Assembly (NCBI GenBank): GCA_017991375.1 | Contig: JAGOQP010000004.1 | Coordinates: 6,499 to 70,498, forward strand | DNA: 64,000 nt | Direction: 5' to 3' | DNA from: Minisyncoccota bacterium | GTDB taxonomy: Bacteria; Patescibacteriota; Minisyncoccia; UBA6257; JAGOQP01 | In this document: positions 1-64,000 of the stretch, piece by piece | Numbering within the stretch: the first letter of the stretch is position 1 | Layout of the letters: every line of letters starts with the position of its first letter | Position numbers and translations under genes: made by a program | Notes under the pieces: model-generated | Told to the model about the DNA's origin: nothing | What the model saw: only the letters and a program-made list of their open reading frames with translations | The model's database searches: none

Positions 1-308
1 GCGCAAACCACATCGAATGATTGGTCGCCAAATGGAAGATGGGTCGCGGTTCCTTCTTTGACCGTAAGTCCTTTTTGTTCGCAGAACGCCAGCGCGGTTG
101 GGCTAATATCAACTCCATACACACGGTGTCCTTTCTGATTGAAAAATTCCATTACCGCGCCACTGCCACACCCCACGTCGAGCACATCCAGACGATCTAA
201 CCTTTTGTTCGCGTGTCGCAACGCGTGTTTTAAAAAAAAGCGCTTTGCAACAAACCAAAAATGGCTTTGTTCTATACGATGCATATTCTCGTACTCCGCG
301 TATTGCAT
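1..308 (-). CDS. class I SAM-dependent methyltransferase (partial; runs off the window start)
   Basis: The minus frame was hand-translated from the ATG at 306-308: MQYAEYENMHRIEQ...LDRLDVLDVGCGSGAVMEFFNQKGHRVYGVDISPTALAFCEQKGL...FDVVC. It carries the SAM-binding motif I DVGCGSG and an acidic motif II, and has no stop before position 1. It is absent from the ORF track because it is truncated by the window edge. Confidence 0.55.
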   Translation of the reverse strand, partial: MQYAEYENMHRIEQSHFWFVAKRFFLKHALRHANKRLDRLDVLDVGCGSGAVMEFFNQKGHRVYGVDISPTALAFCEQKGLTVKEGTATHLPFGDQSFDVVC

Positions 309-310
309 AT

Positions 311-1027
311 TTATCCACGATACTTTCGGCGTATATAGTTAAGTTCTATTTCAAGTAATTCTTTTGCGCTCGTAATGATTGACTTAAGCACATGGACACG
401 CGAATCATCATCATGCGCCCACTCGACTCCCATTTGTTTAATGGGAATATGCTTTTTATGCGCGATAAAAAGAAGCTCTGTATCAAATCCCCACCGGTCA
501 ATGCGCGCCACTGGAAAAATTTTTTGCGCGGCCGGCCGAGAAAAACATTTAAACCCACAAGTAAAATCTTTTATTCCAGGAACAAGCATGTTGGAAAGTA
601 GTGTAAACCCCTGGCCAAGCATCGTTCTTACAGACGACTCATATTTTTGAATGTGTGATTCAGCAAGACGTCTGCTTCCAATAATAACCTGGTCGTCCTT
701 CTCCATAATAGAGCGCAGGTGATCAAACTCCTTAAGCGGCGTCGCCAAATCAATATCAAAAAACACAATCCAATCCCCTGTCGCCGCGGCAACACCTTGT
801 CTTACCGCGTATCCTTTTCCACGATTATGTTCATACGATACCACGCGTATGTTTCCTTTTTTCTGATAGGGCTGCAAAACATCAAGCGTTTTATCTGTTG
901 ATCCATCATTAACGAAGATAACCTCAGTATCCACTGATTGTTTGGCAAAAAAATCACAAATAGCGTCAATGCTTTTGGGGATGCGACGTTCTTCGTTATA
1001 TACGGGAATAACTATTGAGAATTTCAT
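311..1027 (-). CDS. GT2 glycosyltransferase, polyprenol/dolichol-phosphate mannose synthase (DPM1/Ppm1)-like
   Basis: 238 aa. The N-terminus FSIVIPVYNEE...VIFVNDGSTD..YEHNRGKGYA...FFDIDL is the classic GT-A fold of GT2 enzymes, with a DxD-like motif. The size and motifs match Dpm1-type polyprenyl-phosphate sugar synthases. Confidence 0.75.
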   Translation of the reverse strand: MKFSIVIPVYNEERRIPKSIDAICDFFAKQSVDTEVIFVNDGSTDKTLDVLQPYQKKGNIRVVSYEHNRGKGYAVRQGVAAATGDWIVFFDIDLATPLKEFDHLRSIMEKDDQVIIGSRRLAESHIQKYESSVRTMLGQGFTLLSNMLVPGIKDFTCGFKCFSRPAAQKIFPVARIDRWGFDTELLFIAHKKHIPIKQMGVEWAHDDDSRVHVLKSIITSAKELLEIELNYIRRKYRG

Positions 1028-1030
1028 ATA

Positions 1031-3154
1031 CTAACGCGCCAGCGCTTGTTCTATGCTTTTTATACGCGCGCGTACAACTTCAAGACGCCGCGCATCCCCT
1101 TTTTTGGCAATAAATGGCTCTAATTGTTTATACACATCAAGCGTTGCTCTGTCTGTTCCTCGAGTAAACGCGGGAAGAGTAAACGCTTTTTCCATAAGGT
1201 CAATCACTTGTTCAATGGGTGGATCTTGGCGGGTGAGGAGCACCGCCGCCAAAAAGAAATACGAATTACCCACGCGTGGATTTAACTCAATTGTTTCTTT
1301 AAGTAATTGCTCTGCCTTTTCATGTTCGCCTACAAGCGCCAACGTATATCCATAATAATATCGTGTATCCTGACGCTTTGGAGCAAGCGTGAGCGCCTTT
1401 TCGTAGTACACTAACGATTGGTCCATATATTTCATGTTATTAGTTGCCTGGCCCAACGCCGCGTAGGTTTGCGCGACCACGGTAAATGCTCTTGGGTTGT
1501 ATGGTTCTCGTTGAGCGAGCTCCTCGGTCGCCTGCAATACACGGATGAATATCTTATTAACCTCTTCGTTTTTCCCCACATACTGTTGAAGCGCGCCGAG
1601 CAAGCTTTGTCTAATATCTTGTTGCGCGTATGTATAGGGCTCAAGCATGCTATCCAAACTTTCTTTCATAACTTGAACGGTTGTCGAACCACTAAGCTTA
1701 TTAAGCGTTACCCGCATTTGAGCATACGCGACACAAGACATCACAAACACAATCGCGAAAAAAATTCCCACTGACGCAATAATAACAGTGAGCCCAACAC
1801 CGTTACGCGCGTGTTCGTGATGATCAATGGGCACCGCCTCTTTTTCTTTTTCGCTCTGGGCGTTCCACAATAGCGCGCCAAACGCGATGAACACAAAAAA
1901 TGGAATGTATGTTGAAACGGACTCAAAAACAAAAAGATTTTGGATAAAATATGCTACCCCAAAAAAAGTAATCGCCCCCGTTTCAATGCTGAGCGGACGT
2001 CGTAGTACCACCCACACCAGGAATACCCACAACGCAAGATATGCCACGAGCCCAAGCACGCCATTCATAACCGCAACGTCCATTAACTTATTATGCGCGC
2101 GATCAAACCAGTTTTGTTCAAACTCAAAATATTTCGGATTGTAATACTTATTATACGCAACTGAAAAATTTTCAGGACCCCAACCAGTAAGAAACTTTAC
2201 CGGCCCATTAGTAATGGGGTTGAGCGCCCGCGCGCTCACGCCAAGTGAAATTAAACGTGTCTGTAATGTGGGATCATTAAATGAAGCGGCCGCGAGACGA
2301 TCTATTCCTGGAATTTTTTTCCAAAACGCATCCGATTTAGTTAGAAGAAACACTACCGAGAGCATAATAACGAGTCCCACGATAACCAGTGCTATTTTTT
2401 TAAGATGCCATCTACCAAACAACATTCGATCACCCGATTTGACCGCCATAATAAGCGCCGCCACCGCAAGTCCAGCGCCCATACCAATCATCACACCACG
2501 CGTTTGAGAGACCAAAATACCCACCAGAGAGAGTGGGAGCATCGCCCATGCGACAAGGTGCCACTTACTCCCTCGCTCACCAATAACCATAAGCGCCGCG
2601 AATATAGTAAAGAGAAAAAGAATGGCAATATATATTGGGTTTCCAGTAAATGAACTTGGACGCGCCTGCCCGAGCGACAGCCACTGATACATTTGATTAA
2701 TAAAGAGAACGCCACCGGTAATCAGAGAGAGCTTGCAAAACATAAGCCAATCTTTTTTCGCAAACACCAGCATACCAAGCAAGAAAAATCCAAAAAAGAA
2801 TGACATCCCGAGCAATCCTTCCGCGCGCTCGATGTCTCCAAAAAAGGCACGGAATGTATTTACCGCGGTGAGCGTGCTTACAATATAGACCACAAAAAAC
2901 GCCGTTACTGAAATAACAATGGGATTTTTTTTGATTTGAGAAAAACGTTCGGCGATTTCTTTTCTGAACGCGTTGTTTGCCATCGCGTATCCCGCACACA
3001 AAAGCGTCGCAACCATAACCAATATTTTTATGGCCATGCTTTTGCCGGTAATATATGGGAAGAACACCCCCGAATCGACGATGAGTGGAACAAACGCAAG
3101 GAGCAATAAACTCCATACTATAGCTCGTTTCATATGGTATAGATAATAGAACAA
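1031..3154 (-). CDS. polytopic membrane protein with O-antigen-ligase (Wzy_C)-like core and C-terminal TPR repeats
   Basis: 707 aa with about 12 predicted TM helices and a large periplasmic-type loop, typical of WaaL/O-antigen ligase-like proteins. The C-terminal ~250 aa contain repeated TPR-like helices (AYYYGYTLALVGEHEKAEQLLKETIELNP...). This architecture is common in CPR glycosylation loci. Confidence 0.6.
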   Translation of the reverse strand: MFYYLYHMKRAIVWSLLLLAFVPLIVDSGVFFPYITGKSMAIKILVMVATLLCAGYAMANNAFRKEIAERFSQIKKNPIVISVTAFFVVYIVSTLTAVNTFRAFFGDIERAEGLLGMSFFFGFFLLGMLVFAKKDWLMFCKLSLITGGVLFINQMYQWLSLGQARPSSFTGNPIYIAILFLFTIFAALMVIGERGSKWHLVAWAMLPLSLVGILVSQTRGVMIGMGAGLAVAALIMAVKSGDRMLFGRWHLKKIALVIVGLVIMLSVVFLLTKSDAFWKKIPGIDRLAAASFNDPTLQTRLISLGVSARALNPITNGPVKFLTGWGPENFSVAYNKYYNPKYFEFEQNWFDRAHNKLMDVAVMNGVLGLVAYLALWVFLVWVVLRRPLSIETGAITFFGVAYFIQNLFVFESVSTYIPFFVFIAFGALLWNAQSEKEKEAVPIDHHEHARNGVGLTVIIASVGIFFAIVFVMSCVAYAQMRVTLNKLSGSTTVQVMKESLDSMLEPYTYAQQDIRQSLLGALQQYVGKNEEVNKIFIRVLQATEELAQREPYNPRAFTVVAQTYAALGQATNNMKYMDQSLVYYEKALTLAPKRQDTRYYYGYTLALVGEHEKAEQLLKETIELNPRVGNSYFFLAAVLLTRQDPPIEQVIDLMEKAFTLPAFTRGTDRATLDVYKQLEPFIAKKGDARRLEVVRARIKSIEQALAR

Positions 3155-3337
3155 AAATAAGAATTAAGAAAGAACGGGCACCACGGTATAAATCAACACA
3201 TACTCACTCGCCAAGATATTTTTAGATATCTATATTAAAATAGCAAATTGGTTTTTCTATTATTGACAAACCACCCCATCCAATGTAACGTATAATCGCG
3301 CACTTTGACACAAAGGAAAAAGGAAAGGAGAAGCGCG

Positions 3338-4033
3338 ATGATCAGCAAAGAAAGACATATCGCACTATCATGGAGGATTCCTCTGTTGGTTGGTATGCTC
3401 ACGGGCCTATTTCTTCTTGCACGGTACTTTGTTGCCGGATACATCCCAGGCCTTGCGCCGTATACCCTCAATCCCTTGGGAAGGGTACACAATCTGGCAA
3501 CCACAACACACATGCATGTTTCACCTCCCTCAAGTTGGTTTTATGTTCTTTCTCTCCCAGTGTTCACGTTTTTGTTCATCACATTTCTTCCAATAATAAG
3601 ACATGAGACAGGCCGAGAGAGACCTTGTCGAGGTGGGATCCGCGCTGGTTTGTGTGTGGCGACCATATCTTTTTTGCTCTCACTTGCGTACTGGACTACC
3701 TGCATTGGCTCTAGTGCGCAAATTACACCTCAAGATCTTTTTACTCTCTCTATCTTCTTTTTCACCTTGGCTGGTGTTTCTATACTATCTATCACGAATA
3801 TGATTGAATTGTTCACCGAATCTTCAGGAGAGATTTTTCGCTTTTTTTTCGGGTATGCTATCGGATCTGGGTTTATTGCCGATTTCGTCCTTGGGATTTC
3901 TTATGGGCTCGGGGTCACCGCGCTTATAAGTATCTTAGGGGCTGGAGTAATGTACGCGTCATGTGGAATCGGCCACGTTGTCAGACGTTGCCCTCCACGA
4001 ATATTCCAGTGGTTCCTTGCCACTGACAAGTAG
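3338..4033 (+). CDS. hypothetical polytopic membrane protein
   Basis: The track ORF is 3305..4033. The ATG at 3338 (MISKERHIALSW...) is preceded by aaggaaaggag, a good Shine-Dalgarno sequence, so the start was moved. Several hydrophobic segments; no recognisable family. Confidence 0.45.
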   Translation: MISKERHIALSWRIPLLVGMLTGLFLLARYFVAGYIPGLAPYTLNPLGRVHNLATTTHMHVSPPSSWFYVLSLPVFTFLFITFLPIIRHETGRERPCRGGIRAGLCVATISFLLSLAYWTTCIGSSAQITPQDLFTLSIFFFTLAGVSILSITNMIELFTESSGEIFRFFFGYAIGSGFIADFVLGISYGLGVTALISILGAGVMYASCGIGHVVRRCPPRIFQWFLATDK

Positions 4034-4053
4034 AGCTCACACCGCACACTTCC

Positions 4054-4085
4054 ACGACTCGTCCTCCGACGAGTCGTTTTTGTTT
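4054..4085 (+). terminator. Rho-independent terminator after the 3338..4033 gene
   Basis: acgactcgtc-ctcc-gacgagtcgt is a perfect 10-bp stem with a 4-nt loop, followed by ttttgttt. Confidence 0.6.
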
Positions 4086-4239
4086 ACGCGTATCCAACCC
4101 GCAGTCGATTAGGTAGCAAGACAAAGCTCGCTACCTGACCCAGTTAACAATACATGTTCAATGATTACTCAGCGCTACGAAATACTAATGAAGCAATACG
4201 AATATACTAAACACCGCTCACTAATCACTACCCACCACC

Positions 4240-5604
4240 CTATATCCCATACGTAATCGTCGCCAATTGAATAAATTGCCACACGACGATCAGAAAAAAG
4301 AAAACAACGACTATTGGATATTTTAAGAACCATTTCCCAAGCATCCACGCCAAAAGAATAACCAGGCACAATAAAGACGGAAAGTAGTGGTATAAAAATG
4401 CCACGCGAGCGATAGCAGTGTATGCCAAAAGATTCACCCAGTACCCAAACATCAAAAAGAGTACCGCCCACGCCTCGGTGGTCATTCTTTTTTCGCGCGT
4501 TGTCTTGATAACAAACCACAGCAGCGCCCAGAAAAACGCACCCACCCCCGCGTACCAAATAATTTCATTCCCATGAAGATACATCGTTGGTGTACGAGGT
4601 GTCCCAAAGGGTCCGAGCCAATAGTAGATAGGCTTTATGCCAAACGGCCATTGATACCATGCTGAACTTTCGGTATGAGGAGCGGTTAAATCACGATTAT
4701 AGGTAAACATTTTCTCATTGAGCTCAACGATTTTGTAGAGCATGTTCTGTGGAACAAAATCATTGGTGTGATAGTATTCATTTCCTACTAATGTCGCGCG
4801 AAACGGCCCCGTCATATATACATCACCTGTCCCACTCAGCGGAAGAAGCGCTAAATGAAGCCAGCACCAGAACATATAGACACCAACAGCACATAGTGCC
4901 AAAAGCGTCCCCAGTCCAAGCATTATTAGACGCTTTCCTTTTCTCGCGATAATATCAGCAAGAACTACCACCCCCGCGAGGCCGATAAAAAATACCCCTG
5001 TCATTTTGACGCTTGCAGCACATCCCACCAAAACACCCGCGACAACATAAAGGGCGATTTTTGACCATTTCCGCTCGCGCGTTCGCGCGAGCCATAATAT
5101 CCACAACCCCGCAATACCAAAAAGAAGTAAAAAAATATCCATGAGCGCCAGCCGCGATTGCGTAAGTAGCGCGTTATCAAAAATAACCAAAAGTCCAGAG
5201 AAAAACGCTACGCTCTTTTTTTTAAAAAGCTGATACGAAAACGCGTACATCGCTAGCACTAACAACACTCCCGCAACGCTCACCGCGGCACGATACGCTT
5301 TATAGGAATTATCCGTATACTGCTGACCAATTTTGGTAAAGGTAAACGATGTGTTTGGTTCGTGCCCTGCTATGAGCGCGGCACCAGCCATCACCAATTT
5401 GGCAAGAGGAGGATGTATATCAAAATAATACTTTCCATCGAAATAGCGATCGGTAAATTGAGCAAAGTGAAATTCGTCAAACACAATTTGATCAGGATAC
5501 CCAAACGCAAAAAAACGAGTAGCCACAGCGAGAAACAAAAGCACTATCAGCAATGTATAGTGATTAGAAAACAAAGAGGCACACCGCGTGCAAAATTTTT
5601 TCAT
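4240..5604 (-). CDS. PMT-family (GT39) protein O-mannosyltransferase / phospholipid-carrier-dependent glycosyltransferase
   Basis: The track ORF begins with a TTG at 5655; the first ATG (MKKFCTRC) is at 5602-5604. It has many TM helices, and the first periplasmic loop carries FDEFHF...DIHPPLAKL, the conserved DE and HPPL(G/A)K motifs of Pmt / ArnT-like GT-C enzymes. Confidence 0.7.
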   Translation of the reverse strand: MKKFCTRCASLFSNHYTLLIVLLFLAVATRFFAFGYPDQIVFDEFHFAQFTDRYFDGKYYFDIHPPLAKLVMAGAALIAGHEPNTSFTFTKIGQQYTDNSYKAYRAAVSVAGVLLVLAMYAFSYQLFKKKSVAFFSGLLVIFDNALLTQSRLALMDIFLLLFGIAGLWILWLARTRERKWSKIALYVVAGVLVGCAASVKMTGVFFIGLAGVVVLADIIARKGKRLIMLGLGTLLALCAVGVYMFWCWLHLALLPLSGTGDVYMTGPFRATLVGNEYYHTNDFVPQNMLYKIVELNEKMFTYNRDLTAPHTESSAWYQWPFGIKPIYYWLGPFGTPRTPTMYLHGNEIIWYAGVGAFFWALLWFVIKTTREKRMTTEAWAVLFLMFGYWVNLLAYTAIARVAFLYHYFPSLLCLVILLAWMLGKWFLKYPIVVVFFFLIVVWQFIQLATITYGI

Positions 5605-5648
5605 ACGAATATAGTATAGCAAACACGAGAGAAAATTATGGCGCAACA

Positions 5649-5683
5649 AAACCAAAACGACCCGTTAAGGGTCGTTTTGGTTT
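5649..5683. terminator. perfect hairpin (15-bp stem) between the two minus-strand genes
   Basis: aaaccaaaacgaccc-gttaa-gggtcgttttggttt. The stem ends in a U-rich run on both strands. It lies directly downstream of the stop of the 5733..7595 gene. Confidence 0.5.
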
Positions 5684-5732
5684 CGCGTGCCTCTTTGTGT
5701 TAAACAAGAAGCTCGCTGGCTTTAGCCATGCA

Positions 5733-7595
5733 TTATTGCATGTTCAAAGCTGATGTCTTCCACACGTTCTCGTCCATAGTCGTGTAGCCCAACGTGCGCG
5801 TTGCGCTCGCTGCCCAACCGACTTTCTGGAGCGTGAAGTGATACAAGCCATCACCAGTTGAGTTGCCCTTATTCATGACAAAGTCAACCGTGATTGTTCC
5901 TGTAACATCCTTCGGCAGTTTGTAGATAGACGTGTCAGATTGCACTTGGAAGTTTGAATCCAACGAGACCAGCTTGCTGGTTGTGGTTGAGTTCGTGTCT
6001 TCTGTGTTTGACTTGTAGATCTTCAAAACTGTTGAAGTTGAAAGATTCAAGAAGTACAAATCGCTTCCACCTGCCTTAACGGTGAAGGTGAACTTACCCG
6101 TGAGTGAGCTGGTTGAAACACCAGATACACCTGGGAAGAATGTCAACGAGGTTGTCGGAGCTGATGCAAACACTGGAGCAACCTTGAAGACGCTCAAGCT
6201 GTCGCTCGTTGCCGAGCCAGTAGCTGTTACTGAGTCGCCCATGCTGTTCTCCGCTGTCACACCTGCTGTCGCTCCAGTTCCTTCAACGTTGATCTTAACG
6301 GTTCCCGTGTATGCGGTTGTTGTCGCGCCACGGAAGTCTCCCTTAATGGTCAACGTCTTTGTTGAATCCTTGTCGACGTATACCTCAACATTGCTGATTG
6401 ATGCTAATCCCGCTGCACTCACTGATCCTGATCCAATGAGGGTTGACCCATCATAGACGTAGATCGTGTTAAGAGCCGGCGATGAACCGCTTGCCCATGT
6501 GGTTGAAGTCACGTTGAATGCAGTGACTTTAATGCGATCATTTTCTGAGCGCAAATCAAATGCCAACAAGGTCGCGGCGCTTACATCTCCCTGGTTGTCA
6601 GAGAGGATGTTTCCGGTCTTTGGTGAGTTGACGTTCTTTGAGATTGTCAACGCAGCTGAGTTTGCCAAGGTCTTCTTAGCAGTAAACGTGCGGCTGAATT
6701 CCGTGGTCGGGCCGTATTGGCTCAAACCAAGTCCGTCAAGTCCGCGAACGCCATTTTGAGGAACCGTCAATGTGTACGTAGTGTTCACATATGACGAATC
6801 AATCGTGGTGTTAACGTCTGCTGCAATGTACAAAACGCGGGTCTCATCCTTCTTTACTAAGAAGTTGAAGCCTGAAATCGTTATGTAGTACGTTGTTCCT
6901 TCTTTAACAATAGTTGAAGAATTTAACGCAACTTCTGCCAACGTTGCCGAACCATCGGTTACGTAGAGGCGATTCAAGATCTTGTTGTAGATCGTGGTTG
7001 CAGTTCCAAGGCTCAACTTCACGCGCTCGATGCTTACATCGCCGAGTGTTGCTTTTGCCTTGATACCCATCACGTTGATCTTTGAATTCCCTTCGTACAC
7101 GTTTGTTCCAGCGGCCGGAGATGGGTTGACTTCAACAGTCAACGAACCTTCTGACTTTGTTGTTGGAACAACAGTTGTTGTTGGGGTCACGGTCGTGGTT
7201 GGGGTGACCGACGTAGCCAAGTAGGCACGCGTCTTTGGTCCAAAGTATCCCGATGCCGGCGTGATTCCAACTGATGCCTGCCATGCTGCCAAGGCTGTTT
7301 TGGTCAAAGGACCAAAGAATCCAGTCGGAGCAGTAATAGCGAGGAATCCTTTTGCAATCAACATTGATTGCAATGATGACACATCGTCTCCCTTTGAACC
7401 CACGGTGAGGTCGCGAGTATATGAGGTTGACGCTGTTGATGTTTGCCCAAGCTGTGCTTGCAAGGTTTGGATCTGAGCCAAGAGGGCCGCGATCTGAGCC
7501 TGCAAATCAGCTGTGCTTTGTGCGTTAACGTTAACTGAAGGGACGAGCACTATTGCCGCCAATGCAACTAACGCAACTTTCTTTAATGAACTCAT
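5733..7595 (-). CDS. secreted Thr/Ser-rich surface protein with N-terminal coiled coil and peptidoglycan-binding (PG_binding_1-like) repeats
   Basis: The start was moved to the internal Met MSSLKKVALVALAAIVLVPSVNVNAQ, a clear signal peptide. This is followed by LQAQIAALLAQIQTLQAQL (coiled coil) and two GYFGP.T..AL..WQ repeats of the PG-binding kind. The next ~450 aa are Thr/Ser/Val-rich beta-type sequence (TPTTTVTPTTTVVPTT...). Confidence 0.6.
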   Translation of the reverse strand: MSSLKKVALVALAAIVLVPSVNVNAQSTADLQAQIAALLAQIQTLQAQLGQTSTASTSYTRDLTVGSKGDDVSSLQSMLIAKGFLAITAPTGFFGPLTKTALAAWQASVGITPASGYFGPKTRAYLATSVTPTTTVTPTTTVVPTTKSEGSLTVEVNPSPAAGTNVYEGNSKINVMGIKAKATLGDVSIERVKLSLGTATTIYNKILNRLYVTDGSATLAEVALNSSTIVKEGTTYYITISGFNFLVKKDETRVLYIAADVNTTIDSSYVNTTYTLTVPQNGVRGLDGLGLSQYGPTTEFSRTFTAKKTLANSAALTISKNVNSPKTGNILSDNQGDVSAATLLAFDLRSENDRIKVTAFNVTSTTWASGSSPALNTIYVYDGSTLIGSGSVSAAGLASISNVEVYVDKDSTKTLTIKGDFRGATTTAYTGTVKINVEGTGATAGVTAENSMGDSVTATGSATSDSLSVFKVAPVFASAPTTSLTFFPGVSGVSTSSLTGKFTFTVKAGGSDLYFLNLSTSTVLKIYKSNTEDTNSTTTSKLVSLDSNFQVQSDTSIYKLPKDVTGTITVDFVMNKGNSTGDGLYHFTLQKVGWAASATRTLGYTTMDENVWKTSALNMQ

Positions 7596-7760
7596 GTTTC
7601 TAAATTTTGTATAGGATTTTCTTGTTTTAGTAATCGTTTCGTTTTTCCTTTTGTGGAAAAACAGTTCAGATAGCACACTCCTCTGCTACCGACCCGCTGC
7701 TTCATCGGTGAGGACGAATCAGCAAGCTAACAGTTAATACGGAATGAGCTCCTGTTTCAT

Positions 7761-7960
7761 TACCGGTCTCTTTGTGGAGACCAGTCTCAAAAATATGGCC
7801 ATATTTTTGAGACTGGTTCCCGCAAAAACAAAAAGCTCACCGGCAAGGTGAGGCAACACAATACAAGGACGGAAAGCCGCGCAAAAAACGCCGTTTCCGT
7901 TGATCAGTGATCGCTTGTATTCTGCCTCACGGTTAGAAGCGATATACTCGCCTAACCACA
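7761..7960. promoter_or_regulatory. highly structured intergenic region (multiple hairpins including a 36-bp perfect palindrome at 7781..7816)
   Basis: ccagtctcaaaaatatgg|ccatatttttgagactgg is a perfect palindrome. Adjacent hairpins are ggtctc-tttgtg-gagacc, ctcacc-ggcaa-ggtgag, acggaaa..tttccgt and ggttag..ctaacc. The region is the ~380-nt stretch upstream of the 5733..7595 gene on the minus strand. Confidence 0.4.
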
Positions 7961-8134
7961 GAACGAAAGCTCTATTTCTACGATGCGCCCATTATACACG
8001 AGTGGGGTATTTTTGTCAATAATCCGACTTTGTGTACACCGGGAAGCACCTCTCTTGGCTTTTAATGTTCAAGCGGCGCCGAGCGCCGTTCGAGAGTATA
8101 AACGAAACACATCCATATCCGTTACGGGTGTGTG

Positions 8135-8974
8135 TTACGCCGTCTTTTGTTTCTTAATACGCAAGAATGATTTAGGGCCACCCGTCCCTACTCGTTCAAT
8201 AATCTTCTTATCAACTAATCGTTGGATATCATACCTCAATGTCCGGTCACTAATCCCTGGAAGTATGTCTTGGATGTCTTTTATGTGGCATAATGTGCGC
8301 TTTTTTAACAAATCAACAATCATCTCCTGTCTTTCAGAAAAATATGCCGCTTTTGGTATTTCATCTACACTTTTGGCCATACTTATTGCCGGACTTTTTT
8401 GTGTCTCTGTTATTTTGGCAGTGTTTATGCCGTCTTTTTCAATATTCTCATTGCCGGACTTTTTATCTTCTTTTATATATGTTGCCGGACTTTTTTGCGA
8501 TGCGTCTATATCAATAGATTTTACGCCACTATTTATCATTTTCTCATTGCCGGACTTTTGTGCTTTTGTTTTCACTTCTTCATCTTTCTCTTCGGATATG
8601 TGCGCAATCATTTTCGCGAACTCCGAAAATATCATAGGTGGTTTTGAAAACATTTCTTCTATAAGAATTCTTTCTTTGCTCCCCTTAGCAACTGTTTCCG
8701 CTTTCTCATACACCATATCCGAGAGGGTTTTTTTAAGCCCGTTTATTTCCCTGAGCAAAACCCCCGCATTGACACTACTTATTTCCCCCACCTCTTGGGT
8801 CAAGCGAACAGCATATTCAAGTTCAGCTAAGGTATCTACCGTTTTTGACCCCATATACGAAAGTGCGACATCTTCAAGATACTTTTGGAGCTGTGGACGA
8901 GAAATATGGGCCGCCACTCGGAACACGGCCCACACCACCTCAAACGATCGTTGTTTAAAAAAATCTGAGGGCAT
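8135..8974 (-). CDS. DNA-binding protein with C-terminal DeoR-type winged-helix HTH and internal short peptide repeats
   Basis: The C-terminus ERQEMIVDLLKKRTLCHIKDIQDILPGISDRTLRYDIQRLVDKKIIERVG is a typical DeoR/wHTH domain. The middle region has repeated KSGNE / QKSPA peptides, encoded by a 4x DNA repeat (ttgccggacttt). The overlapping plus-strand ORF 7983..8981 is low-complexity antisense. Confidence 0.5.
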   Translation of the reverse strand: MPSDFFKQRSFEVVWAVFRVAAHISRPQLQKYLEDVALSYMGSKTVDTLAELEYAVRLTQEVGEISSVNAGVLLREINGLKKTLSDMVYEKAETVAKGSKERILIEEMFSKPPMIFSEFAKMIAHISEEKDEEVKTKAQKSGNEKMINSGVKSIDIDASQKSPATYIKEDKKSGNENIEKDGINTAKITETQKSPAISMAKSVDEIPKAAYFSERQEMIVDLLKKRTLCHIKDIQDILPGISDRTLRYDIQRLVDKKIIERVGTGGPKSFLRIKKQKTA

Positions 8975-9060
8975 AAGATGATCATTAATCGTTAACTATT
9001 AACAACAGGACTGATACTAAAGTACTCTTTGAACGATAACCTCATGCTGATAAACCAGTA

Positions 9061-9541
9061 AAACAAATACTTTTAGGAAGCGGGAAGGTGGGCAAACCAC
9101 CTTCCCATATTTGAACAGAAGCTTCTTACTCTTTTCTTCCTCGAGCGCTTTACAGACCACGATGTATTCAAGATCGTCCGTAGCCTCCGGCTCGTGAAGA
9201 AGTATTGAAAGAGCTTTGGCCTAGTTCGCTGTCGGCTATGACTTGGGTTGGTTTGTTGGTGGCACTTTTGCCTTTTCCTTGTCTGACGTGCCAGCTTCCG
9301 CCTGCGAAATTTCTGGCATATGAAGTCGCATGCCGGTCACGACATCGAGCCCGCCGCTCAAGCTGCACAGACAGGTAAAGCGACCGTGGTCGTCTTGTGG
9401 GAACATTTCTGCCCCACACCGAGGGCATGTCGGCCCGCGCCCATGACGACGCATGTACTGATCAGTTTCATCCCAGTACCCCATGCGACACCTCCTTTGT
9501 TTTGTTATTAGTTTTGAAGCTTCCTAAAAGTACTTGTTTTA
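9061..9541. mobile_element. IR-bounded GC-rich insertion (MITE/IS-remnant-like)
   Basis: The left end aaaacaaatacttttaggaagc (9061..9082) and the right end gcttcctaaaagtacttgtttt (9520..9541) are inverted repeats with 21/22 matches. The interior is about 55% GC against a ~40% background. A strong hairpin, gggaaggtgg-gcaaa-ccaccttccc, sits just inside the left IR. Confidence 0.4.
9236..9484 (-). CDS. small zinc-ribbon-like protein carried on the IR-bounded GC-rich element
   Basis: 82 aa: MGYWDETDQYMRRHGRGPTCPRCGAEMFPQDDHGRFTCLCS..., with a CxxC ... CxC arrangement. A strong SD (aaggaggt) sits 5 nt upstream of the ATG on the minus strand. GC-rich codon usage is unlike the neighbouring genes. 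Confidence 0.45.
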   Translation of the reverse strand: MGYWDETDQYMRRHGRGPTCPRCGAEMFPQDDHGRFTCLCSLSGGLDVVTGMRLHMPEISQAEAGTSDKEKAKVPPTNQPKS

Positions 9542-9840
9542 AAGAGCAATGCATCAAATAACTACCCCACTTGCCACATACACACCCTTCCGTAGTCCAC
9601 CACGGATGGACGTAGAGGGTCCACCCCGGGCCCGTCGAAGAACTACACGCTATCTGCCATAAGCTTATTAGACACGCGCTACATTACCCCTACCATAGAG
9701 CCGATAAAAATAGAAGTCAAGGCATAGCGTATAAGTAACATAAAAGAGCGCCATTTCATCGTTGTGTTATTGTAAAAAATCAATACTCTTTTTTCTTATC
9801 CTATTCTCTCTCCTCTCTATACACACCCTTCATCACCCAT

Positions 9841-9878
9841 TTGACCCCTTTTTTCACGATCGTGAAAAAAGGGGTCAA
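9841..9878. repeat. 38-bp perfect palindrome, copy 1 (TTGACCCCTTTTTTCACGATCGTGAAAAAAGGGGTCAA)
   Basis: Exact palindrome. It has the 5' flank tcatcacccat, which is shared with copy 3. It lies about 50 nt upstream of a TGnTATACT extended -10. Confidence 0.9.
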
Positions 9879-9918
9879 TCATACACTTCTATAAGTTATC
9901 AACACTCATATACATTTT

Positions 9919-10040
9919 TGTGATATACTTTTTAGTATCATGAGAACATTGGCAGAAAATGGTGCGCGCGCCAACACGGTGTGTCAGACATACGTGACCC
10001 CGTAGCATGTTAACGTTCCGCCCCGATGGGCGGTTTTTGT
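9919..10040 (+). ncRNA. candidate small transcript / leader: extended -10 promoter (tgaTATACT, 9921..9929) to intrinsic terminator (10018..10040)
   Basis: A TGnTATACT extended -10 element is followed about 100 nt later by ccgccc-cgat-gggcgg plus tttttgtt. The transcript would contain a 22-codon ORF (MRTLAENGARANTVCQTYVTP*) with no SD. It ends 50 nt before the 10092 gene. Confidence 0.3.
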
Positions 10041-10091
10041 TAATAAAGTCACGCCTCCATTCACTGCTCTATTATAAGTAACACAACATAT

Positions 10092-10661
10092 ATGTTTGAA
10101 GGCGCACAACAAAGCGGAGTCGCTCCGCTATCGCCCACTCCGCAATCACAAACAAAACGATTGTGGAAATTTGTCGGCATGTTTGTCGGGATTATCATTA
10201 TCGCCGCAGGTATTTATTACGGATGGGAGTATTATCTAAGCCCATCGGCGCGCGGGCGCATAGATGCCAGCACTATGCAAAAAAACTACGAACAATTTGC
10301 GCAACAAAAAGCTCAATATGAAGAAGCGATGAAGAACGATACTTATGGAGGGAAAACACCAGAGGAAACGCTTTCTCTGTTTATTTCAGCCCTTGAAAAA
10401 GGCGATGTCGATTTGGCAAGTAGATATTTTCTTATAGGAGAGAAAATTAGCCAGAGCGAATGGCGCGACGGCATACAAAAAATGAAGGACGCAGCACAGT
10501 TGGGATTTATAATAAATGATATAAAGTCATCTGAATTATTGGAAAGGTCGGAAATGCTTAATTACGCAATATTTAGAACAACAAATAAGGAATCGGGGCC
10601 TCATGACATATCGCTTAAACTCAATACGTATTCAAATATTTGGAAAATAGAAAGTTTATAG
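10092..10661 (+). CDS. hypothetical membrane-anchored protein (single N-terminal TM)
   Basis: 189 aa with one N-terminal TM segment (FVGMFVGIIIIAAGIYYGW) and a soluble C-terminal domain. No recognisable motif. It is probably co-transcribed with the nuclease gene. Confidence 0.5.
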   Translation: MFEGAQQSGVAPLSPTPQSQTKRLWKFVGMFVGIIIIAAGIYYGWEYYLSPSARGRIDASTMQKNYEQFAQQKAQYEEAMKNDTYGGKTPEETLSLFISALEKGDVDLASRYFLIGEKISQSEWRDGIQKMKDAAQLGFIINDIKSSELLERSEMLNYAIFRTTNKESGPHDISLKLNTYSNIWKIESL

Positions 10662-10704
10662 AAACCATGCTTTCAGCACATTACAAATATTATATCTACC
10701 ATCT

Positions 10705-13700
10705 ATGCACTCTATTAATTCAAAAAGAGCGTTTTTTGGAGCCCTGGTACTCACTGTGTTATCGGGGCTTTTTTGTTCTCATCCAGCACTCGCCTATCAA
10801 CCACAGACACACCGCTTTATTACCGAGCAAGGCATATCCCTCTATAACAAAAGCCACCCCGATGCTCCTATTTCAGAAAGCGCGATATCGTTTATGACCG
10901 ACGGAGCGCGACGAGAAGACGATCCCCTGCGATGGTTAAACCATTTCTACGATCCGATAAGCAAGAAGGGGCTGAGTCACAACGGAGCGATTGACCCCCT
11001 TTTTCAATTTGGTACATGGGAATCATCAAAGCTGTGGGCACAAGACGAACAGAACCAAAGTCGTATCGTATACTCACCCCTTATCGCGACGATTTTATCT
11101 AGCATCCAACAAAAGCAAGTTGAAAAATTTTTTCCCACATCAATATTTACCTGGGACCGCGCCATTACATATTGGGTAGAAGGAAACATTGAAATGGCTA
11201 TGGTAACGCTCGGTCACGTACTTCATCTTACGCAAGACGCCTCTGTCCCCGACCATACCAGAAACGATCCACATGTTTCCGGAAGTCCTTATGAAGATTT
11301 TGTTGGAAAATCAAATGTATTAAAAACGAATAGCAGTATCATTTCTTTGGCAAAAGAACAGCACAAACCGCTTTCATCCCTTGAGAACGCGTTTGATCAG
11401 ATAGCTCTTTATTCAAATAATAATTTCTACAGTAAAGATACCATTGGCATACAAAGTGGATATGAAGATCCACAGCCAGATTTTTTTCAAAAGGAAGGAA
11501 CGAAATACTTCGGTATTAAAAATGGCATAACAAAAGATTACAAACTATACAAAAGTCTTTTGGGGAAAAGCTATTTCTTAACAAATAATTCATTAATTAC
11601 ATTAGCAGATGAAGATGTCCTCTCCGATTATTGGTCTCTTCTTGGTCCAAAATCAATAGCGAATACAGCTGGGGTAATTGAGTTATTTTTTAAAGAAGCT
11701 CGAGCGGCACAGCGTAATGCCTCTATTAGCCACGAAAAATCATTTTTTGCTCGAATTGTAGACGCCGCAAAAGGAGCTATTATCGACTTATTCTCATCGG
11801 CAACAAATCAAGACGAGGAAATTATCACCATTCCAATCTCAAACACCTCGCCAACTCCGAGCGTAAGCCACCAAGCCACGCCAACACCTTCCAAAACCGT
11901 TGCGCCGACAAAATCGCCAACTCCTTCGCAACCACTAATCACAACATTTCCCACTCGCGCGCGTGTACTGAGAATTATTGATGGAGATACTATTGTACTT
12001 GAAAATAATATAACCGTGCGATATCTGGGAATTGATGCTCCCGAACTGGAGGATAGCACAACAAAGAGTGGGTGTTTGGCGCAAGAATCAAAACAGCGCA
12101 ATACAACACTTGTTAACGGAAAAACAATTTCTCTTGAGTACAGCGGCGAGAAAACCGATTCATTCGGACGATTACTTGCTTATGTCTCTGTCGACAACGC
12201 GCTGGTAAATCAACAACTAGTCCGCGAGGGGTTGGCGTATGCGTATAACTTCAACCACCCTCATCCAAAGGAAATGGTTTTCTCGTCTGCTCAAGAAGCG
12301 GCGCGAAAAGATAAGATTGGGTTATGGGGATCTTCATGCGCACCCACGCCGACGCCATCTCCCTCATCAACACCAAAAATAACTCAAAAGACAACAAAAA
12401 CATCCGCTCCGTCGTGCTCGCTTATTTCCTCTCAAACCCCGTCACATAATCAACTTATTATAAACGAAGTCGCATGGATGGGATCTCCCACAAGCGCCAA
12501 TGACGAATGGATTGAGTTAAAAAACATAGGATCTTTTCCTATTACATTATCGGGATGGTCGCTTGCCACTCAAGATGGGAATCTCCGTATTGATCTTTCA
12601 GAATCAAAGCGACTTGTTATACCTCCTGACCAGTTTGTATTACTCGAACGAACAAATGACGCAAGCGTTCCTACTATCACTGCCGATATTATTTATAGTG
12701 GGGCTCTTTCAAATTCCAACGAGCGTCTTATGCTCTTTGATCCCTCATGCGCTCTTATAGACGACGCGCTCGCGGGATCATCATGGCCAGCTGGGGATAA
12801 CGCGACAAAGCGAACAATGGAACGCGCCCAATCTGGATTTGGATGGCACACATCGCAAGAAAGCGGCGGGACGCCAGGGAGAGAAAATTCATATCAATCT
12901 TTTGGCTCGGGCGGTGGGGGAGGGTCATCGGGGACATCGCCTTCTCCATCGTCATCGCCTACCCCGTCACCATCAGCGTCGCCCTCTCCGTCTCCGACAC
13001 CAACAACGCTACCAAACGTGCGCATCAATGAAATCATGTATAACCCAGCAGGGGCTGATGATGATCACGAATGGATAGAGATATATAACGAAGGATCAAT
13101 TGCTTTTGATGTAACGTCTTTACGTCTTATTGAAAACGAAACGGCGCATATAACTTCCGCAATCGGGCAAACCACTATCGCTCCATTAGAATACGCTATT
13201 ATCGCCGACGACGTAGATACCTTTTTGACTGATCACCCTGGATTTACTGCTCCCGTATTTGATAGTTCTTTTTCTCTGAGCAACGAGGGAGAGTCCCTTT
13301 CTCTTTCATATGACAATCAAATAGTACACAGCGTACCCTATCAAGCTACGTGGGGAGCAAATGGCGATACATCATCGCTTCAATTTATGAATCCGGGATG
13401 GTACGCCTACCAACCGACGCCCGGAAAAGAAAACACGCCCTCACAAGAAATCACATCAGACCCAATATCCGCGTCGACACATATACTAATCAGCGAAATA
13501 CAGGTCGCGGGGGCATCTCCTGATGATGAATTTATTGAACTATACAACCCCACCGATTCATTCATATCACTCCGTGATTATTCCATACAATACATCAGTG
13601 GACGCGCGGAGACACTTTCTGATCCTTATAAGAAAAATTTTCCCGATGATGATCTTATTGCCCCTCATGGGTTTTATTTGCTAGCAAACGGGGGTGGGTT

Positions 13701-15363
13701 ATTTGCTCAAAAAGCCGACATGACATGGAATAGCTTTTCTCTTTCGGGAGAATCAAAGGGAGGAATTATCGTTCTTGTTGCTACCACCACGCCCATCACC
13801 ACACTGGCCACCTATCCCATTATTGACCAAATCGCCTACGGAACACCAATTCTTCAGCCATCAGCAGCGCCACTCCCCGATCCGAGCATGAGCATTGAAC
13901 GAAACGCCCTTATTTCAACAAAATGCTTCATCGCACAAGGCGCCTACCTTTTTAGCGGAAATGGATGCGACACAGACGCAACAAGTGATTTCATAGTCAA
14001 TGAAAATCCTTTTCCACAAGGGTCATCCAATTTAGCAGAACCCAGATCGGGACCAGGATCCCCTATATCATTTGAAGCGTTATATGATCCGAGTACATTT
14101 GTGCTCTCACTCTCATGGATGCCTGCTGACGAAAATAGCTATTATGTTCCAGAAAAATCCATAACCACGAATCCATCTGATGGTTTTATTTCTCTAGGAA
14201 CTACCACTGACTTAACAAGTCAAGCACGAATGATAGACATTGGCTTAGATTACACCATACAAGTTACCGCATATGATGCCGATGGATTTCCTTCTGCACC
14301 GGCGACAACAACTATTTCCATGCCGGGAATGCTTACTCATCTTTATTTTTATGAAACATCTCCGGGATCGGAAGCATATGTTCTTGAGCCAATATTCAAA
14401 ACCTATCCATTCGTTATTGATCCAAACATAAAAGAAGATATCCCCCACTGGAGAGCACTCGCATTTTTTCTTGATCAGCCAACTATATCAGTTATGCCGC
14501 AATATCCGTACGGTAGTATTGAAGGCATAAGTGGCGGGATGCAAATAACCCACCCCACTTGTATAAATCCTGATGGGACCATAGTTACTCAAGCAGTGAC
14601 TTTTCCCGACACGGCTGGTATGTGTGGAAGTGGTGGAGGAATTTTCAACTCAACGTATCCATACGCATTACTTGAAGATAATCGCGTTCGCCTTCCAGTG
14701 GCGCCAGACACTGCCGCTCAAATTACTCCAACGTCTACCGTTATTGTCGCGTTCTTCACCTCGGGAAAATCAACTAACGGCGACGGACGTTATCCTGAAT
14801 TCTTACGTGTAGTGGTCGATCGATTTCCCGTCTCTTTAGGAGAGCCCCCAGAACCACTACCACCAACACCCCCTGTTATTACCACCACTGCCGATAATTT
14901 TGATCCAATCCGTGAGAAATTAGTTGTAACATGGGATGATTCGTCCGATCCCGACTCACTTGATCGTTATATCGCTTATGAATTTCGCGGCGGCGCCTCT
15001 ACTCAACCCATAACCGATTACCCGTGGTTGCCGGCCGTACGCAGTATTGATGGATCAACGTATGTAGAACCAAGCATAGAGGCGCGCCAAGGAGAAACAT
15101 ATGTTATTCATATGCGCGCTGTTGATGAAGACGGGCATTATTCTGATGTTTCCACTATACCTATTTCTATTCCAGCTACAGAGATGCTATTAACGGCGCC
15201 GCTGTTGTTTTCTGCGCCTCCGTTACTGGATGACAAAAATGTGAGTAGCGCATCCAGCACTGACGAATCTATTGTCCAACCAACAACCCCATCTGAGACG
15301 CTACCAGAAAATCCAGCAACCACGCCGGCGCAAAACTCAACAGAAACAGAGGACAATGTATGA
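10705..15363 (+). CDS. giant secreted multidomain nuclease: Zn-dependent PLC/S1-P1-like N-domain + staphylococcal-nuclease (SNase) domain + three lamin-tail domains
   Basis: 1552 aa with a signal peptide. The N-domain has WLNHFYDP...LGHVLHLTQDASVPDHT, matching the zinc ligands of PLC / S1-P1 nucleases. The SNase domain is VLRIIDGDTIVL...VRYLGIDAPE...GRLLAYV...NQQLVREGLAYAY. Three LTDs follow (LIINEVAWMG..DEWIELKN; VRINEIMYNPAG..HEWIEIYN; ILISEIQVAG..DEFIELYN). The domains are separated by PSPSPTPT linkers. Confidence 0.8.
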   Translation: MHSINSKRAFFGALVLTVLSGLFCSHPALAYQPQTHRFITEQGISLYNKSHPDAPISESAISFMTDGARREDDPLRWLNHFYDPISKKGLSHNGAIDPLFQFGTWESSKLWAQDEQNQSRIVYSPLIATILSSIQQKQVEKFFPTSIFTWDRAITYWVEGNIEMAMVTLGHVLHLTQDASVPDHTRNDPHVSGSPYEDFVGKSNVLKTNSSIISLAKEQHKPLSSLENAFDQIALYSNNNFYSKDTIGIQSGYEDPQPDFFQKEGTKYFGIKNGITKDYKLYKSLLGKSYFLTNNSLITLADEDVLSDYWSLLGPKSIANTAGVIELFFKEARAAQRNASISHEKSFFARIVDAAKGAIIDLFSSATNQDEEIITIPISNTSPTPSVSHQATPTPSKTVAPTKSPTPSQPLITTFPTRARVLRIIDGDTIVLENNITVRYLGIDAPELEDSTTKSGCLAQESKQRNTTLVNGKTISLEYSGEKTDSFGRLLAYVSVDNALVNQQLVREGLAYAYNFNHPHPKEMVFSSAQEAARKDKIGLWGSSCAPTPTPSPSSTPKITQKTTKTSAPSCSLISSQTPSHNQLIINEVAWMGSPTSANDEWIELKNIGSFPITLSGWSLATQDGNLRIDLSESKRLVIPPDQFVLLERTNDASVPTITADIIYSGALSNSNERLMLFDPSCALIDDALAGSSWPAGDNATKRTMERAQSGFGWHTSQESGGTPGRENSYQSFGSGGGGGSSGTSPSPSSSPTPSPSASPSPSPTPTTLPNVRINEIMYNPAGADDDHEWIEIYNEGSIAFDVTSLRLIENETAHITSAIGQTTIAPLEYAIIADDVDTFLTDHPGFTAPVFDSSFSLSNEGESLSLSYDNQIVHSVPYQATWGANGDTSSLQFMNPGWYAYQPTPGKENTPSQEITSDPISASTHILISEIQVAGASPDDEFIELYNPTDSFISLRDYSIQYISGRAETLSDPYKKNFPDDDLIAPHGFYLLANGGGLFAQKADMTWNSFSLSGESKGGIIVLVATTTPITTLATYPIIDQIAYGTPILQPSAAPLPDPSMSIERNALISTKCFIAQGAYLFSGNGCDTDATSDFIVNENPFPQGSSNLAEPRSGPGSPISFEALYDPSTFVLSLSWMPADENSYYVPEKSITTNPSDGFISLGTTTDLTSQARMIDIGLDYTIQVTAYDADGFPSAPATTTISMPGMLTHLYFYETSPGSEAYVLEPIFKTYPFVIDPNIKEDIPHWRALAFFLDQPTISVMPQYPYGSIEGISGGMQITHPTCINPDGTIVTQAVTFPDTAGMCGSGGGIFNSTYPYALLEDNRVRLPVAPDTAAQITPTSTVIVAFFTSGKSTNGDGRYPEFLRVVVDRFPVSLGEPPEPLPPTPPVITTTADNFDPIREKLVVTWDDSSDPDSLDRYIAYEFRGGASTQPITDYPWLPAVRSIDGSTYVEPSIEARQGETYVIHMRAVDEDGHYSDVSTIPISIPATEMLLTAPLLFSAPPLLDDKNVSSASSTDESIVQPTTPSETLPENPATTPAQNSTETEDNV

Positions 15364-15419
15364 GATAAAACTACAAGTAAATGAGATACAAAAAACCACT
15401 CGACATCTGAATATTCTCC

Positions 15420-15457
15420 TTGACCCCTTTTTTCACGATCGTGAAAAAAGGGGTCAA
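15420..15457. repeat. 38-bp perfect palindrome, copy 2
   Basis: Identical to copy 1 over all 38 bp. It lies between the nuclease stop (15363) and the 15528 gene. Confidence 0.9.
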
Positions 15458-15527
15458 AAACCGACAAGACCAATGAGCACACCGGCGATCAAACAATCAA
15501 CACACCAACTATTAAAATAAAATCCCT

Positions 15528-16091
15528 ATGATTTACGCACATTCCGCTTGTTATAAATATAAACACAAATACTCGGCATCAATAGCACTTCTTAAATTAC
15601 TTATCGGCTGTGGGCATGTTTCGCTTGATGAATTTTTAAAAAACTCCAACAAAAATTTAACTAAAGACCAATTGTTAAAAAACCGCAAAGCGTATCACAA
15701 AATGATACATAAGTTACACCAAGAGGGGCTCGTCGAAAAAATAGACGACAGAAGAAAATCGCCAGTGAAAGTGGTGTCTGGCAAATTATCTACCCTTAAG
15801 GAAAAGCTACTCAAAAAAGACTTGGCCCAACATACATTGAGAGATGGGGGTCAAAAAAGCATGTTTCCAATAATTGTTGCGTTTGATATACCAGAAAAAT
15901 ATAGAACAAAAAGAGATTTCCTTAGACGATTACTCCAGTCATTAGGGTATCAGATGATACAAAAGAGTGTGTGGATCGGCTATTATAAACTGTCAAAAGA
16001 TTTCATGGACGAGTTAAGAGAAATTAGAATTCTTCCTTATGTTGACGTATTTTCAATAAACCGATCAGGGACTATTAGAAAGTACCAATAA
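15528..16091 (+). CDS. solo winged-helix + Cas2/VapD-like domain protein (putative regulator or nuclease; no cas neighbourhood)
   Basis: 187 aa. The N-terminal half looks like a wHTH (LDEFLKNSNKNLTKDQLLKNRKAYHKMIHKLHQEGLVEKID). The C-terminal half, MFPIIVAFDIPEKYRTKRDFLRRLLQSLGYQMIQKSVWIGYY, follows the Cas2 beta1-alpha1-beta2 pattern (compare YDITDD..RNRVAEFLKKMGKRVQYSVFEC). The first codon in the track may not be the true start. Confidence 0.5.
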   Translation: MIYAHSACYKYKHKYSASIALLKLLIGCGHVSLDEFLKNSNKNLTKDQLLKNRKAYHKMIHKLHQEGLVEKIDDRRKSPVKVVSGKLSTLKEKLLKKDLAQHTLRDGGQKSMFPIIVAFDIPEKYRTKRDFLRRLLQSLGYQMIQKSVWIGYYKLSKDFMDELREIRILPYVDVFSINRSGTIRKYQ

Positions 16092-16129
16092 TCACCACCA
16101 TACTCTGCTTATTTTGTGTCATCACCCAT

Positions 16130-16167
16130 TTGACCCCTTTTTTCACGATCGTGAAAAAAGGGGTCAA
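16130..16167. repeat. 38-bp perfect palindrome, copy 3
   Basis: Identical 38 bp plus the shared 5' flank tcatcacccat, as in copy 1. It lies 39 nt after the stop of the 15528..16091 gene. Confidence 0.9.
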
Positions 16168-16359
16168 AGAATACACATAACACGCATAAAGCGGTGCGAT
16201 ATAAAACTGGTGGGTATAGCAACTATTTCTGTTCCGATAATAAGCGTAAGAAAACACACTCTAGATTTTTTTGAGTGTTGTTCACTTGCGATATTTCCAC
16301 ACGTTTTAGAGAACAGATTTTGATAACACTGGAAAAAACGATTATATTTTACTCCTTGT

Positions 16360-17634
16360 TTATTCCTCGCGTTCGGTGAGAGTAACGCTTAGTTTCATTT
16401 CTTTTCCTGAACGAGAAATAACAACCTCAACAATGTCTTTAGGACTTTTTTGAGCTACTAACGCGGCAAGTGAATGACTACTATCAACAACACGCCCATC
16501 AAAGGAAATAATAACGTCCCCTTCTTTAATCCCCGCTTTTTCGGCCGGAGAGTTTGGTTCAACCGCAAATCCCTCCCCATCTCCTTTCACCAACGCTCCT
16601 CTTTCCACTGATAAATTATATTTTTTTGCGGTTTCGGCGGTAAGCATAGTGTAACGCACTCCCAGATACGCGACTTTAAGCGTGCCATTTGAACGCACCG
16701 ATTCAATGGATTTTTTTGCCGCGTCTATAGGGATCGCAAACCCGATACTCTGGGCACCTGATACCATTGCCACATTAATGCCGATGACCTCGCCGCGTAG
16801 GTTGAGTAGGGGGCCACCACTGTTTCCTGGATTTATTGCCGCGTCGGTTTGAATAACATTTTCAATTGTTTCTGACTGACCGCGACCATCTGAGGCAACC
16901 ACGGTGCGAGAAAGACCCGATATAACTCCTTTTGAAATAGTATTCCTAAATTCTCCCAGCGCATTCCCAATCGCAATAGCTGTCTGCCCCAACTTCAGAT
17001 TTTCTGAGCTTCCTAAGGCAACTACTGGTAAGCCGCTCGCTTTTATTTTAATGATTGCCACATCGAGTGATGGATGCCGCGCAAGCACCGTAGCCGCGAA
17101 TTTCCCTCCGTCGTTCGTAAATACCGTATAGTCGGCTTTTGTATCCGAGACCACGTGTTTATTCGTTACAATAAGTCCATCTGATGACACAATAAATCCC
17201 GAGCCCCCTCCAACGCTTTCTTTGCGTGTTCCTTTCTGACATGGTTGAGAGAACTGAAAACCTCCCCCGAAAAATTGCTGAAACTCTTCTGGGAGATCTC
17301 CAAATGGGTTAAAGGGGCATTGTTCTATAACCGGAATGTCTTTGTCTATTACGATAGAGACCACCGCGGGTGAAGCTTCTGATACTGCCTGTACCACCGC
17401 GTCTTCGTACGCGACTCCACTATTTTCGTTTTTTTCTAATATTGGCGCTGTTGTCTCTTGGGGTGAGCGCTTAAATAATTCTTGATACCATTTACCAAGC
17501 ACTGACGCGTGACTCGATGAGGCCTCCAGCAAGGACCCCACCATACTTATCATTAGCACCACGCCCACTAACGAAATGGGGAGCGCGTAGCGACGCACCA
17601 TTTTTTGCATGCGAGATAGTTTGTGTGAAAGCAT
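16360..17634 (-). CDS. htrA: HtrA/DegP-family serine protease with PDZ domain
   Basis: GNSGGPLLNLRGEVIGIN is the catalytic-Ser motif. His and Asp regions (TNKHVV, DVAIIKI) are present, followed by a C-terminal PDZ domain, with an N-terminal TM anchor. Confidence 0.85.
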   Translation of the reverse strand: MLSHKLSRMQKMVRRYALPISLVGVVLMISMVGSLLEASSSHASVLGKWYQELFKRSPQETTAPILEKNENSGVAYEDAVVQAVSEASPAVVSIVIDKDIPVIEQCPFNPFGDLPEEFQQFFGGGFQFSQPCQKGTRKESVGGGSGFIVSSDGLIVTNKHVVSDTKADYTVFTNDGGKFAATVLARHPSLDVAIIKIKASGLPVVALGSSENLKLGQTAIAIGNALGEFRNTISKGVISGLSRTVVASDGRGQSETIENVIQTDAAINPGNSGGPLLNLRGEVIGINVAMVSGAQSIGFAIPIDAAKKSIESVRSNGTLKVAYLGVRYTMLTAETAKKYNLSVERGALVKGDGEGFAVEPNSPAEKAGIKEGDVIISFDGRVVDSSHSLAALVAQKSPKDIVEVVISRSGKEMKLSVTLTEREE

Positions 17635-17638
17635 ATTA

Positions 17639-18835
17639 TTATTGGTTAAGTACTTTACTCATAATGGAAAGCGCGTGATCGCATTCTTCTTTGGTTGTGT
17701 ATCGTCCAAATGAAAATCGGATGCTCTGTGTATTTCGATACTCGTCATATCCCATCGCGCTCAGAACGTGCGATGGTTTTGAAAAACGTTGCGCACATGC
17801 CGAGCCCGAAGATACCGCAAGCCCTTCTAAATCAAGCGCAATATGTAGATTGTCTTTATATGGAACGAATATATTTATAATGTGTGGCGAACATATTGTC
17901 GTATCGGTAACCGATCGCTCTATTTTTGGATATAGCTTTTTAAACGACTTATAGAAATATTCCGAGAGATCAAAAATTTTTTGATACTCGTCCACCCGGT
18001 TTTCGCACGCTATCTGGGACGCGCGAGAAAAACCAACAATACCCGCGACATTTTCTGTCCCCGATCTTATGCCGTATTCTTGGCCTCCACCCGTGATAAG
18101 CGCCGCTAAACCGGATGGCTCGCGCATATACAGCGCGCCTATTCCTTTTGGACCGTATATTTTATGAGCGCAGAGCGTCATATAATCCACTTTATGTGAG
18201 GTAACGTCCACCTTATGCAACGCATATGCTTGAGCCGCATCTGTGTGCACCAATGGATACATGCTTTTTCCCCCATGCTCCGAGCGAAATTGCTCTACCA
18301 GCGAAATAATTTCTTTTATCGGTTGTATAGCGCCCGTTTCATTGTTCACCCACATAACCGACACCAGTATCGTTCGATTATCCAGGTGTTTTCCAAGCGC
18401 TTTAAGATCAACCGTGCCGTTTGAGTCGACCGGGACATACACTATTTGAGCAGATCCATCTTTCTCGATGTCGGCAACTGTTTCTATAATCGAGGGATGT
18501 TCAATGGCGCTCACTATTATTTTGGGAATAACGCCACATCCTTTGTTGTTTCTGAAAAATGTTTTAAGCGCTCCTCTGATAACTATATTGTTTGCTTCTG
18601 TCGCGCTTGCGGTAAATATAAGTTCTCGATGATTTGCCCCGATGCATTTTGCGATTGTTACTCGAGCAGTATCAACAGCGGCTAGTGCTCGCTGACCATA
18701 CGCGTGGAGCGAATTTGGGTTTCCATAAATACTATCACTTTCCCCCTCTATATATGGAAGCATTGCCGCGGCAACGCGCTTGTCAATTGGCGTTGTGGCG
18801 GCGTAATCAAAATAAAGTGGAGATTTTTTAGCCAT
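17639..18835 (-). CDS. cysteine desulfurase (class V aminotransferase, NifS/IscS/SufS-like)
   Basis: LYFDYAATTP, SGHKIYGPKGIGALY (PLP-Lys region) and the SGSACAQ active-Cys loop are present. The start was moved to the MAKK Met, which has GGAGA about 9 nt upstream; this is inside the track ORF 17639..18901. Confidence 0.8.
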   Translation of the reverse strand: MAKKSPLYFDYAATTPIDKRVAAAMLPYIEGESDSIYGNPNSLHAYGQRALAAVDTARVTIAKCIGANHRELIFTASATEANNIVIRGALKTFFRNNKGCGVIPKIIVSAIEHPSIIETVADIEKDGSAQIVYVPVDSNGTVDLKALGKHLDNRTILVSVMWVNNETGAIQPIKEIISLVEQFRSEHGGKSMYPLVHTDAAQAYALHKVDVTSHKVDYMTLCAHKIYGPKGIGALYMREPSGLAALITGGGQEYGIRSGTENVAGIVGFSRASQIACENRVDEYQKIFDLSEYFYKSFKKLYPKIERSVTDTTICSPHIINIFVPYKDNLHIALDLEGLAVSSGSACAQRFSKPSHVLSAMGYDEYRNTQSIRFSFGRYTTKEECDHALSIMSKVLNQ

Positions 18836-18864
18836 AATCATCATTCTCCAGTATGACACGACTT

Positions 18865-19431
18865 TTAGAATAACCTTTGATAGAGCAACTTTTCCGTCCA
18901 ATCGAGAGGAACCTTAAGCACATCGGTGGTATTGCGCTGTGGAACTAAAAGATGTCCCTGTTTTTTGGCGAGCTCGTAGAGATCCTTGGTGATTTTTACA
19001 TCGTTTAAGCAATATGACTTGAGCTCGTCGATACGTCCCTCTTTATAGAAACTCACCGCGTCCAAGCCATGGCCCGTTTTGCCTAGTCCGATGTTTGCTT
19101 GAGCTAACAAATCCAGACCGATACGCTTTCCTATTGCCAACTCGATGTCATCGAGCATATCTATATGTGGGATCGAAAAGATATCAAAATCAAAATGTTT
19201 CGCCATCACTGGCAAATCAAACCGCGTAATAGCAAATCCTATGATGAGCTCTGTGTTTTTGAGTAGTTGAGCCACGTCGTTTAGTTCGTGCTCTTGGAAA
19301 GCTATAAACTCATCTTTGTTGTATGAATATACTCCCACCAGCGAGACATCCAACCCAGCAAAGTTGTCTCGCCCTACGTCCGCAAATGTGTTTTTTGTTT
19401 CGATATCAATAACTAAAGTATCTTTTTTCAT
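18865..19431 (-). CDS. DEDD-family 3'-5' exonuclease domain protein (DnaQ/RNase T-like)
   Basis: LVIDIETKNT is an Exo I motif (DxE). It is followed by H...D-type motifs (SYCLNDVKITKDLY), and the protein is 188 aa. Confidence 0.5.
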   Translation of the reverse strand: MKKDTLVIDIETKNTFADVGRDNFAGLDVSLVGVYSYNKDEFIAFQEHELNDVAQLLKNTELIIGFAITRFDLPVMAKHFDFDIFSIPHIDMLDDIELAIGKRIGLDLLAQANIGLGKTGHGLDAVSFYKEGRIDELKSYCLNDVKITKDLYELAKKQGHLLVPQRNTTDVLKVPLDWTEKLLYQRLF

Positions 19432-19635
19432 GCGCGTAGATTAGTACGTTTGCGTCGTTTTTCTATTGATGTCTGATGCGGCCTAAAAAGCGGCCACTAA
19501 AGTATGGAAAAACAATTCAAAGAGAGCACGACCATCAAAGATTATTCACCCACACAATTGTGAATTCCTTGTGGAACTATGTTACGGTAGCACGCGCGCG
19601 CAAATGATGTCAAAGTATTTAACTTGACGAATACG

Positions 19636-20994
19636 TCAATGTAGTACATGTACCCGTTTTGCCATGCTGCGAATGTCATTTTTGAGCACTTTACATACGG
19701 ACATATTCACTCCCGCGATATTTACACGCGCCACCGACTCGGTATTGGCGTATCGTACATTACACCACGCGTTATCGCTTGTGAGAGAAATTCCATCGCT
19801 ATCTGATACCTTGTATGCATTCTTGCGGCCATATGCTAAAAGCAGCTTATATATGCGTTTTAGGTGATTTTTGGATGCAGTAACGGTTTGTTCTGGTATT
19901 TGATAGACCCCTGGAAGCATGTCAACGTACCGCGATAACGCGTAGGGTAGTCGCGAGAGCGCGTTTATCACGCTTAGCGCCGCCATAACTGCTGAGTCAG
20001 AATAGAAGAACGATGAAAAATAGTAGTGCCCCGACCCTTCGATTCCTATATCGCTTTTTGTTTTTCTCATAAGAGAGCGCAAGAATACATGCCCCACGGG
20101 ACTGGCAGTTATATATACCGGATGAGTCAGTGTTTTTTTAAACACATTAACGTGAAATGCGTTTACCACCGACACAACACTTTTTTTTATTTTTTTGTAT
20201 GCCGCTAACAGACGCCAGATGTGTCCCGCCGACACCACATTTCCTTGTTCGTCCAGAAACACCGCGCGATCTCCATCCCCATCAATAATAACTCCCATAT
20301 CAGCGTGATGTTTTTTTATCGCGTCTTTGGTGTCTTGATGCGCCGATGATATGAGTGGATTAGGTCCATGCGCGCTAAACACTCCATCACATTTTTTGTT
20401 AAGTATGATACATGTAACACCTTGCTTTCGCATCGTTCGCGCAAGTATTTCCCATATCGGACCCGTTGATCCGTTTGATGTGTCTATCACCACTTTCAGT
20501 GGACGATTTACACTAATAAATCGTTTTAAAAAATGCGCGTACTGTTGATGATATTTTGATTTTCCGAGATTTGTTTTTTGCGCAGTCTCATTGTACTTTT
20601 CCGGTTGGATCCTTCCTAGTTGTTTTTTTATATTAGTGCCACCAATTCCCATTCCGCGCGCATCAAAAAATTTTAGGCCGTTGTACTCCTTTGGGTTGTG
20701 TGATGCCGTTACCATAATTCCCCCGGCTGATTTTAGTGTATGCACAAAATATACCACCATAGGCGTGGAGCAAAACCCTATATCGTAATACGCTATATTC
20801 GCTCGAGAGAGTCCCTCGCGCAATGCCGTATGTAGACCATACGAGCTCACCCGCGCATCATACCCAATAACCACAGCCCCCTGGCCACTAAACACCTTTT
20901 TTAGCTTACGCGCGATAGAAAAAACAACTCGTTCATTAATTTGGCTCGGATAGGTGCCCCTTATATCGTATAATCTGAATATAGAGTCGTTCAT
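19636..20994 (-). CDS. phosphomannomutase/phosphoglucomutase (alpha-D-phosphohexomutase)
   Basis: YDIRGTY at the N-terminus, the active-site TASHNP phosphoserine loop, and the metal-binding GVIIDGDGDR loop are present. Confidence 0.8.
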   Translation of the reverse strand: MNDSIFRLYDIRGTYPSQINERVVFSIARKLKKVFSGQGAVVIGYDARVSSYGLHTALREGLSRANIAYYDIGFCSTPMVVYFVHTLKSAGGIMVTASHNPKEYNGLKFFDARGMGIGGTNIKKQLGRIQPEKYNETAQKTNLGKSKYHQQYAHFLKRFISVNRPLKVVIDTSNGSTGPIWEILARTMRKQGVTCIILNKKCDGVFSAHGPNPLISSAHQDTKDAIKKHHADMGVIIDGDGDRAVFLDEQGNVVSAGHIWRLLAAYKKIKKSVVSVVNAFHVNVFKKTLTHPVYITASPVGHVFLRSLMRKTKSDIGIEGSGHYYFSSFFYSDSAVMAALSVINALSRLPYALSRYVDMLPGVYQIPEQTVTASKNHLKRIYKLLLAYGRKNAYKVSDSDGISLTSDNAWCNVRYANTESVARVNIAGVNMSVCKVLKNDIRSMAKRVHVLH

Positions 20995-21127
20995 GGTTTA
21001 TTAAGAATACCACAAAATTACCGTCAGTCGCACCATGTTGTTTTTTAATTGACATTCATTGCCAAACATCCTTATTTGCGCTTTAATTGAGTAAGAGATA
21101 CATACTGTTTCTTTTTTGTTTATTTTC

Positions 21128-23311
21128 ATGTCTAAAAAAAATAAAAAGAAGGGTGGGCAGATCAGAGAGAATCTTATTAAACCTCCGCAGCTTGGACAAC
21201 AGACGATACGAACCGTGTGGGCGCTTATTTTTTTAGCTGGCGCTATCGTCCTAACTCTCGCTGGGTTTCATAAGGCGGGAGACGCGGGAGAAATGCTTTT
21301 TGAGGGCTTGTATGCTCTTTTTGGATGGGGGTACGCGTTATTACCCGTAACGCTTGCCGGCATGAGCATCGAACTCCTTCTGCGACGTGACGAGCGAACC
21401 ATATACGGACCAACCCTTTGGGGGGCGCTTTTGTTTGTTGTCGCCGCGCTTGGTTTTATTGACGTTTGCGCTAACGCTCAAGCGGGATTTGTTGGAATCG
21501 GCGCTGGATATATTAAGGTGTTCTTGGGAGATGTCGCGTGGGGAATGGTTCTTCTTGTCGCCGCGGCTATTGGTATTGTCGTCTCGCTTGATCGTCCTAT
21601 TGTATTAAAAAGAGAAAAAAGCGAAGGAGATCAAGGTACTAATACAAAAAAGATTATTCCCTCATTGCCGTCATTTGAGACGCTTAACCGCGTAGAAGAC
21701 AAAAAAGAAAACGATAAGAAAGATGGGGTAGAAGAAAAAAAGAATACCGAGGATGTTCCTGTCCGCGCATTTAAATCAGATGATCGTAGGCGTACCGAAA
21801 GCGGCGTCATCAAAAAGTTTTCTGATTATAAGGCTCCCCCCATAGAACTCCTTAAGTCATCCATTGAAAAACCGAATGGAGGCGATCTTAAGGCAAACAT
21901 GAACATCATCCAGAGAACGCTGGAAAGTTTTGGCATTCCCGTTGAAATGGGTGAAATCAATATCGGTCCAAAAGTTACTCGCTACGCACTCAGACCCGCC
22001 GAGGGCATTAAACTCTCCCGCATAACAGCGCTTCACCAGGATTTATCACTTGCTCTATCCGCGCATCCTATCCGCATTGAAGCTCCTATTCCCGGAAAGC
22101 CGTATGTGGGCATTGAGGTACCAAATAAAAACGCCGCAGTCGTACGTCTTGGTAGTCTTATTTCGTATCCTGAGTTTGCTCAGGCGGGAAATCTTGGATT
22201 TGCTATCGGGCGAGACGTTACTGGAGAGCCGGTGTTTGCTAATGTTGAAAAAATGCCCCACATGCTCATCGCCGGCGCAACTGGATCGGGGAAATCCATT
22301 ATGCTTCATTCTGTGCTTATTTCGCTTCTGTATAAGAATTCCCCACAAACACTCCGACTGGTGCTTATTGACCCAAAGCGCGTTGAACTCTCCGCGTATA
22401 ACGGATTGCCGCACCTTATTGCTCCTGTGGTTACTCAAGGCAAAAAGGCATTGAGTGTATTTAAATGGGCAATTGCTGAAATGGAGAAGCGCTATGAAAC
22501 TCTTTTGAAAGCCGGCGTGCGCGACATTCAAAGCTACAACAAAAAGAATACTGGCGATCTTATGGCGTATGTAGTGATTGTTGTTGATGAAATGGCTGAC
22601 TTGATGGCCGCTTATGGACGTGATGTTGAAAACGCGATTGTCCGTCTCGCGCAAATGGCGCGCGCGACAGGGATTCACCTTGTTCTTTCGACACAACGAC
22701 CGTCGGTTGAGGTTATCACCGGTCTTATAAAAGCAAACATCACCGCACGTATCGCTCTCCAAGTAGCAAGCCAGATTGATTCACGAACTATTTTGGATTC
22801 CGCTGGCGCTGAGAAATTACTTGGCGGAGGAGATTTACTTTTTGTATCCGCTGAATTATCAAAACCAAAACGTATTCAAGGATCATATCTCAGTGAAGAT
22901 GAAATAAAAAAGGTAACCGATTTTATAAAAGAGAATAACGCTGATTGGGCGGGAGGAGTTGATGAAGAAGATATTTCTTTTGCCCAAGCAACCCAAGAGA
23001 ACGATAAAGAGCCGCGCGGAGACCAGAGCGCTAAAGATCTCTTTGAAGAGTACGCGGAGAACGAAGAAGATGATGATTTGTACAATGACGCTGTTGAATT
23101 GGTGCGACAATATCAAAAGGCATCAGCAACATTTTTGCAACGAAAGTTGGGGGTTGGATATTCACGCGCGGCGCGATTACTCGATCTTATGGAAGAACGT
23201 AATATCATCGGCCCAGGAAATGGCGCAAAGGCACGCGAGGTTTATGTGCTACCCGATAACCCTCAGGCCGCTCTTCCTCGAGACGACGAACAAGAGGAAG
23301 ATGTTGCCTAA
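21128..23311 (+). CDS. ftsK: DNA translocase FtsK/SpoIIIE
   Basis: It has N-terminal TM helices, a Walker A (GATGSGKS), a Walker B (VVDEMADLM), and a C-terminal winged-helix gamma domain (ATFLQRKLGVGYSRAARLLDLMEE). The start was moved from the track's TTG to the ATG at 21128. Confidence 0.85.
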   Translation: MSKKNKKKGGQIRENLIKPPQLGQQTIRTVWALIFLAGAIVLTLAGFHKAGDAGEMLFEGLYALFGWGYALLPVTLAGMSIELLLRRDERTIYGPTLWGALLFVVAALGFIDVCANAQAGFVGIGAGYIKVFLGDVAWGMVLLVAAAIGIVVSLDRPIVLKREKSEGDQGTNTKKIIPSLPSFETLNRVEDKKENDKKDGVEEKKNTEDVPVRAFKSDDRRRTESGVIKKFSDYKAPPIELLKSSIEKPNGGDLKANMNIIQRTLESFGIPVEMGEINIGPKVTRYALRPAEGIKLSRITALHQDLSLALSAHPIRIEAPIPGKPYVGIEVPNKNAAVVRLGSLISYPEFAQAGNLGFAIGRDVTGEPVFANVEKMPHMLIAGATGSGKSIMLHSVLISLLYKNSPQTLRLVLIDPKRVELSAYNGLPHLIAPVVTQGKKALSVFKWAIAEMEKRYETLLKAGVRDIQSYNKKNTGDLMAYVVIVVDEMADLMAAYGRDVENAIVRLAQMARATGIHLVLSTQRPSVEVITGLIKANITARIALQVASQIDSRTILDSAGAEKLLGGGDLLFVSAELSKPKRIQGSYLSEDEIKKVTDFIKENNADWAGGVDEEDISFAQATQENDKEPRGDQSAKDLFEEYAENEEDDDLYNDAVELVRQYQKASATFLQRKLGVGYSRAARLLDLMEERNIIGPGNGAKAREVYVLPDNPQAALPRDDEQEEDVA

Positions 23312-23403
23312 TAACTCTTCTTTACTTATTCCTTTTTTATATATAGGATATAAGTGCATATTGCCTTTTTTACTGTCTATAGGTCATTTTTGGGGCTTTG
23401 TAT

Positions 23404-24114
23404 ATGGAAATAAAAGATTTTGCGGCAACAATTAAAGAGGCCATGCGAGCGCACGGTTTTAGCGAAGACCGCCTCGGGGAAGAGACGGGGATCGCCCCAC
23501 GACATTTGAGGGCTCTTTTTGATCATGATACCGACAATTTGCCTGCCGCGCCTTATGTTCGAGGATACATACAAAATATAGCCGAGGTTCTCGATTTAAA
23601 CGGTGATCAACTGTGGAGTGAATACACCGTTACCCAGAACATCAAACGATCTGGGGTTGATGACACTTTGCCTATTAATCGCTTCGCGCAACGAGCGATT
23701 CATAAGAAATGGATTTTCATAGCGATTATCGGACTTATCGTGATTGCATATGCTATCCCCAAGGTAGCGAACTTTTTTGGAAGACCATCACTTGAAATTA
23801 CCACTCCCGCCGTTGATAAAATCACCGTGGACAACCAACTGCTTACTATCAGCGGGCGGATTGCCAACCGACAAGACAAGGTTACCATAAACGATGAGGA
23901 AATCGTTGTGCGTGATGATGGAGCGTTTGAAAAAGAGGTTCCTCTTTCTGAAGGTATTAACACTTTTGAAATAAAAGCTTCTCGTTTCTTGGGGAGTCAG
24001 ATGATTGTTGAACGGACGGTTATTTATCAATCAAAAGCCGTGTTCAAGCCAGCAGCCGGCACCACCACATCGGCAACTTCTTCCGTTAGAGGCGATTATA
24101 TTATTGAAGAATAA
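23404..24114 (+). CDS. RodZ-like protein (N-terminal HTH, single TM, C-terminal beta domain)
   Basis: The N-terminal XRE-type HTH (TGIAPRHLRALFD) is followed by a TM segment (WIFIAIIGLIVIAY) and an extracytoplasmic domain. This architecture matches the cytoskeleton protein RodZ. Confidence 0.5.
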   Translation: MEIKDFAATIKEAMRAHGFSEDRLGEETGIAPRHLRALFDHDTDNLPAAPYVRGYIQNIAEVLDLNGDQLWSEYTVTQNIKRSGVDDTLPINRFAQRAIHKKWIFIAIIGLIVIAYAIPKVANFFGRPSLEITTPAVDKITVDNQLLTISGRIANRQDKVTINDEEIVVRDDGAFEKEVPLSEGINTFEIKASRFLGSQMIVERTVIYQSKAVFKPAAGTTTSATSSVRGDYIIEE

Positions 24115-24172
24115 TCCCTTTCACACCAAAACGTTTTTTTTGAAAAACTTTGCCTGCCGCATGGAGATATTT

Positions 24173-24934
24173 TTATACTCTGAATAAGGCCTGTGTATTT
24201 GATACTACTTTTTTTCTTGTTTGTTCCAACGACACCCCCCATACATTAGCAAGCGCTTCATATATCTCGGTGATATAGGAAGGTTCGTTTGCTTGCCCGC
24301 GATGGGATTTGGGAGCAACCCATGGCGCGTCTGTTTCCAAAAGGATATTTTCCCGCGGAATTGTTTTTATTACCTCATCAAATGTTCTATTAAACGTAAT
24401 AAGCCCTCCAAACGTAAAATAAAAACCCATACTCATAAGCTCATGAGCATCAGATAGCGTTCCGGTAAAAAAGTGAAGAGCCCCCGGACGAGAAAGAAGT
24501 TTTTCTTTGTTTTGTTTTAGCATCTCTATCGTATCCGCGAATGCTTCGCGACAATGAATCACGAGTGGTTTTTGCACCTGGTGCGCAAGATCAATGTGTT
24601 TTTGAAACAGTTTTTTTTGTCCTTCTTTCTTTGATTCGTCGTTTAAACGAAAATACTCCAACCCACATTCACCTATGCCAACGACTTTTTCGTCACGCGC
24701 ATATTCCGCTATTTCCTCTACCGTTCCGGCTTCTGTCGGGTGGATACCAATGGTTGCCCACATAGTATTGTGTTGATGTGCCAAGATAATCGCGTCTTTG
24801 CTTGTTTTAACATCGGCCCCAGCGTTTATCATGGCCACTCCCGCCTCTTTAGCACGCAGAATAATACCCTCTCTGTCGGCATCGCATGATTTAAATTGAA
24901 TATGTGTGTGGGCGTCGATAAAAGAGTAACTCAT
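24173..24934 (-). CDS. TatD-family metal-dependent hydrolase
   Basis: FIDAHTHI is the HxH metal-binding start of the TIM barrel. The conserved H, E and D positions are present. The start was moved to the MSYSF Met. Confidence 0.8.
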   Translation of the reverse strand: MSYSFIDAHTHIQFKSCDADREGIILRAKEAGVAMINAGADVKTSKDAIILAHQHNTMWATIGIHPTEAGTVEEIAEYARDEKVVGIGECGLEYFRLNDESKKEGQKKLFQKHIDLAHQVQKPLVIHCREAFADTIEMLKQNKEKLLSRPGALHFFTGTLSDAHELMSMGFYFTFGGLITFNRTFDEVIKTIPRENILLETDAPWVAPKSHRGQANEPSYITEIYEALANVWGVSLEQTRKKVVSNTQALFRV

Positions 24935-24994
24935 AACAAAGGACCTACGATTAACAACAATAAATCCCATTTACTGTAAACCGCCCGGCATCTT

Positions 24995-25025
24995 TTTGCA
25001 AACAAAAAGGTCCCCACGGGGGACC
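24995..25025 (-). terminator. Rho-independent terminator for the 25049..25483 gene
   Basis: On the minus strand, ggtcccc-cgu-ggggacc is followed by tttttgtttg. Confidence 0.55.
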
Positions 25026-25048
25026 ATCGAGAACATGGGGCTTTAGGG

Positions 25049-25483
25049 TTATGACAATTTCTGCAGAATCAAAATATCTCCCCAAAAAAGATCGTCGTCC
25101 CCTAACTCAGCCACAACACATTCTGGGTTGGTGTTTTCGCGCCAGCTACATTTTAGCGACTTTCTTTTCCCCGACGCATTTTCTACAAAGATAAGAGTGC
25201 TACAGAGACGAGATAGATAGAAAGGGCTTTCTCCCTCGGCAATGTTATCCAAAACAACAAGCACAAAGCCCGTGGGTACCCATGGATCAATCGCGGCTGT
25301 CTCAAACCATTTAAGAATATCAACGACCTTTGCTGGTATATCACCAACAAGAGAAAATTTATTCGCGACGCTACATCTAGGGCTCGCTAGGAAGTCAATG
25401 ATTTCTGGCGATATCTCTATTTCTTGAGGCAACCAAAAGCCGTGTGGAACAGTACACATCGGTTCGCGACGAAGGATGATCAC
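25049..25483 (-). CDS. hypothetical protein
   Basis: 144-aa ORF with non-repetitive composition, followed by a clean terminator. No recognisable motif. Confidence 0.4.
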   Translation of the reverse strand: MIILRREPMCTVPHGFWLPQEIEISPEIIDFLASPRCSVANKFSLVGDIPAKVVDILKWFETAAIDPWVPTGFVLVVLDNIAEGESPFYLSRLCSTLIFVENASGKRKSLKCSWRENTNPECVVAELGDDDLFWGDILILQKLS

Positions 25484-25547
25484 GCCACCCCTCCTTTCTT
25501 AAAGTACGTGGTTTATTTATATCCTATCTGGAATGCGCAGTCAATCG

Positions 25548-27026
25548 CTATTCCAACCGAGGAAATAGATTTGTTCCTTTTTTGACTGATACTATTTTTC
25601 CTTTAAGAGTGATGCTGTTTCCTATCTTTTTTGCCGTATCCGGGAGAAATGGCGTTAGTAACACACCTACCGCATTGGCTATAACCGCGAGATTGTAGAG
25701 CGTCTTTTCGTTTTCTATGAGAGAGTGCTTTTCATCCCATGGCTTTTTTTCATTGATATACATATCGCCGAACGCGATAAGATTCCAAAGAGTATTTACC
25801 GCATCATTGAGATGAAATGTGTTTATATGTTCGTCTATTGCCTGCGCTGTTGTTTTTATTTTGTTTTCAACAATCAGATCCATCATGCGATGATCATTGT
25901 TAACTGGATAGTGGCGCTTTGAGATCATCCCCACCACTCGCGCGATAAAATTACCCAGCCCATTAGCAAGATCCGCGTTGTATCTGTTTTTGAACTTTTC
26001 TTCTGAATAGTCCCCGTCCTCGGTTGTCGCAATTTCTCGTATAAGATAGTGACGTACCGCGTCGGTCCCATAGCGCGATACCAAATCGACTGGCGAAATT
26101 ACATTCCCTAGCGACTTTGACATTTTTTGTCCGTTTACGTTTATATGCCCATGTACGAGCAGTTTTTTTGGCAAAGGAAGTTTCGCGGACAACAACATCG
26201 CTGGCCATATAGCGGCATGGAATCGCAAAATATCTTTCCCAATGACGTGCACATATGCCGGCCACCATTTATTAAATTCTTCTTCGTCTCGTCCATATCC
26301 AATTCCCGATATGTAGTTAGTTAACGCATCGGCCCATACATACATTGTTTGAGTGGCGTCCTCTGGGACCGCAATCCCCCATTTGAGTTTTTGCGCCGAG
26401 CGAGAAAAACTTACATCTTCTAGACCTTTTTCCATAAGCGACAATATTTCGTTTGCTTTTGATTCGGGGATTATTTCTAATTCTTTTTCTTTGATCTTAT
26501 TTTTGAGTGTTTTGGTGTACGCGGAAAGACGGAAAAACCAATTTTCTTCTTGAATCAGTTCGGGTTCTTTGCAGTGAATGGCGCATTTACCGTCTATAAG
26601 ATCTTTATCGGTTACAAATGCTTCACATCCAGCGCAATAAAGCCCATGATATGTTCTCTTATATAAATCTCCCGATTCGGCCAGAGCCGCCCACATTTTT
26701 TGAACTCCTGGCAGATGATTTTTTTTATCAGTTGTTCTTATGAATTGGTTCCACGCTATGTTGAGTGTTTTTTTAAGATCTTTGAATGCTTTGCTATTTT
26801 TATCTACTAGTTTTTTTGGAGTAATTCCAACTTTTTGGGCTGTTTTTTCGATTTTCGTTCCATGCTCATCCGATCCTGTCATAAAGAACACATTGTGTCC
26901 TTGTTGGCGATAATATCGAGCAATAACGTCTGCTTGGACAAACTCAAGCGCGTGCCCTATATGAGGGACGTCGTTTACATACGGAATTGATGTAGTTATG
27001 TATATCTTTTTATCCGTGTTACCCAT
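25548..27026 (-). CDS. metG: methionine--tRNA ligase
   Basis: PYVNDVPHIGH is the HIGH motif and KMSKSLGNV is the KMSKS motif. Zn-knuckle cysteines (CAGCEAFV...CAIHCK) and an anticodon-binding helical domain are present. The start was moved to the Met preceding GNTDKKIYITT. Confidence 0.9.
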   Translation of the reverse strand: MGNTDKKIYITTSIPYVNDVPHIGHALEFVQADVIARYYRQQGHNVFFMTGSDEHGTKIEKTAQKVGITPKKLVDKNSKAFKDLKKTLNIAWNQFIRTTDKKNHLPGVQKMWAALAESGDLYKRTYHGLYCAGCEAFVTDKDLIDGKCAIHCKEPELIQEENWFFRLSAYTKTLKNKIKEKELEIIPESKANEILSLMEKGLEDVSFSRSAQKLKWGIAVPEDATQTMYVWADALTNYISGIGYGRDEEEFNKWWPAYVHVIGKDILRFHAAIWPAMLLSAKLPLPKKLLVHGHINVNGQKMSKSLGNVISPVDLVSRYGTDAVRHYLIREIATTEDGDYSEEKFKNRYNADLANGLGNFIARVVGMISKRHYPVNNDHRMMDLIVENKIKTTAQAIDEHINTFHLNDAVNTLWNLIAFGDMYINEKKPWDEKHSLIENEKTLYNLAVIANAVGVLLTPFLPDTAKKIGNSITLKGKIVSVKKGTNLFPRLE

Positions 27027-28041
27027 TTGTCTTTTCTCGTAAAATTCTTTTTCGTTCGGACCAATCGTCGGCAACTTCCTGCAAAATAATAACCACTGGA
27101 ACCGCTAAAACTACCCCCACCAGTCCGGATATTTCCGACCCCGCGATCATCGCGATAACAATCATCACTGGATCTACTCCGATAGCCCTACTCATAATAA
27201 GCGGGACTAGTACATGATTTTCTATTTGCTGAATTAGTATGAACACCGCGACTGCTATAATTGCTAATGTCAATGATTTTGGCAATGTTATCAAAAACGT
27301 TATGATACCAACCACAATTGGACCGACATAGGGAATAAGTTCCAACACCGCCGCTAATAACGCGAGCACGAGCGCGTAATCAACACCCATAATCACTAAA
27401 CCAATAAACGTGAGTGCGCCCACAATAAAACTTAGTAATAATTGACCACTTAACCATTTGCCCAACTTATGTCGCGTTCGCGTGTAGAGTCCCACTACAT
27501 ACTCTTCCTTGCTCGTTGGGAGAACTGCTCGAATGAATCGCTCAACGCCATCTCTACTCAAAGCCATATAAAATGAGAGTACTAGCGAGACGCCGATAAG
27601 GAACATATTACCTACTATGGCGGCGATAACACTCCAGAAATCGGCCCCACCACCCGCCAGCATACCAATAAGGCCCCCAACTCCTTTGTCTAATTGCATC
27701 ACCACATCAGATGTTCCTAGCGACTCTAATGCGGGAATTTTCAGTTCGTTTATATGATCCAATAGATAGCGGAGTTGTATGAGCGATATAGGAACTAATG
27801 TGTATAGTAATAGCGCTATTATTGCCGTCCCAACAATAAATATCGTCAAAACACCCAATAATCGAGGGATTCCTTTGCGTTCTAAGTACGCCACCGGCGC
27901 GTGAAGCGCTGACGAAATAATAATAGCCACTCCTACCATAACTAACGCCGAGCGCGCATAAAACAACGCCACCATCAAGACGATCATTGCCGCTATTTTC
28001 CATAGCGTTGCCCACGATATATCAAACTGTTTTTGCTCCAT
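27019..28041 (-). CDS. AI-2E family transporter (UPF0118/PerM-like)
   Basis: 340 aa with about 8 TM helices and the family's characteristic layout, including the conserved region LIPYVGPIVVGI. Confidence 0.75.
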   Translation of the reverse strand: MEQKQFDISWATLWKIAAMIVLMVALFYARSALVMVGVAIIISSALHAPVAYLERKGIPRLLGVLTIFIVGTAIIALLLYTLVPISLIQLRYLLDHINELKIPALESLGTSDVVMQLDKGVGGLIGMLAGGGADFWSVIAAIVGNMFLIGVSLVLSFYMALSRDGVERFIRAVLPTSKEEYVVGLYTRTRHKLGKWLSGQLLLSFIVGALTFIGLVIMGVDYALVLALLAAVLELIPYVGPIVVGIITFLITLPKSLTLAIIAVAVFILIQQIENHVLVPLIMSRAIGVDPVMIVIAMIAGSEISGLVGVVLAVPVVIILQEVADDWSERKRILREKTNG

Positions 28042-28120
28042 CTATATTTTTAATAATACGTAACTATTTGCTATACAACAAGAGCGTCCCGCTGGACGCT
28101 CCATGTTGATTTCTCACTTT

Positions 28121-29389
28121 TTAGCCCCACAAGGCCTTCTCAATCTTTTTAGTATCTTCATGTGGGCCAACAACCGCGAGAGACCATCTATCTGGAGTGA
28201 GTAGCTGTTTTGATAAACGATTAACATCACGCACTGTTACTGCGCGCAACTTTTTAACTACTTGCTGGGGCGTATATACTTTACCCGTTGCCGCCATCTG
28301 CCCCGCGTACCAAAATCCTAAACTAGATGGCGTTTCAAGGGAAAGGAGAAGCGATCCAATTCGATGATTTTTTGCCCGAGAGAGTTCTTTTTCGGTGATC
28401 CCATCGCGAATGAGTAATTGTATTTGTTTTCTAATCTCCGCGAGTCCTTGGCCCAAACGATCATTACTGAGGCCTCCAGATATCGTTACGTGACCATGCG
28501 TTCTCCATATATCAAGAGAGCTTCTGATATAGTACGCCATCCCGAGCTTTTCTCGAATTGTCTGAAAAAGTCGTGAACTCATTCCTCCTCCGAGAATGTC
28601 TACCATGAGCATTCCCGCAAATTGTGATGAGTCGTTCGTTGTCATTGCTTTTGCGCCTACTATAATATGCGCCTGATCAAGAGCGCGACGCACAACGGCA
28701 ATTTTTTGCTGTTTGTTTTTTACTATTTTTGGCATTACTATCCTTTTCCCTCGTGGAAGTTCCCCAAATAGTTTTTTTACTTCTTTTTCTGCTTGAGCCG
28801 GCGTTATATTGCCCGTCATTACAATTGTGGTTGTCGCGGCGTGATAATACTTATCACGATACGCATGTATGTCGTTTTTTGTCATCGCTAAAATATTTTC
28901 TTTCGGGCCCGCGATGTCACGCCCTGCATGTTGGTTGCCATAGAGCGCTTTTTCAAAAATCTGTTCAACTTTTGCTCGAGGCTGATCTTCATACATATTA
29001 ATTTCTTCTATAATCACCCCTTTTTCTTTCTCTAATTCTTTTTGGTCTATTATCGGGTGAAGGTATAAATCAGCTACAATTTCGGCGATTTTTTCTCTGT
29101 GCTCGGCAGCTGCCTTTGCGTGATATCCTGTTAATTCTCTCTCGGTAAACGCGTTATAGTGAGCGCCTAGTCCTTCTAGTTCTGATGATATATCAATGGC
29201 ATGTGGGCGTTTTTTTGTCCCTTTGAAACACAGGTGTTCGAGAAAATGCGATATGCCATTTTGTTTTTGCGTTTCGTACGAGCTTCCGGCGCTTACTAAA
29301 ACCGCGCACATTACCGAAGGATTTTTACTATCTGGAACGACTACTAAACGTAGTTTATTTGAAAATGTTTTTTGACTAATACGATACAT
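28121..29389 (-). CDS. M16-family zinc peptidase (pitrilysin/insulinase-like)
   Basis: HFLEHLCFKGT carries the inverted HxxEH zinc motif near the N-terminus. The distal Glu (ELEGLGAHYNAFTERE) is present, and the protein has two-domain length. Confidence 0.8.
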   Translation of the reverse strand: MYRISQKTFSNKLRLVVVPDSKNPSVMCAVLVSAGSSYETQKQNGISHFLEHLCFKGTKKRPHAIDISSELEGLGAHYNAFTERELTGYHAKAAAEHREKIAEIVADLYLHPIIDQKELEKEKGVIIEEINMYEDQPRAKVEQIFEKALYGNQHAGRDIAGPKENILAMTKNDIHAYRDKYYHAATTTIVMTGNITPAQAEKEVKKLFGELPRGKRIVMPKIVKNKQQKIAVVRRALDQAHIIVGAKAMTTNDSSQFAGMLMVDILGGGMSSRLFQTIREKLGMAYYIRSSLDIWRTHGHVTISGGLSNDRLGQGLAEIRKQIQLLIRDGITEKELSRAKNHRIGSLLLSLETPSSLGFWYAGQMAATGKVYTPQQVVKKLRAVTVRDVNRLSKQLLTPDRWSLAVVGPHEDTKKIEKALWG

Positions 29390-29390
29390 A

Positions 29391-30530
29391 CTATGTGATT
29401 ATTTTTATTATGATTTCATAGAGCACATATACCATACTCACCACAAAAACCCCTCGCATAATAATCATCCACCAAGAAGGGATTTTCCCCGCGATAGGAA
29501 CGTTAGATTCTTTTTTGTGTTTGTTCCACATACATATAATCATAAGCCCCTCAAGAGATACAAATATGCCGCCCGCAACCTCTAGTAGTTGCACGAGAGA
29601 CCCGAGATGAGCCATGTATATCGCCACCGGGATAAACACCGTGACAATCCCCGCTATCCACGAAGAAAGGGAAACATCATGCTCAAGTGATTTTTTGACA
29701 TCTTGCGCGACCGCGATGTAAGAAGTTATAACCGCCAAAATTCCCAGAACTCCCAGAAGGACCTGCGCCCACGCAGGCACCATAAGTCCACTGATGGTAT
29801 CTTGGGTTACTTTTTCTGAGGCACCAATAACTCCTATCACAAATAACACATACACCAACGCCGCAGATATGGTTCCTATAATAATCGCTTTCCTTATTCT
29901 TTTTTTCCGCTCACCTTCTTCACCACCATATGCTACCACGCTTGGAATCGCCGGCCGCCCATTGAGCGCGAAAAGAATAACTCCAAATGGCACTAGCAGA
30001 GACACGATGGAATTACCCATCACAGGAATACTCGCGTGCACGTCACTTGTTATTCCGTATATCACCACCATACCAACAATCATCATCATCCCCACAACCG
30101 CGATTGTTTCTACTATGCTCACCGCTCTTACGCTCATATATGCCGCGATTGACCCGCCTATCCAAAAAAGTATTGCTCCGTATACGCTCCACTCCGATGG
30201 TAGAATAATCTTAAAAAAATCGACTGCGAAAAGAATATATATAGCTAGCACAAAAAGCATGTGCACAATTGTCATCGCTATCGCTCCCGTATATCCTTTT
30301 TTCCCCATGTACTTTTTTGCCACCCCCGCGAATCGGTGTTGATGCCCAATATCCGCAACCACATCCGCATACATCGTATGGATTGAAACCATCAACGCGG
30401 TGAACAACACCGCGGCCGCCGACGCTACAACGATTCCCGCCTTGGTGCTTACGTATGGTAGGGCAAAGATGCCGGCCCCGATAATGGTGCCGGCAAGTAA
30501 TGCCGCTGGAATAATAGTCGTTTTTATCAT
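29391..30530 (-). CDS. amino-acid permease (aromatic/hydroxy amino acid permease-like)
   Basis: About 11 TM helices. The N-terminal GTIIGAGIFALPY matches the GAGMLALP signature of Trp/Tyr-type permeases. Confidence 0.5.
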   Translation of the reverse strand: MIKTTIIPAALLAGTIIGAGIFALPYVSTKAGIVVASAAAVLFTALMVSIHTMYADVVADIGHQHRFAGVAKKYMGKKGYTGAIAMTIVHMLFVLAIYILFAVDFFKIILPSEWSVYGAILFWIGGSIAAYMSVRAVSIVETIAVVGMMMIVGMVVIYGITSDVHASIPVMGNSIVSLLVPFGVILFALNGRPAIPSVVAYGGEEGERKKRIRKAIIIGTISAALVYVLFVIGVIGASEKVTQDTISGLMVPAWAQVLLGVLGILAVITSYIAVAQDVKKSLEHDVSLSSWIAGIVTVFIPVAIYMAHLGSLVQLLEVAGGIFVSLEGLMIICMWNKHKKESNVPIAGKIPSWWMIIMRGVFVVSMVYVLYEIIIKIIT

Positions 30531-30533
30531 AGC

Positions 30534-31184
30534 TTATTGATCTTGAGAACCAAATTCTTGTGTGATGACTTCATCGTCACTCTGCGTCTGTACCTCTTCC
30601 CTTTCTTGTTTAATAAGTTCTATAACTTTTTGCACCAATTCTTTGGGATCTGATGAGTATACAATTTTCCCTCTCCCTCGGTGTGATTTTGCAATCATGT
30701 CTTTTATAATATCGTCTGTCTCCCATGGTCCCTCTAAAACACCGATTGGCTTGTGATCTTCAAACGCGATAGTAAATTCGTTAAGCGTGCCTAAGCGTCC
30801 GCATCCAATAATAACCGCGTCAGTAGATCTAGTTAAGATCAGGTTGCGCCCAGAATAGCCAAATCCGGTGTATACGATAAGATCGTGATATTCAGATGGC
30901 AATTTATATACCCTTACATGTTCTTTGAATGTCGCCGCCGGCGAAAAACCTATAACCAGCCCGCCCTCTTCCTTTGCTCCTTTGGAGGCGAGAAAGGGGA
31001 ATCCCGTCGTTGCCCCATCAACAAGTAGCGCCCCCTGGCGTACAATTTCTTTTCCAATTTCCGTTGCCTGAACAAACGCACGATCGCCGCAATGAGATGT
31101 TTCAGCTGCTCCTGATACGCATATACGATATTTGGGAACCGCAAGATTGATATTTGAGTGGTTAATCACCGTGTTTTTTTCCAT
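30534..31184 (-). CDS. TIGR00725/LOG-like Rossmann-fold nucleotide-binding protein
   Basis: ICVSGAAET...GALLVDGATTG...IGFSP...GCGRLGTLNE is the COG1611/LOG-family pattern. An acidic C-terminal tail is present. Confidence 0.55.
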   Translation of the reverse strand: MEKNTVINHSNINLAVPKYRICVSGAAETSHCGDRAFVQATEIGKEIVRQGALLVDGATTGFPFLASKGAKEEGGLVIGFSPAATFKEHVRVYKLPSEYHDLIVYTGFGYSGRNLILTRSTDAVIIGCGRLGTLNEFTIAFEDHKPIGVLEGPWETDDIIKDMIAKSHRGRGKIVYSSDPKELVQKVIELIKQEREEVQTQSDDEVITQEFGSQDQ

Positions 31185-31188
31185 ATTT

Positions 31189-32559
31189 TTATAATTCTAC
31201 CACGCTCCCCGCGCGGGGGACAGATGCATCAATTGCAAACGTATCTCTTATTTTTGCCGCTAGAGGTTCACTCTGGTCCAACTCTCCTTGAACAACAAAA
31301 ACTTTCTTGACTGAATTACGCATTGATTCGATCCATTTAATAAGTAACGGCTGGTCAGCATGAGCAGAATATCCTCCAATTGCTCTTACTCGACAACGGA
31401 CTGGAATTTTTTCTCCAAAAATAGTCACTGAGGGCGTCTTATCTATAATTCTTCTTCCTAGTGTCCCCTCTGACTGGAATCCTACAAAGAGAATTGTGCT
31501 CTGAGGATCTGATAAATACCTCATCTCGTGATGTAGAATTCTCCCCCCATTTGACATACCAGATCCGGCGATAATAACTTTTGGTGGGAGCACATTGTTT
31601 ATTTCTTTTGATTCTTCTTTGGTGAGCGTGAAGTGAAGCCCGCTGAAATTAAATATTTCCCCTTCTTTTCTCAGTTTTGCAATTGCTTCTTTATCAAAGT
31701 ATTCTGGGTCATCCGCGTATTTCTGGTATACCGACGTAAGCTTTATCGCTAACGGACTATCAATATACACGGGTACCCGCGGGATGCGCCCGTGCTCAAT
31801 AAGGTCATTTATCTCATACAACAAGTCCTGCGTGCGCTCTAGCGCAAATGCCGGAATCATAAGCGTTCCTTTTAGTCGTACCGTGTCTTCAATAAGGTCT
31901 TCTAAGATATTTTTTCTCTCTTCTACTGATTCATGGACTCTATTTCCATACGCCGATTCGATGAGCGCGTAGTCCGCGTCGGCAATGTACTCCGTATCCT
32001 TAACGAGCGGAGCGGGAATGTTCCCTAAATCGCCCGAAAAAACAATCTTTTTCCCCTCTGCTTCTACCACAATCGATGCTGATCCTAAAATATGTCCTGA
32101 GTTAAAAAATTTTATGCCAAAAGGACCAACTGAAAATGATTCGTGGTACCGCACTGTTTTCCAGTGACTCATCGCGGTATCTATATCATCAATGGTATAC
32201 AATGCGGGATGAGTTTCGGTCGCGTCGTGCTCCATAAGATGGTGAGCATCTAACAATAATTCATACGCGGAGTCGTGTGTGGGTGGCGTTGAATAGATTG
32301 GCCCCGTATATCCTTTGCTTATTAACTGCGGAATGCGTCCTATGTGGTCTATGTGACCGTGTGTTACTAATACCGCACTAATCTTTTTGGGATCAAAAGC
32401 AAATCCATTTTCATTTACTCGTCGTGCGTCATCTTGTCCTTGGTGCAATCCACAATCAATAAGGATACTCATATCATCGCTTTGGAGTAGATAGTTTGAT
32501 CCAGTCACCTCTTGTGCTCCTCCCAGAAATGTTAATTTCATAGTTGTTTTTTTGACCAA
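31189..32559 (-). CDS. beta-CASP family metallo-beta-lactamase ribonuclease (RNase J/CPSF-like)
   Basis: LTFLGGAQEVTGSNYLL...ILIDCGL and the HGHIDHIG (HxHxDH) motif are present, along with downstream beta-CASP motifs (D, H, H). Confidence 0.65.
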   Translation of the reverse strand: MVKKTTMKLTFLGGAQEVTGSNYLLQSDDMSILIDCGLHQGQDDARRVNENGFAFDPKKISAVLVTHGHIDHIGRIPQLISKGYTGPIYSTPPTHDSAYELLLDAHHLMEHDATETHPALYTIDDIDTAMSHWKTVRYHESFSVGPFGIKFFNSGHILGSASIVVEAEGKKIVFSGDLGNIPAPLVKDTEYIADADYALIESAYGNRVHESVEERKNILEDLIEDTVRLKGTLMIPAFALERTQDLLYEINDLIEHGRIPRVPVYIDSPLAIKLTSVYQKYADDPEYFDKEAIAKLRKEGEIFNFSGLHFTLTKEESKEINNVLPPKVIIAGSGMSNGGRILHHEMRYLSDPQSTILFVGFQSEGTLGRRIIDKTPSVTIFGEKIPVRCRVRAIGGYSAHADQPLLIKWIESMRNSVKKVFVVQGELDQSEPLAAKIRDTFAIDASVPRAGSVVEL

Positions 32560-33758
32560 TAGTGATTAATTGCTTCGCGTACTACTTGGCTTTCTGACCA
32601 TGGTTGTTTTATCCCCCGCTGTAAACGAATGGAGGATTCTGACCCTTTTCCCGTGAACACAACCACATCTCCGCTAGCCGCCGTTTTCACCGCATACTGT
32701 ATTGCTTCTTTTCTATCAAGAATAAGCTGCGTATTTCCTTTGTATGTATTAGGAATGCCCCTTTTGATGTCTTTTATTATATTCATCGGATCTTCATCGA
32801 AAGGATCTTCATTAGTGAGAACAACAATATCACAGTAGCGAGACGCCACCTCCCCCATTCGTGGGCGCTTTGCACTATCGCGCCCTCCGCCCGCAGAACC
32901 CAACACGCATATAAGTCGTGCCGATGGCGCCTTTTTTTCTCTGAGTAATTGATACAATCCCTCTAATGATTCTGGAGTGTGCGCGTAATCGACGACCGCG
33001 CGTATTGGTGTTGTGGTTATTACTTCCATTCTTCCCGGAACACCTGGAAATGTTTCTATCGCTCGCTGAATAGATTCATCAGCAATGTTCCATCGACGCG
33101 CGACCGCACACGCGGCGGCAGCATCTATTCTATTTTCTCCCTCTAATGATTCTGGGATGCGCCACGACGAAGGAATGTCTTCTTTTTGAAATTGATGCAC
33201 TAGGTGATTTCCCGCCGCCTCTATAAAGTGTGTTGATTCTTTGTCTTTTGCGTACACAAAAAAATGGGGATGTCTGCTATACACATCTTTGGCAACATAT
33301 GAGAAGAATTCTTTTTTGGCGTCTCTGTATCTCTCAAAAGACCCGTGACTTTCGATATGTTCGGGATGGATGCCTAAAAACACCGCATCATCCCAAGGAA
33401 TATATAAGTGTCGATACTGCGTAACTCCTTGAGACGTAACCTCGGTAATGGCAAAATCACATTTTTGTCTTTGTGCTCGCATGAGCCATCTTTTTACAAA
33501 CGCCCTGCCTGGCATCGTGTTTCCGGTCATGTTTGGCGTTTCTACCACGTCCACGCAGATACGCGCCGTGGAAAGAGAGGCGGTTTTATATCCCGCGGTC
33601 TTAAATATATGCTCTACTAGTGCCACCGTTGTCGTCTTCCCCTTCGTGCCCGTTATCCCAATAATGCGCATCGGCGATTTAGTGTTTAACAAAAAAGAGC
33701 TGATGATACTCCAGCTATAATGATATGCGTTTTTTACTATAGTGCGTAATGATTTCAT
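32538..33758 (-). CDS. Mur ligase family protein
   Basis: GITGTKGKTTT is the Mur-ligase P-loop, and the middle domain is present. The probable true start is the MRIIGITG Met, about 87 nt inside the track ORF. The exact substrate cannot be assigned by eye. Confidence 0.6.
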   Translation of the reverse strand: MKSLRTIVKNAYHYSWSIISSFLLNTKSPMRIIGITGTKGKTTTVALVEHIFKTAGYKTASLSTARICVDVVETPNMTGNTMPGRAFVKRWLMRAQRQKCDFAITEVTSQGVTQYRHLYIPWDDAVFLGIHPEHIESHGSFERYRDAKKEFFSYVAKDVYSRHPHFFVYAKDKESTHFIEAAGNHLVHQFQKEDIPSSWRIPESLEGENRIDAAAACAVARRWNIADESIQRAIETFPGVPGRMEVITTTPIRAVVDYAHTPESLEGLYQLLREKKAPSARLICVLGSAGGGRDSAKRPRMGEVASRYCDIVVLTNEDPFDEDPMNIIKDIKRGIPNTYKGNTQLILDRKEAIQYAVKTAASGDVVVFTGKGSESSIRLQRGIKQPWSESQVVREAINHYWSKKQL

Positions 33759-33760
33759 TT

Positions 33761-34345
33761 TTATTTGCCTGCCAACGCGCGGAGCGCCTGCTTTACCTGC
33801 TCTTCTATGGTATGCGTGTCTTTGTGTATGTGTTCTATTGCCGTCTTGATATCACTCCGCGCATATCCCAAACGCGCAAGTACTTGTTCAACCTCTTTGT
33901 GCGCGCGTGGCACCCCTGAAACGACGATGCCTTCTTTTTTTAGACGCTCGTTGAGTTCGATAATTATTTTTGATGCCACTTTCTCGGTAATACCACACAC
34001 CGCTGAAAGAGATTTTGGTTCGCGACACATAATCGCCGCGTGAATGTCTTGAATTGAGGCGCTGTTTAGTATCTTAAGCGCACCTCGTGGTCCAATACCC
34101 GATACTAAGTTAAGCAATTCAAAGAGCCGCATCTCTTCTTCGTGCTCAAACCCGAATAGTTGAATTGTTTGTGGATATAACCAGGTAAATAACGATGTTT
34201 CTTCTCCTATTTTTGTTCTTTGTGCTTTATCTTTCAATACCTGCACCGCGATCCCGATACCGGCGATAGAAATAACTACTGCGTCTTCATTTTTAGCAAT
34301 ACACGGACCCGTAATTGAATATACCATTGATGATGCTGTAACCAT
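33761..34345 (-). CDS. ruvA: Holliday junction branch migration protein RuvA
   Basis: An N-terminal OB fold (VYSITG...IGI) is followed by tandem HhH motifs (LLNLVSGIGPRGALKIL...) and a C-terminal domain III. Confidence 0.85.
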   Translation of the reverse strand: MVTASSMVYSITGPCIAKNEDAVVISIAGIGIAVQVLKDKAQRTKIGEETSLFTWLYPQTIQLFGFEHEEEMRLFELLNLVSGIGPRGALKILNSASIQDIHAAIMCREPKSLSAVCGITEKVASKIIIELNERLKKEGIVVSGVPRAHKEVEQVLARLGYARSDIKTAIEHIHKDTHTIEEQVKQALRALAGK

Positions 34346-34436
34346 TAGCAGTATTATACGGCTTTTGTTTTGATGTGTACATTGACTTAGTTATTTTATT
34401 GTAGTACTATGCCATCCGTTACTAGATACTTATTTT

Positions 34437-34706
34437 ATGCCTAAAATACAATCCGCTCGGAAAGCGCTCCGTCAAAATGCCCGCCGGCGTGCTCAAAACA
34501 GCGCTCGTAGAAACGCGCTTAAAAAAGTGGTCAAGGAATTCAAAAAACTCACCACTGAAAAGCAATTATCAGAAGCCCAGCGCGCCTTAGAAGCTGTGTA
34601 CGCCATGGCCGATAAAGTCGCCAAGACACACGCTATCGCAAAAAACAAGGCGTCGCGCGTTAAATCACGCATGGCCACGCTGCTCAAAAAAGCATCGTCA
34701 CGGTAA
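34437..34706 (+). CDS. rpsT: 30S ribosomal protein S20
   Basis: MPKIQSARKALRQNARRRAQNSARRNALK... is the characteristic S20 basic helical N-terminus. The protein is 89 aa. Confidence 0.9.
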   Translation: MPKIQSARKALRQNARRRAQNSARRNALKKVVKEFKKLTTEKQLSEAQRALEAVYAMADKVAKTHAIAKNKASRVKSRMATLLKKASSR

Positions 34707-35534
34707 TATAAATGAAAGTAACGCTTGATCCGGATCTAATAGTCCGGATTTTAGTTTCCTGTCTATTTCTAAAAGTTTTTTTGTATGCTCTGGGGATTGT
34801 ATGGCTTTTGCTATATAATTTAATACTGCAGCTGGTTCAATTCGCGTATACATTATGCGTTCTCCTATTGCTAATACCGTTTCTTTGTGCCTTTGTTGTA
34901 TCGCACGCACAAGCTCTCCACTTGTTGCTGTTTTTTTATACTCATACAACTGGTCGAGTTCTTTCTCTGTTATATTTTTCCCGAGCAGAGCGAGACGATC
35001 TATTTCATTTTCAACCGCACTCATGTCATACCCAATAACACGACTCCCTATTTTTTGAGCTCCGCATGTGTCGCAGACACGCGTGACTGACGCATTGTCT
35101 ATGTGCATATTTTTATCCTGAGCTCTTTTTTTTATATATTCTATAATCGTCTTTCTGTCATACGGCATGTGCCGCTCCGTTTTGTACGCATACTCTTTGA
35201 GTATTTTCCCCACGGGACTCATTTCTTGGGACTTAGTAGTTCTGCTGGCGATGATAAGCATTACTTCTTGCGCATCTCGCGCGCATGAAAGATTCTTTTT
35301 AAGCTCCTCTTCATCTGTGATGGTATATACATTTTTAACCGTTATAATCCTCCGCTGAGCACCAAATATACTTCTGGATACTATATGTTCGTACAGCTTT
35401 TCCTTCGCATCATCTTCTTGGCCATCAATAACAAAAAGAGCGCTTTCTGGGTAACGTTTTTGCAGTTGTTGTGTTAATTCTCTAGCACGGTGGGAGATCG
35501 CATGCTCGTTATCCCCCCATATTAATACCACCAT
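34698..35534 (-). CDS. DNA polymerase III delta subunit (HolA)-like
   Basis: 278 aa, beginning VVLIWGDNEH, with an AAA+-like delta N-domain and helical C-domain pattern. Size and position next to rpsT and ruvA are consistent. Moderate confidence only. Confidence 0.45.
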   Translation of the reverse strand: MVVLIWGDNEHAISHRARELTQQLQKRYPESALFVIDGQEDDAKEKLYEHIVSRSIFGAQRRIITVKNVYTITDEEELKKNLSCARDAQEVMLIIASRTTKSQEMSPVGKILKEYAYKTERHMPYDRKTIIEYIKKRAQDKNMHIDNASVTRVCDTCGAQKIGSRVIGYDMSAVENEIDRLALLGKNITEKELDQLYEYKKTATSGELVRAIQQRHKETVLAIGERIMYTRIEPAAVLNYIAKAIQSPEHTKKLLEIDRKLKSGLLDPDQALLSFILP

Positions 35535-35599
35535 GGCCGTATTGTACGCCGCTTGCTATGTGAGACGCAAGCAACATTCACTGATTCGCACGAAGTAGC

Positions 35600-36500
35600 C
35601 ACCGATCAACGCAGATTGTATGCAGTGCATTAAAATTTATAAAAAAATCAGCCCCGCTCCCGACGAATCGGGAATAGGGCTAAGGGTTCAAACCAAAGGG
35701 ATTGAAGTCCCGAGGGTCTTAGGATTGAGAGCTGACCTGTGTGTCCTCCGTAGCTTACGCGGAGGTGGACGACACGGCGAACGCGAACCCGTCGCCACGA
35801 GGCCACCTGACGCCAGGCCAGCCGTCGTATGCGCTGAGCCAGCGACCAGCGCCGTTACGGCGCGCGCCCAGCAAGCTCGGATCGCCTTCGGAGTTGTTGA
35901 TGGGCTCGTGCATGGCAACGATCGACCGCAGACCCATTGCTTCGATCTCCTCGTCCGTGAACTTCTCGCGGATGAGGCATGCGAGTTCGGCGTTGGGCTT
36001 TATGAGCTTGCGTATGAATGCATACATCCGAATGCTCCACGTGGTCCGATCGTTGTCCTCAAAGAGCATACCCTTGAGAATGGCCACCTGGGTGGTCACG
36101 CCGCTGGTCGGCGTGAAGTATGGGCTTTGGAGCACCCGCTTGGCGTAGTCATCCACCCGAAAGCCCTTGAGTCGGGTGATCCACTCCTCGCCGGTCGTGC
36201 CGTCCGAAGTGACGGAGAAGTAGATGATGCCGTCTTCCTCGCGCCACGGGTGGGGTGGTTCGCACACCACAATCTCGCCGCGGAGAAAACGGAGCGCCAT
36301 GTCGTGGCCACCGAGCTTCTTGACGATGGCGTTGAGTTGGCCGGCAGTGAGGCCGGCTGATGCGAATTCTCTACTCATAGTTATCTCTCCCTTCCTTGGG
36401 GTGTTTTTCTCCTCTACGCCGAGGAGGCACTATGAGCTGGGTATAGTCATAGCAAGATGGGGCCTATGAGATAAGCCACATATTGCTATGACTATATGCG
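35600..36500. other. GC-rich (>60% GC) compositional island in a ~40% GC genome
   Basis: The composition shifts abruptly at about 35600 and about 36420. The island's single gene uses GC3-rich codons. A 13-bp-stem hairpin (36443..36495) lies at the right edge, and a hairpin plus T-run lies at the left edge (about 35650..35690). Confidence 0.6.
35755..36378 (-). CDS. hypothetical protein (207 aa) encoded on GC-rich island
   Basis: MSREFASAGLTAGQLNAIVKKLGGHDMALRFLRGEIVVCEPPHPWREEDGIIYFSVTSDG... is a complex globular sequence. A good SD (ggaagggagag) sits 6 nt upstream. The overlapping plus-strand ORF 35620..36360 is Arg/Ala/Gly-rich antisense. Confidence 0.6.
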   Translation of the reverse strand: MSREFASAGLTAGQLNAIVKKLGGHDMALRFLRGEIVVCEPPHPWREEDGIIYFSVTSDGTTGEEWITRLKGFRVDDYAKRVLQSPYFTPTSGVTTQVAILKGMLFEDNDRTTWSIRMYAFIRKLIKPNAELACLIREKFTDEEIEAMGLRSIVAMHEPINNSEGDPSLLGARRNGAGRWLSAYDGWPGVRWPRGDGFAFAVSSTSA

Positions 36501-36572
36501 TGTTTTATAAAAGAACTATAGATGCGTTATACACCTAAAGGATGTGTTTGTCAAGCAGTAAAAATTCGTTTA

Positions 36573-37895
36573 TCACTCCGTTTCTGTTAGCTCCTTTTTG
36601 GGAATTAGTTGTGGATCCGTGGGGAGCGTTAAGTAGAAAACCGATCCTCTGTTTATTTCCGATTCCGCCCATATACGTCCTCCATGTCGTTCAATAATGT
36701 TTTTGGTAATATATAATCCCAATCCAGATCCATCTGACATCGTTTTTACCGCATTCTCGGCGCGGAAAAATTTGGTAAATAACTTTTCTAACTCTTCCTT
36801 CGATACGCCTATCCCCGTATCTTTGATGCTTATTCTTATAAATGATTTGTCTTCTTTTTCAATAGACACGGTCACCGTTCCATTTTCAACATTGTATTTA
36901 ATCGCGTTGTCTAACAGGTTGAAAAATGCCATGCTCAATTTTTGTGGGTCAATGTATACACGCGGCAACGCTTCTTGTGGTCGGTTGAAATATAATTTTA
37001 TTCCGTATTGCTTTGCCGTGTCGTTTATCTGAACAAGAACTTCTTCTACAAACGAGATGATGTCTTTTTCCTCGAATTGATAGCCAAATTTTCCCTCTTC
37101 TATTTTCGATATATCAAGCAGATCGTTTACTGTCTTGAGCATTTTTTTGGCAGCTAAAAATCCCGTGTTTACTAACTCTTTTTGTTGAGGCGCGAGCGAT
37201 TCTTCTCTTTCCAATGCTTCGAATGTCCAGTTAACCGCGGTGAGCGGCGTACGAAGTTGATGCGCCGCAACAGTGATAAAATCGGTTTTTGATTTTAGTA
37301 GTTGGGCCTCACGCGTTTTGTCGGTTATAATTTTTACAAATCCACCTGGTGACTCATCGCTCTCGATGACACGATCTGTTATTACTCGAAGTTCCAATTT
37401 GGGATTATCAAACGATATATCAACTACTTGTGGATACATACCAGGATCTGAGTGTTTTACCACCACTGGAGCGAGTGACGAAAATATTACCTGCGCGAGC
37501 GTTCGCAATGCCGGATCGGATGCCATTGCCGCCGTGATAACCTTTCCTATAACCTGATTTTCTTGTAGTCTAAATATTTCTTGCGCCGCTTTGTTGAATA
37601 TCAATATCTTAAATGACTGGTCATACGCAATAACCCCATTGGCAAGATTAGTAAACACACTCTCTACCTGCTGTGTTTTTGTTCTGAGTTCAACGCTCGC
37701 GCGTGTTAGCTTTAAACTAAGTCCCAGGAGAATGGAAATGATAACAACTATAATGGCTGGCGCCACTACTCTGAGTATTCCTTGGCCATATATCCCATCA
37801 AGAATTGCAACCACCACCGCTAGGGGCGTTAAATAAAGAGCTGGCCTAAATTCGGGCTGGTTTAGATATTTTATTTTTGTTGTTTGAGATACCAT
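36573..37895 (-). CDS. sensor histidine kinase (two TM, PAS-like, HisKA, HATPase_c)
   Basis: AAHQLRTPLTAVNW is the H-box. N, G1 and G2 boxes are present (LLDNAIKYN, DTGIGV, GSGLGL). No response regulator is nearby. Confidence 0.8.
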   Translation of the reverse strand: MVSQTTKIKYLNQPEFRPALYLTPLAVVVAILDGIYGQGILRVVAPAIIVVIISILLGLSLKLTRASVELRTKTQQVESVFTNLANGVIAYDQSFKILIFNKAAQEIFRLQENQVIGKVITAAMASDPALRTLAQVIFSSLAPVVVKHSDPGMYPQVVDISFDNPKLELRVITDRVIESDESPGGFVKIITDKTREAQLLKSKTDFITVAAHQLRTPLTAVNWTFEALEREESLAPQQKELVNTGFLAAKKMLKTVNDLLDISKIEEGKFGYQFEEKDIISFVEEVLVQINDTAKQYGIKLYFNRPQEALPRVYIDPQKLSMAFFNLLDNAIKYNVENGTVTVSIEKEDKSFIRISIKDTGIGVSKEELEKLFTKFFRAENAVKTMSDGSGLGLYITKNIIERHGGRIWAESEINRGSVFYLTLPTDPQLIPKKELTETE

Positions 37896-39092
37896 TTATT
37901 CCAGTGAATACTGATATAGCCGATCGTCGTATCGATTGATAAAGTAGAGATTATTTCCAACGTGCTGAATGGCATAAACATCGAGCATTGTTTCTCCAGA
38001 GTCCAGTATGGTATCAACAGATTTTTTTTCTACATCAAGACGCACCACAGTATCTTTGGTATATGTTGCTCTTTTGTTTATGTCGTCTGGCCACATAACC
38101 GTTCCCTCTTTTGAAGCCGCGTATGGAATCGCACACCATACCAATGCGTTTTCCCCAAACGCACACTTCTCTTTTATAGTCGAAAATGCCGCGTCAACAA
38201 TTGACGTTCCAATTGTGTCTATGATTCGCACCTGCATCGATCGTCCGTTATTACTCTTAAAAAGCATTGCCCGCGTTCCATTGGTATCCCATATAACTTG
38301 AATCCCATTGCCGCTATCTAAAACCGACGCTGTTTTATTTTTTATATTAAACTGGACTATTGACGCTTCGGTTTTATAGGAGGACCGTGGTGCTAGCGTT
38401 ATTACGTCTTTTGCCCCCCATATTATGTTCACATCTTGAATCGCCAGCGTTGTTATTGGTGTTGGTTTTTTACTTCCCGCTGGACTCTGACGAATATATA
38501 TCGTTTTTTCTGAAGCGCTCGTTTTGCTTAATAGAGCAATCTGAGTACCATCTGGAGAGAATGCAACTGATATCACATCAGGGCTGAGCCATTCCCATGT
38601 TTTTTTAACTCCATCAAAAAGGACCTTTTGTCCATTTTCTAATGTTATGACCGCGTATGGTTTCCCTAAAGCTCCTATAACCGATTGTGCCGTTTGATTT
38701 GCGAGAGAGAGTACTACCTGATGGGTACTCGTACCCGTGCCAGAGAAAATATCAACATTTTTTGTCGCATACCAAAGGATAGGCGTGCTCGTCGGAGATT
38801 GTTTTGAAAACCAATATCCGACAATGTTTTTATCTGAAACAATACTTAGACGCTTTTTTTGATTCTCATAGAATTCCAAAAGGTCTTTTTCTGTTATGTC
38901 GTTCTCCTGCGTTGCCCCTCCTCCGCCTTGATATCCAGAAGATGTAATAGGAAGCACGCTGTTGTTTTTTTGCCCACCCTCCGAAATGGTAAGAGTTGCT
39001 CTTTGTAGCCCAACATATACACCAACACCAATTGCTCCTATAATAGCAACAACTATCACGCTTATAATTATTCTTTTTCCTTTTTGATTCAT
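37896..39092 (-). CDS. membrane-anchored beta-propeller protein (PD40/TolB-like repeats)
   Basis: One N-terminal TM, then beta-rich repeats including FSPDGTQIA (PD40 signature). It is the last gene of the T4SS-like operon. Confidence 0.5.
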   Translation of the reverse strand: MNQKGKRIIISVIVVAIIGAIGVGVYVGLQRATLTISEGGQKNNSVLPITSSGYQGGGGATQENDITEKDLLEFYENQKKRLSIVSDKNIVGYWFSKQSPTSTPILWYATKNVDIFSGTGTSTHQVVLSLANQTAQSVIGALGKPYAVITLENGQKVLFDGVKKTWEWLSPDVISVAFSPDGTQIALLSKTSASEKTIYIRQSPAGSKKPTPITTLAIQDVNIIWGAKDVITLAPRSSYKTEASIVQFNIKNKTASVLDSGNGIQVIWDTNGTRAMLFKSNNGRSMQVRIIDTIGTSIVDAAFSTIKEKCAFGENALVWCAIPYAASKEGTVMWPDDINKRATYTKDTVVRLDVEKKSVDTILDSGETMLDVYAIQHVGNNLYFINRYDDRLYQYSLE

Positions 39093-39098
39093 ATAGTA

Positions 39099-39929
39099 TT
39101 ACAAACATCCCCCAGAGAGCACATCCCAATGATCTCCCTCGAGCGCGTAGATGGCACCTGTTGATGGGTTTTTATATTTCTTCGCCCCATCACTTGGACG
39201 AATCCCGACGTATGTAAAGTTTCCTTCTATGTACTGCTTTAGTGACTCATTGAGCCGCAGATCAACCTTCCACCCATTTTGATGCGAGCACACCCCTATC
39301 GAGTGATTACCTTCTGTCCCTGATGTTATAAATACTTCACACCCTGATCCTTGGCAATTTTGTTTAAGATTTATTATTTCGTTGATAATCGACTGCTTTA
39401 GGCCTCCCAACAACGTGCATCCTGTTGTTTGTCCTTCTTGGCATTGTGGTTTTGCTTCAACGCCACCAGCTTGGAGTCTCTGACGTACCGCGGCATCATC
39501 GCCCCCTGTTGCCGGTGTTTGATTGACTCCCGTTGAAAGATCTCCTGGTTTCACTTTTAGCTGTGTGAGGCCTGGATTTATTGTATTAAGAATAAGATAT
39601 GCCCCAAATAAAAGAAGTATGCCTATTATCGCTTCTTCAATTATTTTTCTCGCGTCGGCCAGTTTAGCGGGCGCCCCTTGGTTAAACACAACCATCAGTC
39701 CTCCATATACAATACGAATGATCGCAAGCGCCCCTGCTACTCCCAACGCGTATATATATATTTTATTCACAAAATCCGCTGGGTTTGTCGCACTAGCAAA
39801 ACTAGGGAATCCAAACTCAACATAGGTTGTTGATGCTGTGACCGATGAAGCGGCCTGGGCAGATGTCGCTGCTAACATAGCCCATACTACTACAATCATT
39901 CTTATTATGTCCGCTTTTGTTTTCATCAT
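39099..39929 (-). CDS. VirB2/TrbC-like pilin with Cys-rich C-terminal extension
   Basis: A long signal peptide is followed by two hydrophobic helices (IYIYALGVAGALAIIRIVYGGLMVVF / AIIGILLLFGAYLILNTI) separated by a short charged loop, as in conjugative pilins. An ~120-aa C-terminal domain with 8 Cys follows. Confidence 0.45.
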   Translation of the reverse strand: MMKTKADIIRMIVVVWAMLAATSAQAASSVTASTTYVEFGFPSFASATNPADFVNKIYIYALGVAGALAIIRIVYGGLMVVFNQGAPAKLADARKIIEEAIIGILLLFGAYLILNTINPGLTQLKVKPGDLSTGVNQTPATGGDDAAVRQRLQAGGVEAKPQCQEGQTTGCTLLGGLKQSIINEIINLKQNCQGSGCEVFITSGTEGNHSIGVCSHQNGWKVDLRLNESLKQYIEGNFTYVGIRPSDGAKKYKNPSTGAIYALEGDHWDVLSGGCL

Positions 39930-40633
39930 TGCTCTATTCTAAAATTAACGGCACGAGATGCTTGTTCTAGCTCGTCGGTTCTGCTTTGCGCGTTTGCGGT
40001 TACTTTTATGCCCTGTCCTATAATCGGTTCTTTTATCCCGACCTCCAATGCAAAGGGAGCGTTTTCGTTTGTTGTCACTTTCGTACTATTGATCGCCCAC
40101 CTCATGGCTAGATCTGCATTCTTCGTGTTGAAGAAGAATGGGAATGCGTTAACCCGTATCGCTACCGGCGATGTATTTTTTATTATTCTTGTTTTTGTCT
40201 CCAATACCAACTCGGGTTCACCTAGTGGAATTTTAAAAAACGTTCTTACAAATGATGCGTTTTGTGTTTGTGCGTCTTGGTAGTTAAACTCAACCTGTAC
40301 TTCAAGATCTAGCCCTCTAAATAGCGTTCCGGGAATTTCTATTGATTTTTTACCCACGCCTTTTTCAAGGAGCGAGTCATTTACATACCAACGTACCTCA
40401 CTTTTTTTAAGATCGATAAACTTTCCCTTATCTTGTGGATTTTGGCTGATTGCTTCGATAGAGGCCGTGACCGTTGCTTGATCGCTTGGGATATGTTTTC
40501 CTTCAAACCATAGCGGCGCGTTGTTGTTCGCGTGCCATGTCACTATGAAATGCGGCTGAGCGGCGTATGTATGCGTCGTAACCACTAACAACCACATCGC
40601 CCCTAATATTACTACAGCATTAGACCATTTCAT
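39926..40633 (-). CDS. secreted hypothetical protein (T4SS-associated)
   Basis: 235 aa with a signal peptide (MKWSNAVVILGAMWLLVVTTHTYAA). Its stop overlaps the next start by 4 bp within the operon. Confidence 0.4.
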   Translation of the reverse strand: MKWSNAVVILGAMWLLVVTTHTYAAQPHFIVTWHANNNAPLWFEGKHIPSDQATVTASIEAISQNPQDKGKFIDLKKSEVRWYVNDSLLEKGVGKKSIEIPGTLFRGLDLEVQVEFNYQDAQTQNASFVRTFFKIPLGEPELVLETKTRIIKNTSPVAIRVNAFPFFFNTKNADLAMRWAINSTKVTTNENAPFALEVGIKEPIIGQGIKVTANAQSRTDELEQASRAVNFRIEQ

Positions 40634-40666
40634 GTGGTTTAGTATAACACATTTTTATAGTTTGTG

Positions 40667-41206
40667 TTATTTTTTTAGTATTTTCCCCTTAATTTTCATT
40701 ACGTCGGCTGCGTGACCGAATGTCTTTTTAAACGATTCGGGGTTGTTCGTCTGCCATATAGTGAGCACTGCCGCTACCGTGCTGATCGGAAGCCATCCAA
40801 CAAATGGAACCATTTCCGTTAATTGAGCAACGATGTTCTTCCCAATCGCGGCGTCAACTCCTTTTAGGTATAACCACGCGACCGTCGCGGGCCCAAACAC
40901 TACCCGCGTTACCCAAATGGAGTCCCCCAAATCTCCAATAACAGCCATAGACACGTACAAAAAAATATCGACACCATCAAAACGGGCACTATTTTGTCTT
41001 GGTTTATCGCTGTCTAAAGAGTTTTCTTCTTCCTCGTCTGTATCTTTTCCCTCGTTATCTTCTTCGTCCTCCTCGTCATTATCGTATTCCTCTAATTCGC
41101 TCTCGTCGTTTATTTTCGTATTTTTTTCTCCTTCATCCACGCTCGCATCCCCTTTTTTCAAAAGGGTTTTATTTTCTTCTTTCTCCATCTTTTCCGATTG
41201 AACCAT
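40667..41206 (-). CDS. hypothetical protein with acidic N-terminus and C-terminal hydrophobic helices (T4SS-associated)
   Basis: The N-terminal ~70 aa are D/E-rich (EEYDNDEEDEEDNEGKDTDEEEE). The C-terminal half has 2-3 hydrophobic segments. Confidence 0.4.
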   Translation of the reverse strand: MVQSEKMEKEENKTLLKKGDASVDEGEKNTKINDESELEEYDNDEEDEEDNEGKDTDEEEENSLDSDKPRQNSARFDGVDIFLYVSMAVIGDLGDSIWVTRVVFGPATVAWLYLKGVDAAIGKNIVAQLTEMVPFVGWLPISTVAAVLTIWQTNNPESFKKTFGHAADVMKIKGKILKK

Positions 41207-41208
41207 AA

Positions 41209-42963
41209 CTAAACCAGTTGCGCTTCTTCTCCGAGAAGTTGTTGCGGTTTTGTGGTTACCACCTTGTCTTCAAAGAATGACGCGACTACTTGCATCGCCA
41301 CATGCTTGAGGCCCGCAAAAAAGAGTCCCTGCCCCACTCCGGCTTCTAGCAATAGATTCTTTTCCGCTTCGGTGAGATTGAATGTTTTTGCGACTACATC
41401 AACACTCGCTGGAGCTTGTTTAAGCAGTAATTGCAGTGATGAGTTTGTGATAATTGGCTTTCCGTACGGAGAACTAAGAAAATCTTCAACCTCTTGCGTG
41501 ATTGTTGTGAGTCCTAGGTAGTATTTGCGACCCCTTTTTGCCAAACTGAATAAAAACGCGGCTCCCTCGGGATATTTCATCATAACCCACGCTTCATCGA
41601 TAACCAGAATACGACGCTTCAACTGAGAACGTACTAGATTCCAGATGAAATTCAAAATGACGTACATTGCAATAGGACGAAGCTCTTCATCTAGATCGCG
41701 AATCGAAAACACCACTAGACGGTTGTTGATGTCTATGTTTGTTTTTTGGTTGATAAAGCCCGAATAGGTCCCCTGCGTGAATCGGTAGAGTTTTTCCGCC
41801 ATTATTCGCCCGCCTTCCATGTTGCGCAACACTGTTTCAAAGTCAGAAAGACGCGGGGGTTCCATGTTCAAGAAATTCGGATTTTCAGGAGTGATGTCAA
41901 ATGACGCATATGTCTCCGTTAGTGCTCTGTCTAAAATGGCTTCTTCTTCAACGGAAATGTCGCCAAGCATAATTTTCATCAAACCCGTCAGCGTGAGAAT
42001 GTTTGACTTAAACACGTCTGCCGGGTCTTCCCCAGGGGGAACTTTTGGAATATCAAAAGGGTTTATATGCTGATCGGAGGTGAGGGATACTTTAAAGTAC
42101 GTTCCTCCTACGGTGTCACATAAATTTTTGTACTCATCTTCCGGATCAATAACCAACACCTCGGTCCCCACCATAAGAGATCGCAGTATTTCCAATTTAG
42201 TCGCGTATGATTTTCCAGATCCGGATTTCGCAAATACAACCTGGTTTCCATTTTCGAGAGAAAAGCGATCAAAAATAACTAGTGTGTTATTGTGTTGATT
42301 TATACCGTACAGTATTCCCGTTTCCGACGTGAGATCCATAGACACAAATGGAAAAAATGACGACGCTGGGCCAGAGTTGAGAGGCGTTTTGATTTGAAGT
42401 TTATCATTCCCCAGCGGAATGGTTGAGATAAACCCTTCTACTTGTTGGAATATTGCTGGTTTTATGTAGATGAGTTTACTTTCGAAGATGTTATTGATAA
42501 TTTCTTCAAGTTCGTTGAGTTTCTCTATGGTGTCGGCATAGATGGTTACATACACTGCCGTTTCAAAGAGCCGTTCGCGCGCTTGTTGCAAGTTGTCTCG
42601 AAGCGCTTCCACATCGGAAAAAGCCGTCTCCAACATAGGGTCGCGTACGAATCCCTTTTCTTCTCTATCGGAAAGCTCTGCTTCTATTTGAGCGGCTTTT
42701 TTCCTCAGGTTTTTCATTGCTAGAGCTGTATCAACCGGATGCACGAAAATAGAGACATCAAAGAGCTTTGCCATATTCACGATTGGAGAAAACCACCCAC
42801 TGGATAGAAAGCGGGGATATGAGAACACAAACATCGTTTTGGCAAGTTTATTTCCTATTTTGATGTGATCGTGCTCAACCTCAACCGCCGCAGGAGCGAG
42901 GAGATTTTGCGTCTCTTGTTTATCTTGGTTGTTATATGGCTTTTGAAGACGGATGTCGTCCAT
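41209..42963 (-). CDS. virB4: VirB4-family type IV secretion ATPase (C-terminal ATPase portion)
   Basis: The Walker A is FAKSGSGKSY and the Walker B is LVIDEAW. Arg-finger regions and the TrbE/CagE-like C-terminus are present. It lacks the ~200-aa VirB4 N-domain. Confidence 0.8.
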   Translation of the reverse strand: MDDIRLQKPYNNQDKQETQNLLAPAAVEVEHDHIKIGNKLAKTMFVFSYPRFLSSGWFSPIVNMAKLFDVSIFVHPVDTALAMKNLRKKAAQIEAELSDREEKGFVRDPMLETAFSDVEALRDNLQQARERLFETAVYVTIYADTIEKLNELEEIINNIFESKLIYIKPAIFQQVEGFISTIPLGNDKLQIKTPLNSGPASSFFPFVSMDLTSETGILYGINQHNNTLVIFDRFSLENGNQVVFAKSGSGKSYATKLEILRSLMVGTEVLVIDPEDEYKNLCDTVGGTYFKVSLTSDQHINPFDIPKVPPGEDPADVFKSNILTLTGLMKIMLGDISVEEEAILDRALTETYASFDITPENPNFLNMEPPRLSDFETVLRNMEGGRIMAEKLYRFTQGTYSGFINQKTNIDINNRLVVFSIRDLDEELRPIAMYVILNFIWNLVRSQLKRRILVIDEAWVMMKYPEGAAFLFSLAKRGRKYYLGLTTITQEVEDFLSSPYGKPIITNSSLQLLLKQAPASVDVVAKTFNLTEAEKNLLLEAGVGQGLFFAGLKHVAMQVVASFFEDKVVTTKPQQLLGEEAQLV

Positions 42964-42965
42964 AT

Positions 42966-43628
42966 TTATTGTTGTTTTGTTGGTTCTTTTTCTTTGATCA
43001 ATTCTTTTTCTACCGCCTCCGGATTGTATAGATTGTAGTACAATTCTTTGAGTTCATCGTCATTGAGCGTCACCGCTCGTAATTCTATCCGCTCAAGTCC
43101 TCCAATTACTTGATCTATGCGCTGGCGTAGTTGAAACATTTTTTGGTCCATTGTTTCTTCTTTTTCTTTCGCACTCTGTTTTTTGCCAAACGGCAAGAAT
43201 CCAAGCAGACCCTTTTTCACCTCTCCTAGTCCAACTCCATCATAAGGAACTACGACAAAAAAGTTTTTTGTCATAATTTCATTCTGCTTTACAAAGTCCC
43301 GTATAAACGTAATGTGTTCACTTATCTGGTTGCGTAACAGTTCGTTTGTCTCCTTTGTTTTGAGCTGCTCCATGTACGTGAGATAGTTTTCTATATTGAG
43401 CTTCCTGGAGTGAATTACTATTTGCACTGAAAAATCGAGCGAGTTAAGAAAATCTTGATACGATCCGATAACCATTTCCTGTTCTTCTTCCGACTTAAGG
43501 TCAAAATTCATTCCCGTTACCATCAATACCGCTCGCATCGCGCCGTTTTTGAGAGTAACTACTCCATCTTTTATTTGTTCAACTTCAACGAATTGTTGCG
43601 TTGAGTTTGTTGATGATTGATTTGCCAT
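42966..43628 (-). CDS. VirB4 N-terminal domain, encoded as a separate ORF
   Basis: KDGVVTLKNGAMRAVLMVTGMNFDLKSEEEQEMVIGSYQDFLNSLDFSVQIVIHSRK...NFFVVVPYD parallels the VirB4 N-terminus of Agrobacterium (EDGSIMSIARIDGVAFELEEIE...FNTLLRNIADDHVSIYAHLVRH...FLTLVVSP). It ends 2 nt before the ATPase ORF, in a different frame. Confidence 0.6.
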   Translation of the reverse strand: MANQSSTNSTQQFVEVEQIKDGVVTLKNGAMRAVLMVTGMNFDLKSEEEQEMVIGSYQDFLNSLDFSVQIVIHSRKLNIENYLTYMEQLKTKETNELLRNQISEHITFIRDFVKQNEIMTKNFFVVVPYDGVGLGEVKKGLLGFLPFGKKQSAKEKEETMDQKMFQLRQRIDQVIGGLERIELRAVTLNDDELKELYYNLYNPEAVEKELIKEKEPTKQQ

Positions 43629-43737
43629 TTAATAGTGCTTTTCCGCTTCTGGCGGAAAAAGCGATTAGTGAATAGTGAAAAGTGGGGGAGCGTATGTCGT
43701 ATTTAGTATAGCGTATTTAAGAGATAAGCGCTATTTA

Positions 43738-44277
43738 CTATCTAAAATCAACCCGTTTCGCGACCTCGCGAGCGCCGCTCACCTTTCTGAAAACCATAAA
43801 CTGCTCTTTGATATCTCCGATTGATTTCTTTGCCACTGATTTTTCACGTTGAGGGATCGGATTTTTCGATGTGGTAATGTCTTGCCACAGTTTTCCTATG
43901 TTAGAAAGTCCTTTAAGCGCATTTCTAAGCGCATTTCGGCGTGCTTCTATATTTGTGGAACGAGTCAATGATGGGATTGTTATAACCTCTTCGGCCGCCG
44001 GCCGTTTCCATAAAAACATTTTTGGTTTCCATATAAACTTAAGCGCGAGTAGCCCAACCGCATATAGTGGTCTTCCATTTATTTTAATAAACGCGCTCAG
44101 AACTCCCCCACCAACCAAGACCACCGCGATAGGAATCCAGAATCCCAGGCGAAGAACGAAAAACAGAAAAAAAGCTACTAATGAAGGCGCCGCAATAAGT
44201 CCAAACTGCTTTAGAGTCAGTGGCCCTACGATTTTACTTTCTAAATCTATAAATTGTGGGACTTCGAATTGGGACAT
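43738..44277 (-). CDS. PrgI/VirB3-like small membrane protein
   Basis: 179 aa. Two adjacent TM helices near the N-terminus (LIAAPSLVAFFLFFVL / WIPIAVVLVGGGVLSAFI) are followed by a basic C-terminal tail. It sits immediately upstream of virB4, as in PrgI-PrgJ. Confidence 0.5.
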   Translation of the reverse strand: MSQFEVPQFIDLESKIVGPLTLKQFGLIAAPSLVAFFLFFVLRLGFWIPIAVVLVGGGVLSAFIKINGRPLYAVGLLALKFIWKPKMFLWKRPAAEEVITIPSLTRSTNIEARRNALRNALKGLSNIGKLWQDITTSKNPIPQREKSVAKKSIGDIKEQFMVFRKVSGAREVAKRVDFR

Positions 44278-44339
44278 GAAAAGAAACTAACAACTCACAA
44301 CCGACAACTAACAACGGATGTGATGTAAATAGAATTATT

Positions 44340-45227
44340 TTATTTTTTGAGAGTTAAGTCGTCCAGATTAACCGTGCCTTGCGGCTCACTTGGTTTTGGA
44401 ATCTCTGGGCTTTTGGGAGTGGTATAGTTGACCATTTTTATCTTTTCTTCTTTTTTCGGCTGAACTCCAAATTCTTTTACCGTCAGGGGAATTTTTTTCT
44501 CTTCTTGCGTCTGAGTGGCTTCATCTCCTGCTACTTGGATTTGCGCTTTTGAAATTGACGCTGTGGTTGATCGTGGAGTAAATGAAGTGTTAAATGATCC
44601 TTTATATCCTCCGTATGATATTTGTTTATACTCCTCCTGTGGGCGTGTTTGCGTGGCAGATGGAATTTCGTCTTTCTTATGGATAATAAATGGTCCGTCG
44701 GGCATAATCATTGTTCCCATTTTCTTCTCGGTGGGTCCTTGATTTTGCATGGGGACGCTTTTTAACTTATCAAACATCGCCGAACCGTCTATGCGTTCGA
44801 ACATGTCTTCTTTTTTGAGATTCACCGTTCCCGTGCCTTTGAGGTTTACTTCTTTGTCTATGCGTGGTTTTTGGATATCTTGTGATTGGACTGCTCCTAA
44901 TTTAAACGCCACGAAATTTTTTTCTATATCTTGCTTCCACGGCGCGAACACTTTTTCATCAACTGTTTGATATATCTGCAACGTTATATTATTCTCTGTT
45001 TTTATCACTTCTTTAAGCTCGTCAAATAGTTGCTGAGGCGCCAAAAATCCGTATATCACCAGATCACACGCATGGATAAGATTATTGATCTGCCAATCAT
45101 CCAGTTGGAATCTTTCACCGATTTCATATAACGCATCGTCTTTGTTTGGATCCTGCAATAATTCGCGCAAAATTATGGGAAGATTATCCCATCGTTCAAG
45201 TTGTTGTTGTGGTGTAACACTAACCAT
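44340..45227 (-). CDS. hypothetical protein (T4SS operon)
   Basis: 295 aa and hydrophilic, with no TM. It lies in the operon between the VirB6-like and VirB3-like genes. Confidence 0.4.
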   Translation of the reverse strand: MVSVTPQQQLERWDNLPIILRELLQDPNKDDALYEIGERFQLDDWQINNLIHACDLVIYGFLAPQQLFDELKEVIKTENNITLQIYQTVDEKVFAPWKQDIEKNFVAFKLGAVQSQDIQKPRIDKEVNLKGTGTVNLKKEDMFERIDGSAMFDKLKSVPMQNQGPTEKKMGTMIMPDGPFIIHKKDEIPSATQTRPQEEYKQISYGGYKGSFNTSFTPRSTTASISKAQIQVAGDEATQTQEEKKIPLTVKEFGVQPKKEEKIKMVNYTTPKSPEIPKPSEPQGTVNLDDLTLKK

Positions 45228-45233
45228 ATATTA

Positions 45234-47594
45234 TTACTTTCCTTTTTCACCACCCGAAGGCGGCGTTTGAGGAGTTGATGTTGTTTCTTGCTGAGGAGTG
45301 GCCCCTGATGTATACCCACCCATAATACTAGCCCTACTTGAAGCCAGTTTTTGCCCCAGCTCACTTAATTCTTGATCAATCACTTGTTCGCTGGATGTTA
45401 CGGCCTTCTTCTTTCCTTCCTTGCCTTTCTTGCTCCTCGTGACCCCTTGTTGCATTATTTCTAATTTTTTTTGTATTTCTGCTGGGTCTAGTATCTTTTT
45501 TGGATCTACTGATCCTATTTTGTCGGCGAGCTCTTTTAGTTTCTTTTTTCTTTCTTCTAATATTGCGACTTCTTTTTCTTTACCACCTTCCTCTCTCTTT
45601 TGCGCAATAGCAGTATCAACATCGCTTATTCTTTTTCTAAGACCTCTTATGCCTTCTGCTATTGTTTGCGTGTAGAAAATATCAAGATTTTTTCCTTCCA
45701 ATCTTGGCGCGGTTGAGTGGACTGCTCGCCCTCGACTGCTTACTATAGCGCTCGCATACGCTTGTCTAAATGTTGTCGCTTGATCCTCGCCACCCAGCCC
45801 TTCTATTTGTGGGTCGCTAGAAAATGCTGCCGATCCTACCGTCTCTGCCATTTGGCTCCAATCGCTTGGACTGAATTTCCCATAGAACGCTCCCGCAAGA
45901 TCTTGGTATTTTTTTCTTTTAATCTCTTTGATCTCTTCATGGGTAACCGGATCGCGTTTCGGAAGACCTGTTTCTGGGTCCTTTACTGTCTCCTCAACCT
46001 CAATTTCTCCCGTGGGCGCTTGCAATGCGCGCATCATGTCGTATGTCATGCCAAACTTCTTTTCCATATCGGCCGCATCTTGAGCACGACCAACTTTTCT
46101 CATTGTTTCTATCGCGGCGATGCGATCACTTAAAGACGTTAGCGCCACGACTTCTTTTACCTTCTTTTTCTTAGTGAGCCATGCTATGGTCGCGGCTCTT
46201 CTTTCTCCCGTCATGGTTGAAATAAGCTTCATTACCTGTTCGGGCTTCATGGTATCGAGCTCCTTTTCAAACTCGCGCGAGTATTCGCTTGAGACTTTTT
46301 CTGCCTCAAGTTCCTTTTCTTCTATCTTTCTTGCCGCCACCCCAAGTCCAAACATTCTTCCAAACCGGTTGGACCCCGCCGCAATAACTTTTTTTCTCCC
46401 CCATTTTCCCGGTTTGCTCTCTAAAGTTGCCCGACCCATGCGACCACCAGCTCGACGTAGTTTTGTTTTACTCCACGCGGTTGTTTTTTGGGTTGCTTTG
46501 TTTGCTAACCCCAGAGCCATTTGTGCTCCGCCACCTGCAAAACTAAGAGCAAATTTCATTCCAAATATCATCATTGCTAACACTATAATTGGTAGCATAA
46601 TGTCTCTAAACCGAGCGTTCCCTAAATTTGCCCCCACATCTTCAGTCTGAGCGGAAGGATTACTCGATGATCCAATATTCGAAAGTCGTGATGTGAATAC
46701 GTCTTGGCTCATGCTCGAAAATGATATAACGAGCCACATAAAAAGAAGAACAATCGGAACGTAAAAAACCCATTTATTGAAAACTCCCCACCATTTGCCC
46801 CAGTACGCTTTTCCAAAAGGTATTACCCTCAACAGCCATACCATAGGAGATATTATGAGCAGCATAGCGAGATAAAAATATCTCACAAAGAGAGATGCCC
46901 CTAACCCCAAAAAGACCAAGAAAATGACGAGTCCTACTACAACAGACACAAAGAGACTTATAGTATCTTGAAGTTGGATCGAGACGAAGTCGGTTATTTT
47001 TTGGAAAATACTTTTATCATCAGATACAATTAAGTTTTTATAATTTCCCACCTCTCCCATCAGTGAATTACCTAATTCATAGAACTGTTCAGTTCCTTTT
47101 CCTCCTATTTGTTCTATAAGGAAGTTAGAAAACACGTCGGATACCCGTATGATGGTCCCCGCAATAACTAAACTAAAATTCACTAAAAGAGCGCTTACGA
47201 TCAAACCAAAAAGCATTTTATTCCATACATATTCTTTATATCTAAGGATGGTCCCGATGGCCATCGCGATTATTGCAAGAACGAAACCCAAATTCGCAAT
47301 ATCTCTAAAAACTGTCCACCCTATATATATAAAACTCTCTTTTCGTGTTATGTCCTCTGCTAACAATTGGTTAAATTGAACCCCTACGTTTATTAACATT
47401 GCTCCAAATTTAACCAGAGCACCCGCTATACTATTAATAGTGAGTAAGATTGTATTGATTATTGGCAATGCTGGTATTGCCCCTATAAGGGCCGAGGCGT
47501 GAGCGGACAACGGAGCCACGATTAACACCACGATTATCGCTGTTATTATTCCTATGTTCTTTTTGTACCCCAACCACTTCATATTATTGAACAC
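45234..47594 (-). CDS. VirB6/TrbL-like polytopic membrane protein with long charged C-terminal tail
   Basis: The N-terminal ~400 aa have about 8 TM helices plus a large loop. The C-terminal ~380 aa are hydrophilic, Lys/Glu-rich and probably disordered, ending in a Thr/Pro/Gln-rich tail. The architecture matches the TrbL/VirB6/PrgH class. Confidence 0.65.
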   Translation of the reverse strand: MFNNMKWLGYKKNIGIITAIIVVLIVAPLSAHASALIGAIPALPIINTILLTINSIAGALVKFGAMLINVGVQFNQLLAEDITRKESFIYIGWTVFRDIANLGFVLAIIAMAIGTILRYKEYVWNKMLFGLIVSALLVNFSLVIAGTIIRVSDVFSNFLIEQIGGKGTEQFYELGNSLMGEVGNYKNLIVSDDKSIFQKITDFVSIQLQDTISLFVSVVVGLVIFLVFLGLGASLFVRYFYLAMLLIISPMVWLLRVIPFGKAYWGKWWGVFNKWVFYVPIVLLFMWLVISFSSMSQDVFTSRLSNIGSSSNPSAQTEDVGANLGNARFRDIMLPIIVLAMMIFGMKFALSFAGGGAQMALGLANKATQKTTAWSKTKLRRAGGRMGRATLESKPGKWGRKKVIAAGSNRFGRMFGLGVAARKIEEKELEAEKVSSEYSREFEKELDTMKPEQVMKLISTMTGERRAATIAWLTKKKKVKEVVALTSLSDRIAAIETMRKVGRAQDAADMEKKFGMTYDMMRALQAPTGEIEVEETVKDPETGLPKRDPVTHEEIKEIKRKKYQDLAGAFYGKFSPSDWSQMAETVGSAAFSSDPQIEGLGGEDQATTFRQAYASAIVSSRGRAVHSTAPRLEGKNLDIFYTQTIAEGIRGLRKRISDVDTAIAQKREEGGKEKEVAILEERKKKLKELADKIGSVDPKKILDPAEIQKKLEIMQQGVTRSKKGKEGKKKAVTSSEQVIDQELSELGQKLASSRASIMGGYTSGATPQQETTSTPQTPPSGGEKGK

Positions 47595-48933
47595 ATTCTG
47601 GATGCTCTGATTTTATTGTTAATAACTCATCAAGCTTTGCCTGCGCTTCTTGTAGCGCCGTATTATTTCCCATCTCTGCGTTATCGGATTCCATTAATTG
47701 GATAAGGCCAGCGTACATAGATCTAAATGTATCCATCAGTTGTTGTAGTCCAATGAGTTGCTCTGAAAAATCAGACGACCTTACATCGACTCCTTGTAGC
47801 CCCTGCAGATTTTCCATCGCTTTGGTTAACGCCGTTTGTATGCCGTCGATAACTGCTTGTATTTCTGTCACTGTCGCCTCGCCAACACCCGAGGTCGCGC
47901 ACTGTGCAAGCGATTGAGCGAGGGTGAGCGCTTCGTTATATTTTTGGGCAACGGGATCGAAATAATCAATAAACTGCTGGTACTCTGCTATCATATTGTC
48001 TACTTGCTCCTGATTATACTGAGCGATAATTTCATCACCGTCCCCCGAATCACCGCTTCCTGTTGAAGAAAAACCATCTTGGAAGTACGATACTAACCTA
48101 TCTATAAGCGCGTTTATTACTGCCGCGTAAATGCTTTGAATGTTACTTGTAAAATCAAACTTACCGTCAACAATTTTGTTTGCCGCGTTCGCCACAACTG
48201 ATGCTGGAGCCATAATATTCCACTTTTCGCACTCCTTGCTCTGATCGTCGTTTGTGTACTTGAGACATTTTTTAGGAGCAAGGAATCCTCCCGCTGACGT
48301 CGATTCGTTTTGTCGCGCCTCTTTTTCCGCAGACGCTTTTGTCAGGAATTGACCCTCGAGCCGCAAGCTGATCCAATAAGGATTTACTTCTGGTGAAAAC
48401 ATCGCGTCGTATGTCAGCCAATCGCCCCTTCTTAGAAAATCTTTGGTGTTTTCCAGGTTTTGTCTAAAATCCTCAAAACGACAAGTTACCGGCATATTAT
48501 TTCCCCTTACATTGTAGTACTTATACATCGCAATCAATCTGACGCGCAGTTGTTGCGAAAATGGAGCACAAAGATTGAGGCCTTCTGTTTTTAGGTATTC
48601 ATTGAGCGAATCAAACGCGATGTTCCCCGCATCATTTAGAAATGCCTTCCAATCGCCGACAAATTTAGGCTTTCCGCCTCCGTTGATCCAATTGATAATT
48701 TCCTCGGTCATCAAGTCGACGATACGACGCACCATTAAGTCCCTGACCATTTTCCACTTATCATTCTTTCTATCTATTACCTGATCTTGTACTGTTTGTT
48801 TTGTCGTCACCATCTGATGTTCAAAATCGTTGACTGGAACACCTGTGCCAACCGCTTTTACATCAGTTATACCAAAAACTAGCGCGCTTAACACACACAA
48901 CAGAAAAAGTGCCCCTATTACTTTAACTTTCAT
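47584..48933 (-). CDS. secreted hypothetical protein (T4SS operon)
   Basis: 449 aa with a signal peptide (MKVKVIGALFLLCVLSALVFGITDVKA). The C-terminal half is helical and coiled-coil-like. No recognisable family. Confidence 0.45.
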   Translation of the reverse strand: MKVKVIGALFLLCVLSALVFGITDVKAVGTGVPVNDFEHQMVTTKQTVQDQVIDRKNDKWKMVRDLMVRRIVDLMTEEIINWINGGGKPKFVGDWKAFLNDAGNIAFDSLNEYLKTEGLNLCAPFSQQLRVRLIAMYKYYNVRGNNMPVTCRFEDFRQNLENTKDFLRRGDWLTYDAMFSPEVNPYWISLRLEGQFLTKASAEKEARQNESTSAGGFLAPKKCLKYTNDDQSKECEKWNIMAPASVVANAANKIVDGKFDFTSNIQSIYAAVINALIDRLVSYFQDGFSSTGSGDSGDGDEIIAQYNQEQVDNMIAEYQQFIDYFDPVAQKYNEALTLAQSLAQCATSGVGEATVTEIQAVIDGIQTALTKAMENLQGLQGVDVRSSDFSEQLIGLQQLMDTFRSMYAGLIQLMESDNAEMGNNTALQEAQAKLDELLTIKSEHPECVQ

Positions 48934-48984
48934 AACGGGATTACACTTTTAGTATACCACATCGATGATTTTACTGCTTGTGTA

Positions 48985-50154
48985 TTACTGCAGTCCTGTA
49001 CCAAAATAGGAGATCATTCCTTGCCCCCACGAATAATAATCGTATAAGGAGTGCGTGCAGATGCCCGGACCACCAATCGCTTCTCCCAAAATCCAGTTTC
49101 CTGTTATTACCATTTTGTACAGAAATGGATTGTAGAGATACACGACCCAATACAAGAAGAACGCTCCACCGGTTGGAGGTGATATGGTAAGGGCCAATCC
49201 CGTTAAACAGGTATCCGTTATGGTGATAATCCCCCCAAATGGAATAAGTCCTGGTGTCGCGTAGGTGGGGGTCGCCATGCCTATTAATGTTGCCACCGCG
49301 CGCCAAAAACCGCTTGGTTTTTGGGCGGTTAGTTTTAGGGCTTTTTTTATAACATCCGACTGAGCCGCGTATGTGTTTTTGTATTCATTTGATTTTTGCT
49401 CAAGCGTCGCCGGCGTGCCGTCTCCGCTCAATACCGCGTCCACAAATGATACGTTGTACTGGGCCCAGTTTATAAGGTCTTTTTTTTGACTATGTGTTAT
49501 TGATGCCGCACCTAACTGTGCTTGAGCTTGAATACCAATCTTTTTCCACACACTCAATGTTTTTTTGGTCTGATCAGTAAGACCATTTTTGAGCGCATCC
49601 TCTAGGGCCGCAGGGATTGTTGCTGGAATTCCATTTACAGTAAGCATGCCAGCTATATCGTCCTTACTTACCATAACGTTTTTCGCTATGGCTGTTATCT
49701 CTTGAGCGAGTGTCTGCGTTGGATTATTTATTGACACACTTGGTGAGGATGAAACAGTTAACGCTGTTTTTGGCGTTTGGACTACTACCGGTGTTACACT
49801 CGGTGATCGTGATACGGCAACGTTTTTTTCTAGTATTTTATTTTTAATCGCTAATTTCGTTTTGATGCCTACGTATCCATATGCGGGCGTTATTCCCTGC
49901 TCTTTTTGAAATCGGATTACTGCTTTTTTGGTAAGTTGTCCAAAGTATCCGGTTACGAGTCGCTCGGGATATGTAGTTTTGTTGTTATATTTTTCGTCAG
50001 ACAAAAATGTTTGTAATGTTGCCACCGCGTCCCCTCGTGAGCCACTATATATGTCTTGAGACGAGGCTGTTAACTCATCATATGATAAGATCTGCGCTTG
50101 TGCGACGCCACACCACAGAGACACAAGAAAAACAAAAATTATTATCCTTTTCAT
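48985..50154 (-). CDS. secreted peptidoglycan-binding domain protein with hydrophobic Gly-rich C-terminal domain (T4SS operon)
   Basis: A signal peptide is followed by a PG_binding_1-like unit (GSRGDAVATLQTFL...GYFGQLTKKAVIRFQKEQGI). The C-terminal ~110 aa are hydrophobic and G/P-rich (GLIPFGGIITITD..GGAFFLYWVVYLYNPF). Confidence 0.5.
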   Translation of the reverse strand: MKRIIIFVFLVSLWCGVAQAQILSYDELTASSQDIYSGSRGDAVATLQTFLSDEKYNNKTTYPERLVTGYFGQLTKKAVIRFQKEQGITPAYGYVGIKTKLAIKNKILEKNVAVSRSPSVTPVVVQTPKTALTVSSSPSVSINNPTQTLAQEITAIAKNVMVSKDDIAGMLTVNGIPATIPAALEDALKNGLTDQTKKTLSVWKKIGIQAQAQLGAASITHSQKKDLINWAQYNVSFVDAVLSGDGTPATLEQKSNEYKNTYAAQSDVIKKALKLTAQKPSGFWRAVATLIGMATPTYATPGLIPFGGIITITDTCLTGLALTISPPTGGAFFLYWVVYLYNPFLYKMVITGNWILGEAIGGPGICTHSLYDYYSWGQGMISYFGTGLQ

Positions 50155-50158
50155 ATTT

Positions 50159-50935
50159 TTAATACGCTGTTATTTGTGACTGTATTTTGACCCAATCCTT
50201 GAGAACGTCTGGGAGCGCATCAAGACCGAGCGACGCCTTGAGTGGATCTTTATCAAACACTATAAAGGAGTCGAATATTTTTTGGAGGTTTTCAAAAAAA
50301 ATAATGTTTTGTTTGTGAAATGTAGTAAATACTCGTGGCACGGGAAGTGTTTTTAAACTACTTACAATCTTTCTGTTCATATCACTTGCCTCCTTGGCGG
50401 GCGTTGTATTGTTTCTCAAAAAAACATCATCAACCATCGTGTCAATCCATGTTCCTTTTTTAATAAGCCCTATTTCTTTCTCAACTATTGTTGCGTATGC
50501 ATCTCCATACTCTTTCTTTCTCGCGTCTGATATGTCATCTACTATGCGGATGTCGCTATCTTTTACTGCTCGGTATAATTCTAAAATATTGGTACTCGTC
50601 GCTCCCAAATTTTTTATATTCACCGCCGCCAATGATTGACTCAGCGAAGAAATATCAGCACTCCCATCCCATGAACTTAGAAGTTGATCGGTAATATCTT
50701 GTGTGATGTTTCCCGTCACGTTGTTTGATGATTCACTCACGCTCTTTGGTGATGAGGTAGCACCTTCTTTAATGCTTATATTTTGCTTTATAATTCCCTC
50801 CTGCTGGATTGACTGAGACGTTCCTAATTGTGTTGATTTATCCTCTTTAACCCCGCCGACAAAAAAGAACCATCCCACAAGAAAGGCGGCGATGAGAACT
50901 GCAAATACTATACCGATTCGCTGCGATTGTTTCAT
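50159..50935 (-). CDS. membrane-anchored hypothetical protein (first gene of T4SS operon)
   Basis: 258 aa. One N-terminal TM (IGIVFAVLIAAFLVGWFFFVGG) is followed by a Ser-rich linker and a soluble domain. Confidence 0.4.
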   Translation of the reverse strand: MKQSQRIGIVFAVLIAAFLVGWFFFVGGVKEDKSTQLGTSQSIQQEGIIKQNISIKEGATSSPKSVSESSNNVTGNITQDITDQLLSSWDGSADISSLSQSLAAVNIKNLGATSTNILELYRAVKDSDIRIVDDISDARKKEYGDAYATIVEKEIGLIKKGTWIDTMVDDVFLRNNTTPAKEASDMNRKIVSSLKTLPVPRVFTTFHKQNIIFFENLQKIFDSFIVFDKDPLKASLGLDALPDVLKDWVKIQSQITAY

Positions 50936-50965
50936 TGCGTGTATTGTATCACGCGACTCGCGGGC

Positions 50966-51757
50966 TCACAATTGAGTTGCTATTTTTTCTATTAATTCAA
51001 CACTTAAATCTTGAGGGCGTGCTTGTTTTGATAGATCATACATCCTCAGAACATTTTCTATTTTTTCTCTTTCATATCCCCCTTGCGCCAGGTTTGAGAC
51101 AGCCATTTTTCTTGGCTGTTTGAATACCGCGCGCATACATTTATAAAACAGCTCTGGGGCGCACCGCGCTTTCTCGACGCGAGGAATAATCTCTATAACA
51201 GCCGAGCTCACTTTGGGAGGTGGATTAAAGTTTCCCGCAGCAACGATGAATTTTTTACGGGGAACTCCCCAATATTGAACCGATGCGGCGAGCATATTCA
51301 TTTTGGGCGGACGGACGGTGAGACGGCTAGCTACTTCTTCTTGGATAAGCGCGATTGTTTGAGTTGGTTTTACTTTCGCATCCCCTATAACACGCAATAA
51401 ACTTCCGGTTATGTAGTATGGGATGTTGCCAATAACTACATAAGACGCGTGACGGGCGCGTCGTGATGAGGCGATCAACGGAAAAACATCAAGAGCATCT
51501 TGATTGATTATTTTGACGTACTCTCCTTTTATATTTTCTTTTAACGCGGGGATAAGTGCTTTATCTTTTTCTATGCACACTAACTGCCATTTTTTTATGC
51601 GCGCGTTTTTAAAGCGTTCTATGATGTGCTTGGTCAACTGCCCCGTTCCCGAGCCAATTTCGATTACCACCATGTTCTCGCATGGCTCTATTATTCTGGC
51701 GATTTTTTCCAATATCGCTTCATTCTTAAGAAAATGTTGGCCTAGTCGTCTTCCCAT
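50966..51757 (-). CDS. rsmA: 16S rRNA (adenine1518/1519-N6)-dimethyltransferase RsmA/KsgA
   Basis: LGQHFL at the N-terminus, VVIEIGSGTGQLT (SAM motif I) and NIPYYIT are present. Confidence 0.85.
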   Translation of the reverse strand: MGRRLGQHFLKNEAILEKIARIIEPCENMVVIEIGSGTGQLTKHIIERFKNARIKKWQLVCIEKDKALIPALKENIKGEYVKIINQDALDVFPLIASSRRARHASYVVIGNIPYYITGSLLRVIGDAKVKPTQTIALIQEEVASRLTVRPPKMNMLAASVQYWGVPRKKFIVAAGNFNPPPKVSSAVIEIIPRVEKARCAPELFYKCMRAVFKQPRKMAVSNLAQGGYEREKIENVLRMYDLSKQARPQDLSVELIEKIATQL

Positions 51758-51765
51758 ATTATTGG

Positions 51766-53559
51766 CTAATCATACTCGATAAAACGCTCCTCGTCATCAA
51801 GTGTTTTTTCTCCCATAAAAGTCGTGTGCTGGGGTGGTAATTCGTAGATAAATCGTGACGGAGTAGTATAGAAACTGATCGTAAGCGATTCTTTTGCTCG
51901 CGTCATCGCCACATACATTAGACGGCGCTCTTCTTCCATTTCCCGCTCAGAAAACAACGCTCGTTGGTGTGGTAGTATTCCCTCGTTGACGCCCACAATA
52001 AATACCGCATCAAACTCAAGCCCTTTAGCAAGATGGATGGTCATTAGATACAATCCTCCCGTGACAACCTTTTGGCGCTTTTTTCTTTTTGCATCAAGTG
52101 GGCTTGCGAGCGCTATTTTTTGAAGCACGTCGTCGATTGACGAGAATTGGTGAGTAAAATATACAAGCTCTTGCACGTTTTCTATTCGGTCCTGATAATT
52201 TTCGAACTCTTTTTGCAACATCGCAAAAAAATCCGCCCGCTTGAGCGCGTACTCAAGTACTTGTGCTGGTGGCATGAGCGCTGCTTTTTGAGGTAATACT
52301 TGTTCAAACTCTGTGTATATATTTTTATAAAACGTTTTTTTGATCCGCTCTAGACTAATAGAGTCGCTTGGGTTGGCCGCATACCGCAATATAGCAATGC
52401 AATCTTTTATCTCTTTGCGCTCATAGAAAGACTGCGCTCCAAAAAGATTATATTCCGCTCCATGCTCAACACATGACTGCTCCAATGCTCGACTCTGCGC
52501 GTTTGTTCGAAAGAGCACACCAACTGACTTTCCCTCTTTTGCTAGATCGTTTGCTTTTTCTATAACATAGTCGGCCTCTATAAATTCATTATCTAATTCG
52601 GTAATAGTGATTGGGTCTCCTTGGTTATTTTGAGTCCATAACTCTTTGTGTTTTTGAGCGCTGTTGCGCGCGATAAGCGCAGACGATGACTCTATAATGG
52701 TTTTTGTGGATCGATAGTTTTGGTCCAATACGACGATGCGCGTCTGAGGCCATTCTTTTTCGAAGTTGAGAAAGTTTCTGAAGTCGGCGAACCTAAACGC
52801 GTATATAGATTGAGCATCGTCTCCTACTACATTTATGTTTTTATGTTCTTGCGCGAGCATTTTTACCATTGCATACTGGGCTGTGTTTATATCTTGATAC
52901 TCATCGATAAGGATGTAGTCATATCGCGCCTGGTATGCCTTTTTGACTACTGGGTGCTTCTCGAACGCGCGCACTACTTTTTCGATTAAGTCATCAAAAT
53001 CAAACGCATTATTCTTTTGTAACGCCTGCTCGTATAACACATACAGCGACATTTCAATCTGATACATGCCCGCGTTCATTTCGCTTTTGTTCGCGCCGCA
53101 ACACCATTCATTCTTAACCTTTGAAAAGAACCGCATTAGTTTTGGTGGAGCATATTTTTTTGGATCAGTGTTTGATTCTTTGACAATGTTTTTAATAACG
53201 CGCAGAGAATCGTCGTCGTCATAAATGGTAAATCCTGGCGTTCTTCCCCATAGAGCGCTCTGTTCACGAAGGATGCGCGCGCCGAATGAGTGAAACGTTC
53301 CCACAAATGGCTCGTCTGTTATGGTGATATGGTGATCATCTATTATTTTTTTTACTCGCGATTTCATTTCGTCCGCCGCCTTGTTTGTGAATGTTATAGC
53401 AACAATACGTTTTGGATCAACGTGTTTTTCCGCGATTAAATATGCTAGTCGCGCAGTGAGCGTCTTTGTTTTCCCCGACCCAGCGCCCGCAACAATTAGC
53501 AATGGGCCCTCCGAGGAATACACAGCTTCTTTTTGTTTTTCGTTAAGATCGTGGAACAT
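51766..53559 (-). CDS. UvrD/PcrA/Rep-family SF1 DNA helicase
   Basis: LNEKQKEAV, motif I (AGAGSGKT), motif II (ILIDEYQD) and downstream motifs III-VI (VGDDAQSIYAFR, YRS, GxxFD..) are present. Confidence 0.8.
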   Translation of the reverse strand: MFHDLNEKQKEAVYSSEGPLLIVAGAGSGKTKTLTARLAYLIAEKHVDPKRIVAITFTNKAADEMKSRVKKIIDDHHITITDEPFVGTFHSFGARILREQSALWGRTPGFTIYDDDDSLRVIKNIVKESNTDPKKYAPPKLMRFFSKVKNEWCCGANKSEMNAGMYQIEMSLYVLYEQALQKNNAFDFDDLIEKVVRAFEKHPVVKKAYQARYDYILIDEYQDINTAQYAMVKMLAQEHKNINVVGDDAQSIYAFRFADFRNFLNFEKEWPQTRIVVLDQNYRSTKTIIESSSALIARNSAQKHKELWTQNNQGDPITITELDNEFIEADYVIEKANDLAKEGKSVGVLFRTNAQSRALEQSCVEHGAEYNLFGAQSFYERKEIKDCIAILRYAANPSDSISLERIKKTFYKNIYTEFEQVLPQKAALMPPAQVLEYALKRADFFAMLQKEFENYQDRIENVQELVYFTHQFSSIDDVLQKIALASPLDAKRKKRQKVVTGGLYLMTIHLAKGLEFDAVFIVGVNEGILPHQRALFSEREMEEERRLMYVAMTRAKESLTISFYTTPSRFIYELPPQHTTFMGEKTLDDEERFIEYD

Positions 53560-53713
53560 AACTCGATGCGAATTTACGAATGGAGACGACTGACAACTAA
53601 CAACCTACAACAGCGGGGAGGCAATCGTTGATCATCTACTACCAGAAAATAACAAAAGAGTAAGTACCACTATAGCATAGTGGGTTTTAATACAAAATAA
53701 ACTTTTAATCACA

Positions 53714-55252
53714 TTACGCTCCGACGCGAGAGCGATACGAGAACGCTTCATTCGCGCAATCTGTATCAACTATGTCCTTTTGATCACAATCTGCTATTGT
53801 TTGGGCTACTTTGAGCATTTTAAAATATCCTCTTGCTGAAATGTGCCCCTTGTCGAGCATTTGATTCATTATATTTTTGGCGTCCGGGGTGAGTTGTATT
53901 GTCTCTTGTGCTTGTTTTGATGAAAGATGCGCGTTCTTTACGTTTTTTATCTGATGGCGTTGACATCGATCGCCTTGTCGCGCGCGTGCTTTTTCTATTG
54001 TTTCTTTGCGCGTTATTGTTTCATATTCATCATCTTTTTTTTCTAAATCATCTGAAGTAACGCGTCCTACCCATATATGCATATCGATACGATCCATTAG
54101 GGGCCCTGACAGCTTCTTTTGGTACCTTTGAATCTCATACGCACCACACACGCATCTTTTTTGATCATCTCCCCAGTATCCACAAGGGCACGGATTGGCT
54201 GCCGCAACCAGCATAAACTCAGCGGGGAAGGTTACTGTTTGTTTCGCGCGAGAAACAATTACCACTCCTTGTTCCAGTGGCTGTCTGAGCGCTTCAAGCA
54301 CGTCCCGATGAAATTCGGGGAACTCATCCATAAAAAGAACCCCTTTGTGCGCTAGACTAATTTCTCCCGGTCGTGGATTTTGACCACCACCCACAATCGC
54401 AACCGTTGACGCTGAGTGGTGGGGTGAGCGGAACGGTCTTTGTAACACATAAGGTTGTCCCACCAAAAGACCTGCCGCGCTGTGAATTCGCGTTACCTCA
54501 ATCGCTTCTTTTCTATCGAGATCCGAAAGTAGCGACACAAGCCCTTGCGCCAACATTGTTTTCCCCGTTCCTGGAGGGCCCATCATAAATATATTGTGTC
54601 CTCCTGCCGCGGCAATAGTAAGAGCTCTCTTTGCCGCTTGTTGTCCTTTGATGTGAGAGATGTCCGCTGTGTTACTTGTGCTTATTCTTTCCTGCTGAGA
54701 TTCGAGGGCTCCTTTTTGTATTCGTCCCTCTACATACTCAATAATTTCTCTTAAGTGCCCCACTGGAATAATTTTTACACCATCAATGAGCGCTACTTCT
54801 TTTTTGTTTTCTTCTGGAATAATTATTTCATCAAATCCATTCTCTTTTGCCACGCAACACATATTGAGCGCCCCCACCACCGGGCGAACCATGCCGTTGA
54901 GCGCAAGTTCTCCAACCACCATTCTTTTTTTTGTGTCCTGTATCGCGATCTGACCTGACGCACGTAAATATCCTAATGCAATGGCAACGTCGTATTGCGA
55001 TCCGTTCTTTTTTATATCAGCTGGAGCGAGATTAATCGTTACTCTTCTATTTTCACGCGTCGGTGGTTTGACTCCACAATTTTTTAGCGCTGAAGCAACC
55101 CGCTCGCGCGCTTCTGATACCGCTTTGTCAGCAAGACCAACGATAGTAAACGACGACAAACCAATGTTGATATCGGTTTCCACTTCTATAACCCGCGCGT
55201 AGATGCCATCAAGCTCTGCCGCAAAAAACGTCGCCGTTGTTTTTTCTCCCAT
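53714..55252 (-). CDS. YifB/ComM-family Mg-chelatase-like AAA+ ATPase
   Basis: The N-terminal ChlI/Lon-like domain (GLSSFTIVGLADKAVSEARERV) is followed by Walker A (GPPGTGKT) and Walker B (LFMDEFPEF) motifs and a C-terminal Mg-chelatase domain. Confidence 0.8.
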   Translation of the reverse strand: MGEKTTATFFAAELDGIYARVIEVETDINIGLSSFTIVGLADKAVSEARERVASALKNCGVKPPTRENRRVTINLAPADIKKNGSQYDVAIALGYLRASGQIAIQDTKKRMVVGELALNGMVRPVVGALNMCCVAKENGFDEIIIPEENKKEVALIDGVKIIPVGHLREIIEYVEGRIQKGALESQQERISTSNTADISHIKGQQAAKRALTIAAAGGHNIFMMGPPGTGKTMLAQGLVSLLSDLDRKEAIEVTRIHSAAGLLVGQPYVLQRPFRSPHHSASTVAIVGGGQNPRPGEISLAHKGVLFMDEFPEFHRDVLEALRQPLEQGVVIVSRAKQTVTFPAEFMLVAAANPCPCGYWGDDQKRCVCGAYEIQRYQKKLSGPLMDRIDMHIWVGRVTSDDLEKKDDEYETITRKETIEKARARQGDRCQRHQIKNVKNAHLSSKQAQETIQLTPDAKNIMNQMLDKGHISARGYFKMLKVAQTIADCDQKDIVDTDCANEAFSYRSRVGA

Positions 55253-55288
55253 AAAATAATTTAAAGAACTTTTGTTTTGCTATAAGAA

Positions 55289-55331
55289 AAATCCCCTTGG
55301 GTCCTCCGTTACGGCGGACTCGAGGGGATTT
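55289..55331 (-). terminator. long hairpin immediately downstream of the dksA-like gene
   Basis: aaatcccct...aggggattt forms a 9-bp outer stem with an imperfect inner stem. The trailing U-run on the minus strand is weak. Confidence 0.35.
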
Positions 55332-55333
55332 AT

Positions 55334-55672
55334 TTATTTTTCGTGGGCATTTATTTTACATGAGCGACACAGATGCGATTCGGGAACAATATCAAGAATA
55401 TCATCCTCTATTATTCCCTGGCATACATCGCACACCCCGTACGTACCACGCTCTATACGAGCAAGCGCTGATTCAATCGCCGACAATCGTTGACGCATAG
55501 TGGTTTCTTTTGCTCCCTGTTCAAACGAAAGCGTTGATTCATCCACCTCGTCCTCATTGCCGGGAAAATCCCCTAGATCAACCGGCGACCCAAATTCCTG
55601 TATGGCTTTTTCTGTTTCCTCTTTTTCTTTGAGCAGTTTTTCTTTGTAGAAATTTAGTTTTGCTTCATCCAT
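55334..55672 (-). CDS. DksA/TraR-family C4-type zinc-finger protein
   Basis: A coiled-coil N-region is followed by CDVCQGII...CRSCK, a CxxC-(17)-CxxC zinc finger at the C-terminus. The start was moved to MDEAKLNFYK. Confidence 0.65.
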   Translation of the reverse strand: MDEAKLNFYKEKLLKEKEETEKAIQEFGSPVDLGDFPGNEDEVDESTLSFEQGAKETTMRQRLSAIESALARIERGTYGVCDVCQGIIEDDILDIVPESHLCRSCKINAHEK

Positions 55673-55676
55673 ATTA

Positions 55677-56828
55677 TTATGGGTTAGTTGGTGTGGCTGG
55701 AGTTCCCTGTGGAACATTGGTTGCTTGAGGCGTACTTGTTGCCGGGGGCGTTGGTGTTGTTTGACCCATAGATGTCTTGAGTCGTCTTATCACATCAACC
55801 ATCTGATTATACGATGTTGCTAGTACTATATATTTCCCCGTTGTTGTTTCGACAAACCCATACTCAAACACCTGTCCTAATTTTGTATTGTAAGCGATAT
55901 ACCGCACAGGAAATCCTTCAATGAGACCATCTTTGAACGCCGCTCCTGTTGGAAGTTTTACGTCTGATAGAAATAGGTTTTTGCTCTCTTGTCCTGATTC
56001 AATAAGCATTCCAATAGTTGAGGTTACCTGAGAAATAACCACCGCCGGCTGCAATTTAAACACAACCCCTACTTTGTTTCCACCAACCTTATCGGCATAC
56101 AACCACATCGTCGCATCTTTTTGAATGTATTGAGAGGCATTTTGCGCAAATGTTGGCAGTAACATCTGAGCAATAACAGCCGCTTCTATTGGTTTTTGAG
56201 CTGCGTCAACTACGGGCATTTCTTTTACGCTTCCTACCACCATCTTATCTTGAGCCGCAACCGCCAGGGCAGATTTTATCCCCACAAGAGAGATGTCCGA
56301 AAGAATAAGCGGCTCTGTTTTTGTTGGATTACTAATTACCGAATTGTGAATTACTTGTTCCGGTGTTGGCTCTGGCGTCTGAGTTATCTCGGGTGTTGGC
56401 TGTATTGTTGCCAGAGGAAGCTCTCCCTCTGGTGTTACCACTGGAACTGGTTGATTAAGCGCGGTTACTAAATAATACGCTCCAAATCCAAGCGCTCCTA
56501 ACAGAATAACTATTCCGATAGTCCAACCGATTTTTTTAGCAATTCCAGATGATGGGGTGGTTTCTTCCTGCACCACTTGTGGCGCTGGAGTGCTTTCTTG
56601 AGGCGGTGTGCTTTGTTGAGGTTGCTGGTATATATTCGTTGCCTGATTAGTTGTTGAAAGCTCTGGCGCGTTTATTACCTGTGATTGAGGCATTTCCCCT
56701 CCGCTTTGTTGCACTGACTGTACATCGCTTGCCATTGTTCGGACCCCCACCTGCTCCTCCGGAGATGGTGGTGATGGAGGAATATTTGTTTGATTATTTT
56801 GCTGATAATTATTTTGGTTTTGATCCAT
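55677..56828 (-). CDS. membrane-anchored hypothetical protein with Q/N/P-rich disordered N-terminus
   Basis: The first ~110 aa are low-complexity (QNNYQQNNQTN...). One TM (WTIGIVILLGALGFGAYYLV) and a C-terminal globular domain follow. Confidence 0.4.
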   Translation of the reverse strand: MDQNQNNYQQNNQTNIPPSPPSPEEQVGVRTMASDVQSVQQSGGEMPQSQVINAPELSTTNQATNIYQQPQQSTPPQESTPAPQVVQEETTPSSGIAKKIGWTIGIVILLGALGFGAYYLVTALNQPVPVVTPEGELPLATIQPTPEITQTPEPTPEQVIHNSVISNPTKTEPLILSDISLVGIKSALAVAAQDKMVVGSVKEMPVVDAAQKPIEAAVIAQMLLPTFAQNASQYIQKDATMWLYADKVGGNKVGVVFKLQPAVVISQVTSTIGMLIESGQESKNLFLSDVKLPTGAAFKDGLIEGFPVRYIAYNTKLGQVFEYGFVETTTGKYIVLATSYNQMVDVIRRLKTSMGQTTPTPPATSTPQATNVPQGTPATPTNP

Positions 56829-57020
56829 GATTTTTTTGGCTCTCGCCGCTAATAAATAGAACCTTTTTTACAGTGTACCACACCACAACTAAAACAAAAA
56901 GGTTTTTGGGTTAATAACTTATTTAGTGTCTATTGCACGCTATGTTTGACGATTATTGTTGGTACTTTACGCGACCAATCTTAGCCATTTTGCCTATGGT
57001 TAGTGTGGTATACTTGTTGC

Positions 57021-59429
57021 ATGAAAACTCTTTTGCTCATAGATGCCCATTCGCTGATTCACCGGTGTTTTCACGCTCTTCCTCCTCTTACCAACACCAA
57101 CAGAGAGCACGTCGGGGCACTCTATGGAGTTTCTAGTGTCCTGATCAAAATCATCACCCAAAAAAAACCTGACTATGCCGCCGCGCTTTTTGACCGACCG
57201 GAACCAACGTTCCGCAAAGAGAAATTCTCCGCGTATAAAGCGCACCGCCCTAAAGCGCCAGATGAACTCATATCTCAACTCATTCGCGCGCGCGAGCTTT
57301 TTGGAGCTTTTTCTATTCCCGTATTTGAAAAACCTGGGTTTGAGGGGGATGATCTTATCGGCACGCTTGCGACATCGCTTGGAAAAACCAAGGGGGTAAC
57401 CGCGGTCGTTCTCACGGGAGACCTTGATTCGCTCCAACTTGTTTCTGATGGTAATGTGATCGTTGAAACGTTCAAAAAGGGAATTTCCGATACTATAATC
57501 TACGACGAGGCGGCGGTGTTTGAGCGATACCACCTTACTCCATCACAACTTATTGACTACAAAGCGCTTGTTGGCGATCAATCGGATAACATACCCGGCG
57601 TTGCTGGGGTTGGACCTAAAACAGCCGTGACTCTTTTACAAAAATATTCAACACTCGACTTGTTCTTTAAAAATGGTCAAGGTGAATCTTTTTATGACAA
57701 GATTATCTCCCAAAAAGAGACGGCTATCCTTTCCCGAGAGCTTGCCACTATTGATTGTGCCGTTCCTCTGTCTGTCTCTCTTGACGATCTTATTTTTGAC
57801 CCCTCTTATGAACGAATAGCCACTTATTTTTCATCTCAGGGATTTTCAAGTTTACTGCGAAGAATTCCATCACCGCACCAATCGTCACCCGCTACTCAAT
57901 CGCCATCGCCAATCGCCACTATTAACACAAGAGATGTTGTTTTTTTGGATACACACGCAACCACACTACAACAAAACGAATATGCTTCATCCAAACTTAA
58001 GATTGGTTGGGATATAAAAGATATATATAAAGTAACCCCTTTTTGCCCTCCTTTTTTTGATATAAAAATTGCTCTTGATTTACTTGGAGTTGATACCACT
58101 GACTGGCGCGCGACGAGCGAACATCTTTTTAAACAACTACTCGAAAAGGAAGATTTTTTAATTCATTCATATGAATGGATAAAACAAAAACTAGAACATC
58201 ACCATCTCTCATCCCTTTATAACACCGTAGAGTTACCACTTATTCCTATTTTGGCACGCATGGAGATGCGTGGAATCGCTATCGACAACGCATCTCTTTC
58301 GCGCGTTTCGCACGAGATGGAACTCCAACTCTCTCGAGCACGGGAAGCGATTGCCTCTGAGGTGGGTCCGCATATTAACCCAAATTCACCCAAACAACTT
58401 CTTACTTACTTAAAAGAAGAACGCGGACTTCGTTTATCATCGACATCCGCCGAGGCAATTGAAAAAATAAAAGAAAAAAATCCTCTACCTCTTTTTGATA
58501 AACTTGCGGCTTATCGAGAGCTCTTTAAACTTAAAACGACCTATGTGGACGCGTTTTCCCGTCTTGTGTACAAAGACGGTCGCATACACCCTACCTTTTT
58601 ACAACTTGGGGCCGCTACCGGAAGAATGTCTTGTCAAAATCCCAATATCCAAAACATCCCCCAAGAGTCCACATGGTCTGCCCCCATTAGAAACGTCTTT
58701 GTGCCATCGCGTGGTTTTTCTCTTGTTTCTTTAGATTATTCACAAATAGAGCTCCGCGTTCTTGCTTCACTCTCTGGTGATCCCGATATGACGCGCGCGT
58801 TCACTGAAGGAAGAGACATTCACACCCTGACTGCATCAAAGATTTTTAATACACCACTTGAGGCCATCACTCCACACATGAGACGTCTTGCTAAAACGCT
58901 TAATTTTGGAATGATTTATGGCATGGGTGCTCGCGCTCTCGCGCACACCGCGCATATTCCACTTGCTCAAGCGAAGGAATTTATTGATCGTTACTTTGAT
59001 GAGTTTTCCACTATTAAACAGTGGCAGGGTGGTGTGTTGGAGGGTGCGCGCGCGCATGGTGTTGTTTCTAATATTAATGGGCGATTTAGATCACTGCCAC
59101 ACATTCACTCCCCAAACCGCTATCTTGCCGCCGAGGCCGAGCGTATGGCTATTAACATGCCAACCCAAAGTCTGGCCGCTGATATTCTCAAACTTGCCAT
59201 GATTTCAGTTGATGCCTACATCCAAAAAGACAATTTGGGTGATGTTGTTCGTTTGCTTCTTTCTATTCACGACGAGCTTGTCTTCGAGATACACCATTCA
59301 CTACTCAATAGTAGTAAGTCGAGCTCTGTTGTATGCGACCTGCAAGAAATTATGGAGCGCGCCTTTTCTCTTTCTGTGCCACTGCGCGTTGACGTGAAAA
59401 TGGGAATTCGTTGGGGAGAGATGGAATAA
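57021..59429 (+). CDS. polA: DNA polymerase I (5'-3' exonuclease + family A polymerase)
   Basis: The N-terminal 5'-nuclease has LLLIDAHSLIHRCFHA...GFEGDDLIG. Family A polymerase motifs are RRLAKTLNFGMIYG (motif B) and HDELVFE (motif C). The start was moved to MKTLLL. Confidence 0.85.
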   Translation: MKTLLLIDAHSLIHRCFHALPPLTNTNREHVGALYGVSSVLIKIITQKKPDYAAALFDRPEPTFRKEKFSAYKAHRPKAPDELISQLIRARELFGAFSIPVFEKPGFEGDDLIGTLATSLGKTKGVTAVVLTGDLDSLQLVSDGNVIVETFKKGISDTIIYDEAAVFERYHLTPSQLIDYKALVGDQSDNIPGVAGVGPKTAVTLLQKYSTLDLFFKNGQGESFYDKIISQKETAILSRELATIDCAVPLSVSLDDLIFDPSYERIATYFSSQGFSSLLRRIPSPHQSSPATQSPSPIATINTRDVVFLDTHATTLQQNEYASSKLKIGWDIKDIYKVTPFCPPFFDIKIALDLLGVDTTDWRATSEHLFKQLLEKEDFLIHSYEWIKQKLEHHHLSSLYNTVELPLIPILARMEMRGIAIDNASLSRVSHEMELQLSRAREAIASEVGPHINPNSPKQLLTYLKEERGLRLSSTSAEAIEKIKEKNPLPLFDKLAAYRELFKLKTTYVDAFSRLVYKDGRIHPTFLQLGAATGRMSCQNPNIQNIPQESTWSAPIRNVFVPSRGFSLVSLDYSQIELRVLASLSGDPDMTRAFTEGRDIHTLTASKIFNTPLEAITPHMRRLAKTLNFGMIYGMGARALAHTAHIPLAQAKEFIDRYFDEFSTIKQWQGGVLEGARAHGVVSNINGRFRSLPHIHSPNRYLAAEAERMAINMPTQSLAADILKLAMISVDAYIQKDNLGDVVRLLLSIHDELVFEIHHSLLNSSKSSSVVCDLQEIMERAFSLSVPLRVDVKMGIRWGEME

Positions 59430-59465
59430 AAATTCCCCTTACTGAACTCTGTCGCGGGGGAATTT

Positions 59466-59897
59466 TTATATTATATGTTTGATAACTATTTTTCTCTCTT
59501 TTCCTATTCCTTCGCTTTCTGTTTTTAAATCTGGATTCATAGCGAGCTCCGTGTGCACAATTCTTCGCTCATACGCATTCATTGGTGGGAGTGTAATACT
59601 CTCTTTTGTAGCGAGCGCTTTGCGTGCCGCCGCTTTTGCTAGTTTTATAATCAATTCCTCTCGTTCTTTTCTATAATTGTTCACATCCACAAACACCAGC
59701 GCGTCATCATGTTTTTTTGAAATCATTTTTGCCACGAAATCAAGATCAGAAACAAATTGCGGTAATAGTTTTATTAAAAACGGAGCGTCGTTTATAAAAA
59801 TAGAAAAGCGCCTTGATTCGTCTGTATATGAGACGGACACATCGGAAAACCCCATGTGTTTTATTAAATTAGTTAGAATCTCCTGTGTTTTTTTCAT
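59466..59897 (-). CDS. Jag/KhpB-like RNA-binding protein (KH + R3H domains)
   Basis: The C-terminal YERRIVH is the R3H motif. It sits in the conserved position downstream of yidC. Confidence 0.7.
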   Translation of the reverse strand: MKKTQEILTNLIKHMGFSDVSVSYTDESRRFSIFINDAPFLIKLLPQFVSDLDFVAKMISKKHDDALVFVDVNNYRKEREELIIKLAKAAARKALATKESITLPPMNAYERRIVHTELAMNPDLKTESEGIGKERKIVIKHII

Positions 59898-60606
59898 TGT
59901 CTTTGTTTATCTTTCTGTTTATTACTATCTGTTGTATAACCGAAAAAACAGATGTCGTCAACCAGTATATCGCGATAGCCGAAGGGAGGTTGTACAAAAT
60001 AACAATAGTCAGTAGCGGCCCTACAACCATCATTTGTTTTGACACTCGTTCTGTTGTTGAGAGCTCTTTTTTGGGATCGCGATTTTTTTTAGCCACACCA
60101 AACAACAACGCCGACTGAATATACTGCGCCACCGCGGCCATTACCACCAACACCACGCTTTTTTTGCTTAAATCAAATACTCCTAGAAAAGAGTAGTTTA
60201 TTACTGTGGGGTGGGCTATAAAAGTATATAATTTATCTAAAACGTCCTGGGAAAAACCCTTAAAAAAAACTTGGTATAACCCGATGAGAATGGGTAGTTG
60301 GATAAACAACAAAAGAAAGCCGGCAAAGGGATTTACTTTGTGCTCTTTGTACACATTCATTATTTCTTGTACTTGCTTCTCTTTGTTTTCTTTGTGTTCT
60401 TGTTGTATTTCTCTAATACGCGGCGCGATTTTTTGCATAATTGTCTGATCCTTCGCGCTTTTGTAAAACAGTGGCAGTAAAATTGTTCTAATGATCACCG
60501 TCACAATCACAATCGCGATTCCCAAATCTGCCCACGTATTGTTGTACACCAAAAACAGCAGGTTAAGTAACGGTCTGTATATTATTTCATTAAACAAAGC
60601 GATCAT
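59869..60606 (-). CDS. yidC: membrane protein insertase YidC (short form)
   Basis: 245 aa with 5 TM helices. The conserved TM2/TM3 region NPFAGFLLLFIQLPILIGLYQVF is present. Synteny rnpA-yidC-jag holds. Confidence 0.8.
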   Translation of the reverse strand: MIALFNEIIYRPLLNLLFLVYNNTWADLGIAIVIVTVIIRTILLPLFYKSAKDQTIMQKIAPRIREIQQEHKENKEKQVQEIMNVYKEHKVNPFAGFLLLFIQLPILIGLYQVFFKGFSQDVLDKLYTFIAHPTVINYSFLGVFDLSKKSVVLVVMAAVAQYIQSALLFGVAKKNRDPKKELSTTERVSKQMMVVGPLLTIVILYNLPSAIAIYWLTTSVFSVIQQIVINRKINKDNEKNTGDSN

Positions 60607-60941
60607 GATTGTTTTAGTAGTTTTACTACGTCTTTTTTTAATTCTTCTTTTGTTTTATGGGCGACTCCCGGCAGTGCCAGTATAACATACGCGCATTCTT
60701 TTTGTTCACATACTTTTTCCAGGCGTAGTGTTTCGTATACCACTCTTTTGATTCTATTTCTCTCTGTTGCGTTTTTTGCAACCTTCGTAGACACTACCAC
60801 CGCACACCCTCCTTTGGTTGTTTGGGTTTTATATTGTTTAATTAAAAAGAGCGACGAGCGTTTTGAGATTAGTTGTTTTTTTTCGCTCTCTGCCGCTCTT
60901 TTGAAAAACAGTGTTGTGAGTCGGTGTTTTTTCTTAAGCAT
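60603..60941 (-). CDS. rnpA: ribonuclease P protein component
   Basis: 112 aa, basic, with the RNR motif (ATERNRIKRVVYE). It lies directly downstream of rpmH. Confidence 0.75.
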   Translation of the reverse strand: MLKKKHRLTTLFFKRAAESEKKQLISKRSSLFLIKQYKTQTTKGGCAVVVSTKVAKNATERNRIKRVVYETLRLEKVCEQKECAYVILALPGVAHKTKEELKKDVVKLLKQS

Positions 60942-60953
60942 TTATCGCTGTTC

Positions 60954-61100
60954 TTACTTTTTTCTTCGCACCGCGAGCTTTTTTCGTCCCTTAGCTCGCC
61001 TACGCGAGAGCACTTTCCTTCCCGGGGCTGTTTTCATTCGTTTTAAGAACCCGTGTGTTTTTGATCTCTTTTTTTTCTTTGGTCTGTATGTTAATGACAT
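60954..61100 (-). CDS. rpmH: 50S ribosomal protein L34
   Basis: The minus strand was hand-translated as [48 protein letters not shown] (48 aa). It is not in the ORF track because it is below the size cut-off. This is the classic L34 sequence. Confidence 0.85.
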
Positions 61101-61169
61101 AGTTTTTTCATACTATCACCTTTTTTTCTGAATAACAACCTTTGGCGTGCTATTTGCGTCTCTCTTTAT

Positions 61170-61200
61170 TTTTTGTTATCCACACCTTATTCACACCCGC
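61170..61200. promoter_or_regulatory. DnaA boxes upstream of dnaA (rpmH-dnaA spacer)
   Basis: TTATCCACA is at 61176..61184 (perfect). TTATTCACA is at 61187..61195 (1 mismatch). Confidence 0.6.
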
Positions 61201-61314
61201 AACCTTGTTGCCACTTTTATTTGTTTCCTGTTTGGATTACAATACAAACGCTCCTGTTGTTTTTTATAAAAACCCGCATTATTACTATCTTATTTTTTAT
61301 ACCTTTTTTAAATC

Positions 61315-62688
61315 ATGGACCTTAAGAAGTTGTGGGAAAAGACGCTTTCTGAAATCGAGCTTCAAATTTCAAAGCCCAATTTTCTTACCTGGTTTAAAAA
61401 TAGTCGCCTAATCGAAAAAAACGACCAAACAAACGTTGTTACTATCGGGGTAGGAAATAATTTTGCTAAAGAGTGGATATCAAGTAAGTATAATAAGCTT
61501 ATTTTAGAGCTTTTAAGAGGAGCCGATGATTCTATTCATCATATAAACTATATTGTTTTTACTGAAAACGTTGAGCCCAAAATCTTTTCTCCACAAAAAG
61601 AATCCCCCGCTGTGCCTATTGGTCAGGGAGGATTTTCTGACTTTGCGGTAGATCCCGAGAGTAATCTCCATCCGCGATATACGTTTAAAAATTTTATTGT
61701 TGGTTCATCAAACGAACTAGCGTACGCGGCTTCTTGCGCTGTTGCTAAAGATGTTGGTAAAAGATATAACCCTCTTTTTATTTATGGAGGGACCGGTTTG
61801 GGTAAGACGCATCTTATTCAGGCAATTGGAAATGAAATTATAAAAGCGTTTAAAAATCGCGTTCGCGTTCGTTATATCCCATCTGAAAAATTTGTTAATG
61901 ATATCGTTTGGGCCATCAAGACAAAGCGCATGGAGGATATAAAGAACAAATACCGATCGGTTGATGTTCTTATTATTGATGATATTCAGTTTATCGGAGG
62001 AAAAGAGCGCAGCCAAGAGGAGTTTTTTCACACGTTTAACATGCTTCATCAAAACAATAAACAAATTATCATCTCATCTGATCGTCCTCCATCTCAAATA
62101 TCCACCCTTGAGGAACGTCTTAGATCTCGTTTTGAGGCGGGTATGACTGTTGATATTACCTATCCTGATTATGAGATGAAAATGGCTATTATTAAGAATA
62201 AAAGCCAGGAAAAAGGACTTTCCTTGTTAGATGACGTTGCCCATCTTATTGCCACAAAAATACAAAGAAACGTTAGGGAAATAGAGGGTATTATTAACAA
62301 GTTATATTTTTACAAAGAGTTTAAAAATGTTGATGTTTCAGTAAAAATTGCCGAAGATATTATAAGTGCCACGCTACAACAGACAATGGCAAATGTGAAT
62401 CCCGCCCATATTATCAAGTGCGTTGGTGATTTTTTTGAACTATCAAATAATGAATTAATAAATAAATCCCGTAGAAAAGAAGTTGTTGTTCCACGACAGG
62501 TTGCTATGTTTTTGCTTCGGGATATGTTGGGGATGTCTTATCCTGAAATTGGGGAAAAAATGGGGAAACGCGATCATACTACCGCTATACACTCTTACGA
62601 GAAGATAAGTAAAGAAATAGTGCATAATAAAAACCTTAACCAAAAAATTGTTCTTATTAAAGAATTAGTTAATAAAAACTCTTCTTAA
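61315..62688 (+). CDS. dnaA: chromosomal replication initiator DnaA
   Basis: The AAA+ domain has Walker A (GGTGLGKTHL) and Walker B (VLIIDDIQF). Sensor motifs and the C-terminal DNA-binding domain IV (VAMFLLRDMLGMSYPEIG...RDHTTAIHS) are present. Confidence 0.9.
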   Translation: MDLKKLWEKTLSEIELQISKPNFLTWFKNSRLIEKNDQTNVVTIGVGNNFAKEWISSKYNKLILELLRGADDSIHHINYIVFTENVEPKIFSPQKESPAVPIGQGGFSDFAVDPESNLHPRYTFKNFIVGSSNELAYAASCAVAKDVGKRYNPLFIYGGTGLGKTHLIQAIGNEIIKAFKNRVRVRYIPSEKFVNDIVWAIKTKRMEDIKNKYRSVDVLIIDDIQFIGGKERSQEEFFHTFNMLHQNNKQIIISSDRPPSQISTLEERLRSRFEAGMTVDITYPDYEMKMAIIKNKSQEKGLSLLDDVAHLIATKIQRNVREIEGIINKLYFYKEFKNVDVSVKIAEDIISATLQQTMANVNPAHIIKCVGDFFELSNNELINKSRRKEVVVPRQVAMFLLRDMLGMSYPEIGEKMGKRDHTTAIHSYEKISKEIVHNKNLNQKIVLIKELVNKNSS

Positions 62689-62827
62689 TTTTATTGCTTT
62701 TTATCCACACTCTTTTCCACATATTATTATTTAATTATCCTGTATATTTATTCGTTTATTTCTAGTTATTCCCATTATCCACACCTTCTATAACTACTAC
62801 TATATTTATATATAAGAACACATACAT
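62689..62827. promoter_or_regulatory. oriC-like dnaA-dnaN spacer with DnaA boxes and AT-rich unwinding region
   Basis: TTATCCACA occurs at 62701..62709 and 62775..62783 (both perfect). TTTTCCACA is at 62713..62721. The AT-rich tract tactatatttatatataag lies at 62795..62815. Confidence 0.6.
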
Positions 62828-63946
62828 ATGAATGTTATTATTTTAAAGAATAATTTAAAGGATGGTTTATGGGCTATCTCCGGAGCTCGAAAAGATTCCG
62901 GGCAGCTTCCTATTTTGAAGAACTTTCTACTTGAGACACGTGATGATAAATTATGCCTTTCTTCTACCGATTTAGAGTTAGGAGTTATTCATACTATATC
63001 TGCTAAAATTATAGAAAATGGCTCTGTAACAGTTCCTTTTTCCGTCTTTTTTCAGATAATCAATAATATTAGTAGCGAGCGGATTACTTTAGAGACAAAA
63101 GGAAATTCTTTATTTATAAACACTGACAATTACAAAGCAAAAATATCAATCGTTGCTCGTGATGAATTTCCTATTATCCCCCACCTTACTTCTGTTAACG
63201 CTTCCTTCTCATTTGATTCATCGCACATCACGGATGTTTTCTCTTCTGTTGTTCCCGCGTGTCATATTTCAGATCTACGCCCTGAGTTGAGTGGCGTTTT
63301 GTTTTCTTATAAAGATTCCATTCTTTTGTGTGCCGCGACCGATAGTTTTCGTCTTGCCGAGAAAACCGTGTATTCAAAAAAATACGAAACATCTTTTGAT
63401 GGTGATATTGCTGTTATTATTCCGCTTAAAACCGTTCTTGAAGTTATTAGGCTTTTTTCTCAAAAAACAGATTCGTCTATTACCGTTTCTTTTGATGAAC
63501 ACCAGGTTTTATTTGAAAACAATTCAACAAAACTTATATCTCGTCTTATAGAGGGAACGTTTCCTGATTATACCGCGTATATTCCAAAAGAATTTGAAAC
63601 AGAGGTTATTATTGATAGAGAAGATATAACCTCAGCGTTGAAGCTTACTAGCTCATTAACTAATCGACTTAATGAGATTCAATTTTTTACCGACGAACAC
63701 TTAAAAAACCTCACCGTGTTTTCTTCCAGTCAAGAATTTGGAGAGAATGAGTATCTTTTGTCGGCAAAAATTTCTGGATCACAAACTCGCGTTGCTTTTA
63801 ACTGGAAGTTTATTCTCGATGGTCTTAAAAACATAAAAACAAAAACAGTTTTTTTGGGTTTTAATGGCGAGCAAAAACCGAGCGTTATTAAATCACCAGA
63901 CGATCCTCTCTTTTTGTATATTATTATGCCGATTAAAAGTTCGTAG
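62828..63946 (+). CDS. dnaN: DNA polymerase III beta sliding clamp
   Basis: 372 aa. It begins MNVIILKNNLKDGL (compare MKFTV.R..L...L), has a three-domain repeat pattern, and lies directly after dnaA. Confidence 0.9.
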   Translation: MNVIILKNNLKDGLWAISGARKDSGQLPILKNFLLETRDDKLCLSSTDLELGVIHTISAKIIENGSVTVPFSVFFQIINNISSERITLETKGNSLFINTDNYKAKISIVARDEFPIIPHLTSVNASFSFDSSHITDVFSSVVPACHISDLRPELSGVLFSYKDSILLCAATDSFRLAEKTVYSKKYETSFDGDIAVIIPLKTVLEVIRLFSQKTDSSITVSFDEHQVLFENNSTKLISRLIEGTFPDYTAYIPKEFETEVIIDREDITSALKLTSSLTNRLNEIQFFTDEHLKNLTVFSSSQEFGENEYLLSAKISGSQTRVAFNWKFILDGLKNIKTKTVFLGFNGEQKPSVIKSPDDPLFLYIIMPIKSS

Positions 63947-63949
63947 TTT

Positions 63950-63983
63950 ATCACACACCCCCGCTCATGCGGGGGTGTGTGAT
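63950..63983. terminator. perfect 15-bp-stem hairpin after dnaN
   Basis: atcacacacccccgc-tcat-gcgggggtgtgtgat. There is no clear U-run on the plus strand (followed by aaaaa), so its function is uncertain. Confidence 0.3.
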
Positions 63984-64000
63984 AAAAACTAATTTGATAG

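Follow-up and report, generated by a model that had tools for sequence, protein, structure and literature searches.

What does the giant, predicted secreted protein encoded at this locus act on, and what would its bacterium gain from it? Patescibacteria are unable to synthesize lipids and nucleotides, and they have no known mechanism of lipid acquisition (PMC11665869). The window, that is, the whole stretch of 64,000 nucleotides analysed here, contains an ATG-started open reading frame of 1552 amino acids whose product carries, in this order, a signal peptide, an all-alpha head, a staphylococcal-type nuclease (SNase), three lamin-tail domains (LTDs) and ∼500 residues of C-terminal modules without annotation. 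Our best explanation, to which we give as a whole a probability of roughly 0.45, is that this protein is an extracellular hydrolase built of several modules, which a Patescibacteria (Paceibacteria-type) bacterium secretes through Sec, most likely to scavenge from a host cell or debris.

Architecture of the giant protein

A first-pass annotation had proposed both the reading frame and the domain order, and translation and Pfam bore them out (Table 1). The motifs that it cited, WLNHFYDP (aa 77-84), LGHVLHLTQDASVPDHT (aa 169-185), GDTIVL, YLGIDAPE and GRLLAYV, are all present in the translation, as are the Pro/Ser/Thr linkers between the domains. In 81 of 81 family sequences, a hydrophobic core is followed by [AVTS]-x-[AG]|Tyr. 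The giant protein contains no hydrophobic 19-mer past the signal peptide, and hence lacks its own membrane anchor; only 2 of the 68 complete family ORFs encode any hydrophobic stretch after the signal peptide.

Table 1. Features of the cassette and its surroundings (positions in the window)
Feature	Position	Strand	Remarks
Intrinsic terminator-like hairpin	10018..10041	+	CCGCCCCGATGGGCGG then T-run; closes upstream unit
Partner gene	10092..10661	+	189 aa; TM helix (aa ~21-49), long helix, NTF2-like cone domain
Giant gene	10705..15363	+	1552 aa
Sec signal peptide	10705..10794	+	aa 1-30; predicted cleavage at ALA|Y
Head	10795..11799	+	aa 31-~365, all-alpha; putative trinuclear-zinc phosphoesterase, PLC/P1 superfamily
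SNase (thermonuclease)	11956..12339	+	aa ~418-545; catalytic set intact, conserved Cys pair
Lamin-tail domain 1	12436..12762	+	aa 578-686; PF00932 44.7 bits
Lamin-tail domain 2	13006..13341	+	aa 768-879; PF00932 46.7 bits
Lamin-tail domain 3	13468..13782	+	aa 922-1026; PF00932 50.5 bits
C_a, C_mid, C_b	13810..15204	+	aa 1036-1195, 1190-1405, 1400-1500; family-conserved
Acidic low-complexity Ser/Thr/Pro tail and stop codon	15205..15363	+	from translation
PaaX-type regulator-like protein	15528..16091	+	PF20803 E 7e-15; Cas2-like central domain

The head belongs to the Zn-PLC/P1 superfamily

The window head scores below the Pfam cut-off for zinc-dependent phospholipase C (PLC; PF00882, 13.1 bits, E 0.09, against 26.8 bits) and has no Pfam match to S1-P1. 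Across the family, PF00882 is matched at E ≤ 0.01 by 28 of 97 members and S1-P1 by none. When the AF2 model of the head (pLDDT 84, pTM 0.79) was submitted to Foldseek, the best 17 PDB matches were all Zn-PLCs (E 8.5e-5 to 3.5e-3, probability 1.0), with identities of 14-18% and TM-scores of 0.35-0.67 to the solved enzymes, whereas S1/P1 nucleases gave E values of 0.5-1 and TM-scores of about 0.25-0.38. Similarly, the hhalign probability was 91% with B. cereus PC-PLC and 2% with P1, and the HFYDP and H-x3-D-x3-P-x-H motifs of the head aligned with PLC ligands. A sequence search of the PDB with the family profile found no PLC. Since the Pfam score alone is insufficient, membership of the Zn-PLC/P1 superfamily is supported by the fold and family-level evidence. 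The Zn-PLC/S1-P1-like call of the first-pass annotation, which had been tied to a score against one of these two families, was half overturned by the scores themselves, and it is the fold and the family that rescue it. The head is best explained as a distinct lineage-specific branch of the superfamily, nearer to its phospholipase C side.

The putative ligands are Tyr31 at the mature N-terminus, H36, D72, H80, H174, D178, H184, H190 (with D188) and E197, a set that is invariant among the 80 aligned heads, including the Tyr next to the signal-peptide cleavage site. The Tyr exposed by the predicted cleavage corresponds to Trp1 of PLC and P1. About 30 head positions are invariant or nearly so, among them eight of the nine ligand equivalents and H190/D188, in sequences that are only about 35-45% identical overall. 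The canonical PLC ligand H142 aligns with Gly193 of the head, a position where 46 of the 80 heads have G and 29 have D. As the H142 equivalent is lost, H190/D188 have to supply the third metal site.

Like the Zn-PLCs (B. cereus PC-PLC, the N-domain of C. perfringens alpha-toxin, L. monocytogenes PlcB), the head is all-alpha, belongs to a secreted protein with an aromatic residue as predicted mature N-terminus, and aligns over HFYDP and the H-x3-D-x3-P-x-H...YE core motif. However, it has Tyr for Trp at position 1, a 1-to-6 spacing to the first His, the family-specific D188/H190 pair in place of H142 and, in the model, an additional beta-hairpin subdomain and a 60-residue C-terminal helix. Conservation of the choline-pocket residues is not evident. 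A PLAT/C2-like domain is missing.

Nuclease, lamin-tail domains and C-terminal modules

The SNase domain matches PF00565 almost end to end (aa 437-541, model positions 1-105 of 107, E 6e-19, 68.9 bits against a cut-off of 21) and aligns with the S. aureus nuclease of the PDB (E 7.5e-17). D21, R35, D40, E43 and R87 are kept in the window domain and in all five other SNase-bearing homologues, which settles in its favour the catalytic-residue check that the first-pass annotation had attached to this domain. As in the staphylococcal nuclease/thermonuclease NucI family, the domain is full length with conserved catalytic and Ca-binding residues. Unlike these stand-alone enzymes, it is an internal module of a giant protein, and the NucI model, which covers aa 418-541, scores 74.9 bits against an equivalog cut-off of 250; its conserved Cys pair sets it apart from the S. 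aureus enzyme.

Pfam LTD (PF00932) matches in three stretches (E 4e-37), and each of the three annotated LTDs passes the single-domain cut-off of 34.3 bits when scanned alone. Their proposed start motif holds overall, apart from the trivial difference that the third begins ISEI instead of INE. ExeM of Shewanella and Xds of Vibrio are likewise secreted, pair an LTD with a nuclease and degrade extracellular DNA (PMC6085458). ExeM has one N-terminal LTD, OB-fold regions, an EEP nuclease domain and a C-terminal hydrophobic anchor, whereas the window protein has an SNase, three internal LTDs and no anchor; an EEP domain was not found in it (13.7 bits with the ExeM model against 1300).

The C-terminal modules of the window protein have no Pfam match. 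In 80 related ORFs, phmmer recovers C_a in 46 and C_mid and C_b in 32 each. C_a and C_b are weakly similar to each other, and fn3, PKD or Big modules occupy the corresponding part in relatives. C_a, C_mid and C_b are probably beta-sandwich modules for targeting or spacing.

A head-LTD core with a rare nuclease

Head and LTDs are the part that stays constant in a large family specific to Patescibacteria, with at least 561 species genomes and 7,372 clusters at 50% identity, many of the database homologues being truncated at contig ends. The head was found in all 80 related genomes, the LTDs in at least 58 and the SNase in only 5. Family heads are always the N-terminal module of a protein of 1000-1900 aa with LTDs, and each of the 36 full-length representatives has LTDs besides the head. 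With the genome of the window counted in, 6 of 81 genomes have an SNase directly behind the head, as do 4 of 205 eligible head proteins of the protein database. Overall, about 2–6% of members carry the SNase. The first-pass annotation had taken the PLC-like head for the unusual addition; these counts reverse that view, the nuclease being a rare extra on a common core.

The sole enzymatic or nucleic-acid-binding accessories on this scaffold are DNA-related, namely the SNase and a ComEA-type HHH_3 DNA-binding domain, which occupies the head-to-LTD slot in one relative (L049) and is likewise fused in three database proteins (P0215, P0278, P0307). The 80 + 36 relatives yielded no lipase, lipid-binding or PLAT/C2 module. 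Beta_helix/NosD matches lie in the C-terminal half of 17 of the 36 representatives, where PKD, fn3 and Big modules also occur; Pfam detects no beta-helix in the window protein.

A conserved upstream partner

A homologue of the partner gene lies immediately upstream of the giant gene, on the same strand, at each of the 80 loci examined, with E values between 5e-14 and 6e-44 (BLAST clustering counts 79), and usually overlaps it, typically by 21 nt. Head, LTDs and partner gene constitute a widespread, previously undescribed cassette. The partner protein has no Pfam match; its alignment shows an invariant DTYGGKTPEET and a conserved IWKIESL at the C-terminus. In Foldseek, its AF2 model (pLDDT 87) is closest to ketosteroid-isomerase/NTF2-like proteins and to the N-terminal domain of PBP5. 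As in membrane-proximal NTF2-like domains (the N-terminal domain of PBP5/PBP2a; SnoaL/ketosteroid-isomerase-like proteins), a TM helix precedes an NTF2-like cone. It differs from them in its own motif, in having no sequence-level family and in being a stand-alone protein genetically coupled to a giant hydrolase gene. A partner that sits in the membrane and faces outwards would suit a membrane-active enzyme, as its anchor or as an immunity protein. The first-pass annotation had overlooked this strictly conserved gene.

The cassette opens a new transcription unit downstream of the terminator-like hairpin. PaaX-type homologues occur near it in about 38-40 of 80 loci, and its neighbourhood, which is conserved, holds envelope genes (Wzy_C, a polysaccharide flippase, a PG_binding protein and a DsbA-like protein).

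Proposed function and alternatives

Signal-peptide cleavage would leave a mature chain beginning at Tyr31, whose free amino group, together with the other putative ligands, would form a phosphodiester-cleaving site with three zinc ions, as in phospholipase C and P1 nuclease. Behind it would act a Ca-dependent staphylococcal-type nuclease, catalytically complete by its residues, with the three LTDs and three conserved modules as spacers or target-binding parts. The translationally coupled, membrane-anchored partner may hold the giant protein at the cell surface or shield the producer's membrane. The head would split membrane phospholipids at their phosphodiester, the nuclease would cut released DNA or RNA, and the products, from a host cell or debris, would feed a bacterium unable to make lipids or nucleotides. 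Phospholipid is the most likely substrate of the head, with nucleic acid as a serious rival, and the combined attack on host envelope and DNA that the first-pass annotation suggested may apply. Against a phospholipase reading stand the subthreshold Pfam score and low identity to PLCs, the altered H142 position, the choline pocket, the exclusively DNA-related accessories and the association of LTDs with nucleases.

The rival, which we regard as less likely, is that the whole protein serves nucleic-acid scavenging. The SNase would release oligo- and mononucleotides that carry a 3'-phosphate, and the zinc head, acting despite its PLC-like fold as an S1/P1-type nuclease/3'-nucleotidase, would trim them or strip that phosphate, by analogy with the surface 3'-nucleotidase/nuclease of purine-auxotrophic trypanosomatids. 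The S1/P1 nucleases (PF02265), which include bacterial SmNuc1 and the trypanosomatid enzyme, belong to the same superfamily, would share the trinuclear-zinc chemistry and offer the same logic of surface nucleotide scavenging by an auxotroph. The mature Tyr1...His6 spacing of the head matches Trp1...His6 of P1 nuclease, and the invariant Arg76, four residues past Asp72, resembles Asp45...Arg48 of P1. The SNase right behind the head, the HHH_3 fusions and the lack of lipid-related modules argue in the same direction, and it is chiefly through extracellular nucleases, ExeM among them, that LTDs are known (PMC6085458). In addition, a cultivated relative can do without its competence genes and so needs another nucleotide source (PMC11665869). 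However, all direct comparisons (Pfam, Foldseek, hhalign) favour PLC over S1/P1, DNA-related modules occur in a few per cent of members only, about half of the broader sample carries a right-handed beta-helix instead, and an extracellular nuclease does not obviously need an outward-facing membrane-bound partner.

It is improbable that the head acts on a different polymer with phosphodiester linkages, at the surface of the host or of the biofilm matrix, such as teichoic acids, phosphoglycans or lipid-linked glycans, to which the variable C-terminal modules would direct it. Proteins that bind polysaccharides or resemble tailspikes typically carry such modules, the beta-helices included, the neighbouring envelope genes are consistent with this idea, and the rebuilt third metal site suggests a changed specificity. 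This evidence is not direct, however, the window protein itself is without a beta-helix, and we know of no PLC/P1 superfamily member acting on polymers of this type, which counts against it.

Less probable still is a catalytically dead, structural or adhesive head on an adhesin that carries a nuclease, as the low PF00882 score, the lost canonical ligand and the long run of Ig-like modules and linkers, reminiscent of surface adhesins, might suggest; near-invariant positions, ligands included, at such low overall identity indicate an active site. Finally, an artefact of assembly or annotation that joined separate genes into a chimera, conceivable for a metagenome-type sequence with many truncated homologues, is refuted by independent occurrences, because an independent Logan assembly contig carries the identical 1552-aa protein, the head-SNase-LTDx3-C_a-C_mid-C_b order recurs in five separate assemblies (L003, L007, L008, L009, L024), and two database proteins (P0153, P0321) share it in part.

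Domain organization of the giant protein

The first-pass annotation had described the giant protein as a chimera in which a PLC/S1-P1-like head precedes a thermonuclease and three lamin-tail domains (LTDs). Its coordinates and length agree exactly with the ORF listed in the table below, which begins with ATG and is the sole long ORF of its kind in this place, and all the motif strings that it quoted are present in the translation. Moreover, an identical protein with the same upstream gene is encoded on an independent Logan contig. The ORF and its domain layout are thus confirmed by the translation, by Pfam and by this second contig. No paralogue of the giant protein was found in the window.

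The protein carries a Sec-type signal peptide and three LTDs and is devoid of a membrane anchor. Pfam recognized the SNase module as well as three LTD stretches (E 4e-37), and each repeat exceeded the PF00932 cut-off of 34.3 bits when scanned separately, which places all three in the Lamin Tail Domain family. As read from the translation, the linkers between the modules are rich in Pro, Ser, Thr and Gly. The last ∼500 aa, from which the segments C_a, C_mid and C_b were defined, gave no Pfam match; BLASTP of C_a against C_b yielded a marginal 16-residue match (E 0.023). A lipoprotein signal was considered but rejected, because the G-L-F in front of Cys24 does not match a lipobox and the family conserves a site for cleavage between ALA and Y.

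Positions of features in the window and in one related locus (nucleotides, or residues of the giant protein where marked aa)
Feature	Position	Strand	Remarks
Wzy_C/TPR protein	1031..3154		window flank
PMT glycosyltransferase	4240..5655		window flank
PG_binding_1 protein	5733..7676		window flank
Long ORF overlapping the next	7983..8981	+	no Pfam match
Long ORF overlapping the previous	8135..8974	-	no Pfam match
Small Arg/Cys-rich ORFs	9168..9484	-	no Pfam match
Terminator-like hairpin	10018-10033		strong; upstream of partner gene
Partner gene	10092..10661	+	189 aa
TTG of out-of-frame MENRK relic	10640		
Giant gene	10705..15363	+	ATG start; 1552 aa
SNase	aa 437-541		E 6e-19; PF00565, 68.9 bits (cut-off 21)
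SNase Cys pair (KS-x-C, WG-x-x-C)	aa ~467, ~545		about 12103, 12337
First LTD	aa 578-686		44.7 bits
Second LTD	aa 768-879		46.7 bits
Third LTD	aa 922-1026		50.5 bits
C_a	aa 1036-1195		
C_mid	aa 1190-1405		
C_b	aa 1400-1500		
PaaX-type protein, Cas2-like central domain	15528..16091	+	187 aa; PF20803 E 7e-15; CRISPR_Cas2 E 2e-5
ComEA-type HHH_3 in related locus L049	L049:11174-11581		aa ~433 of that protein; E 5.6e-21

The head is a distinct branch of the zinc PLC/P1 nuclease superfamily

The proposed assignment of the head to a PLC or S1-P1 type was only partly borne out. The isolated head (aa 1-400) scored 13.1 bits (E 0.09) against PF00882 (Zn_dep_PLPC), below the cut-off of 26.8, and the S1-P1 model PF02265 matched neither the head at E ≤ 10 nor any of the 97 family members. 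A search of PDB sequences with the single head sequence gave no match, and the profile of the head family found neither PLC nor P1 structures, its only matches being spurious ones to SarA (E about 0.015). However, the fold and the family as a whole place the head in the superfamily. The family comprises 96 database homologues in addition to the window protein, nearly all of them unnamed proteins of Patescibacteria, and 28 of the 97 members reach PF00882 at E ≤ 0.01 (best E 4.6e-6). An AF2 model computed from the family alignment (pLDDT 84.2, pTM 0.79) retrieved zinc PLCs as its 17 best Foldseek matches in the PDB, namely alpha-toxins, B. cereus PC-PLC and Listeria PlcB (E 8.5e-5 to 3.5e-3, probability 1.0, target-normalised TM ≤ 0.67); S1/P1 nucleases ranked after them (E 0.5-1.1). 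By the model and these matches, the head has the all-alpha fold of the Zn-PLC/P1 nuclease superfamily. In hhalign, the family profile aligned over the core motif with B. cereus PC-PLC at 91% probability (E 9.5e-7) and reached 2% with P1 nuclease; the exact values serve as a lead and not as a formal test. We conclude that the head forms a distinct, lineage-specific branch of the superfamily, nearer to the PLC side. Because the Pfam definition does not cover it, we did not file it under PF00882.

The nine metal ligands of PLC (W1, H14, D55, H69, H118, D122, H128, H142 and E146 in PLC numbering) were compared with the head. The hhalign alignment to PC-PLC pairs H174 with H118, D178 with D122, H184 with H128 and E197 with E146. 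Y31, H36, D72 and H80 were paired with remaining PLC ligands by motif and order, the HFYDP string (aa 80-84) corresponding to the PLC motif that holds H69. Among 80 aligned heads, Y31, H36, D72, H174, D178, H184, H190 and E197 are present in all and H80 in 79, the other residue being X; about 20 more positions show complete or nearly complete conservation.

In PLC and P1, the Trp1 of the mature enzyme binds zinc by its free amino group and carbonyl. Whereas the known enzymes begin with this Trp, all 81 head sequences carry an invariant Tyr directly after a canonical signal-peptidase motif ([A/V/T/S]-x-[A/G]), with a His five residues on. The head family appears to use Tyr1 as PLC and P1 use Trp1. 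The Tyr-to-His spacing of 1-to-6 equals that of P1 and differs from the 1-to-14 spacing of PC-PLC. A further difference concerns PC-PLC ligand H142, in place of which the head has Gly193 (G in 46/80 heads, D in 29/80). The only candidate to replace it is the invariant H190/D188 pair, which lies in the loop before and may supply the ligand.

Beyond the shared fold, the AF2 model has two additions, a beta-hairpin subdomain at aa 260-284 and, at aa 303-364, a helix of 60 residues. In clostridial alpha-toxin the PLC domain is followed by a C-terminal PLAT/C2-like domain, whereas in the giant protein a linker and the SNase follow; the full-length Pfam scan gave no PLAT or C2 match at E ≤ 1.

The SNase module retains a complete catalytic set

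The thermonuclease assignment held, the full-length Pfam scan placing the module in PF00565. The first-pass annotation had named missing catalytic residues as the observation that would overturn it. Alignment to solved structures of S. aureus nuclease (E 7.5e-17) showed that Asp21, Arg35, Asp40, Glu43 and Arg87 are all in place, as they are in five further SNase-bearing homologues. In the S. aureus enzyme, by the established literature, D21, D40 and the T41 backbone bind calcium, and R35, E43 and R87 are catalytic; these modules have Ala in place of Thr41, which is a ligand through its backbone. The SNase is thus a phosphodiesterase-type module with a complete catalytic set, through which the window protein is very likely an active extracellular nuclease whichever substrate the head acts on.

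The NCBIfam model of thermonuclease NucI (NF047694) covers aa 418-541 at 74.9 bits against a cut-off of 250, indicating a homologue and not an equivalog. Nucleases of the ExeM/Xds type (NF033680), which combine LTD, OB-fold and EEP, are matched by the LTD part only (13.7 bits against a cut-off of 1300), and no EEP domain was detected in the full-length Pfam scan. In addition, a Cys pair that S. aureus nuclease does not have is kept in six of six modules (those of the window protein, L003, L007, L008, L009 and L024) and probably forms an extracellular disulfide.

Head and LTDs form the constant core of a large family

The addition of the head had been regarded as the unusual element of the chimera, and the reverse was found. 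All 80 related loci that we fetched encode the head as the first module, at the N-terminus, of a very large ORF, which typically has 1000-1900 aa. When the window protein's own modules were used as probes, LTDs were detected in at least 58 of these ORFs, C_a in 46, C_mid and C_b in 32 each, and SNase in only five (L003, L007, L008, L009 and L024), invariably between the head and the first LTD. In a broader sample, LTDs occur in all 36 full-length representatives, whereas SNase is found in 4 and an HhH module in 3 of the 205 database head proteins of sufficient length. From these counts, head and LTDs constitute the core, into which SNase is inserted now and then. Five other species-level genomes share the complete architecture of the window protein, which is therefore a recurring variant, not a one-off chimera. 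In a crude NJ tree of heads, the SNase-bearing members do not form one clade, their most recent common ancestor spanning 31 of 81 sequences.

The slot between head and LTDs that SNase occupies in the window protein holds a ComEA-type helix-hairpin-helix module (HHH_3), which binds DNA, in L049, and HHH_3 was also found in the database proteins P0215 (E 2e-20), P0278 and P0307. These DNA-related modules are the sole additional enzymatic or ligand-specific ones, but they are rare. The window modules left 67 segments of 170 aa or more unexplained, and in these only PKD, LTD and fn3 were detected. Among the 36 full-length members, 17 carry a right-handed beta-helix (Beta_helix/NosD), and PKD, fn3 and Big domains occur too. 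The idea that the scaffold recruits DNA-related modules only is weakened by this finding. The C-terminal half thus varies between members and resembles equipment for targeting or adhesion. In beta-helix members (among P0224-P0263) the helix replaces C_a, C_mid and C_b, which points to a sub-branch whose target-binding part differs.

Counting one genome per GTDB species, at least 561 loci encode a relative. Among the matches listed, all titled loci belong to Patescibacteria (Wolfe-, Jorgensen-, Harrison-, Brenner- and Colwellbacteria, Paceibacterota). A HMMER search over 1.84 billion representatives returned 7,372 clusters at E ≤ 1e-3 and 1,166 at E ≤ 1e-30. The database names of relatives are 'hypothetical' or 'lamin tail domain-containing'. 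A few homologues (P0010 and P0063; L012, L014, L015 and others) are labelled Gallionella sp., Legionellaceae or 'uncultured Candidatus Saccharibacteria', labels that may reflect mis-binning or placeholder names, since the family is otherwise strictly of the Paceibacteria type. Should the Saccharibacteria labels prove correct, the cassette formed by the giant gene and its upstream partner might occur in cultivated relatives.

A membrane-anchored partner is encoded directly upstream

In each of the 80 loci the giant gene is immediately preceded, on its own strand, by a homologue of the partner gene (E 5e-14 to 6e-44), and BLAST clustering recovers this homologue in 79. The partner belongs to no Pfam family and is unnamed in any source. 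It combines an N-terminal TM helix with an invariant DTYGGKTPEET motif and a conserved C-terminal IWKIESL. Its AF2 model (pLDDT 87) shows the TM helix and an NTF2-like alpha+beta cone, and the best Foldseek matches were ketosteroid-isomerase-like proteins, a de novo designed NTF2 and the membrane-proximal N-domain of PBP5 (probability 0.97-1.0, E 3e-3 to 3e-2). After the signal peptide, a hydrophobic segment occurs in only two of 68 complete giant ORFs and not in that of the window; we therefore infer that the partner tethers the giant protein to the surface of the producer or shields the producer's membrane.

The two genes typically overlap by 21 nt, so that the partner gene ends within the opening codons of the giant one. 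In the window they are separated by 43 nt, and the 'MENRK[YF]V' start of most homologues is found out of frame only, as a relic overlapping the codons of the partner's conserved IWKIESL. The ancestral overlapping start seems to have been lost in the window.

Putative substrate and role of the cassette

The head would bind three zinc ions and hydrolyse a phosphodiester outside the cell. We favour a phospholipid as its substrate, at a probability of about 0.45, because every direct similarity measure (Pfam, Foldseek and hhalign) points to PLC and because the membrane partner faces outward; to a membrane-active enzyme, such a partner would be of use as immunity factor or anchor. That the head cleaves nucleic acid instead is somewhat unlikely against these measures, although three things argue for it: the fusions to SNase and HHH_3, two P1-like details, and the known occurrence of LTDs in extracellular nucleases such as ExeM, where the role of the LTD itself is unresolved (PMC6085458). 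Another surface phosphodiester polymer, at which the beta-helix and PKD variants hint, is quite improbable, and an inactive head or an artefact takes up the little that remains.

The Zn-PLC/P1 fold, SNase, LTD and NTF2-like domains are of known kinds. What appears undescribed is a separate head branch with a predicted Tyr1 and a third metal site that would be rebuilt, the fact that this head is obligatorily accompanied by LTDs in secreted proteins of giant size and strictly coupled, at the gene level, to an NTF2-like partner anchored in the membrane, and, among the matches listed, its being confined to Patescibacteria and ubiquitous there. In a non-exhaustive survey of the literature we found no description of a family joining a PLC-like domain to LTDs.

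Patescibacteria (CPR) represent a large share of bacterial diversity and cannot make lipids or nucleotides. Their means of acquiring both are unknown (PMC11665869), and the cassette matters for this reason, as a concrete, testable candidate for the acquisition step. A bolder proposal, which we hold rather unlikely to be right as a whole, is that the cassette, found in thousands of Patescibacteria lineages, would be the long-sought machinery that extracts building blocks from host phospholipids and, in the SNase and HhH variants, also from nucleic acids, with the partner as a self-protecting immunity factor or an anchor. For biochemistry the window protein is convenient, since its SNase activity is predictable and offers an internal control beside the head.

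Genomic context of the cassette

Recurrent neighbours of the cassette include SpoU, DUF192, GAPDH, a TrxB-like oxidoreductase, RpiB and Rpe, together with the envelope genes for a polysaccharide flippase, a PG_binding protein, a DsbA-like protein and Wzy_C; the window, too, contains several of these genes. ORF clustering across the 80 loci gave housekeeping and envelope genes only, and no linked transporter. The synteny with envelope genes is conserved across Paceibacteria-type genomes, and on account of these neighbours we regard the cassette as a vertically inherited chromosomal feature and not as a mobile island. A PaaX-type homologue lies beside the cassette in about 38-40 of the 80 loci, usually immediately before the partner gene or behind the giant gene, and may be a regulator of the cassette. 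Promoter-like sites were not in excess (15 found against 15.9 expected in shuffles), and no promoter is claimed; no Rfam family was detected in 7000-16400, and no tRNA in the window.

Finally, some minor observations were made. Wzy_C, PG_binding_1 and the polysaccharide flippase recur near the cassette in L006, L065 and L078. The DsbA-like gene is a recurrent neighbour in other genomes, and the Cys pair is conserved in SNase modules. The region upstream of the cassette (∼7700..10030), which ends at the terminator-like hairpin, contains only ORFs without Pfam match, including two long overlapping ones on opposite strands. At the right end of the window (60001..64000), the G+C content drops from about 0.43 to 0.34-0.38.

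Follow-up and report, generated by a model that had tools for sequence, protein, structure and literature searches.

A gene at 15528..16091 (+ strand) of the 64-kb stretch of DNA analysed here (the window) encodes a protein of 187 aa in which a winged helix-turn-helix (wHTH) domain is fused to a Cas2-like domain, and the gene lies between two copies of a long, perfect palindrome. The locus raises the question of what such a protein does beside such repeats: whether it is a displaced part of a CRISPR system, a nuclease that acts on DNA or RNA, or a DNA-binding regulator for which the palindromes are the sites.

Domain architecture and predicted fold

The open reading frame is present as quoted in an earlier note on this DNA, with the ORF list and the Pfam and NCBIfam matches describing a wHTH plus Cas2-like (PaaX_M) protein. 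The top Pfam match, over approximately residues 115–182, is PaaX_M (PF20803; E 7e-15; 55.3 bits, cut-off 24), which Pfam titles "PaaX protein central Cas2-like domain". Of the models of Cas2 itself, CRISPR_Cas2 of Pfam is matched marginally (25.0 bits, cut-off 23.8) and TIGR01573 cas2 at 30.5 bits (cut-off 24.5), with both matches confined to the first 40–46 model positions and the PaaX_M score 30 bits above the scores of the Cas2 models.

An AlphaFold model computed from a 120-sequence alignment predicts the Cas2-like domain (~residues 110–185; 15855..16082, + strand) with a pLDDT of 94–98 and a beta-alpha-beta-beta-alpha-beta(-beta) topology, and gives a winged helix at moderate confidence for residues 16–105 (approximate limits of the N-terminal DNA-binding domain; 15573..15842, + strand). 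A Foldseek comparison against the PDB ranks E. coli PaaX (8a39) top, with 184 columns aligned over both domains, and places MarR/MecI regulators and about a dozen Cas2 structures after it; the fold matches of the N-domain are to MarR, PadR, MecI, and AspA. The earlier proposal of a wHTH-like N-domain ahead of a C-terminal half of Cas2 pattern is therefore upheld by Pfam, AlphaFold, and Foldseek, and the Cas2-type ferredoxin fold on which that proposal was staked is what both AlphaFold and Foldseek give. The further suggestion of an unusual non-CRISPR use of the Cas2 fold does not hold, with the domain already catalogued as the PaaX-type domain PF20803 and the family numbering thousands of members, two of which are named "DNA-binding transcriptional regulator PaaX" in JGI/IMG.

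All 120 relatives sampled match PaaX_M. Across these relatives, residues D120, P122, E123, and S147 of the Cas2-like domain are invariant and R129, R133, Q145, and W149 are kept in >93%, with conservation reaching 2.63 bits per column in the C-domain compared with 1.76 in the winged helix; the N-domain varies across the family and matches scattered wHTH families of Pfam. D120 is the conserved Asp at the end of strand 1, as in Cas2, and is retained in the 187-aa protein within the motif IVAFDIPE, where E. coli PaaX has LLLLSEGL. That a PaaX-like protein has retained the Cas2 Asp appears to be new, and a domain that served dimerisation alone would need less conservation than this invariant Asp with its conserved polar neighbours.

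The protein ends 5 residues past its Cas2-like domain, and Pfam finds no match to the PaaX_C effector domain, and no sequence match to the PaaX N-domain model, either in it or in the 120 relatives. An hhalign comparison of the family profile with E. coli PaaX is weak (probability 8.7%), extending over 33 columns of the recognition helix and wing. As part of the local-repressor explanation developed below, and with the same confidence as that explanation as a whole, we regard the protein as probably a two-domain, effector-less relative of the PaaX repressor.

Relationship to CRISPR-associated Cas2

NCBI lists an identical protein, from a Candidatus Pacebacteria MAG, under the name "CRISPR-associated endonuclease Cas2". 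On the strength of this label, and of the Cas2 model cut-offs that are passed, marginally, the gene could be read as a real CRISPR-associated cas2 that has been displaced or has degenerated. We consider this extremely improbable, given the higher score of PaaX_M and the restriction of the Cas2 matches to the start of the models, as well as the fused N-terminal winged helix in a fixed architecture of ~190 aa that is common to thousands of relatives. The genomic context also speaks against it. No CRISPR-like or tandem array is found in the 64-kb window and no CRISPR array in 80 homologous loci, and a PADLOC search of the 51 window ORFs gives no strong cas match among the best 25 of 90 families listed; the matches listed are housekeeping cross-matches (UvrD-like, cysteine desulfurase, PolA) and the weak Cas2 matches of the 187-aa protein itself. 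The earlier statement that the 64 kb contain neither an array nor cas1 agrees with these searches, for cas1 within the PADLOC families listed. The NCBI name is thus probably wrong, and as members of the family pass the Cas2 cut-offs and carry the Cas2 label in CPR genomes, they could inflate counts of orphan cas genes.

Elsewhere in the window, a 21-nt repeat with the core ATTGCCGGACTTTTT occurs four times at 8379–8560, at spacings of 65, 31, and 65, within a 279-aa ORF (8135–8974, - strand) that has a DeoR-type HTH at its end. Rather than a CRISPR array, the copies probably represent a peptide motif that is repeated in the protein.

A large family in CPR/Patescibacteria

A profile search of 1.84 billion cluster representatives returned 5,948 proteins with E<=1e-3, of which 690 reach E<=1e-30, corresponding to a family of at least 5,900 clusters at 50% identity, with the best 150 matches all 174–225 aa in length and aligned end to end. 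Scanning with a single peptide pattern, in one genome per species, gave 389 loci, the best 80 of which all derive from CPR/Patescibacteria MAGs; several of these genomes carry two or three paralogues, which are ~30% identical. No family member was found in IMG/VR, among the INPHARED phages, or among the PLSDB plasmids, and there is thus no sign of a mobile-element carrier.

No conserved partner gene is found across the 81 loci (the 80 homologous loci and the window), with the window gene standing alone between its two palindromes. Subgroups of the family keep a stable synteny, including gyrB upstream of the family gene in 14 loci, and relatives are found next to gyrB, thrS, trxB, glutaredoxin, and DsbA-like genes, among others, a range of neighbours that suggests a family with no single universal target. 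We found no paper that ties PaaX-like proteins to CPR.

Palindromes in the window

The 38-bp perfect palindrome TTGACCCCTTTTTTCACGATCGTGAAAAAAGGGGTCAA is present in exactly three copies in 64 kb, where none is expected in shuffled sequence, and all three sites lie within 6.3 kb. Copy 1 (9841..9878) is located 214 bp upstream of an operon encoding a 189-aa protein and a secreted nuclease. Copy 2, the upstream site (15420..15457), follows the stop of the nuclease gene by 57 bp and precedes the ATG of the family gene by 70 bp, and copy 3, the downstream site (16130..16167), lies 38 bp past the stop codon of the family gene, between convergent genes. The gene is therefore sandwiched between copies 2 and 3, as the earlier note had it. 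The sites form perfect 19–20-bp stems and read TTGACC-N26-GGTCAA around the centre CACGATCGTG, with copies 1 and 3 having 11 further 5' bases in common (TCATCACCCAT).

A relaxed search of the 64-kb window for half-sites or a CACGRYCGTG centre revealed no further real site, and a scan of JGI metagenomes for the exact palindrome gave no match. Rfam assigns no family in the window at the gathering threshold and merely chance hairpin matches on the palindrome at a permissive one, and no tRNA is found in the window. Between 9500 and 16500, promoter-like sites in a sigma-70 scan are no commoner than in shuffles, and a terminator scan does not call the palindromes as terminators. Promoter occlusion is not apparent in the window, where 70 bp separate the end of the upstream site from the ATG and a -10 box is missing from the edge of the site. 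As we read the sequence, copy 1 precedes the best promoter-like element of the nuclease operon by ~45–85 bp, a position that is not classical for a repressor.

Two other interpretations of the palindrome were rejected. A parS-like reading of TTTCACG..CGTGAAA fails because the inner part is not conserved in other loci, and the idea of a promoter within the palindrome (TTTACT-N17-TATGGT) fits a 34-bp class of sites, not the window site.

Contigs from three independent short-read assemblies of the same organism in other samples (L082, L083, and L084) were found via the HtrA neighbour, in a search for strain variants with another arrangement or an empty site. All three end inside or at copy 3 (window 16129–16168), from which it follows that assemblies are broken by the repeated perfect palindrome. 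An arm in L082 differs by one base (T to A), perhaps through a real SNP, perhaps through an error at the end of the contig.

The window also contains a segment (9059–9541) flanked by 23-bp inverted repeats (9059–9081 and 9519–9541), in which GC reaches 0.585 compared with 0.35–0.45 around it. Inside this segment lies an 82-aa Cys-rich ORF (9236–9484, - strand) with 28 uncharacterised homologues that are mostly ~121 aa long, share 48–71% identity, and belong to no Pfam family; the window copy, which is shorter than these homologues, may be truncated or frameshifted.

Association of the palindromes with the gene family

The 80 homologous loci and the window (840 kb) were scanned for CGRYCG centres with paired arms, with a site defined by the pairing of at least 12 of 17 arm positions. 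Arm pairing is bimodal: background CGRYCG sites pair at 25% of positions, and a separate class comprises 150 sites of an arms-ACGRYCGT-arms design, 131 of which (87%) lie inside a family gene or <=150 bp from one. At least one site is present in 74 of the 81 loci, with an upstream site in 67, a downstream site in 64, and sites on both sides in 58. These counts are conservative, since the scan missed the sites of L002 and L012, which were scored site-less and carry the same design with a CTGATCAG centre, and five sites of L052 that fall below its threshold. The centre of the upstream site is typically found 25–30 bp before the start codon, a distance that is approximate because the starts are those of the longest ORF, and the centre of the downstream site typically 17–46 bp past the stop, with the site itself starting within ~40 bp of the stop in most loci.

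Whilst the (A)CGRYCG(T) centre is kept everywhere, the arms are genome-specific: their identity is 0.81 for the site pair of a single locus, 0.37 from locus to locus, and 0.27–0.70 among paralogues of the same genome. High identity within a locus and low identity between loci and paralogues indicate that each gene copy carries its own cognate site pair. Furthermore, protein divergence and arm divergence are correlated (r 0.29, reached by 0 of 500 permutations); a partial Mantel test shows both domains tracking the arms equally, and the signal is not specific to the winged helix. The gene that follows the downstream site is convergent in 30 loci and co-directional in 26 (56 loci), and the presence of the site whichever strand this gene occupies argues that it is part of the module rather than an operator of a neighbour's promoter; in the convergent position (30 of the 56) there is no promoter that would need an operator.

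It is very unlikely that the palindromes are generic genome repeats, such as terminators or REP-like elements, placed next to this gene by coincidence. They are strong hairpins in intergenic DNA, and three independent short-read assemblies break at copy 3, both of which suit a generic repeat. However, 87% of the 150 sites are at one gene family in 81 loci with ~ten intergenic regions each, the arms are paralogue-specific, and the 64 kb hold three copies only. The suggestion of the earlier note that the protein is a candidate to recognise the palindrome is thereby strongly supported by comparative genomics, with sites of the same design in 74 of the 81 loci. The bracketing of a family gene by its own cognate, predicted operators with a conserved ACGRYCGT core appears to be new. 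CPR/Patescibacteria have few recognisable regulators, and here a very large family is found in which each member has a predicted binding site adjacent to it, with the protein-site pairs providing ready material for deriving DNA-recognition rules and for defining small local regulons.

Two loci carry unusual forms of the site. In L052, five copies of one site (2450–2660, 3422, and 4128) read AACCTCAC, an asymmetric spacer with CAACGATCGT, then GTGAGGTT; three of them are in tandem, 89–98 bp apart, in intergenic DNA ~800 bp upstream of the family gene, one is at the promoter of the gene with TATAAT directly after it, and one lies past the stop. L014 begins with a 142-bp perfect palindrome (1–142, 71-bp arms) centred on the GCGATCGC site at the contig start, which is most likely a fold-back assembly artefact seeded by a real palindrome.

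Double-stranded site or RNA hairpin

The symmetry of the sites is uneven. It is near absolute at the centre and at arm positions 12–16 (97–99% of sites), compared with about 70–85% at positions 5–11, and whole classes of sites (those of Nomurabacteria-type loci, and all five in L052) combine symmetric outer half-sites with an asymmetric spacer, for example GTTTAC-TATACTA-ACGGCCGT-CACTTCA-GTAAAC. The existence of these classes implies that a continuous stem is not required. On the gene strand, mismatches in the arms are not biased towards G-U (71 G.T vs 94 A.C), and no U-tract follows the hairpins. A -10-like hexamer begins 15–19 nt from the centre, towards the gene, in 17 of the 64 upstream sites compared with 2 of the 64 downstream ones, and TATAAT-like boxes abut or lie inside many upstream sites. 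With -10 boxes at their gene-side edge, those upstream sites overlap the promoter and are probably not transcribed. About a third of all sites, including all three in the window, are perfect through the spacer, which is far above chance and far exceeds what contact with the centre and outer half-sites alone would predict.

Taken together, the pattern favours a double-stranded protein-binding site over a hairpin. The alternative is action at the level of RNA, in which the palindromes would be transcribed as 5' and 3' hairpins and bound or cleaved by the protein as a Cas2/VapD-type endoribonuclease, controlling the stability or termination of its own mRNA and of the nuclease operon mRNA. The Cas2 fold with its Asp retained, the perfect stems in the window and in about a third of all sites, and the closeness of the downstream site to the stop codon in most loci are consistent with this proposal. 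It is nevertheless unlikely as a whole, with no excess of G-U wobble pairs on the gene strand, many sites incapable of a continuous stem, edge -10 boxes implying that upstream sites are not transcribed, neither a U-tract nor a call from the terminator scan, and only chance hairpin matches from Rfam. The HEPN/Cas2-type toxin or RNase envisaged in the earlier note finds nothing in its favour here, there being no partner gene, no G-U bias, and many sites that cannot form hairpins.

The neighbouring nuclease operon

The operon bracketed by copies 1 and 2 begins with the gene of a membrane-anchored protein of 189 aa (10092..10661, + strand), which has no Pfam match and has homologues beside family members in 6 loci. 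The second gene (10705..15363, + strand) encodes a secreted protein of 1552 aa, in which Pfam finds an SNase domain (residues 437–541) and three lamin-tail domains (LTD). The first ~380 residues of this protein have no Pfam match, yet are the conserved part in the homologues of L025, L036, and L070. The 1552-aa protein has homologues close to family members in four loci (L025, L036, L068, and L070) and partial matches in L031 and L044. Other neighbours in the window include HtrA and a cysteine desulfurase.

Homologues of the 189-aa/nuclease operon adjoin family members in 8 of the 81 loci, in three arrangements: co-directional with the family gene and upstream of it, which is the order seen in the window, co-directional and downstream (L068, L017, and L076), or divergent (L025 and L036). 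The operon of L025 is bracketed by two sites, like that of the window, and is inverted between the palindromes relative to it. Such recurrent linkage through rearrangements supports, short of proof, the local regulation of this operon, of which the 189-aa gene is a probable target. The role of regulator of the nuclease operon that the earlier note had offered as one option is plausible in view of this linkage. If correct, the regulon in the window would be a secreted SNase/lamin-tail-domain nuclease, which may matter for an epibiotic lifestyle.

A leader RNA upstream of the 189-aa gene shows no conservation across six loci, and in the window this leader folds no better than shuffles (z -1.3). 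A hairpin of canonical terminator-like form at 10018–10043 (+ strand), CCGCCCCGATGGGCGG then TTTTTGTT, precedes the 189-aa gene by ~50 bp and follows an extended -10-like element, TGaTATACT, near 9920. It could be a short leader or a small RNA; the region has no Rfam match and is not conserved in five other loci.

Predicted function: repressor or nuclease

The near-constant bracketing of the gene by its own long palindromic sites argues for a local repressor rather than a CRISPR component, and we propose, as the explanation that on balance is probably correct, that the 187-aa protein is an autoregulatory local repressor with the 38-bp palindromes as its cognate operators. The palindromes would be bound as double-stranded DNA, with the Cas2-like domain predicted to form a dimer that sits over the conserved ACGRYCGT centre and the two variable winged helices reading the outer 6-bp half-sites (TTGACC / GGTCAA in the window genome). 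This model is suggested by the parallel between a variable winged helix and variable half-sites on the one hand, and a conserved core and conserved centre on the other. Binding of the upstream site would repress the protein's own promoter. The downstream and third sites, which bracket the gene and the 189-aa/secreted-nuclease operon, would probably serve as auxiliary operators, acting through looping or as a roadblock, and so place the nuclease operon under local control; for the downstream site, looping, roadblock, and insulation are guesses.

The features that a repressor of this kind does not readily explain are the downstream sites, the perfect spacers, the lack of an evident promoter overlap in the window, and the invariant Asp, and it is because of these that both the RNA-hairpin alternative and a nuclease or recombination alternative are kept alive. 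According to the latter, the protein would either cut or nick DNA at specific sites or serve as an accessory factor in recombination. Its winged helices would position an active Cas2-like dimer over CGRYCG, with the gene and its flanking palindromes forming a self-contained, possibly selfish or rearrangement-promoting module, like a RAYT gene between REPs. The residue at the Cas2 catalytic position is an invariant Asp with conserved polar residues nearby, and PaaX lacks that Asp; moreover, the two-sided bracketing is tight whatever the neighbours, a third of the sites are perfect palindromes, and the nuclease operon of L025 is inverted between two palindromes relative to the window. A XerC/D-like tyrosine recombinase gene (~300 aa) also lies directly upstream, on the same strand, in five loci (L013, L063, and three others), which may reflect shared synteny alone.

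Against this, the paralogues are divergent (~30% identical) and the synteny of subgroups is stable, as with gyrB upstream in 14 loci, so that recent mobility is not seen. No member occurs in the IMG/VR, phage, or plasmid collections, the sites are local (three in 64 kb, within 6.3 kb) rather than scattered as REPs are, HUH/Tyr and recombinase motifs are missing from the protein, and asymmetric spacers with upstream -10 boxes suit an operator better. We therefore judge the nuclease or recombination explanation, taken as a whole, to be unlikely. Its more specific form, in which the Cas2-like domain is catalytically active as a palindrome-specific nuclease or nickase that cuts at the CGRYCG centre, with the winged helices as address readers, we likewise hold to be a rather slim prospect. 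Were it true, the gene would represent a kind of self-bracketed module for DNA processing not recognised before, one that drives inversion, excision, or gene conversion locally in CPR genomes, and its product a free-living functional cousin of the Cas2 of CRISPR adaptation.

Comparison with known systems

Of the systems that combine a small gene with a Cas2-like fold or with flanking palindromes, VapD/Cas2-like toxins differ from the 187-aa family, which has no conserved antitoxin partner gene in 81 loci. REPtrons, in which a RAYT gene is flanked by REPs, resemble it in having a single-copy gene between its own genome-specific palindromes, with few extra copies nearby. Unlike REPtrons, the family has no HUH/Y1 enzyme (by Pfam, including the 120 relatives), and its sites are few and local, not hundreds genome-wide, with many of them not hairpin-competent.

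The Lrp/AsnC regulators follow the same logic as the 187-aa protein, in that an HTH that binds DNA is joined to a small oligomerisation domain (RAM) of beta-alpha-beta-beta-alpha-beta topology. With Cas2 the 187-aa protein has in common the ferredoxin-like fold and the strand-1 Asp, and it differs from Cas2 in its fusion to a DNA-binding domain and in its context, with no array in the window or the 80 loci and no strong cas match in the window.

PaaX is the phenylacetyl-CoA-responsive repressor of E. coli and Pseudomonas (PDB 8a39, 3l09), and the 187-aa protein repeats its order of an N-terminal winged helix followed by the Cas2-like central domain PF20803. The operator of E. coli PaaX reads TGATTC-N27-GAATCA, and PaaX represses its own gene by excluding RNA polymerase (review PMC9493321). 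The geometry of this operator is closely similar to that of the predicted operator in the window, TTGACC-N26-GGTCAA, and autorepression of the same kind is suggested by the overlap of upstream site and promoter in many relatives of the 187-aa protein, which is not clear in the window. In contrast to PaaX, the 187-aa protein lacks the C-terminal helical effector (phenylacetyl-CoA) domain PaaX_C and has no paa genes near its own, its sites, which lie on either side of the gene, contain a conserved ACGRYCGT centre in addition, and it keeps the Cas2 Asp that is lost in E. coli PaaX, where Ser-Glu-Gly-Leu is found. The family thus stands between PaaX and Cas2, with the architecture of the former and the Asp of the latter intact, and bears on how the Cas2 fold moves between the roles of nuclease and regulator.

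Follow-up and report, generated by a model that had tools for sequence, protein, structure and literature searches.

A GC-rich gene between holA and a histidine kinase gene

The window, the whole 64-kb stretch of DNA that was analysed, contains a sharp GC island at 35640-36555, between holA and a histidine kinase gene (GC of 0.53-0.65 versus about 0.40 in the flanks). In 200-nt windows, the GC content, at first 0.40-0.47, rose to 0.53-0.65 between about 35600 and 36400 and then fell to 0.36-0.41, and no other 1-kb bin of the window exceeded 0.49. An earlier note on this DNA had described such a jump over about 0.9 kb followed by a drop, and it was seen again at both resolutions. The single convincing ORF reported there also exists. 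It lies on the minus strand at 35755..36378, follows a Shine-Dalgarno sequence and encodes 207 aa, with GC1, GC2 and GC3 of 0.58, 0.48 and 0.78. The GC3 of the neighbouring genes is 0.34-0.41, and that of the island ORF is about 8.6 SD above the mean of the 46 other ORFs of at least 150 aa (0.402 ± 0.044, maximum 0.519). An antisense ORF on the plus strand (35620..36360) was rejected as a gene; its length was equalled in 34% of synonymous shuffles, so it is a by-product of the GC-richness. The conserved unit extends from a -35 box (36549-36554) to the T-run of a terminator (about 35640). Its leader has a GC content of only 0.44, and the GC-rich part consists of the CDS and the 3' hairpins.

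The gene belongs to a family of Patescibacteria DGR targets

The 207-aa protein has 1981 homologous clusters (E ≤ 1e-3), and the best homologues are 70-78% identical. All homologues with a source name come from Patescibacteria, and all of the 80 genome loci kept for analysis are from Patescibacteria-type MAGs. The family gene lies upstream of a template repeat (TR), bAvd and a reverse transcriptase (RT), the parts of a diversity-generating retroelement (DGR), at 41 of the 72 classifiable loci. A copy was called cassette-linked when an Avd and/or RT match was found within 2.5 kb; the 79 gene copies analysed comprised 41 cassette-linked, 31 orphan and 7 unclassifiable ones. At L001-L003, the order was the homologue, a spacer of about 330 nt, the TR, bAvd (PF22296, opposite strand) and an RVT_1 RT. 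The variable repeat (VR) and the TR of the relatives form pairs of about 130 nt with 87% identity, with 10-24 mismatches at TR adenines versus 0-2 elsewhere. The TR is rich in AAC codons, and its adenines are distributed over codon positions 1, 2 and 3 as 11, 18 and 1. In the family alignment, most of the N-terminal 165 or so residues vary little or not at all, the C-terminal scaffold is hypervariable, and the hypervariable columns include those matching the VR. In conclusion, the family gene is the hypervariable-protein target of Patescibacteria-specific DGRs.

Searches of Pfam, NCBIfam, PHROGs and PADLOC with the 207-aa protein gave zero matches, which agrees with the earlier remark that it has no obvious motif. 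Against PDB sequences, the single protein gave no match, and a profile of 129 sequences gave one spurious Ig match only (E = 0.005). The AF2 model reached a pLDDT of 94.7 with 129 diverse sequences and 49 with 34 close homologues. For a C-type-lectin (or Ig) fold, on which DGR variable proteins would be expected to display the VR, no significant match was obtained: the best Foldseek E values were 0.09 (PDB) and 0.03 (BFVD), with TM ≤ 0.28, and the weak matches were mostly C-type-lectin-like domains. The model places the variable residues in C-terminal beta-strands, and the scaffold motif ends in ...GFAF, which we take to resemble the ...GFR endings of CLec VRs. The variable proteins of the family appear to lack signal peptides and known domains, consistent with PMC8144416. 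Their binding partners would bear on the interaction of ultra-small episymbionts with hosts or phages.

The window VR carries adenine-specific changes

Comparison with the family consensus TR places the VR of the window gene at 35770..35892 on the minus strand, about residues 163-203 of 207. Relative to this TR, which is a family proxy (100% identical in four different genomes) and not this genome's own, the VR (last 123 coding nt) was changed at 18 of 28 adenine sites and at only 2 of 95 other sites (Fisher p = 1.2e-12). These adenine-specific changes indicate that the window VR was written by a DGR. The two non-adenine differences, a private A in TCCGAAGGC and a private A in GCGCATAC, may reflect a slightly different cognate TR or drift. 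We therefore regard it as highly probable that the GC island gene is a DGR-written variable-protein gene, a statement that concerns its identity and is separate from current activity.

A DGR works from a cassette with the TR, the accessory protein bAvd and the reverse transcriptase. The RT copies the TR RNA to cDNA, misincorporating opposite adenines, and this cDNA then replaces the VR, which forms the 3' end of the target gene. In this way some 17 codons become random on the C-terminal face, and the protein scaffold stays as it was.

The unit has a predicted promoter, a leader RNA and a terminator

The island would be a complete transcription unit, consisting of promoter, structured leader, CDS, target-recognition flank with hairpin, and terminator. 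From alignment with relatives, a sigma-70-like promoter is predicted on the minus strand at 36526..36554 (-35 TTGACA at 36549-36554, 17-nt spacer, -10 TATAAC at 36526-36531), 18 nt past the low-coordinate end of the histidine kinase gene (36573). Relatives of both kinds, cassette-linked and orphan, have TTGACA-17-TATGAT at this point of the alignment, which is also where homology to them begins. We infer that this element probably drives the module. The Shine-Dalgarno sequence, read directly as GGGAGAG at 36385..36391 (minus strand), lies 6 nt before the ATG; the relatives have AAGGAG. At the other end, an intrinsic terminator is assigned by fold and conservation to 35639..35683 on the minus strand, with an interrupted GC stem AGCCCTATTCCCGA-TTCG-TCGGGAGCGGGGCT followed by a T-run. 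Because of the interruption in the stem, it escaped a simple terminator scanner. The region lies within a fold of z = -3.65 and is kept in the relatives, some of which have stem changes, and homology to them stops at the T-run.

A structured 5' leader RNA with three hairpins was located at 36376..36517 on the minus strand by covariance model R1, which gave the window leader 99.3 bits (E 1.4e-26). Its helix 1 is a 13-bp stem at 36443-36495, and helix 3, which adjoins the Shine-Dalgarno sequence, is degenerate in the window copy. Among 48 sequences, 95.4% of the cells were paired versus 80.2% after shuffling and 35-44% when the pairing was slid. There were 157 double-change cells versus 47, and none of 500 shuffles reached 157. 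Both edge hairpins of the earlier note thus exist: the left one, which is the inner part of a longer interrupted stem, belongs to the conserved terminator, and the right one is helix 1 of the covarying leader. Rfam 15 gave no match at the leader in the window at E ≤ 1, none at gathering score for the leaders of L008, L010 and L012, and nothing meaningful at E ≤ 10 for the canonical leader.

The same leader was found in a second DGR-target family that is unrelated to the window family. A tentative reading, to which we give rather less than an even chance, is that this leader (about 140 nt) is a cis-acting RNA of an undescribed kind and a mark of DGR targets in Patescibacteria. It would precede at least two target families without detectable sequence similarity, whether cassette-linked or stand-alone, and would be either regulatory (riboswitch-like or protein-binding) or a means of coupling the target transcript to the retrohoming machinery. 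The GC3 offset described below would then follow from DGR-target status. A strongly covarying leader RNA common to unrelated target families offers a handle on the regulation of these proteins.

High GC is a property of the family

In many Patescibacteria lineages, at 70 of 70 loci, the family gene was GC-richer than its flanks. Its GC3 followed host GC with a slope of 0.94 and a constant offset of +0.27. The GC excess is therefore no mark of a high-GC donor. The RTs of the same cassettes are AT-rich (GC3 0.42). Between copies, four-fold synonymous sites are close to saturation and the bias persists. High GC is thus a maintained property of these target genes. Silent-site adenine drops from 0.15 to 0.03 towards the VR, and C occupies 41-47% of four-fold sites along the whole gene. 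Leaked DGR adenine mutagenesis was rejected as the sole cause of the bias; it fits the adenine gradient but not the C content. Possible causes of the offset are purging of sense-strand adenines and GC-biased repair of retrohoming or gene-conversion intermediates. A gene-specific compositional bias that is kept across hosts calls for a mechanistic explanation.

A 31-nt insert separates the VR from its downstream flank

No RT or Avd was detected in the 64-kb window (best tblastn E 0.035), and no TR or other repeat of the VR was found in it, with 28-35 kb covered on either side. The window copy is a remote or orphan target. A VR-downstream flank (AGGTCAGCTCTCAA..CTAAGA) at 35698..35738 on the minus strand is conserved in both cassette-linked and orphan copies. 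It ends in a small GC hairpin, GGGAC-TTCA-ATCCC (35698-35711), and by its conservation and by analogy with the phage BPP-1 site (PMC3240598) the flank with its hairpin is a candidate target-recognition element. Both the GC-rich end shared by VR and TR and the downstream hairpin are present and conserved in the family; in the window, an insert lies between the VR and the flank with its hairpin.

In the locus alignment, this insert is a lineage-specific, hairpin-forming insertion of 31 nt (35739..35769, minus strand) placed exactly at the 3' boundary of the VR. It supplies the stop codon (35755-35757), replaces the usual ...QVSSQx C-terminus and forms a long stem together with the end of the VR. 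The window contains it once, the other loci aligned lack it, and its 3' part is also present in a 97%-identical strain (L096). Different hairpin inserts were found at the same VR boundary in two other orphans, L029 and L064. The hairpin lies about 27 nt from the VR in canonical copies and about 58 nt in the window, and this distance, beyond the 4-34 bp range of phage DGRs, could impair homing. An origin of the insert from the sequence downstream of the TR was rejected, as the TR-flank hairpin (TCTCTCCGG..CTGGAGAG) differs. An exact 21-mer of the insert occurred once in JGI metagenomes, on an unrelated contig of 66% GC, which we judge to be chance or convergence; a window-specific 23-mer of the CDS had no match in metagenome_contigs.

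Origin and present status of the unit

A fully syntenic relative (L092-L095, four sequencing runs) has no island; only 53 nt separate the kinase stop from the holA start. The module is therefore a real, lineage-specific insertion. No flanking repeats of at least 40 nt and no adjoining mobility gene were found, and relatives of the family were absent from 2.9 M viral contigs (IMG/VR), leaving no sign of a viral vector. The 97%-identical strain has both the island and the private 31-nt insert, and identity to the nearest homologue is no higher than 78%; the acquisition was therefore not very recent. The earlier proposal of a recent acquisition from a high-GC donor, for example an actinobacterial host, is thus upheld as to the insertion but not as to donor or recency. 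The sharp compositional jump with a GC3 of 0.78 and the empty site in the syntenic relative would fit such a transfer. However, named homologues come only from Patescibacteria-type assemblies and none has an actinobacterial label, the RTs of the same cassettes do not share the high GC3, and both the offset from host GC at all loci and its persistence at near-saturated sites speak against a donor signature. We consider this origin extremely unlikely, and advise against reading host-to-epibiont transfer into a sharp, GC3-rich island of about 0.9 kb when a Patescibacteria genome contains one. Very little probability is likewise left for an assembly chimera, which the earlier note had also raised and in which a foreign contig of about 1 kb would have been joined between holA and the kinase gene. 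The family frequently assembles as contigs of about 1 kb, and three independent assemblies break at or near the module edges: L085 covers holA up to 35633, L004 covers 35511-36519, and L086 covers the kinase gene and the module's own promoter down to 36526. Nevertheless, L004 shares 123 nt with the holA side at 100% identity, the 3' part of the island is joined to holA also in the strain L096/L097, and the sole unbridged stretch (36520-36525) is enclosed on both sides by one unit, which has the same internal order in all relatives. A small mobile island with a defence or toxin gene could also account for a small protein of unknown kind in a compositionally odd region; the earlier note had proposed a check for toxin, Abi or DarT-like folds. 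We hold this to be most improbable: PADLOC and the three other databases had no match, no partner gene accompanies the ORF, in relatives the gene stands beside DGR machinery, and the family is missing from the viral contigs.

For the DGR target gene itself, we give about an even chance that it is still served in trans, by a cassette in another part of the genome; failing that, it would be a frozen variant. A precedent for trans-targeting is provided by VMFZ01, in which an orphan VR bears the imprint of its own genome's subfamily-specific TR (17 of 29 adenines and 5 of 97 other sites changed, p = 1.7e-9). The competing view, which we rate somewhat short of even, is that the gene is an orphaned relic. 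The DGR would have been lost from the genome, or the target made unrecognisable by the 31-nt insert, leaving a fixed binding variant or a gene in slow decay. This would agree with the lack of RT, Avd and TR matches in the 64 kb and with the insert exactly at the VR boundary, whose presence in the 97%-identical strain means that it is old. The window and contig L004 have identical VRs, so that assembly shows no population heterogeneity, and the window protein departs from 12 of 155 conserved columns (family median 4.5). On the other hand, the reading frame is unbroken, and conservation extends to the promoter, helices 1-2 of the leader, the Shine-Dalgarno sequence and the terminator. Decayed target-recognition flanks in orphans found no support in two tests (p = 0.15 and p = 1.0), the latter giving no more 3'-flank disruption in orphans than in cassette copies. 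The VMFZ01 imprint also argues against a relic, and the inserted hairpin beside the VR might even stand in for the displaced one.

Comparison with known DGR systems

The closest systems are the Patescibacteria (CPR) DGRs, 'clade 2' of Roux et al. 2021 (PMC8144416) and the 'CPR set' with architecture B3 of Wu et al. 2018 (PMC5758913), as described in the parts of these papers considered here. As in those, the cassettes of the relatives consist of target gene, TR, oppositely oriented avd and RT, and the targets are small, without recognisable Pfam or transmembrane domain, and have a C-terminal VR. Unlike those, the window copy has no cassette. In the same parts, CPR DGRs tend to have one adjacent target (PMC5758913), and the 2021 survey is said to be unable to detect remote targets (PMC8144416). 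These parts mention neither a GC3 offset nor a leader RNA common to different target families; the main paper on CPR DGRs, Paul et al. 2017 (Nat Microbiol), lies outside this comparison.

Remote targets were described for 45 of 372 DGRs, for example the TvpA paralogues of Treponema denticola (PMC5758913, in the part considered). In these, a VR-bearing gene far from the RT differs from the TR only at adenines, which implies action in trans, and the same-genome case VMFZ01 is the counterpart in the present family. In contrast to such targets, the window gene is compared with a family consensus TR, and nearly half of the family's sampled copies are stand-alone. With stand-alone targets this common (31 of 72 classifiable loci), targets are undercounted by any survey that looks only next to an RT. 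An island of the present kind allows a DGR variable-protein gene to be recognised even without a nearby reverse transcriptase.

At the Mtd site of the Bordetella phage BPP-1, the IMH and a hairpin/cruciform 4-34 bp downstream of the VR are required (Guo et al. 2011, PMC3240598). The family is similar in having a GC-rich end shared by VR and TR (GGGTTCGCGTTCGCCGTGTCG) followed by VR-specific sequence and then, about 27 nt on in canonical copies, by a short GC hairpin whose loop has 4 nt. It differs from BPP-1 in a stem of 5 bp instead of 7-10 bp, in a TTCA instead of a GRNA loop and, in the window, in the hairpin distance of about 58 nt. From the solved C-type-lectin-fold DGR proteins Mtd, TvpA, AvpA (archaeal, PMC5006420) and TaqVP (Thermus, PMC6328139), the family differs in having no significant sequence or structure match and in its N-terminal helical hairpin and three-helix insert, for which no counterpart was identified; the likeness to these proteins lies in the placement of the variable residues in C-terminal beta-strands.

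The island is a transcription unit with a stand-alone DGR target gene

The composition jump described in the earlier note was confirmed, and it is the only one in the window. GC content was 0.53-0.65 at ~35600-36400 (200-nt windows) versus 0.36-0.47 on both sides, and all other 1-kb bins of the 64 kb had a GC of at most 0.49. The only credible ORF in the island is a CDS of 207 aa (35755..36378, minus strand). Its codons are GC3-rich unlike those of its neighbours, as had been claimed (GC1/2/3 = 0.58/0.48/0.78, versus GC3 of 0.34-0.41 in neighbouring genes), and its GC3 lies ~8.6 SD from that of the 46 other non-overlapping window ORFs of at least 150 aa (0.402 ± 0.044, maximum 0.519). A plus-strand ORF of 246 aa was not meaningful, since an antisense frame at least as long arose in 34% of cases when the synonymous codons of the real gene were shuffled.

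The lack of an obvious motif in the product was also confirmed, with zero matches in Pfam, NCBIfam, PHROGs, PADLOC and PDB sequences. The protein search suggested in the earlier note found 1981 homologous clusters in a metagenome protein collection (best 70-78% identical, ~211 aa), and the source-named ones were all from Patescibacteria (Wolfe-, Giovannoni-, Uhr- and Harrisonbacteria, Minisyncoccota). In the first three long contigs of relatives (L001-L003), the homologue was followed by a ~330-nt spacer, a repeat of the gene's last ~130 nt, an oppositely oriented bAvd gene (PF22296) and a reverse transcriptase (RT; RVT_1). The repeat copies were 87% identical, and 16/17, 14/18 and 15/18 of the mismatches fell at adenines of the downstream copy. 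Such near-exclusive adenine mismatches define a diversity-generating retroelement (DGR), which makes the downstream copy the template repeat (TR) and the 3' end of the gene the variable repeat (VR). Wherever a cassette-linked locus had a clean pair, the VR differed from its own TR by 6-24 adenine mismatches and 0-2 elsewhere; the lowest adenine count, 6, came from one locus (L047), and the remaining pairs had 10-24. TR adenines were at codon positions 1 and 2 in 29/30 cases. The family protein alignment consisted of a ~165-residue N-terminal region, mostly invariant or nearly so, and a C-terminal scaffold with hypervariable positions (xPxLLxAxRxxxGRWLxAxx..PxxxWxRxxGFAFAV). In conclusion, the island gene is a stand-alone Patescibacteria DGR variable-protein gene, a newly found copy of a known kind of gene.

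The homology to cassette-linked and orphan relatives starts at the -35 box and stops at the terminator T-run in the alignment, which shows that the island is a whole transcription unit of ~915 bp. On the minus strand, it contains, in the direction of transcription, a promoter predicted from the sequence and the alignment with relatives (TTGACA 36549-36554, 17 nt, TATAAC 36526-36531), a 5' leader of ~140 nt (36376-36517), an SD (GGGAGAG, 36385-36391), the CDS, a small GC hairpin closing the conserved flank downstream of the VR (35698-35711), and a terminator of an interrupted GC stem and T-run (35639-35683). Both hairpins that had been noticed at the island edges exist, as parts of this unit: the left one is the inner part of the conserved terminator, and the right 13-bp stem is leader helix 1.

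The window VR and targeting in trans

Four different genomes (L009, L010, L011, L012) had a 127-nt TR (~+470 nt from the gene end) of 100% identical nucleotide sequence, and several others had it at 97% identity or more. Because it is conserved across genomes, it serves as a proxy template for the window VR, which lies at 35770-35892 (minus strand). The VR was changed at 18/28 adenine sites and 2/95 others (Fisher p = 1.2e-12); it was written by a DGR with essentially the sequence of the proxy TR. The RT of L009 shared at most ~61% protein identity with those of L010 and L012, so the template is either far more constrained than the enzyme or exchanged separately.

No RT or Avd was detected in the 64-kb window (tblastn with three of each; best E 0.035), and no second VR copy was found there. 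With the window ends 28 kb and 35 kb away, the gene is a stand-alone target. The 79 gene copies compared comprised the genome_contigs loci, the window and the first three contigs. In 41 of them, Avd and/or RT lay no more than 2.5 kb downstream; 31 had neither, with at least 2.5 kb of downstream sequence available, and 7 were unclassifiable. In VMFZ01, the subfamily-specific cassette TR (L028) differed from the adjacent VR at 18 adenines and no other site, and from an orphan VR on another contig (L053) at 17/29 adenines and 5/97 other sites (p = 1.7e-9). A copy without its own cassette can thus genuinely be targeted in trans. Targets away from the RT have been described in other DGRs (PMC5758913), and a large metagenome DGR survey is by design blind to them (PMC8144416). 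That the window gene is still diversified in trans is about equally probable as that it is not.

Target recognition by the Bordetella phage DGR requires the IMH and a hairpin/cruciform 4-34 bp from the VR (PMC3240598). The VR-downstream flank and hairpin of the island match these elements by position, and by analogy would function in target recognition. A 31-nt insertion private to the window lineage (35739-35769, minus strand) lies exactly at the VR 3' boundary. It brings a new stop codon, forms a long hairpin together with the end of the VR in the fold prediction, and pushes the conserved GC hairpin to ~58 nt from the VR. The insert may disable this putative recognition hairpin, leave it working or take over its role. 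Two orphans, L029 (~10616-10653) and L064 (~10628-10663), carry different hairpin-forming insertions at exactly the same boundary (31-39 nt in the three copies). Across the sample, orphans were not more often altered at this boundary than cassette copies (p = 1.0). Palindromes of the GCCTGCCGGCAGGCAGGC or TCCGCCA..TGGCGGA type were found elsewhere in the module in L024, L072, L084, L020, L014 and L018. The module may be especially prone to gaining small palindromic insertions or to forming quasi-palindromes.

A covarying leader RNA

Three hairpins were predicted by RNAalifold from 48 leaders, with 18/23 pairs staying paired through two-sided changes. For a fixed 25-pair structure, standard pairs occupied 95.4% of cells, versus 80.2% in column shuffles and 35-44% with slid partners; two-sided changes were seen in 157 cells versus 47 expected, which was matched in 0/500 shuffles. 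The covariance model R1 scored the window leader at 99.3 bits, with helix 3 degenerate there. The R1 leader precedes most family members, and no Rfam family matches it. Besides the window, three-hairpin copies were located in L012 (9859-10003), L087 (4881-5003), L088 (4888-5003), L039 (3772-3906), L024 (8271-8403), L026 (3909-4081) and L064 (19631-19749).

R1 also matched upstream of other small ORFs without significant similarity to the 207-aa protein. One such ORF family, of 618 clusters, is itself a DGR target. In L087 and L088, this second DGR-target family is accompanied by bAvd and RT and has VR/TR pairs of 126-132 nt; in L090 it occurs as a stand-alone copy. The other leader-preceded ORFs are likewise GC3-rich islands (GC3 0.63-0.78, flank GC 0.38-0.48). 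Three observations go beyond what was found in the accessible portion of the DGR literature and are worth follow-up: the covarying leader RNA shared between target families, a GC3 offset that stays constant, and the high frequency of stand-alone copies. Several further small GC3-rich ORFs behind the leader have C-termini resembling VR scaffolds. In L039, a truncated TR (3595-3644; first 50 nt, 94% identical) lies downstream of one target gene, and another leader with a 244-aa GC-rich ORF (3772-4638) stands where avd and RT would be, which looks like module replacement within the cassette.

Cause of the high GC and origin of the island

The GC content had been read as the signature of a high-GC donor. 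The gene was GC-richer than its flanks in 70/70 loci (mean +12.8 points), and its GC3 tracked host GC with a slope of 0.94 and an intercept of +0.27 (r = 0.45), which does not fit that reading. In the same cassettes, GC3 was 0.42 for RT genes and 0.68 for targets. The 4-fold sites of RT genes were saturated (identity 0.27-0.31, chance 0.25), and those of targets were slightly above their own chance level (0.40-0.43 versus 0.31); despite this near-chance identity, the target sites hold a composition of C 0.45, G 0.23, T 0.21 and A 0.10. Since GC3 tracks the host and the bias is kept at near-saturated sites, the genes equilibrate with each host under a maintained gene-specific bias. This is the reverse of what an un-ameliorated foreign segment would show; the earlier note observed the island correctly and gave an incorrect cause. 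Adenine at 4-fold sites was 0.15, 0.08, 0.07 and 0.03 by gene quarter, with C steady at 0.41-0.47. The bias could stem from selection acting on expression or on mRNA structure, from adenines being purged from the sense strand, or from GC-biased repair, either in retrohoming or in conversion between paralogous targets.

Recent horizontal acquisition was supported only in part. In a relative found in four runs (L092-L095; 50% identity in holA), whose gene order agrees on either side of the site, the kinase stop is followed by 53 nt and then holA, so the unit was inserted in the window lineage, unless it was deleted in the relative. Against a recent event, the 3' part of the island, together with that of the private insert, is also present in L096/L097, a strain with 97% identity over 7 kb, and the insertion thus predates that strain split. 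The nearest homologue anywhere had 78% protein and ~82% DNA identity, which means either that the donor has not been sampled or that the copy is old. None of the 2.9 M viral contigs searched carried a relative. A chimeric assembly, the other explanation offered, is made unlikely by independent contigs: L085 matches 29698-35633 and L004 35511-36519 (both 100% identity), and L086 matches 36526-40895 (99.98%), with its end falling inside the promoter of the module. Just six bases were not bridged by an independent contig, and these lie within the conserved unit.

Independently assembled contigs ended at or just inside the module edges in at least five runs (window 35633 in L085, 36519 in L004, 36526 in L086, 35750 in L096/L097), and many family members are known solely as ~1-kb contigs. 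This suggests that other copies in those communities have k-mers in common with the module, or that the populations are heterogeneous.

Protein structure

AlphaFold with a diverse 129-sequence alignment gave a confident model (pLDDT 94.7, pTM 0.83). It has a helical hairpin at the N-terminus and then a mixed alpha/beta domain, and the three final beta-strands are formed by the VR. Foldseek searches of PDB and BFVD gave no significant match (best E 0.09 and 0.03, TM at most 0.28). The weak matches in both lists were mostly C-type-lectin-like domains, and the C-type-lectin fold is typical of DGR variable proteins; such a fold is thus plausible for the modelled protein. No signal peptide or hydrophobic segment was seen in the sequence by eye, which agrees with the published remark that CPR DGR targets are without recognisable domains (PMC8144416).

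Other features of the window

A perfect ~40-nt palindrome (TTGACCCCTTTTTTCACGATCGTGAAAAAAGGGGTCAA) occurs three times (9830-9878, 15409-15458, 16119-16170), two copies forming an inverted pair 670 nt apart, and may be a bidirectional terminator or REP-like element. The lowest GC of the 64 kb (0.33-0.36) was at 61000-64000. Upstream of the kinase (~37896-42400), the neighbourhood is conserved, with weak T4SS-pilin matches in the window's own sequence (L086) and TraG/P-loop matches in the syntenic relative L092, which suggests a type-IV-secretion or competence-like cluster beside the two-component kinase.
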